Assembly (NCBI GenBank): GCA_000175855.1
Contig: ACYB01000023.1
Coordinates: 1 to 20,392, forward strand
Direction: 5' to 3'
From: Raphidiopsis brookii D9
GTDB taxonomy: Bacteria; Cyanobacteriota; Cyanobacteriia; Cyanobacteriales; Nostocaceae
Length of the DNA stretch: 20,392 nucleotides
Shown here piece by piece: positions 1 to 20,392 of the stretch. Position 1 is the first letter of the stretch. Every line of letters begins with the position of its first letter. The translations under genes were made by a program, and so were the position numbers. Under the pieces are notes generated by a model. It did not search any database. It was not told where the DNA came from and was given only the letters and a program-made list of their open reading frames with translations.

Positions 1-90
1 GGCACCGAGGTTCCCGACGATTTTACTAGCCTTCCAGCCATTTTCCTTGACCTTCGGAATTTTTTCGTTATTCACTGATTTTATTGTCAT
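1..90 (-). CDS. hypothetical protein, 5' part only (gene runs off the left edge)
   Basis: A minus-strand ATG at 90..88 is followed by 30 sense codons (MTIKSVNNEKIPKVKENGWKASKIVGNLGA) up to the window edge. The upstream region is AT-rich. I recognise no motif. Confidence 0.2.
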   Translation of the reverse strand, partial: MTIKSVNNEKIPKVKENGWKASKIVGNLGA

Positions 91-511
91 ATTTATTTCT
101 CATTTTATCATTAGTTTAACTATAAAATTTATCAATAAATTATTCTAAAAGTATTTTATGCCGCTGCTTTATCTATTAACCCAATGATAAATCATAACAG
201 TAATAAAAAGCACAAACTTAATAATTTGTGCGATCGCACTCAACTTACCCTCATGCCCAACGCCCTCTAGCATCTCCGAAAAATTACCTTCACTTATTAT
301 AAACAATAGCTTATACTTTTTCAGTATGGTTCATCAGTCTTATGCACTTCTGGCACTTAGGGTACGATATGGAACTAGAGATATTCCTAAAAGGGAATAT
401 AATAGCTTTATTGATAGACTAAGAAGTCTAGCGTTACATAAGCAAGCTAGTTAAAAAAATTGGGAAGTGGGGACTTTCCAATTTGACATCAAAACCAAGA
501 GGGATAAAAAT

Positions 512-745
512 ATGGCGCGACCCGGTGGAAACCCTGAACTAAAAAAATATCAGTTTTCCTGTGAAGGAGAACCGAATAATGCTCAGTTACACATCTGGAT
601 TACTAAATCTCTGTTAGCTAGACTTAACAATAAATTTGGAGCTAATAGGAACAAGTGGATTAGAGAAACTCTCATAAAAACACTAGATGAGATTGATAAA
701 AATCCAAATAAAGAAGATTCTTATCCGGACAATAACCCTAGCTAG
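512..745 (+). CDS. small ribbon-helix-helix (CopG/Arc/MetJ-like) DNA-binding protein, putative
   Basis: The ORF-track ORF 467..745 starts at a GTG. An in-frame ATG at 512 has AGAGGG about 8 nt upstream, so I prefer 512. The segment LHIWITKSLLARLNNKFGANRNKWIRETLIKTL has the strand-helix-helix layout of RHH proteins. This is pattern-level evidence only. Confidence 0.45.
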   Translation: MARPGGNPELKKYQFSCEGEPNNAQLHIWITKSLLARLNNKFGANRNKWIRETLIKTLDEIDKNPNKEDSYPDNNPS

Positions 746-983
746 TGATAAATTTTGGGGTTATCTATTAGCTTTAAAAACCTCTTTTGCGCATGAAATC
801 CTCCCGATTAGTGAAACTTCACTAGGATGAGTTTCTCCAGCTGTTAGTATACATTTACCAAAAACAGTAATATTAATTTACAGCTGGATAAACTTTATCC
901 TTTGCTCCTTTGATAAACTATTCAGAAAGTTAGGTACTGGATAGGGTGATTGGGGAAATATTTTATCATTGCAGCAGGTATTG

Positions 984-2396
984 TCACAAATCATAATTAT
1001 GAATATATTTTTTCAGCTCTTCATGTACAGACGACATGAGACTTGCCTTTTCTAATGAGTTAAATTCCTGTTTGGTAATAAAGTTTAAACAACTGATAAT
1101 TTTATTTTGCCACTGGCTATAATCCTTAGCTTTCCATATTTCAAATACTTCTTGTTGTTCTTTTAAGCCTCTTAAATTATGAAATAGGTCATTTCTTTGT
1201 TTGGATGTATGATCTCTAAATATTCTTATATCTGGACTCGATTCCCAGTTTGGTAAAACTGAATCAATTAAATCACGAATATTTTTGTGTTCATAATATT
1301 GGGTATCTCTATCTCTTAATAAACCTTCAATAGCACGAAAACTATGAAATAAAGATTCTACATAGTCACCTTGCCTAAATCTGACTACAGCTAGGTAACC
1401 AGCTTCATAACCCATCCACCACCATTGCTGGGTCCGGTTTTTAGTTTCTTGATTGATGGCATTTATGGCTTTGCCAAAATCACCCAAATTAGTATTATTC
1501 CAATCAATGGCTATTGCCAGTAATTTTTCTATCAATTCTTTGGTTCTTGTTTTATTAGCTTCCAAAGACTGATTGTTAGATTGACTTTTCCAAAGGTGAT
1601 TTTTAAATATTTTTTCTACTCCATGGTAATCATATCTATCTAGTAGTTCTTTAGCTTCTTGTATTCTTAGTCCAATGAGATAGTTGGAGATCGGAACAGT
1701 AGTTATGTCTTTTTGATATTCATTACTGACTAAAAACTCGACCTGGGTTTCAAATTTGGCTAAGCTGGCAAACTGTACTGCTGAAGAAATGGCTGGGGTA
1801 CCTGCTTGGTGACTAACAAAAATTTTCTCTTTTTTATTGATGTTGTTAATATTTTGCTCAAATAATCTGTTTACTAATCTTAAACACTTATCCCAGTTAT
1901 CTATACCTTCACTGGGGGAGCTAGGTTCTATTTCTAGGTACTCAATTTCTCCTTTAAATTGGGAGAATTTTTCTTGAAAATATTTTTTAAAAATTGGTTT
2001 TAATTTACAGGTATCTTGCCAATAGGGACATTTAGGATCTTGTATTTCTTCTGAGGTAAAGACATTTTTTTGATTTGTTAGTATCATAATAATTCTCTCT
2101 ACACCTAAATTTTTATGGTTGTTTTGAGATTTTAAGTGTTCTGTAAAATTATCTAGGAGCGGAAATGATAAATCCTCAAAGTTATCATCTAGTTGATCTT
2201 CATATACTATTCCTAAAACTCTAGCAGCAGTGCTATAACCTGCATCTTGATTTCTAGGATCTATACGATTGAGAGATCCAAAATGCCAACAGTCTAATTT
2301 ATCTGCTTCTTGTGCTTGTTCATATAGTCTGGACCAACTATAATCCTCTTTGAGGATGACATCACTATTACCAGCTGTCACTATCCAAATAGTCAT
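984..2396 (-). CDS. csx1: CARF-HEPN ribonuclease, Csx1/Csm6 family (cyclic-oligoadenylate-responsive effector candidate)
   Basis: The 470-aa ORF has an AGGAG Shine-Dalgarno sequence before the ATG. The N-terminus MTIWIVTAGNSD and the later FVSHQAGTPAISSAVQFASL resemble the two signature strands/loops of CARF Rossmann domains. The C-terminal part carries RNDLFH (1179..1196), which fits the HEPN R-x4-6-H motif in the R-N-x3-H form typical of Csm6/Csx1. It is the last gene of the cmr operon. Confidence 0.75.
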   Translation of the reverse strand: MTIWIVTAGNSDVILKEDYSWSRLYEQAQEADKLDCWHFGSLNRIDPRNQDAGYSTAARVLGIVYEDQLDDNFEDLSFPLLDNFTEHLKSQNNHKNLGVERIIMILTNQKNVFTSEEIQDPKCPYWQDTCKLKPIFKKYFQEKFSQFKGEIEYLEIEPSSPSEGIDNWDKCLRLVNRLFEQNINNINKKEKIFVSHQAGTPAISSAVQFASLAKFETQVEFLVSNEYQKDITTVPISNYLIGLRIQEAKELLDRYDYHGVEKIFKNHLWKSQSNNQSLEANKTRTKELIEKLLAIAIDWNNTNLGDFGKAINAINQETKNRTQQWWWMGYEAGYLAVVRFRQGDYVESLFHSFRAIEGLLRDRDTQYYEHKNIRDLIDSVLPNWESSPDIRIFRDHTSKQRNDLFHNLRGLKEQQEVFEIWKAKDYSQWQNKIISCLNFITKQEFNSLEKASLMSSVHEELKKYIHNYDL

Positions 2397-2484
2397 TTTT
2401 TAACTCCTAAACTTTTCATTTTTGTTGATAAGAAAATCTCTCCCATTATGATCTTATCTTAAAAGGAGAGATACCTAATAGTTA

Positions 2485-4128
2485 TTAACCTCCCCATAAT
2501 TTGGTAAATTCGCTGTTTGGGGTGGCTAAAAAATCCAGAAATTGTCTGGTCCTATCATTTCCGTCTGGAAAAATTGTTAGTAACTCTACGTATTCTGATC
2601 CAACTCGACGAATGCTTCCCTCTTTTGTTTTTTTGTAATGGGGATACATACGATGATAAATTCTGCCAATATTACCCATTCTACCAGTTAAACTGGACCC
2701 TTTGATTGATTGTGATTGAGTGTTATTTTCAAGGTATGGACCGTGAAACCAACCCACGGCTAAACTATCATCTTCATCATCGGCTAAACGTCCCCAAATC
2801 TGCACATTCTGACGGTGAAAAGATTCTATCCAGGGACCCTTTTGATCAGTTATTTTTTTACCTCTAAAGGTTAACCAATCTCTGACACTCTGATGAACAT
2901 TATCAATGATATCTCTAACATGTTCAATCTTGTTAACAGGAAAATAATACTTAGAGGATTGCTCAGTAAATTCCCAGTGACAACCAATCATGGGTTTATT
3001 CTCTCTTTCTAAATATTCGGGGAAAAAGATTCTATGATCTACCCTACGCCAGGATTTACCAAAACCACCGATTAACAAAGTAAAGCGCAAAATTTTTGTC
3101 GCCAAAGATTTCAGTTTATTTCTATATTCGGTGGAATGATTTTTCATGGCAAGAATATTTAAAGTACCTCTCTTTAAATCATATATTGGCATGGCAACTC
3201 TATTATATCTAAACCTACCCATCTCCAATTCTTGAGCATGAAAAGCAATGCCTAAATCTCCCACAATTGCACCCCTAGCTCCTGCGAATCCTCCCCACAA
3301 TTCTTTGGTTAATTCTTCCGCTGTCCTCTCATCGGTGACTGCACTAAATAACCGCAGAGTATGACCACGTAAAGCTGCTTTAAACATGTTCGGGCGAAAT
3401 TCAGGGGTACCGTCTATATCTATTAATTTTGAAGCTAGACCTGTTCCCTTTAATTCCACACTGATTAATTGAGTTTCTGGATGATTGATAGTTTGACCAT
3501 AGCCAGCACTGACTCTGGAACCTATACCCTTTCCTATTGCTCTCTCCCAAATACTCCAAATAGTTGCCCACTCATCATCATCCAGTTGAATAGCACTGGA
3601 AATACCAAAGACTAACATTGGTTGATGGAGAGAAACTTGTAAAAAAGCAGAATGATTTCCATTATGTCTGACTTGCCATTCTTGTTGAGGATGAACTATG
3701 TCAATTAATGGTGCTTGAGACCAGTTTCTATCTGAAGGATATGCACCGTGAAAACGCAAAATCCCTGGTTGAGTGTCATTCGCCTTTTGGGCTCCACAAT
3801 ATCTCATAGCCTGTTCCTTGGTGCAACTTCTTAAAAATGCTCCTTTCATACTCGCACCGGGATAATAGGGGAAACCATTAGCACCAATTACAGGTCTGAT
3901 GATATCATCATCTTGTCCACTATTAGAAACAAAACGCCAAGAAATCTGGTATTCTCTGGTCTGAACATGATCACCAAATCTAGGTCGGTTTACGTTTACA
4001 GCTTCACTCCATTCGTTAACCCATCTTTCTGACTGTTGTGGTTCTTGGGCATATTGAATTTGTCCTCTTCCTTTAATTTGTGCTTGGAACATTAAAGGTA
4101 CTTCATTAGTATTCACCATCACTATCAC
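2485..4128 (-). CDS. cmr6: double-RAMP protein, Cmr6-like N-terminal half fused to Cmr1-like C-terminal half
   Basis: The ORF encodes 547 aa. The first RAMP unit has GFPYYPGASMKGAFLRS plus the G-rich loop GKGIGSRVSAGYGQ (aa ~85-212). The second unit has EFRPNMFKAALRGHTLRLF, ELWGGFAGARG and LLIGGFGKSWRR (aa ~220-370), followed by a Cmr1-length tail. It overlaps the cmr5 stop by 23 nt. The ATG at 4119 has a better-spaced AGAGGTGA and may be the true start. Confidence 0.6.
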   Translation of the reverse strand: MIVMVNTNEVPLMFQAQIKGRGQIQYAQEPQQSERWVNEWSEAVNVNRPRFGDHVQTREYQISWRFVSNSGQDDDIIRPVIGANGFPYYPGASMKGAFLRSCTKEQAMRYCGAQKANDTQPGILRFHGAYPSDRNWSQAPLIDIVHPQQEWQVRHNGNHSAFLQVSLHQPMLVFGISSAIQLDDDEWATIWSIWERAIGKGIGSRVSAGYGQTINHPETQLISVELKGTGLASKLIDIDGTPEFRPNMFKAALRGHTLRLFSAVTDERTAEELTKELWGGFAGARGAIVGDLGIAFHAQELEMGRFRYNRVAMPIYDLKRGTLNILAMKNHSTEYRNKLKSLATKILRFTLLIGGFGKSWRRVDHRIFFPEYLERENKPMIGCHWEFTEQSSKYYFPVNKIEHVRDIIDNVHQSVRDWLTFRGKKITDQKGPWIESFHRQNVQIWGRLADDEDDSLAVGWFHGPYLENNTQSQSIKGSSLTGRMGNIGRIYHRMYPHYKKTKEGSIRRVGSEYVELLTIFPDGNDRTRQFLDFLATPNSEFTKLWGG

Positions 4129-4531
4129 CTCTATTTTTATAACGTTGAGTCCACCAAACTAGACTGTCACAAAATTGGGTCAAAACTGCTAAACAAATCC
4201 GCTGATCTTCAATAGATAAACTCCACAATCTACTGGCATAATCCTGCACTACTCTAGTATTAGCTGTATCTACTTCTTCCTGAGGTAATTGGATACCTGC
4301 TGTTTTCATAATGTTTACGAAGGCTTTCCAAGTGGCTTGCCAATATTTACCTTTTTCTTTCTCATCATCATTTTTACCTAGCAGTCGCAACTGCTCACCC
4401 CAAAATCTTTCCAGTCCATAGGCTACGGTGCTACGCATTTTGTGGGATTGACCAATTACACCCTGTTTACCACGATAGAATAGAACTAATTTTTGGGCTT
4501 CTCGGTCCAGGTTATAAGACTTCCAACTCAT
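4106..4531 (-). CDS. cmr5: type III small subunit, Cmr5-like
   Basis: The 141-aa product is predicted to be all-helical and lacks a RAMP motif. An AGGAAG Shine-Dalgarno sequence precedes the start. It occupies the canonical cmr5 slot between cmr4 and cmr6. The assignment rests mainly on position and size. Confidence 0.5.
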   Translation of the reverse strand: MSWKSYNLDREAQKLVLFYRGKQGVIGQSHKMRSTVAYGLERFWGEQLRLLGKNDDEKEKGKYWQATWKAFVNIMKTAGIQLPQEEVDTANTRVVQDYASRLWSLSIEDQRICLAVLTQFCDSLVWWTQRYKNRGDSDGEY

Positions 4532-4555
4532 ATTTTACACTTCCTTTTTTTACAT

Positions 4556-5424
4556 TTAGTTAATATTTACTTGACCTTTGAGTGTCAATTCACAATGACC
4601 AAAACCTATGGACTCTAAACCCCCTAAATAAATGTCAGCTTTATCCCCACTCGCAAATGGTTGGAATTTTTGGTTTTTAGATTGGTCAGATTTGTCTTCT
4701 CTGATAGCTAGGGGAAATACTAAAATTGTCCCCTCTGGCAATGCTTCAGTATTGAAAAACCACCGCCTTCAACTACTTTTTGTTCTGATTTTAAACGGAC
4801 ACGACTTTGACGATATAATGCCATATCGTGAATCATTCCAATGTCTCCATCATTGACGATTACTGCTGGTCTTTCTTGCAGGTCAGGAAACCAGGGGGAT
4901 AAATTTTTGGTTGTGTTAATTTCTAGGAACCCGAGGTTAAAGAAGATGGTTTTTCTACCTCCTGGTGCTTGTTTGGCAATCAATTTCTCTCCACCTGTAT
5001 ATGGATCTGGTATGGGAATGTCTTTGAGGTATTTATCCTTACCCTCCTTTATTTGCACTTGAATACTATCTCCAGCTATGCGCTGATAGCGTTTCAATAA
5101 CCTTGGGGAACTTACCCAGACGATGGGTTGACCTGGACAGAAAACGGGAATCCAAATAATGGAAGCATATTCAAATTTGACGATAGATTCGTTATTACTA
5201 TCATCGTCTGCTCCATTTCCATACCAGTAATTAGCTTCTGATTCTCCTTTACTATTACGCATTTCAGCACGCAATCGACCGCGAATAGAACTACCGGGAA
5301 TAATTCCAGTTTGGGTAAATTGGTCGCGGAAAATTAGGTTTAAATTACCACTTTCTTCTCCTGCGGTAGCACCCACATGAAGCGGTGCTAGGGTTTCAAT
5401 AATACCATAGGCTTTTGTGTACAT
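4556..5424 (-). pseudogene. cmr4: Cmr4 (Cas7-family backbone RAMP); reading frame broken at a T5 run as sequenced
   Basis: ORF 4720..5424 begins MYTKAYGIIETLAPLHVGATAG...IIPGSSIRGRLR, a RAMP signature, and ends ...VVEGGGFSILKHCQRGQF*. The adjacent frame is open from just after GGG and reads FFNTEALPEGTILVFPLA...IYLGGLESIGFGHCELTL (ORF 4556..4741). That is the conserved Cmr4 C-terminus. One extra T in the T5 run (plus-strand A5 at 4755..4759) fuses both pieces into 289 aa, the normal Cmr4 size. Confidence 0.8.
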
Positions 5425-5425
5425 T

Positions 5426-6479
5426 TTAGTTAACTCCCTGAATTGTTATTGGTAAACACAAACCACAACCGACTTTTTTGAGACTGTAACCCTCTTCGGG
5501 AAACCATTTTTCATTCCATTCCCACCATGATTGATTAATTGGTTCTTTGAGGATGTAAACACTACCTGCGGGTACAGCATAACGTCCCCTCCCTAGGGTT
5601 CCCTGGGAACGAAACCGGTAGGGAACAGGTTTATCTGTGAGCATCTGCATCACCTGGGGGAATTGATGATTGTTGTTATGACCATGATTATCACCATGAT
5701 GGGGAATATCATGATCACTGTCATTGCTGTATAGAGGTTGACGTTGAGAAATCCGGTTAGAACCCCAAACTGCTGGTGTAATTAAGGCAAAACTTTTACT
5801 GATGGGTTGATGGAAAAGTTTGGTGATTTCCGCAGGTAGTTTTTTGGATTCTATTTGTACAATGTGATTTTCACCTCCAAATTTATACCACCCTGACTCT
5901 ATGGGGTAGGTGGATAAATAAATTAAACAAATGTCATCGGGAAGCTGAACTGAGTTTTCTAAAAACAGTCCATCTGTTTTTTCTACACATCTTTCTGCTG
6001 TTTGAATTTTGGGATGGAGAAAGGAAACAAATTTCCAGGGATTGGTGGCAACTGCGTCATTTTTGACTAGTTCTTGGCTGGATATTTGCCAGGACTTGAT
6101 CGTTTGCCATTGATAATCAGATTCTAGTTTTTCTTTGTTTTTTTTCCAAGTACCATTCTTCTTTTTCTACGCTCCATTCTCGAACTTCTTTTTGGGTGAT
6201 GATTTTATGTTTGGGTATGGGAACAAAAAAGTTATTTTTATCTTGAGATTTTGCCCAAAAAGGTCCTGCTACATACAGATTATCCCTTAATTCAGACTGG
6301 GATAATTTGTTTTTGACCTTGTTAATGCTAAACATAAGACCTGCTAAGGTAGAAGCATCGGGAGGAAATTTAGCACCAGAACGACCAACTAAATTTTCGG
6401 GGGATAAAAATGCCCCCGCACTCCCATACATAAATCCCAGAGGACTAATACTAATCAAGTATTTGAACATAAGTGCCAA
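5426..6479 (-). pseudogene. cmr3: Cmr3 (Cas5-family); reading frame broken at an A8 run as sequenced
   Basis: ORF 6117..6479 contains the Cmr3 N-terminal motif FKYLISISPLGFMYGSAGAFLSPENLVGRSGAKFPPDASTLAGLMFS. It stops 18 nt after an A8 run (plus-strand T8, 6138..6145). I hand-translated the next frame from ~6168 to 5426 and found no stops. It ends with LITPAVWG...GRGRYAVPAGSVYIL...GCGLCLP, a Cmr3-type C-terminus. Deleting one A gives a single 350-aa ORF. Confidence 0.75.
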
Positions 6480-8041
6480 CCTACTTTAACTAAATCTGTA
6501 ATCCAATCGACAATGGCTTTTGCTCTGTCTATTTCATTACTACCATCGGGATATCCCGACAGATGTTGGGCAAATTTATCCCGTTCTCTTTCGCTATCTT
6601 GAATTAATTTTTTACCTTCACCGGGAAAGTAAAGATCAAAAAATTCTAAGGCAGTTTGTTTGACAATTCGCGCTTCACTGGGGGTTTCAATGGTGAGCGC
6701 TCGTCGAGATTCTAAGTAGGCTAAGTCTTGATAAATATGACTCCAATTAGATTCTTGTTCTCGATCTCGATATTTGTCTAAAATATCTAAGTAATCCCAG
6801 GGACAGGTCCACTGAATGTATTGACCGCTATTAAATGCTACTCGAATGGTGACTCTATCTCTTCCTAGGGACTTAGCCGTTTTTTCAGCTTCTCGACAAT
6901 GTTGTAAAACATCTCTCTGGGGTACGCTACCAGCTACCCACACAAAACCTACACTTAGGGTAATTTTTTGTTCGTGTTTTTGCCATGTTTTTGGTAGATC
7001 TTGTAACCATTGGTAAGCTGTAGAGGGAGCAATTTTTTCCCTGGGATACTCATCACTATAAATGATTCCTAAAAAATCATCACCTCCAGCATAAACTACT
7101 CTACCTAATTTTTGTCTTAGGTTGAATTCATCATCAAATCTTTTACCCCATTTCCGCATGGCTTGACTAAAGTTTTTGATTTCATCGTCGGGATTTTCTC
7201 CACTGGCTAATTGCTGTAAATGAGCTCCTACTCTGTCGCCATCTCCCATAAACCATCCCGTCCACTGTCCCTTTGTGGTTTCTGTGGGTTTACGTTGAAT
7301 TTCTCTGAAACCTACATGCAGTGATTCTATACCAATTTTTTGTTGAATTGGTTTCCAGGTTACCAGACGTTTAACCAGTTCAGGAATACTCAGTTTTTCA
7401 TTCAGTGCAATAAATTTGCCTTCTGGATTTTCTTCTTCTTCATTTTCAGTGACTCTTGCTAGATGTTCATAAAATCCTCGAATTCCTTGGTCTTCCCATC
7501 CATAATTTAGATTTTTAGGATTGCGATGACTAGCACCTAATTCGGGAAAAGCAATACCATCAGTACCGGTTAAACTGGAACTTTCACCAATCCAATTGAT
7601 GGCACTCCAGTCACGGGACAATTTTTTTGTTTCTAAATTGTTCATAGCACCAGCAATGCTATCTCCCACCCCTCGGAATATTTCCCAAGTGTGAGAACCC
7701 CATAAATTCCATTCTCTTTCCCAGTAATAGGAATTTTGAATTTCAGTTTCTATCCACTCTCGACAAATTTTCAATACTTCTTTCCAGGCTGAAATTATAA
7801 TGTCTCTTGCTGTTTCTTGACTCATTTCTCCCCTCATTAAAATCCGGTTTGGCATTCCTTTTTGTAAGTTGGGAAGTGCAGGGGAGATCAGCTCCAGGTC
7901 TGTCTGTTGATTAACATAACTGGCTATTTTTTGACTTAAGTATGATAAAATCAAGGATGCACCGTATAGATCACGCAATTTTCGCGACTTTTCTATGAAT
8001 CCTTGTACAGGAGCAAAGGTGACGGCAGTGTATTTAGCCAT
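6455..8041 (-). CDS. cas10: Cas10/Cmr2, short form lacking the HD nuclease domain, GGDD cyclase motif intact
   Basis: The 528-aa product starts directly with MAKYTAVTFAPVQGFIEKSRKLRDLYGASLILSYL, the conserved start of the first palm-like domain. The palm-2 metal motif is WFMGDGDRVG and GGDD is in VVYAGGDDFLGI (7076..7087). I see no H-D dyad region and no CxxC...CxxC zinc-finger cluster. It is the first gene of the cmr operon and overlaps the cmr3 start by 25 nt. Confidence 0.85.
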   Translation of the reverse strand: MAKYTAVTFAPVQGFIEKSRKLRDLYGASLILSYLSQKIASYVNQQTDLELISPALPNLQKGMPNRILMRGEMSQETARDIIISAWKEVLKICREWIETEIQNSYYWEREWNLWGSHTWEIFRGVGDSIAGAMNNLETKKLSRDWSAINWIGESSSLTGTDGIAFPELGASHRNPKNLNYGWEDQGIRGFYEHLARVTENEEEENPEGKFIALNEKLSIPELVKRLVTWKPIQQKIGIESLHVGFREIQRKPTETTKGQWTGWFMGDGDRVGAHLQQLASGENPDDEIKNFSQAMRKWGKRFDDEFNLRQKLGRVVYAGGDDFLGIIYSDEYPREKIAPSTAYQWLQDLPKTWQKHEQKITLSVGFVWVAGSVPQRDVLQHCREAEKTAKSLGRDRVTIRVAFNSGQYIQWTCPWDYLDILDKYRDREQESNWSHIYQDLAYLESRRALTIETPSEARIVKQTALEFFDLYFPGEGKKLIQDSERERDKFAQHLSGYPDGSNEIDRAKAIVDWITDLVKVGWHLCSNT

Positions 8042-8175
8042 AATTGGGTGTGTCTTTCACTTGTCTATAATATACATGCTAAAAGTTGTACGGCTTATTT
8101 GTGACACGGTTTGTAACAATTAGTTATATAAGTAAACATTCTTGGTCACAATTATTAAGGTGTTGACTTTTTGGA

Positions 8176-8238
8176 GTAGTTTTTGTGGTAGTTTTCGTAG
8201 ATATATATAGGGATATATCAAGAATTATCAAGAACTAT
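8176..8238. repeat. stack of short tandem direct repeats in the cas10 / kinase-WYL divergent intergenic region
   Basis: Three repeat pairs are visible: GTAGTTTT at 8176 and 8188 (period 12), GATATAT at 8200 and 8212 (period 12), and TATCAAGAA at 8216 and 8226 (period 10). Any regulatory role is conjecture. Confidence 0.3.
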
Positions 8239-8326
8239 GAATGTTTTCTGGCTTTGTTAGATTTTGAGTTGCTTGTGTTACGTTTTTATCCTACACTGAG
8301 AATTTGGGTTGTAAATCTCTGCTCAT

Positions 8327-8352
8327 GCGAATGACAAAATTTTGTCGTTCGC
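8327..8352. promoter_or_regulatory. 26-bp near-perfect palindrome upstream of the kinase-WYL gene (operator or 5'-UTR hairpin candidate)
   Basis: The sequence is GCGAATGACAAAA|TTTTGTCGTTCGC. Twelve of 13 positions are complementary, and the single exception (T8332/G8347) would be a G-U pair in plus-strand RNA. It ends 25 nt before the ATG at 8377. Confidence 0.35.
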
Positions 8353-8376
8353 TGGAAAACTCTGGATTTCTACCCC

Positions 8377-10560
8377 ATGGTTAAAGCGAAAATAGTAGAC
8401 AAGTGTTCAATATCAACTAGTGTTATGTCAACTAGTCTTATATGCCATTTTTTAATTGGTCTCCCCGGTAGTGGTAAGTCCACTTTTGCTGCTCAGTTAG
8501 CTGGGTTGGGCAATTATCGCATTGTCTCTACCGATGCTATTCGTGAGGAATTATATGGAAACCAGTGTATTCAGGGTGATTGGACAAAAATCGAAGCTAG
8601 GGTAATATGTGACATTGTTGCTGCTACTAAAAATGGCTATCGTGTAATTTATGATGCTACAAATACCAGAAGAGTATGGAGACTAGATTTTTTAGAAAAA
8701 ATAAGTTTCCATCCTAGTTTATCCGTATTGTCTTCTTCTGTACAATGGATGGCCTGGTATTTAAAAACCCCTATAGAAATTTGTAAATATCGAAATCAAC
8801 AACGCAGTCGTCGGGTTCCAGATACAGTAATTGATGAAATGTACAGGAATTTGGAAAAATTTCCTCCCATTCCTGCTGAGGGATTTATAACTGTTAAAAA
8901 CATTTATGATAGTCTTGACAAGAATAAAGATGTTAATTTTCATGCTATGGGTTTTAATTTGGCGGAAATTATTGGTGAAATTAACCGGGTAGATAGAACA
9001 TCAATTAACCGCAGTAATCGTAATTCTCACATTAATCTCCATAGTTATAGTAAACTACGGGATTTTGAAAGACTGATGTATTTACTTTCTTTGATTATTC
9101 ACTATCCGGGAATTGGTAATTTACAATCAACCAACCCTAAGTTTTTAAATAGTATTTTTGGAGAGACTTCTAAGTTTGCCGATTCTTTGGCAGAAATTAT
9201 TGCTTTTATGGTCAAACTACATGGTAGTGTTTATGCTGATAGAAAGGCTATTAGTGCAGATTTACTATGGTTAGAAAAAAATTCATTTATTGGTGTGAAC
9301 ACTACAGCTAGATCAGGTTTATTGCCAATTGATATGGGAGAATATTTAGGTGATTTTCCTTTGTATTTGCCAACTCATGCTTATTCAGATTTACCAGCTT
9401 TTGAAAGATTGCTATACATAATTCAGTTCATTTTGCATCACCCATTTTCAGATGATCATTTAAATCATAACTCAAACCCTCGTCACAGTTCACTACAGAG
9501 TTTAATATCGGGGATGATAGAGCATAAAATGATTACTGGAAATGTTTTCAACTCCATACGTAAAGATATTGAGAAAGTTCTTAAACCCTATAAAATTCTA
9601 CCTAATTTCCCTATGCGTGATGGTTACTTTGCTGGAACTGCGATTTTATCAGACTTGGAATTAATTCAGGTTTTACAACTCCTACAATCTCAAGCTAAAA
9701 GTTTAAATGACCCGGTTACTTTAGAAATTTATGAGAAGTTTTCTGAGCGCATGCAAAAAGCTAAATTGGCAGATTCTGTTTATCCTGTTAGAGGGATTGC
9801 CAATCGTAGTATAATAGATCCTGAGTATTTACCCCCTGAATCCCTGAGCAGAAATACAGCAGTGCTAGAACAGGGGATCGCCGGGGGAAAGCTATTAGAA
9901 TTAAACCGATTTTCTGGTGTTGGTAAATTTGAGGGAGAGGAGACAGGATTCTTTTTAGCATTTCCATTGCAAATAGTTTTTCATAACCTGGCATGGTACT
10001 TAGGATATGAATTAATGAGTGGTGAAGAAAAGGGTTTATTAGGATTTCAAAGACTAGATAGATTGTTTATAGGTCGACCTCAAAACAAAACTCGTTCTCA
10101 AGAGGAACAGCAAGCAGCATTAAATAGATTGCAGATGCTCTGCGAATTTTGTGGAGGCATATTTTTGGGTCATTCTTATCAAGATCAAAAGCAATTCCTG
10201 GATGGCAATGAAACAGAGAAAGCACGTGTTTCGATGATGGTAGAATTGTGGTTTAATGACAAAATGTTCAGCTTTATAGCGGAGGGAACGAGAAGATTTT
10301 CCCCTCCACAGATGAAAATGTCATTACCGACAGTGGGTAGAAAATTAACCTTGCCCAAATCTATCTTCCGTTTGAAACCAACAGGAGATCTCAAATTTCC
10401 CCACCGGTTTCGGGTAACTTTACCTAAGTGGTGTGAAAAAGATGTTGAATTGGTAAGGTGGATTCTAGGTTTTCAGGGAGGTGTGAAAGTTGTCAAACCT
10501 CAATCATTAGCTGACCAAATTAAAAAAATTGGGGGAGACATACTTAATATTTACAGTTAA
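8377..10560 (+). CDS. fusion protein: Pnk/Pnkp-type P-loop polynucleotide kinase + two wHTH-like repeats + WYL domain + WYL C-terminal extension
   Basis: - **Kinase module (aa ~22-175).** It has Walker A GLPGSGKST (8458..8484), VSTDAIRE (Asp/Arg after the P-loop), IYDATNTRR, and the lid CKYRNQQRSRRVPDTVIDEMY. This is the same motif series I recall from T4 Pnk and Clostridium thermocellum Pnkp kinase modules.
- **Helical repeats.** Two internal units open with LRDFERLMYLLSLIIHYP (aa ~226) and LPAFERLLYIIQFILHHP (aa ~339). Each ends in an 'x-I-[SR]-x-D-[LI]' helix.
- **WYL domain.** LELNRFSGVGKFEGEETGFFLAFPLQIVFHNLAWYLGYELMSGEEKGLLGFQRLDRLF (about 9883..10071).
- **C-terminal extension.** The terminal VELVRWILGFQGGVKVVKPQSLADQIKK resembles the WCX extension of WYL proteins.
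- **Start codon.** It may instead be the ATG at 8425 (MSTSLICHFLIGLPGSGKST). Confidence 0.75.
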   Translation: MVKAKIVDKCSISTSVMSTSLICHFLIGLPGSGKSTFAAQLAGLGNYRIVSTDAIREELYGNQCIQGDWTKIEARVICDIVAATKNGYRVIYDATNTRRVWRLDFLEKISFHPSLSVLSSSVQWMAWYLKTPIEICKYRNQQRSRRVPDTVIDEMYRNLEKFPPIPAEGFITVKNIYDSLDKNKDVNFHAMGFNLAEIIGEINRVDRTSINRSNRNSHINLHSYSKLRDFERLMYLLSLIIHYPGIGNLQSTNPKFLNSIFGETSKFADSLAEIIAFMVKLHGSVYADRKAISADLLWLEKNSFIGVNTTARSGLLPIDMGEYLGDFPLYLPTHAYSDLPAFERLLYIIQFILHHPFSDDHLNHNSNPRHSSLQSLISGMIEHKMITGNVFNSIRKDIEKVLKPYKILPNFPMRDGYFAGTAILSDLELIQVLQLLQSQAKSLNDPVTLEIYEKFSERMQKAKLADSVYPVRGIANRSIIDPEYLPPESLSRNTAVLEQGIAGGKLLELNRFSGVGKFEGEETGFFLAFPLQIVFHNLAWYLGYELMSGEEKGLLGFQRLDRLFIGRPQNKTRSQEEQQAALNRLQMLCEFCGGIFLGHSYQDQKQFLDGNETEKARVSMMVELWFNDKMFSFIAEGTRRFSPPQMKMSLPTVGRKLTLPKSIFRLKPTGDLKFPHRFRVTLPKWCEKDVELVRWILGFQGGVKVVKPQSLADQIKKIGGDILNIYS

Positions 10561-10711
10561 CCGATATTAGAAATTGATTTAATATGGTATATTTATTAGT
10601 GTGGTATATTTTGTTCGTGTAACCTCGTGCCAAACGTGTTAAAAAGCTATAAAGGTTAACAAATAACTCCCAGACCAATAATATTAGAGATAAGCCCCTT
10701 GAGGTTTCCCT

Positions 10712-11383
10712 ATGTCCATATTCTGGCGTAAAGTGCTACAACTTCATCAAACCTATCTACTGCTAATGGCGATTGTGCTTGGTTTAAGTATCTTTTTCCA
10801 TGGGGTGGGTGTACATTCCCTGAGTCTAGGTTTGGGCAGCATTATTGCTGTGGGAATGGTAATCGCTTGGCTTTATTCATTATGGTTACAAATCAGTGCA
10901 AACTCTGTCAACCTGCTTGATACTGATAATTTCCGGCAACGGTTACAAAAAATTAGCAGTGATATAAGTAACAAATCAACTACGGAATGGCAAAAAGCAC
11001 AAACCTATGCCATTGAAAGTCATCAACTGTGTCAGGCAATTGTGACTCAAGAGAGCATTTTAACAGCGGAAATATTAGAAACCCTGTACACAGTTTTGAA
11101 TTTATCTGAGCAGGTAATTCATGCTATTTTAGCCCTGAAACAGGTTAAAACCGAGCGCTATCGCACTCTGACTAGAAATCACCTTCAAACAAGTTTAGAT
11201 CGCCTAAAAACTACTCACCATAATTTGCAACAACTTCAAGATCAAGTACTATTATCTTCGTTAGACAAAAATACGGTAAATACTGAATTTCCCCTGTTTT
11301 TAAAAACCCTGATCCAAGAAAATCGTTCTGTTGTGCAAACCATTATTCAAGACTCCACTCTAGCAAAGGAAAATGAATCATGA
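10712..11383 (+). CDS. membrane protein with two N-terminal TM helices and a helical cytoplasmic tail (possibly TelA/XpaC-like)
   Basis: The 223-aa product has hydrophobic segments LLLMAIVLGLSIFFHGVGV and LGSIIAVGMVIAWLYSLWL, followed by about 150 aa of heptad-like helical sequence. Its stop overlaps the ATG at 11380 as ATGA. The TelA/XpaC resemblance is only a guess from architecture. Confidence 0.55.
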   Translation: MSIFWRKVLQLHQTYLLLMAIVLGLSIFFHGVGVHSLSLGLGSIIAVGMVIAWLYSLWLQISANSVNLLDTDNFRQRLQKISSDISNKSTTEWQKAQTYAIESHQLCQAIVTQESILTAEILETLYTVLNLSEQVIHAILALKQVKTERYRTLTRNHLQTSLDRLKTTHHNLQQLQDQVLLSSLDKNTVNTEFPLFLKTLIQENRSVVQTIIQDSTLAKENES

Positions 11384-13136
11384 AAAAGACTATGGAGAAG
11401 ATGATAAAGAAGAATATATTCCCATTTTTTCCCTACTGGGACTGTGTTTGGTACTACTAGGTTCTTGCTCCGATATTCCTAAAGTTAGCTCGCTTGAAGA
11501 AGCAGCTCAGGTTTTACAAAAAAATGTCTTGCCACAAATTTCCATAAAAGATCAATTAGTTACCGATACCACTGCCCAGAGCTACTCTATTAAATCTGTA
11601 CAAGATCCTCTGCCATCTTTAGATAAATACCCTATTTATGGTCCACCTGACAGCATAAGTGCTGAAAATGTTTACCTGGAAATTTTTGGTTCCGCAGATA
11701 AATCCAATCCCCAGAAAGAAGATGAAAGGTGGCTAATTGATGTGGTAGATCAATTCAACGCTAAAAATCTAAAAACCTCTTCTGGTAAATTAATTCAGGT
11801 GGGTGTTCGCAATATTCCTTCCGGTATTGCTCAACGTATGATCGAAGCTAAGGTAGTTAAACCTACTGCTTATACCCCTTCCAATGAATTATGGATTGCT
11901 CTGCTGAAAAATGCAGGAGTTCAGATGGATATGGTGACCCCTAAACTCTTGCCAAATCAACCTGGTTTTATTTTAAATCAACAGGCCAAACAAGAAATTT
12001 TTGGCTCACAAGCAGTTACCTTTGATCGATTACTAGATGCGATTGTAGCGGGCAAGTTATCCGTGGGTTATACTAATCCCTATAGCAGTTCTAGTGGATT
12101 AAATCTCCTGTATACAATCTTTTGGCGGGGGGCGGGTCATCAACAAAGTGGGCAAACCCTAACCACTCTGGATTTACAATCCCCCAAAGTCAATTCTTTA
12201 TTTCAAGCCTTTCAAAAACAAGTTTTGGTGACAGGATTGACTACACTGGAACTAAAGGATATTTCCATAAGAGATCCTAAAAAGTTATCTGTTTTTGTCA
12301 GTGAAGGATTGACCTTTAATTCCTTGAAAAAAATTCCCGAATTTGCTAACTCCAGTTTTATTCCCTTTGGTGTTCCCCATAATAATCCTCTGGTTAAATT
12401 TAAGTGGACAACTCCGGAACAACAGGAGGGTTTAGAACTATTTGCTAAATTTGCTCAATCTGATCCAATGCAAAATTTAGCACCTCGGATGCCCCCAGAA
12501 GTTGCCCAATATCTCGCCCAAAAACAAGTTCCTCCTATTCCTTCTGGCGAGGTTTTAAGTTTAGGGCAAACATTTTGGAAAACACAAAAGGATGCGGGAA
12601 AAACCGTTTATTTAATGACGGTTATTGACACCAGTGGATCCATGTCTGGAGGTCCTTTAGAAGCAGTTAAAAATGGTTTACGAATTGCCAGTCAACAGAT
12701 TAATCCGGGAAATTATGTGGGCTTAGTCAGCTATGGGGATCAACCCATTAATTTAGTCAAATTGGCCCCCTTTGATGACCTTCAGCACAAACGTTTTTTG
12801 GCAGGGATAGATGGTTTAGAAGCAGACGGTGCCACAGCAATGTATGATGGCGTAATGGTAGGTTTGTCCGAATTGCTACAACAAAGAAAAACCAATCCTA
12901 ATGGCAAGTTTTATTTGTTATTACTGACTGATGGTCAAACTAATCAGGGGTTCAACTTTGAACAGGTAAAAGAGATTATTGAATACAGTGGTGTAAGGGT
13001 TTATCCCATCGCCTACGGTGAAGTCAATGAAGCAGAATTAAATGCGATCGCAGCTTTGCGGGAATCTACTGTGAAAAAGGGAACTCCTGAAAATGTGCAA
13101 GAGTTACTCAAGGGATTATTCCAAGTCAATTTATAA
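11373..13136 (+). CDS. von Willebrand factor A (vWA) domain lipoprotein with a periplasmic-binding-protein-like N-terminal region
   Basis: The lipobox is LVLLGSC. The C-terminal vWA domain has the MIDAS motif in VYLMTVIDTSGSMSGGPL, followed by DGATAMYDG and LLLLTDGQTNQG. The middle region (YTPSNELW...VGYTNPYSSSSGLNLL) looks like a solute-binding protein. See the finding on the start codon for the 5' end. Confidence 0.8.
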   Translation: MNHEKDYGEDDKEEYIPIFSLLGLCLVLLGSCSDIPKVSSLEEAAQVLQKNVLPQISIKDQLVTDTTAQSYSIKSVQDPLPSLDKYPIYGPPDSISAENVYLEIFGSADKSNPQKEDERWLIDVVDQFNAKNLKTSSGKLIQVGVRNIPSGIAQRMIEAKVVKPTAYTPSNELWIALLKNAGVQMDMVTPKLLPNQPGFILNQQAKQEIFGSQAVTFDRLLDAIVAGKLSVGYTNPYSSSSGLNLLYTIFWRGAGHQQSGQTLTTLDLQSPKVNSLFQAFQKQVLVTGLTTLELKDISIRDPKKLSVFVSEGLTFNSLKKIPEFANSSFIPFGVPHNNPLVKFKWTTPEQQEGLELFAKFAQSDPMQNLAPRMPPEVAQYLAQKQVPPIPSGEVLSLGQTFWKTQKDAGKTVYLMTVIDTSGSMSGGPLEAVKNGLRIASQQINPGNYVGLVSYGDQPINLVKLAPFDDLQHKRFLAGIDGLEADGATAMYDGVMVGLSELLQQRKTNPNGKFYLLLLTDGQTNQGFNFEQVKEIIEYSGVRVYPIAYGEVNEAELNAIAALRESTVKKGTPENVQELLKGLFQVNL

Positions 13137-13147
13137 GGTACTATTAA

Positions 13148-13564
13148 GTGTTTACATATATGGGTATCGGAATGAGAAGTGTCCTGAACGACAGACTAAT
13201 TAACATTAGGTTAATTGGCATTGTCCTCATCGGTTGGAGCGGTCTTTTAATTTCTGGGTTGGTACTGACCTATGTATTAGTAATCCCCAGTATGACATTG
13301 ATTATAGATCGTAGCTATTGTCCTTTGGATCAATGGCAAACCCAAGTAGTTATTCCCTATGGAGATCTGTATCGAAAATATGAGGATAAACAGTTAAAAA
13401 TTGAGTCCATAACGCTGTTTAGTGATCTTGGTCAGGAATCCTCGGAAAAAATTCCCACTCCCCAAGAAATTGCTAAACTAAACACCTATGGAAAGTTAAG
13501 TAGCAATCGACAAAAGTCCTTAGAAAAACTTTCCCAAACGTCAAAGATACTGGGGTGTCAATGA
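13148..13564 (+). CDS. small membrane-anchored hypothetical protein
   Basis: The 138-aa ORF starts at a GTG. It has one long hydrophobic stretch (LIGIVLIGWSGLLISGLVLTYVLVIPSMTLII) followed by a polar tail. It is the third gene of the cassette. ATGs at 13160 or 13172 are alternative starts. Confidence 0.45.
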   Translation: MFTYMGIGMRSVLNDRLINIRLIGIVLIGWSGLLISGLVLTYVLVIPSMTLIIDRSYCPLDQWQTQVVIPYGDLYRKYEDKQLKIESITLFSDLGQESSEKIPTPQEIAKLNTYGKLSSNRQKSLEKLSQTSKILGCQ

Positions 13565-13640
13565 CCATCTAATTATTGGCACAAAAGAGAATTTTTAATA
13601 GACATCTCCCCCATATGGGATCATACCTCAAGTAATAATT

Positions 13641-14159
13641 ATGCAAGTTATCTATCTACTCTTAGTTGCTGTAATGTTCCTGGGAATTATTGGTGCTGTA
13701 GTTCCAGCTATCCCTGGAAGTAGTTTGATTTTGATATCTATTATCATCTGGGGAATCGTGAATAATTCCTTTGTTACCATTAAAATTCCTCTGATTGTAA
13801 CAATAATTGTTTTACTTCTAAGTATGGGAGTTGATTTCCTTGCTGGTTATATTGGTGCGAAACAGGCCGGTGCTAGTAAGTGGGGACAAATTGGCGCATT
13901 TGTGGGTTTATTAATGGGATTTTTCGGATTATTACCCACTTTACCTTTTGGTGGACCATTATTAGGTATTCTATTTGGACCCCTATTAGGAGCAATTGTA
14001 GGTGAGTTCCTTTACCAAAGACGATTATGGCCTGCGGTCAAAGCTGGTATTGGAATTACTGTGGGAACGCTGGTGGGAAATTTGATTCAAGGTGTTCTAG
14101 CTATCAGCGCAGTCATAGTATTTTTATTGACAACTTGGCCCCAGGTATATGGTGGTTAA
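13641..14159 (+). CDS. DUF456-like integral membrane protein
   Basis: The 172-aa product is glycine-rich and polytopic. It contains GYIGAKQAGASKWGQIGAFVG...GPLLGILFGPLLGAIVGEFLYQRR, which matches my memory of the DUF456 family signature. Confidence 0.65.
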   Translation: MQVIYLLLVAVMFLGIIGAVVPAIPGSSLILISIIIWGIVNNSFVTIKIPLIVTIIVLLLSMGVDFLAGYIGAKQAGASKWGQIGAFVGLLMGFFGLLPTLPFGGPLLGILFGPLLGAIVGEFLYQRRLWPAVKAGIGITVGTLVGNLIQGVLAISAVIVFLLTTWPQVYGG

Positions 14160-14318
14160 TATCAAAGTTTGTGTAGGATATGGGGAGAAATGGACTTAAC
14201 TATTTGAGGGTAATTTAGACCAAGCTGACTCAGGAATTATCTTGACACCGAAAATATGGCGTTGCACCTGCACGGGATGATGTATAATTAAGGCGATCAC
14301 CGCGAGGAACAAATCAAG

Positions 14319-14423
14319 ATGAACTGTCCAAACTGTGATTCCAATCATATCGGAAAAAACGGACAGAGAAGGGGAAAACAAAATTATCAATGTAAGAATT
14401 GTGGTCGTCAATTTAAAGTTTAA
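14319..14423 (+). mobile_element. stub of an IS1-type transposase gene (InsA-like zinc-ribbon N-terminus only)
   Basis: A 34-codon ORF encodes MNCPNCDSNHIGKNGQRRGKQNYQCKNCGRQFKV*. It has CxxC...CxxC spacing and the 'KNG...QRY/NY-x-C-x-x-CGRQF' pattern of IS1-family InsA N-termini. The reading frame runs straight into the ghost repeat at 14415 and terminates there. The left boundary of the IS remnant is not determinable. Confidence 0.5.
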
Positions 14424-14577
14424 CAAATAACTCTCAGACAAATAATACTAGAGATAAACCCTTTGAGGTCTCTCTGTTAGACAAAAATACGGTAAATGGT
14501 GTCAATGACTATCTAATCATTGGCACAAAAGAGAATTTCCAATAGATATCTCCCCCAGATGCGATCGCACCTCAAGT
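14415..14577 (+). repeat. collapsed 'ghost' copy of the 10651-13633 cassette (5' leader + internal 22-mer + 3' end/intergenic region)
   Basis: Hand alignment gives three matching blocks:
- 14415..14475 matches 10651..10711 at 53/61.
- 14476..14497 matches 11260..11281 at 22/22.
- 14498..14577 matches 13554..13633 at 71/80. Confidence 0.85.
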
Positions 14578-14649
14578 GAACCATTTAAAATTAGTTTTCA
14601 AAAACTGTGTGGTAAGATAGATGAAGTGATTGACCCAGGAAAGAAAATT

Positions 14650-15141
14650 ATGGCATCTGCACAAAAACTTACAAACGTCAACATTGGAATCAGTGAACAA
14701 ATGAGAGGCAAAATTGCCCAAGGTTTATCCTGTTTATTGGCCGACACCTATTCACTTTACCTGAAAACTCATAATTTCCATTGGAACGTCACCGGTTCAA
14801 TGTTCCAAACTCTACATTTAATGTTTGAGACCCAATACACAGAATTGGCCTTGGCAGTGGATTTAATTGCTGAGAGAATTCGTGCACTAGGTTACCCCGC
14901 CCCCGGAACTTATAGCGAATATGCTCGACTTACGTCCATTCCTGAAACTCCAGGAGTTCCCAAAGCGAAGGAAATGATCCAATTACTAGTGGAGGGCCAA
15001 GAAGCAGTGGTGAGAACTGCACGGTCCATTTTTCCCTTGTTAGATGAGGTTAATGATGAACCTACTGCGGATTTGTTGACCCAAAGGATGCAAATTCATG
15101 AGAAAACCGCCTGGATGTTAAGAAGTTTACTCGAAGACTAG
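14650..15141 (+). CDS. dps: Dps-family DNA-protection/ferritin-like protein
   Basis: [35 protein letters not shown]...ERIRALG...DLLT is the classic Dps ferroxidase-centre region. The ORF-track start is a GTG at 14626. The in-frame ATG at 14650 with AGGAAAG upstream is the more likely start. Confidence 0.9.
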
Positions 15142-15339
15142 GACTGGAACAATTGTCAGAAATGTCTTACATTTGGTAGTGTTTCTAGCAGATGCGATCG
15201 CCTCTGATATTCTCGGGGAGAATACTTGATAAAATAATTTCCCCTTGACAAATCCAACTGGTGACCACTCCTTAATTTTATTCTAATTATTCCAAACTCC
15301 AGTAAAATAGCTCTCAACAGGTTTACCAGGTGTAGCAAA

Positions 15340-16212
15340 ATGAAGTCAGTAGAGATTGGAATTATTGGTGGCAGTGGTTTATACAAAATGTCAGCATTAC
15401 AAGATGTGGAAGAACTAGATATTAAAACCCCCTTTGGTTCCCCATCTGACAGGATTATTGTGGGTACCTTAGCGGGAGCAAGAGTAGCATTTTTAGCTAG
15501 ACATGGTCGCAATCATGCCCTCTTACCTAGTGAATTACCATTCCGTGCCAATATTTATGCTATGAAGCAGCTGGGGGTTAAATACCTACTTTCAGCTAGT
15601 GCTGTTGGTTCCTTGAGAGCGGAGGTAAAACCATTGGATATGGTGATTCCTGATCAGTTTATTGACCGGACTAAAAATCGTGTTTCTACCTTTTTTGGAG
15701 AAGGAATTGTCGCCCATATTGCCTTTGGCAATCCCATTTGCCAAAATTTGGCAGCAGTTCTAGCAGATGCGATCGCATGTTTGAATTTACCCGATGTAAC
15801 TCTTCATCGTGAAGGTACTTATTTATGTATGGAAGGCCCCCGCTTTTCTACCAAAGCGGAATCTAATATGTATCGCAGTTGGGGAGCAACGGTAATTGGC
15901 ATGACCAATTTAACCGAAGCCAAGTTAGCTAGAGAAGCGGAAATTGCCTATGCAACCCTAGCTTTAGTTACTGACTATGATTGTTGGCATCCGGATCATG
16001 ATCATGTAACCGTAGATATGATAATCGCTAATTTACAACACAATGGCATAAATGCTCAACAAGTAATCATAGAAACTGTCAAAAGATTAAATGAAAACCT
16101 TCCCCCAAGTGAGGCCCATTCCGCACTAAAATACGCTATTCTCACAAATTTGGTGGATGTCCCCACAGCAACAAAACAGAAATTAGGTCTGCTACTAGAA
16201 AAATACTTGTAG
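15340..16212 (+). CDS. mtnP: S-methyl-5'-thioadenosine phosphorylase
   Basis: The 290-aa product shows [10 protein letters not shown]...TPFGSPSD...[11 protein letters not shown]...[18 protein letters not shown]...SASAVGSL...MEGPRFST..E...GATVIGMT. This is the MTAP/PNP-family signature throughout. Confidence 0.9.
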
Positions 16213-16223
16213 CCTGGTCATGT

Positions 16224-18461
16224 TTAAACTGATTGAAAAACAAAATTTAGGCTTGCCCAGTTGTTGACATTTAGTACATAGGAATCAGTGCTGCTCATAC
16301 CACTTTCTGACTTGGGGGTAACACTAGCAACCTGTAAATCCTCTAATATGGCTTGAGTTACATCCAGAGGATTAAATAGTTGACTAATAGACTGTGAATC
16401 TGTAGATTTCTTGTGGGAACTTGCTAAAGCTAATAAAGTTTTAGTAAAAGGAGAAGTGCTGAAAATTAGTTGGTGTTCGCAAAATAATGACTTTTTCGGC
16501 AATAACCAACTAAAACTTTGACCATTCTGGGGAAATTGACGTGATTCTCCTGGAGCAATCACAATCTGCTCTAACTCAGGTTTATTATCAGTCACATTTG
16601 GAGAGGAAATTGCCCATGGGTAAAAAGCTACAGAAGTTTTATGATTATTTAACCCTACTAGCATACAATAAATTGGGCGATCGCCAAAATTGACCACCCG
16701 GTAGACCATGATGCTATTAACCGGAACAGTAGGAACAGCTGCTAATTGGTCTGCAACTCTTTTTTGGTTTTTCCCACTCTGTATGGAAACAGGAGAGGTT
16801 TCCCTTTCCCAGACTAGGTGACGTAAAATTGTACCGGATTGAGAAAAGAGATTTTTGTTAACAACTTCCAAGCTGACTTTCACAGATAATTGAGAAGAAC
16901 CCTGATTTTCTGTCAGTCGCCATAATTTGATTGCCAGTAATTGAGAAAATTTCCTAGTTAGTCTTTGCACTGCCACTTTTACTAATTCTCCCGGTTCCCC
17001 AGCTGTATTCTCTAGGAGTTCACCACCAAGGGAAAATAAACCATAACGAGCGGGGATATCTGATAATTTACCAAAAATATAGTCAGCGCTCCCCTCTGGT
17101 AAAGTGATACTTACCATACGAGTTAAAGCAGAAAAAGCACTGGTAGCATCTACACGCTCAATTCTATCCAGTCCTGAATCTAGACTTACCATGAGGTTAA
17201 TATTGCGAGATAGGACACGTACTGTCTCTTGCACTAATTGACCAACCTGTAAGGGATTACCTGTCGTATCTTGGGCAATTACTTGTGCTTTTGCTGTTAA
17301 ACCGCTACGAGACTTAAAAACTAATTTTTCTCCCCCAACTGCGGTAAATCTGGAATTAACACCATAATTTAACCATACTTGGGGTGGTAATCCTCCCAAC
17401 CATAACTGGGCTGTTTTCCCCTCTGGGTCAATACTGGTAACTACCCCCTGGGCACCAGGAACCGTTATGGGAAAATTCTCGGTAATTAAAGGGGAATTTT
17501 CCTTTGTAGTTAAGGTTAACAAATCTGGTTGTTGACGATTACCTAGTTTATATATATAATTATTAATGTCAGATAAAACAATATGAATAGTTTTGGGCGG
17601 TATAACTTCCCAAAGATACTGGGTTAGGGCGTAGGTAAATAAACCTGCACTAAAACCATAAAATAGGGACTCCCCTGGCGACTGGTCCGGTTGTGAACCA
17701 GCCCTTAGAATTATGGACCTATTCTGACTTGAACTAACCCCGTTGGGCATATTTAAACCTCTACCCTTGGCAATACCATTATTGACAGGCAAACCCCCTC
17801 TTAGGAAATGATCCAAAAAATTCAGCTCTTGGGGATTTAATCTCTTAGTTGAGGGGGTCACCAGGGAGCGAAATCTTAACCCAGAAGGTTGAGTGGTTTT
17901 GGGATAATAACCAGTATCTAACACTGCTGTTACCTTATCAGTGGTAACTAGACCCAATAATAACAACAGGGTTTCTTCTAACAGGTAGTTAGCAAAATTA
18001 TTATCTTCTCTGTTGTTAGATCCATCGGACGCACTTTCATCCACAGGGATTAAAGCATTAGCTCCCCCTGGTAAGTCTTCTAATTGAACACGGGTGCCAT
18101 AACCACTAAAATGGAAGACCACCGCATCATCAGTCTTAACCTGCTTAATCAAATGCTCAGAAATGGCCGCATGAATAAATTCTCGACTAGCTTGTTCCTC
18201 GGTTAAAGTCAGGATATCAGAACTCAAAAACCCAAAACGGTGAATTAACAGTTCTCTTTGTAACTCAACATCGGTTAAGCAACCACTCAATGGAGGACTT
18301 TCTGGGTAGTTATTAATACCTATTAATAGGGCCAATTTGCGATTAGGGGGTGTTGCTAACGCTTCATAATAGCGACCCCCTAAAACTGACCATGCAAGGT
18401 TAATCCATCCTGCAGTTCCCAGTATGGAACCAATTCGTTGTAAAAATCCACGCCGTTTCAT
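16224..18461 (-). CDS. Tat-signal orthocaspase homologue (peptidase C14 p20-like domain) with both catalytic residues substituted
   Basis: The N-terminus MKRRGFLQRIGSILGTAG is a twin-arginine motif. The p20-like region is LALLIGINNYPESPPLSGCLTDV...DDAVVFHFSGYG...AVLDTGYY. The canonical SGHG His is Tyr121 (18099..18101), and the D-x-C-x-SG Cys position reads D-T-G. A long C-terminal region of about 550 aa has unknown function. Confidence 0.75.
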   Translation of the reverse strand: MKRRGFLQRIGSILGTAGWINLAWSVLGGRYYEALATPPNRKLALLIGINNYPESPPLSGCLTDVELQRELLIHRFGFLSSDILTLTEEQASREFIHAAISEHLIKQVKTDDAVVFHFSGYGTRVQLEDLPGGANALIPVDESASDGSNNREDNNFANYLLEETLLLLLGLVTTDKVTAVLDTGYYPKTTQPSGLRFRSLVTPSTKRLNPQELNFLDHFLRGGLPVNNGIAKGRGLNMPNGVSSSQNRSIILRAGSQPDQSPGESLFYGFSAGLFTYALTQYLWEVIPPKTIHIVLSDINNYIYKLGNRQQPDLLTLTTKENSPLITENFPITVPGAQGVVTSIDPEGKTAQLWLGGLPPQVWLNYGVNSRFTAVGGEKLVFKSRSGLTAKAQVIAQDTTGNPLQVGQLVQETVRVLSRNINLMVSLDSGLDRIERVDATSAFSALTRMVSITLPEGSADYIFGKLSDIPARYGLFSLGGELLENTAGEPGELVKVAVQRLTRKFSQLLAIKLWRLTENQGSSQLSVKVSLEVVNKNLFSQSGTILRHLVWERETSPVSIQSGKNQKRVADQLAAVPTVPVNSIMVYRVVNFGDRPIYCMLVGLNNHKTSVAFYPWAISSPNVTDNKPELEQIVIAPGESRQFPQNGQSFSWLLPKKSLFCEHQLIFSTSPFTKTLLALASSHKKSTDSQSISQLFNPLDVTQAILEDLQVASVTPKSESGMSSTDSYVLNVNNWASLNFVFQSV

Positions 18462-18593
18462 AAGTTAACTAGTAGCCCCAAGTCCATCAGCTAATAGCTT
18501 AAATGGCAAAGGGCTAAAGAGTAAAGTTTGAAATTACACTTTCTTAGGTTATCTGTAATTTGCCAAATGTCAACGGGTACCCTGGGTAGTATA

Positions 18594-19853
18594 CTATACT
18601 AAAGCTGGCTTTTCAATACGTATGGCTCGTGCTAATTCTGCTGCCACCTCGGGACGAGAAAACTCAGGTGGTGGCAACTCACCACGACGCAACATTTCTC
18701 TAACCTTTGTACCTGAGAGGTGAACTCGCTCTACTGGAGTACTGGGACTAGTTTTAGTGGTAGCCATTTGTTTCGTACGGGTACAATAGAAAGCATGTTC
18801 AAATTTCATTGGTACAATGCCCAGTTCTGAAGGTTCAAACTCATCGAAGATATATTGGGCATCATAAGTACCATAATAGTCGCCCACACCCGCATGGTCT
18901 CTACCTACTATAAAATGGGTACAACCGTAGTTCTTACGAACTATTGCATGGAAAATAGCTTCCCTAGGTCCAGCATAACGCATAGCAGCAGGGTTAATTG
19001 CTAGAATTACCCGATCTAAAGGATAATAATGCTCAATTAAAATTTCATAGCAGCGCATACGAACATCCGCTGGAATATCATCTTCCTTGGTAGCGCCCAC
19101 CAGGGGATGTAGAAATAGACCATCAACAGTTTCTAAAGCACACTTTTGAATGTATTCATGGGCCCGGTGGATGGGGTTACGAGTTTGAAAGCCCACAATA
19201 GTTTTCCAGCCTTTTTCTCGGAACATTTGTCGAGAAGCTGCAGGGTCTATTTGGTAGGTAGGAAAGTGGGAGTGAGCATCACGTTGCAGTAACCAGATAT
19301 CCCCAGCCAGATTCACAGAACCCTGGGCATATACTACTTGAACTCCCGGATGTTGGGCTTCGTCTGTGCGATAGACATTCACAGCTTCGCGCTTTTTATT
19401 GTAGGCATACTTTTCACTGAGTTCCAAAACGCCAATATATTCACCTTGGGAGTTATCTAGACGTACTAACCCACCCACCTGCAAAGGACTTGCCACTTCT
19501 TCTGTCACAGACAAAGTGATGGGAATTGACCAGACTACACCATTAGCCAGACGCATTTCCTCTACCACGCGGTTGTAGTCCAGCTGGTTCATAAAACCAG
19601 TTAAGGGACTAAAACCACCAATGGCTATCATTTCTAAGTCTGAAACAGCCCGCTCATCCAGGATCACTCTTGGTAAAAACTCAGCTTTAGCAAGAAAAAA
19701 TTCTTTTTGTTCTGGTGAAGCAACTCGGTTGATTAACTGTCCGCCGTGGGGGGCGATCGCATCTCGATGGTAACTCAAGGTGGTCCTTCCGTAATTTAGT
19801 AATTTATAGTTTTGTTGCCAATCAATTAATAGGTTATCAAATGCTTGGTGCAC
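18594..19853 (-). CDS. sat: sulfate adenylyltransferase (ATP sulfurylase)
   Basis: [25 protein letters not shown] and VGRDHAGVG are the ATP-sulfurylase signatures. The listed start is a GTG. The conserved core begins about 30 codons later, so the true start may be downstream (for example the TTG near 19776). Confidence 0.9.
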
Positions 19854-19950
19854 TGTGCAAGTTAGGGAAATCTCAAACCTTGAAAAAGTACAGCATCATC
19901 TCGAAAGATAATAGTTATTTCCTGCTTGACTAGTTGGCTTGAATATGTCT

Positions 19951-20381
19951 ATTATGTAGGTTATCTATATACTCTTAGTTGCTGTAATGTTCCTGGGAAT
20001 TATTGGTGCTGTAGTTCCAGTTATCCCTGGAAGTAGCTTGATTTTGATATCTATTATCATTTGGGGAATCGTGAGTAATTCCTTTGCTGCCATTAAAATT
20101 CCTCTGATTGTAACAATCATTGTTTTACTTCTAAGTACGGGAGTTGGTTTTTTTGCTGGTTATATTGGTGCGAAACAAGCCGGTGCTAGTAAGTGGGGAC
20201 AAATTGGCGCATTTGTGTTATTAATGGGATTTTTCGGGTTATTACCCACTTTATCTTTTGGTGGACCATTATTAGGTATTCTATTTGGACCTCTATTAGG
20301 AGCAATTGTAGGTGAGTTCCTTTATCAAAGACGATTATGTCCTGCGGTGAAAGCTGGTATTGGAATTACTGTGGGAACACT
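19951..20381 (+). repeat. second copy of the DUF456 gene segment 13638..14071
   Basis: Hand alignment gives about 23 substitutions plus one 3-nt deletion (GGT, the Gly in GAFVGLLMG) over about 430 nt. Homology starts 3 nt before the ATG and stops at 20381, 11 nt before the window ends. Confidence 0.9.
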
Positions 20382-20391
20382 ACCAAAGTGA
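19987..20391 (+). CDS. DUF456-like paralogue, shortened at both ends (possibly a pseudogene)
   Basis: The ancestral ATG at 19954 is followed immediately by TAG (CAA in copy 1). The ORF restarts at the Met equivalent to Met12. It diverges after ...ITVGTL and stops at 20389..20391, against 172 aa in copy 1. Within the open part, synonymous differences (~10) and non-synonymous differences (~9) are about equal in number. Confidence 0.5.
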   Translation: MFLGIIGAVVPVIPGSSLILISIIIWGIVSNSFAAIKIPLIVTIIVLLLSTGVGFFAGYIGAKQAGASKWGQIGAFVLLMGFFGLLPTLSFGGPLLGILFGPLLGAIVGEFLYQRRLCPAVKAGIGITVGTLPK

Positions 20392-20392
20392 A

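What the first reader, a model, noticed from the sequence alone, without database searches (positions are those of the whole stretch)
8377..10560. Polynucleotide-kinase / double-wHTH / WYL fusion protein transcribed divergently from cas10
**What the sequence shows.** One 727-aa polypeptide contains two parts:
- A complete P-loop kinase motif set of the T4 Pnk / bacterial Pnkp type: GxxGSGKST, S-x-D-x-x-R, DATN, and RN-x-x-R-x-R-x-V.
- A ligand- or nucleic-acid-sensing WYL domain with its C-terminal extension, preceded by two copies of a helical FERL[ML]Y-type unit that look like winged-helix domains.

**Context.** WYL proteins are established regulators or accessories of defence loci. Examples are the HTH-WYL repressor of a Synechocystis CRISPR locus, WYL1 with Cas13d, and BrxR/CapW. 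I know of no described type III accessory that couples WYL to a 5'-OH polynucleotide kinase.

**Why the pairing is suggestive.** The only effector nuclease in the adjacent operon is a HEPN RNase, and HEPN cleavage leaves 5'-OH and 2',3'-cyclic phosphate ends. The fusion could sense or re-phosphorylate the RNA ends produced by Csx1, acting in RNA repair or reset. It could also regulate the cmr operon in response to RNA damage, or modify a signalling nucleotide.

This is my best candidate for an undescribed functional module in the window.
Basis: partly seen in the sequence, partly recalled or inferred. Interest (0 to 1): 0.85.

Follow-up and report, generated by a model that had tools for sequence, protein, structure and literature searches.

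The report
Kinase–WYL accessory protein of cyanobacterial CRISPR
This gene encodes a fusion, found only in cyanobacteria, of an intact polynucleotide-kinase-type enzyme to a WYL nucleic-acid-sensing module; it sits next to type III-B CRISPR / Csx1 RNase genes in most genomes sampled and no paper I could search describes it.

Summary
The ORF (8377-10560, +, 727 aa) is real.

- **Kinase domain (aa 21-180).** It is a P-loop kinase. Its best matches by sequence profile and by predicted fold are 5'-OH polynucleotide kinases (C. thermocellum Pnkp, mammalian PNKP, T4 Pnk) and the tRNA kinase PSTK. All catalytic motifs are at least 90% conserved in 55 homologues.
- **C-terminus (aa ~506-727).** It is a PafBC-like WYL-WCX module.
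- **Middle region.** It contains two copies of a helical "H-x-Y-S...FERLxY" unit. A winged-helix fold could not be confirmed.
- **Distribution.** The family has about 250 clusters at 50% identity, and every named member is cyanobacterial.
- **Genomic context.** In 17 of 22 orthologous loci, Cmr genes lie within 10 kb. The gene is either divergent from cas10 or placed directly after a CARF-HEPN csx1, and often abuts the CRISPR array.
- **Related forms.** Kinase-less paralogues sit next to III-B adaptation (csx18-cas1-cas2) modules. Synechocystis has the kinase alone beside its III-Bv array.

I read it as a new accessory variant: a WYL-coupled RNA-end kinase/regulator. Its substrate and its role (decay, repair or regulation) are inferred, not shown.

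The parts
8377..10560 (+). Kinase-WYL ORF, 727 aa. The conserved start may be Met17 at 8425.
   Evidence: More than 370 homologues at about 97% coverage. AF2 model mean pLDDT 79.3.
8437..8916 (+). P-loop polynucleotide-kinase-type domain, aa 21-180. Motifs: P-loop at 8458-8484, S-T-D-x-x-R at 8527-8544, DATN at 8653-8664, lid RNxxRxRxV at 8791-8817.
   Evidence: Pfam AAA_33 E 3.9e-18. Profile against PDB: CthPnkp 2.8e-13, with D53/R56 aligned to its SSDFCR and the lid aligned to RNKNRTDRQV. Foldseek 4gp6: E 1.3e-8, TM 0.76, rmsd 2.4. Motifs at least 90% conserved or invariant.
9037..9282 (+). Helical repeat unit 1, aa 221-302 (H-S-Y-S...FERLMYLLSLIIHYPG...).
   Evidence: Internal repeat with unit 2. 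Helices modelled with pLDDT above 90. 27 of 82 columns at least 90% conserved. No Pfam or Foldseek match.
9373..9651 (+). Helical repeat unit 2, aa 333-425 (H-A-Y-S...FERLLY...RKDIEKVLKPYKIL). It is also the N-terminal unit of the kinase-less WYL paralogues. It is a possible degenerate wHTH.
   Evidence: Alignment A4 with about 400-aa WYL proteins. Only sub-threshold collinear alignment to the first helix of the PafC/PafBC wHTH. Fold not confirmed.
9892..10086 (+). WYL beta-barrel domain, aa 506-570. W540-Y541-L542 are invariant, as are R559, L560, D561, R562 and L563 of the FxRLDRL motif.
   Evidence: PADLOC WYL E 3.8e-11. Pfam WYL in 33 of 55 homologues. PafBC WYL aligned. Beta strands in the model. 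The most conserved region of the protein.
10228..10557 (+). WCX (WYL C-terminal extension) domain, aa 618-727.
   Evidence: Pfam WCX hit (E <= 0.1) in 55 of 55 homologues. PafC WCX aligned, E 0.0023. Foldseek PafBC 9fnd, E 1e-6.
8042..8376 (.). Divergent intergenic region between cas10 and the kinase-WYL gene.
   Evidence: Alignment with L002 and L003 shows two conserved blocks in otherwise diverged sequence.
8327..8352 (+). Inverted repeat GCGAATGACAAAA/TTTTGTCGTTCGC. It contains the conserved GTnnTTCGC element. It is a candidate operator or 5'-UTR hairpin.
   Evidence: RNA fold -18.9 kcal/mol, z -5.1. GTnnTTCGC found 13 times in the 250 nt upstream of the gene across 23 loci, against 0.87 expected.
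6455..8041 (-). cas10/cmr2. Short form of 528 aa, no HD domain, GGDD present.
   Evidence: PADLOC Cas10b E 1.9e-224. Pfam Cmr2_N and palm2. Sequence.
4559..6479 (-). cmr3 (5429-6479) and cmr4 (4559-5424). Each is split across two reading frames here.
   Evidence: tblastn with the intact L002 proteins. PADLOC Cmr3 and Cmr4 hits.
2485..4531 (-). cmr5 (4106-4531) and cmr6 (2485-4128).
   Evidence: PADLOC Cmr5 E 3.7e-63, Cmr6 E 1.1e-224.
984..2396 (-). csx1, a CARF-HEPN RNase with the motif RNDLFH.
   Evidence: PADLOC CARF_HEPN E 5.4e-137. Sequence.

Best explanation
**What it is.** The gene encodes a dedicated accessory protein of cyanobacterial type III-B (Cmr + Csx1) CRISPR loci. It combines two functions in one chain.

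- **C-terminal two thirds.** Two helical repeat units, then WYL, then WCX. This part is a relative of the HTH-WYL-type proteins (the kinase-less paralogues) that sit beside III-B modules. I infer that it binds a nucleic-acid ligand. [quoted passage not shown] It probably also binds DNA at the conserved GTCATTCGC-type element in front of its own gene.
- **N-terminal domain.** A catalytically intact kinase of the 5'-OH polynucleotide kinase clade.

**Proposed mechanism.**
1. Target recognition by Cmr triggers cOA synthesis by the HD-less Cas10.
2. Csx1 (HEPN) and Cmr4 cut RNA, leaving 5'-OH and 2',3'-cyclic-phosphate ends.
3. The WYL module captures or senses such fragments.
4. The tethered kinase phosphorylates their 5'-OH ends.
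5. Most likely this commits the fragments to 5'-monophosphate-dependent decay (RNase J / RNase E). It would also make them unusable by RtcB-type ligases. Classical repair seems less likely because no ligase or phosphoesterase partner is conserved nearby.
6. Ligand occupancy may feed back on expression of the locus.

**Shown:** domain identities, conservation of catalytic residues, the genomic association, and the conserved upstream element.

**Inferred:** the substrate (RNA 5'-OH), the ligand of the WYL domain, DNA binding, and the physiological outcome.
For: **Kinase class.**
- Pfam AAA_33.
- Best NCBIfam hits are PSTK and bacterial Pnkp.
- Family profile against PDB: CthPnkp 2.8e-13, PSTK 3e-12, Pnkp1 9e-9, T4 Pnk 2e-4.
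- The Foldseek top 10 are Pnkp and PNKP kinases.
- Phage 'polynucleotide kinase' proteins match at 33-38% identity.
- Metagenomic relatives include HD-kinase fusions.

**Activity is retained.** The P-loop, D53, R56, D93 and the lid arginines are at least 90% conserved or invariant. All domains are about equally conserved.

**WYL-WCX.**

**Association with type III-B.**
- Cmr genes lie within 10 kb in 17 of 22 orthologous loci, in two different arrangements.
- In the co-directional arrangement the immediate upstream neighbour is a CARF-HEPN Csx1.
- In Microcystis, a CARF-HEPN gene is the only cas-type neighbour.
- CRISPR arrays abut the gene in 8 loci.

**Independent lines.**
- Kinase-less relatives of the C-terminal half sit next to III-B csx18-cas1-cas2.
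- A stand-alone kinase (36% identity) follows the Synechocystis III-Bv array and is co-transcribed with neighbouring genes.
- The upstream element is enriched about 15-fold.

[quoted passage not shown] WYL domains are described as ligand sensors in defence loci (PMC4012209).
Against: - No biochemical data exist for any member.
- The nearest sequence relatives include PSTK, a tRNA-aminoacyl kinase, so the acceptor need not be a 5'-OH end.
- No conserved 2',3'-phosphoesterase or ligase partner was seen, so the idea of a repair pathway has no support from gene context.
- Five of 22 orthologous loci, and both distant Cyanobium relatives, lack cmr genes within 10 kb. Two of these pair the gene with a retron-type reverse transcriptase instead.
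- One distant member has lost the P-loop. The non-kinase part can therefore function alone.
- The HTH fold, and hence DNA binding, is unconfirmed.
- In this window cmr3 and cmr4 appear frameshifted.
- The sample of loci is modest and was not drawn at random.
Confidence: 0.45

Rival explanations
1. It is primarily a transcription factor of the PafBC/BrxR/CapW type. It would repress or activate the cmr-csx1 operon, the CRISPR array or itself. The kinase domain would serve only as an NTP-binding switch or sensor, not as an enzyme acting on immune products.
For: - WYL-WCX homology to PafBC.
- Divergent position next to cas10 in many loci.
- Kinase-less paralogues occupy the classic regulator position.
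- A conserved upstream element and hairpin.
- A distant member without a P-loop.
- A WYL protein, sll7009, represses a Synechocystis CRISPR system (PMC4012209).
Against: - Full conservation of the acceptor-side catalytic residues (D53, R56, lid arginines) is not needed for a mere NTP switch.
- The stand-alone kinase in Synechocystis shows that the kinase is linked to III-B loci on its own.
- In several genomes the gene is the last cistron after csx1 with a gap of under 100 nt, like an effector.
- The HTH is not detectable.
Confidence: 0.25
2. It is a signal-nucleotide kinase. The kinase would phosphorylate linear oligoadenylates (ring-nuclease or Csx1 products such as A2>p or A4>p, which have a 5'-OH) or another small nucleotide. 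This would tune or terminate cOA signalling, with the WYL domain binding the oligonucleotide.
For: - Cas10 keeps GGDD and Csx1 has a CARF domain, so cOA signalling is expected.
- In L012 the neighbours include CARF-PD-DExK and Csx3-AAA.
- WYL domains are proposed to sense cyclic oligonucleotides.
- Short oligonucleotides are legitimate Pnk substrates (established knowledge of T4 Pnk).
Against: - No similarity to known nucleotide kinases was better than to Pnk or PSTK.
- The family also occurs with retron-type reverse transcriptases and in islands without Cas10.
- Nothing here distinguishes long RNA from short RNA as the substrate.
Confidence: 0.12
3. It is a tRNA-directed kinase. This would be either PSTK/KTI12-like action on a tRNA, or healing of tRNA halves made by HEPN anticodon cleavage, in the manner of T4 Pnk against PrrC.
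For: - PSTK is the best single-sequence hit. The alignment extends through the helical linker to aa 219.
- KTI12 is hit in all 55 homologues.
- HEPN RNases such as Cas13 cut tRNA (abstract of bioRxiv 10.64898/2025.12.03.690598).
Against: - Scores are far below the PSTK family cut-off (56.6 against 290.5 bits).
- The C-terminal tRNA-binding domain of PSTK is absent.
- No ligase partner is present.
- With a family profile, CthPnkp overtakes PSTK.
Confidence: 0.1
4. It is a zeta-toxin-like small-molecule kinase acting as an abortive-infection toxin under WYL control.
For: - Weak Zeta_toxin Pfam hits in 24 of 55 homologues (best E 5.6e-4) and in slr7095.
- One paper calls slr7095 toxin-antitoxin related (PMC7283877).
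Against: - The window protein itself has no Zeta_toxin hit at E <= 1.
- No zeta or PezT structure appears among the PDB hits.
- slr7095 is not in the later Synechocystis toxin-antitoxin tables that I could search.
Confidence: 0.04

Closest known systems
5'-OH polynucleotide kinase domains: C. thermocellum Pnkp, T4 Pnk, mammalian PNKP, HD-Pnk
   Same: - Same P-loop kinase fold: Foldseek TM 0.76, rmsd 2.4 Å over 164 alignment columns.
- Same motif set: GxxGSGKS/T, D-x-x-R, DATN, lid R-x-x-x-R.
   Different: - No phosphatase, HD or ligase domain.
- Sequence identity is only 20-25%.
- It is fused to a WYL-WCX module.
- Activity is untested.
PafBC / BrxR / CapW / DriD-type HTH-WYL-WCX transcription factors
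   Same: - WYL beta-barrel plus WCX extension.
- Located beside the defence operon it may control.
- Kinase-less paralogues have the same approximately 400-aa layout.
   Different: - Carries an N-terminal enzyme domain and a duplicated helical unit.
- The wHTH is not detectable by Pfam or Foldseek.
- No DNA-binding data.
WYL1, the accessory protein of Cas13d (type VI-D)
   Same: A WYL-domain accessory protein of a CRISPR system whose effector is a HEPN RNase.
   Different: - WYL1 has no kinase.
- It boosts Cas13d directly.
- It belongs to a different CRISPR type and a different lineage.
HEPN nuclease + polynucleotide kinase pairs: Las1-Grc3, and PrrC versus T4 Pnk/Rnl1
   Same: Same logic: HEPN cleavage leaves a 5'-OH, and a kinase then phosphorylates it to allow exonucleolytic decay (Grc3/Rat1) or ligation (T4).
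   Different: - Grc3 belongs to the Clp1 kinase family.
- The pairing here is only genomic: csx1 is adjacent or in the same locus. It has not been shown physically or biochemically.
Synechocystis slr7095, a stand-alone kinase downstream of the III-Bv CRISPR3 array
   Same: - 36% identical to aa 2-181.
- Also lies at a type III-B(v) locus.
   Different: - 171 aa, with no WYL part.
- Flanked by DUF6717 and AlkB.
- Uncharacterised.
Type III accessory cluster 36, 'HTH-WYL' (Shah et al. 2018; PADLOC PDLC01046)
   Same: A cyanobacterial WYL protein associated with type III loci. One copy lies directly downstream of the kinase-WYL gene in L010.
   Different: A different family. The window protein matches only the generic 162-position WYL model, not PDLC01046.

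Membership tests
5'-OH polynucleotide kinase clade (Pfam AAA_33; Pnk/Pnkp type) | Walker A P-loop GxxGxGK[ST] | tested here: met
   GLPGSGKST at aa 28-36. At least 90% conserved in 55 homologues.
5'-OH polynucleotide kinase clade (Pfam AAA_33; Pnk/Pnkp type) | Acceptor-side general-base Asp and phosphate-binding Arg (D-x-x-R after strand 2) | tested here: met
   D53 and R56 are at least 90% conserved. They align with SSDFCR of CthPnkp.
5'-OH polynucleotide kinase clade (Pfam AAA_33; Pnk/Pnkp type) | Walker-B-like Asp and lid arginines | tested here: met
   Y92-D-A-T-N96, N140, R145 and V147 are invariant. R143 is at least 90% conserved. The lid aligns with RNKNRTDRQV of CthPnkp.
5'-OH polynucleotide kinase clade (Pfam AAA_33; Pnk/Pnkp type) | Fold and profile are closer to polynucleotide kinases than to small-molecule kinases | tested here: met
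   Foldseek ranks 1-10 are Pnkp and PNKP. In the profile search: Pnkp 2.8e-13, PSTK 3e-12, T4 Pnk 2e-4; adenylate-kinase-like hits at 4e-3 or worse.
5'-OH polynucleotide kinase clade (Pfam AAA_33; Pnk/Pnkp type) | ATP-dependent phosphorylation of 5'-OH RNA or DNA | not testable with these tools
   Needs an enzyme assay.
Bacterial Pnkp (kinase-phosphatase-ligase; NCBIfam TIGR04075) | Three-domain architecture and a score above the family cut-off | tested here: not met
   33.1 bits against a cut-off of 750. Only the kinase part matches, and there is no phosphatase or ligase domain.
PSTK (TIGR03574) | Score above the equivalog cut-off, and a C-terminal tRNA-binding domain | tested here: not met
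   56.6 bits against a cut-off of 290.5. The C-terminal part is WYL-WCX instead.
HTH-WYL-WCX regulators (PafBC/BrxR/CapW type) | WYL Sm-like beta-barrel domain | tested here: met
   PADLOC WYL E 3.8e-11. Pfam WYL in 33 of 55 homologues. W540-Y-L542 invariant. PafBC WYL aligned.
HTH-WYL-WCX regulators (PafBC/BrxR/CapW type) | WCX C-terminal extension | tested here: met
   WCX hit (E <= 0.1) in 55 of 55 homologues. The window protein scores 22.5 bits against a cut-off of 23.9. PafC WCX E 0.0023.
HTH-WYL-WCX regulators (PafBC/BrxR/CapW type) | [quoted passage not shown] | tested here: inconclusive
   [not shown]
HTH-WYL-WCX regulators (PafBC/BrxR/CapW type) | Sequence-specific DNA binding and ligand-controlled transcription | not testable with these tools
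   There is only indirect evidence: a conserved upstream GTCATTCGC element.
Type III CRISPR accessory genes | Conserved genomic association with type III effector modules across diverged genomes and gene orders | tested here: met
   17 of 22 orthologous loci have Cmr genes within 10 kb, in both divergent and co-directional arrangements, across Nostocales, Oscillatoriales, Chroococcales and Leptolyngbya.
Type III CRISPR accessory genes | cOA-sensing domain (CARF or SAVED), as in most characterised accessory effectors | tested here: not met
   No CARF or SAVED hit in Pfam, NCBIfam or PADLOC. The sensor domain is WYL.
Zeta toxin / small-molecule P-loop kinases | Significant match to Zeta_toxin, gluconate kinase or shikimate kinase models or structures | tested here: not met
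   SKI E 0.23 and no Zeta hit for the window protein. These structures rank below all Pnk-type hits.

The most novel reading that the evidence does not exclude
The protein is a WYL-gated RNA 5'-kinase that works as the downstream partner of the cOA-activated HEPN RNase Csx1. It would sense cleavage products with 2',3'-cyclic-phosphate and 5'-OH ends and phosphorylate them. This would channel cut RNA into 5'-P-dependent decay by RNase J/E and block RtcB-type repair, while also reporting RNA damage back to the locus promoter. That would make it a bacterial counterpart of the eukaryotic Las1-Grc3 nuclease-kinase pair, and the first RNA-end-modifying accessory enzyme of a type III CRISPR system.
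Probability: 0.25. Interest if true: 0.8.

Novelty: new variant of a known kind. Interest (0 to 1): 0.6.

Why it matters
**Gap it could fill.** Characterised type III accessory proteins are nearly all nucleases, proteases or pore-formers switched on through CARF or SAVED domains. An accessory enzyme that modifies RNA ends and carries a WYL sensor would add a new step to type III immunity. That step concerns what happens to the 5'-OH / 2',3'-cyclic-phosphate fragments left by Csx1 and Cmr4: clearance, repair, a block on repair, or feedback signalling.

**It is testable.** Full-length copies are present in the model cyanobacterium Picosynechococcus PCC 7002 (pAQ5 and pAQ6). A kinase-only version sits next to the well-studied III-Bv system of Synechocystis 6803. 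Together these offer a ready experimental system.

**Wider relevance.** It also broadens the range of enzyme domains known to be fused to WYL domains. The 2014 survey of WYL architectures lists nucleases, helicases and nucleotidyltransferases but no kinase.

Tried and rejected
- **Wasted genome scan.** I ran the genome-contig scan with the single protein instead of an alignment. I had to take context from the look-up of encoding contigs, plasmid records and a metagenome scan instead.
- **Metagenome scan with alignment A1.** It mostly returned kinase-only relatives through the P-loop pattern. Only two were full-length. The kinase-only relatives showed no cas neighbours.
- **Rosetta-stone test.** I tested whether Synechocystis slr7094 (DUF6717) or slr7096 corresponds to the central units of the fusion. 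They do not.
- **Hen1 test.** I tested whether the downstream methyltransferase in PCC 7002 is Hen1-like. It has no PDB sequence match. It matches the PADLOC model C3a159, labelled 'methyl transferase', a name also listed in Shah 2018's table of type III accessory clusters.
- **Intergenic region.** Rfam, tRNA and tandem-repeat scans of the window and of the intergenic region were negative. The ...TTCGCACCA element is not a tRNA remnant that ARAGORN can detect.
- **Zeta-toxin or gluconate/shikimate kinase assignment.** Rejected on scores.
- **Phage origin.** Rejected. Phages carry only kinase-domain relatives.
- **Literature gap.** Burroughs & Aravind 2016, the survey of RNA-repair systems, is not in the library. 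I cannot exclude a prior mention of a Pnk-WYL fusion there.


Full report
**1. The observation**

The window has one uninterrupted ORF at 8377-10560 on the + strand (727 aa).
- GLPGSGKST (aa 28-36)
- STDAIR (aa 51-56)
- DATN (aa 93-96)
- RNQQRSRRV (aa 139-147)
- FERLMY (aa 230-235) and FERLLY (aa 342-347)

- Pfam assigns aa 25-160 to AAA_33 (E 3.9e-18).
- Pfam gives a near-threshold WCX hit at the C-terminus.
- PADLOC's CRISPR-associated WYL model covers aa 488-722 (E 3.8e-11).

The gene is divergent from a type III-B cassette on the - strand:

| Gene | Coordinates |
|---|---|
| cas10/cmr2 | 6455-8041 |
| cmr3 | fragments up to 6479 |
| cmr4 | up to 5424 |
| cmr5 | 4106-4531 |
| cmr6 | 2485-4128 |
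| csx1 (CARF-HEPN) | 984-2396 |

Cas10 is a short form without an HD domain but with GGDD.

**2. The kinase domain**

- *Single-sequence searches.* The best hits are PSTK and bacterial Pnkp in NCBIfam. Both are far below the family cut-offs, so this is not an orthologue of either. In the PDB the hits are PSTK, Pnkp1, CthPnkp and T4 Pnk.
- *Family profile.* With a 55-sequence profile the order becomes C. thermocellum Pnkp kinase (2.8e-13), PSTK (3e-12), Pnkp1 (9e-9), T4 Pnk (2e-4). No small-molecule kinase scores better than 4e-3.
- *Residue alignment.* That alignment places D53/R56 on the SSDFCR motif of CthPnkp, D93 on its DATN, and the lid on RNKNRTDRQV.
- *Predicted fold.* An AlphaFold2 model (mean pLDDT 79, above 90 for most of the kinase) gives Foldseek top hits to CthPnkp (E 1.3e-8, TM 0.76, rmsd 2.4 Å). 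These are followed by mammalian PNKP, PSTK, Pnkp1 and T4 Pnk.
- *Other relatives.* Bacillus phage proteins annotated as polynucleotide kinase match at 33-38% identity. Metagenomic relatives include kinase-HD fusions resembling HD-Pnk end-healing enzymes (the HD-Pnk comparison rests on my own knowledge).
- *Conservation.* In the 55-sequence alignment the P-loop and S51, T52, D53 and R56 are at least 90% conserved. Y92-D-A-T-N96, R99, R102, N140, R145 and V147 are invariant.

The domain is therefore a selectively maintained enzyme of the polynucleotide/tRNA-kinase clade.

**3. The rest of the protein**

*WYL and WCX.* The WYL barrel (aa ~506-570) is the most conserved region. W540-Y541-L542 and the RLDRL residues (R559-L563) of the FxRLDRL motif are invariant. 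WCX is hit (E <= 0.1) in all 55 homologues and WYL in 33 of them. PafBC chains are Foldseek hits at E about 1e-6. A profile that includes kinase-less relatives aligns the WYL and WCX parts to PafBC and PafC.

*The two central units.* Between the kinase and the WYL domain lie two helical units, aa 221-302 and aa 333-425. Their first 23 residues are 52% identical. Both are well conserved.

Unit 2 is also the N-terminal unit of about 400-aa kinase-less WYL proteins (28% identity over aa 330-726). Its third helix plus the following loop, 'LRKDL..LR.YGIL....YR.GY.LGTG', resembles the recognition helix and wing of HTH_11-type regulators. That is my reading of the pattern.

The winged-helix fold is not confirmed:
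- Pfam detects no HTH.
- Foldseek of a dedicated model of aa 208-480 (pLDDT 79) finds nothing in the PDB.
- The alignment to helix 1 of PafC is sub-threshold.

**4. Family and distribution**

- The word-indexed search found 373 clusters at 90% identity. The best 120 are all at least 46% identical, and almost all cover about 97% of the query. They are named 'WYL domain-containing protein', 'AAA family ATPase' or 'predicted kinase', and come from Nostocales, Oscillatoriales and other cyanobacteria.
- An exhaustive HMMER search with aa 201-727 against 1.84 billion representatives found only 254 hits (110 below 1e-30). Most are 650-750 aa with an N-terminal domain of about 170 residues.
- Even members at 28-31% identity, where named, are cyanobacterial (Cyanobium).
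- One of them has lost the P-loop.

**5. Genomic context**

I examined 22 loci encoding orthologues at 40-92% identity. I used Pfam annotations, RefSeq annotations and tblastn with Cas proteins.

*Loci with Cmr genes within 10 kb: 17 of 22.*
- Divergent from cas10: L002; Cylindrospermum PCC 7417; Calothrix PCC 6303; L015; C. aponinum; Euhalothece; Leptolyngbya BL0902; and, at a distance, an Aphanizomenonaceae plasmid.
- Co-directional after cmr6-csx1: two Microcoleus loci; L014; PCC 7002 pAQ6; PCC 7003; Nostoc UHCC 0870; Planktothrix.
- Cmr genes within 10 kb but in neither arrangement: L010 (cas10 about 9 kb downstream, beyond RT, cas1, cas2 and an array) and L012 (cmr6 about 8 kb upstream).
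- In the co-directional loci the immediate upstream gene is a CARF-HEPN Csx1 (PADLOC E 1e-130 to 1e-164).

*Further links to type III loci.*
- In Microcystis a CARF-HEPN gene is the only cas-type neighbour.
- CRISPR arrays with a GTTTCCATTAATTC...AAAG repeat directly flank the gene in 8 loci.
- The kinase-less paralogues lie divergent from csx18-cas1-cas2 of III-B loci.
- Synechocystis 6803 has a stand-alone kinase (slr7095, 36% identity) just after the CRISPR3 (III-Bv) array. It is co-transcribed with slr7094 and a newly defined small ORF.

*Exceptions.*
- pAQ5 of PCC 7002 and a Geminocystis plasmid pair the gene with a retron-type reverse transcriptase and a hypothetical gene.
- L013 and Stanieria show no cas genes.
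- Two distant Cyanobium relatives sit in other defence islands.

*Assessment.* A ±10-kb window is under 1% of these genomes, so 17 of 22 is a very strong association. This is my inference and not a formal test. The persistence of the link across two different gene orders argues for a functional link.

**6. Cis-element**

The divergent intergenic region has diverged between this window and Cylindrospermum except for two blocks. One is TTTGTAACAATT (8110-8122). The other is an inverted repeat, GCGAATGAC...GTCGTTCGC (8327-8352). Its loop is 24 nt longer in Cylindrospermum.

Both versions fold into hairpins more stable than shuffled controls (z -5.1 and -3.1).

The half-site GTnnTTCGC, usually GTCATTCGC(ACCA), occurs 13 times in the 250 nt upstream of the gene across 23 loci, against 0.87 expected. 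It usually lies 60-100 nt before the start codon. It is absent where the gene follows csx1 closely.

This fits an own promoter, an operator or a 5'-UTR element. It is neither a tRNA nor an Rfam family. What it does is unexplained.

**7. Mechanism**

*Shown:*
- an intact Pnk-type kinase is covalently joined to a WYL-WCX sensor;
- the fusion belongs to cyanobacterial III-B/Csx1 loci;
- each half also occurs separately at such loci.

*From established knowledge:*
- HEPN RNases and Cmr4 leave 5'-OH and 2',3'-cyclic-phosphate ends.
- Pnk-type enzymes phosphorylate 5'-OH ends.
- RNase J and RNase E prefer 5'-monophosphate substrates, while RtcB needs a 5'-OH.
- WYL domains bind single-stranded nucleic acids or are predicted to sense cyclic-ended RNA and cyclic oligonucleotides (PMC4012209; PMC9503650).

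*Preferred model (confidence 0.45).* The WYL part senses or captures cleavage products and the kinase phosphorylates their 5' ends. I lean towards 'mark for decay / prevent re-ligation' over classical repair, because no ligase or cyclic phosphodiesterase is conserved nearby. Feedback on transcription through the upstream element is possible.

*Rivals:*

| Rival | Confidence |
|---|---|
| A pure PafBC-like regulator with the kinase as a switch | 0.25 |
| A kinase for linear oligoadenylates or signal nucleotides | 0.12 |
| A tRNA-directed kinase | 0.10 |
| A zeta-like toxin | 0.04 |

**8. Comparison with what is known, and novelty**

- It works like a Pnk, but it is not a Pnkp or a PSTK, since the family cut-offs and architectures are not met.
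- It carries the WYL-WCX hallmark of PafBC/BrxR/CapW regulators, but the defining HTH is unverified.
- It meets the operational definition of a type III accessory gene but lacks CARF or SAVED domains.
- PADLOC has no dedicated model for it. Shah et al.'s 'HTH-WYL' cluster (PDLC01046) is a different family that can sit next to it.
- The 2014 WYL survey lists fusions to nucleases, helicases and a nucleotidyltransferase, but no kinase.
- Full-text searches for WYL together with kinase, Pnk, AAA_33 or type III terms found no description.
- One relevant survey, Burroughs & Aravind 2016, could not be read.

I therefore class it as a new variant of a known kind: a WYL-type CRISPR accessory/regulator that has acquired an RNA-end kinase. 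It is not categorically new, and it is not new as a sequence.

**9. Caveats**

- All functional statements are inferences.
- The locus sample is modest.
- Residues 1-20 may not be translated.
- In this particular window cmr3 and cmr4 are each split over two frames relative to a 96%-identical locus. Here the Cmr complex may be defective, or the assembly may carry indel errors.

Noticed in passing
window 4559-6479 (- strand): cmr4 and cmr3 are each split across two reading frames compared with the 96%-identical locus L002, where they are intact (301 and 332 aa). These are either real pseudogenisation of the Cmr core or indel errors in the assembly. The kinase-WYL gene, cas10, cmr5, cmr6 and csx1 are intact.
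   Followed up: partly
window 1-20392: The 20-kb window has no CRISPR array, cas1/cas2 or cas6. In 8 of 22 orthologous loci an array (repeat GTTTCCATTAATTC...AAAG) lies directly beside the kinase-WYL gene. These repeats share an AATTAATGGAAAC-like core with the Synechocystis III-Bv array. That system is reported, to my knowledge, to use RNase E instead of Cas6.
   Followed up: partly
window 8327-8352; also L003, L005, L010, L015, L064, L065, L069 at -60 to -230 from the start codon: A conserved element GTCATTCGC(ACCA) lies upstream of the kinase-WYL gene (13 hits against 0.87 expected). In some loci it is one arm of a hairpin with a variable loop. Its function is unknown. It ends like a tRNA 3' end, but ARAGORN finds no tRNA.
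   Followed up: partly
window 8110-8122 and 8142-8154: TTTGTAACAATTA and TTGGTCACAATTA form a direct repeat 32 nt apart, on the cas10 side of the intergenic region. The first copy is conserved in Cylindrospermum. It may be a regulator site for the cmr operon.
   Followed up: no
L061 (PCC 7002 pAQ6) 12177-13701; L071; L060; L059 (pSYSA) 11638-13717: In Picosynechococcus the kinase-WYL gene is followed by a methyltransferase matching the PADLOC model C3a159 (a cluster name also in Shah 2018's type III accessory table) and by an AlkB dioxygenase. In Synechocystis the stand-alone kinase slr7095 is followed by a hypothetical gene and by AlkB slr7097. This may be a kinase-methyltransferase-AlkB module for nucleic-acid modification or repair.
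   Followed up: partly
L060 (pAQ5) 7993-12067; L067 (Geminocystis) 7500-11540: A retron-type reverse transcriptase (PADLOC RT-Protease/RT-TIR/RT-Toprim models, E about 1e-138) plus a hypothetical protein of about 260-300 aa precede the kinase-WYL gene, with no cmr genes nearby. The fusion may therefore also serve a second kind of defence system.
   Followed up: partly
L010 12209-13711: A second WYL protein (500 aa, PADLOC HTH-WYL PDLC01046, E 6e-126) lies directly downstream of the kinase-WYL gene. This recalls the paired PafB/PafC arrangement.
   Followed up: no
[not shown]
   Followed up: partly
window 10712-13564 (+): Three co-directional genes lie downstream: 223 aa with a weak DUF6232 hit, 587 aa with a VWA domain, and 138 aa. 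They are conserved only in the closest relative, L002, and not in other orthologous loci. They are probably an unrelated module.
   Followed up: no
window 13641-14159 and 19987-20391; 16224-18461: Two DUF456 paralogues flank a block of otherwise housekeeping-looking genes: ferritin/Dps, nucleoside phosphorylase, ATP sulfurylase and a 745-aa caspase-domain protein. Homology to L002 ends near 13609.
   Followed up: no
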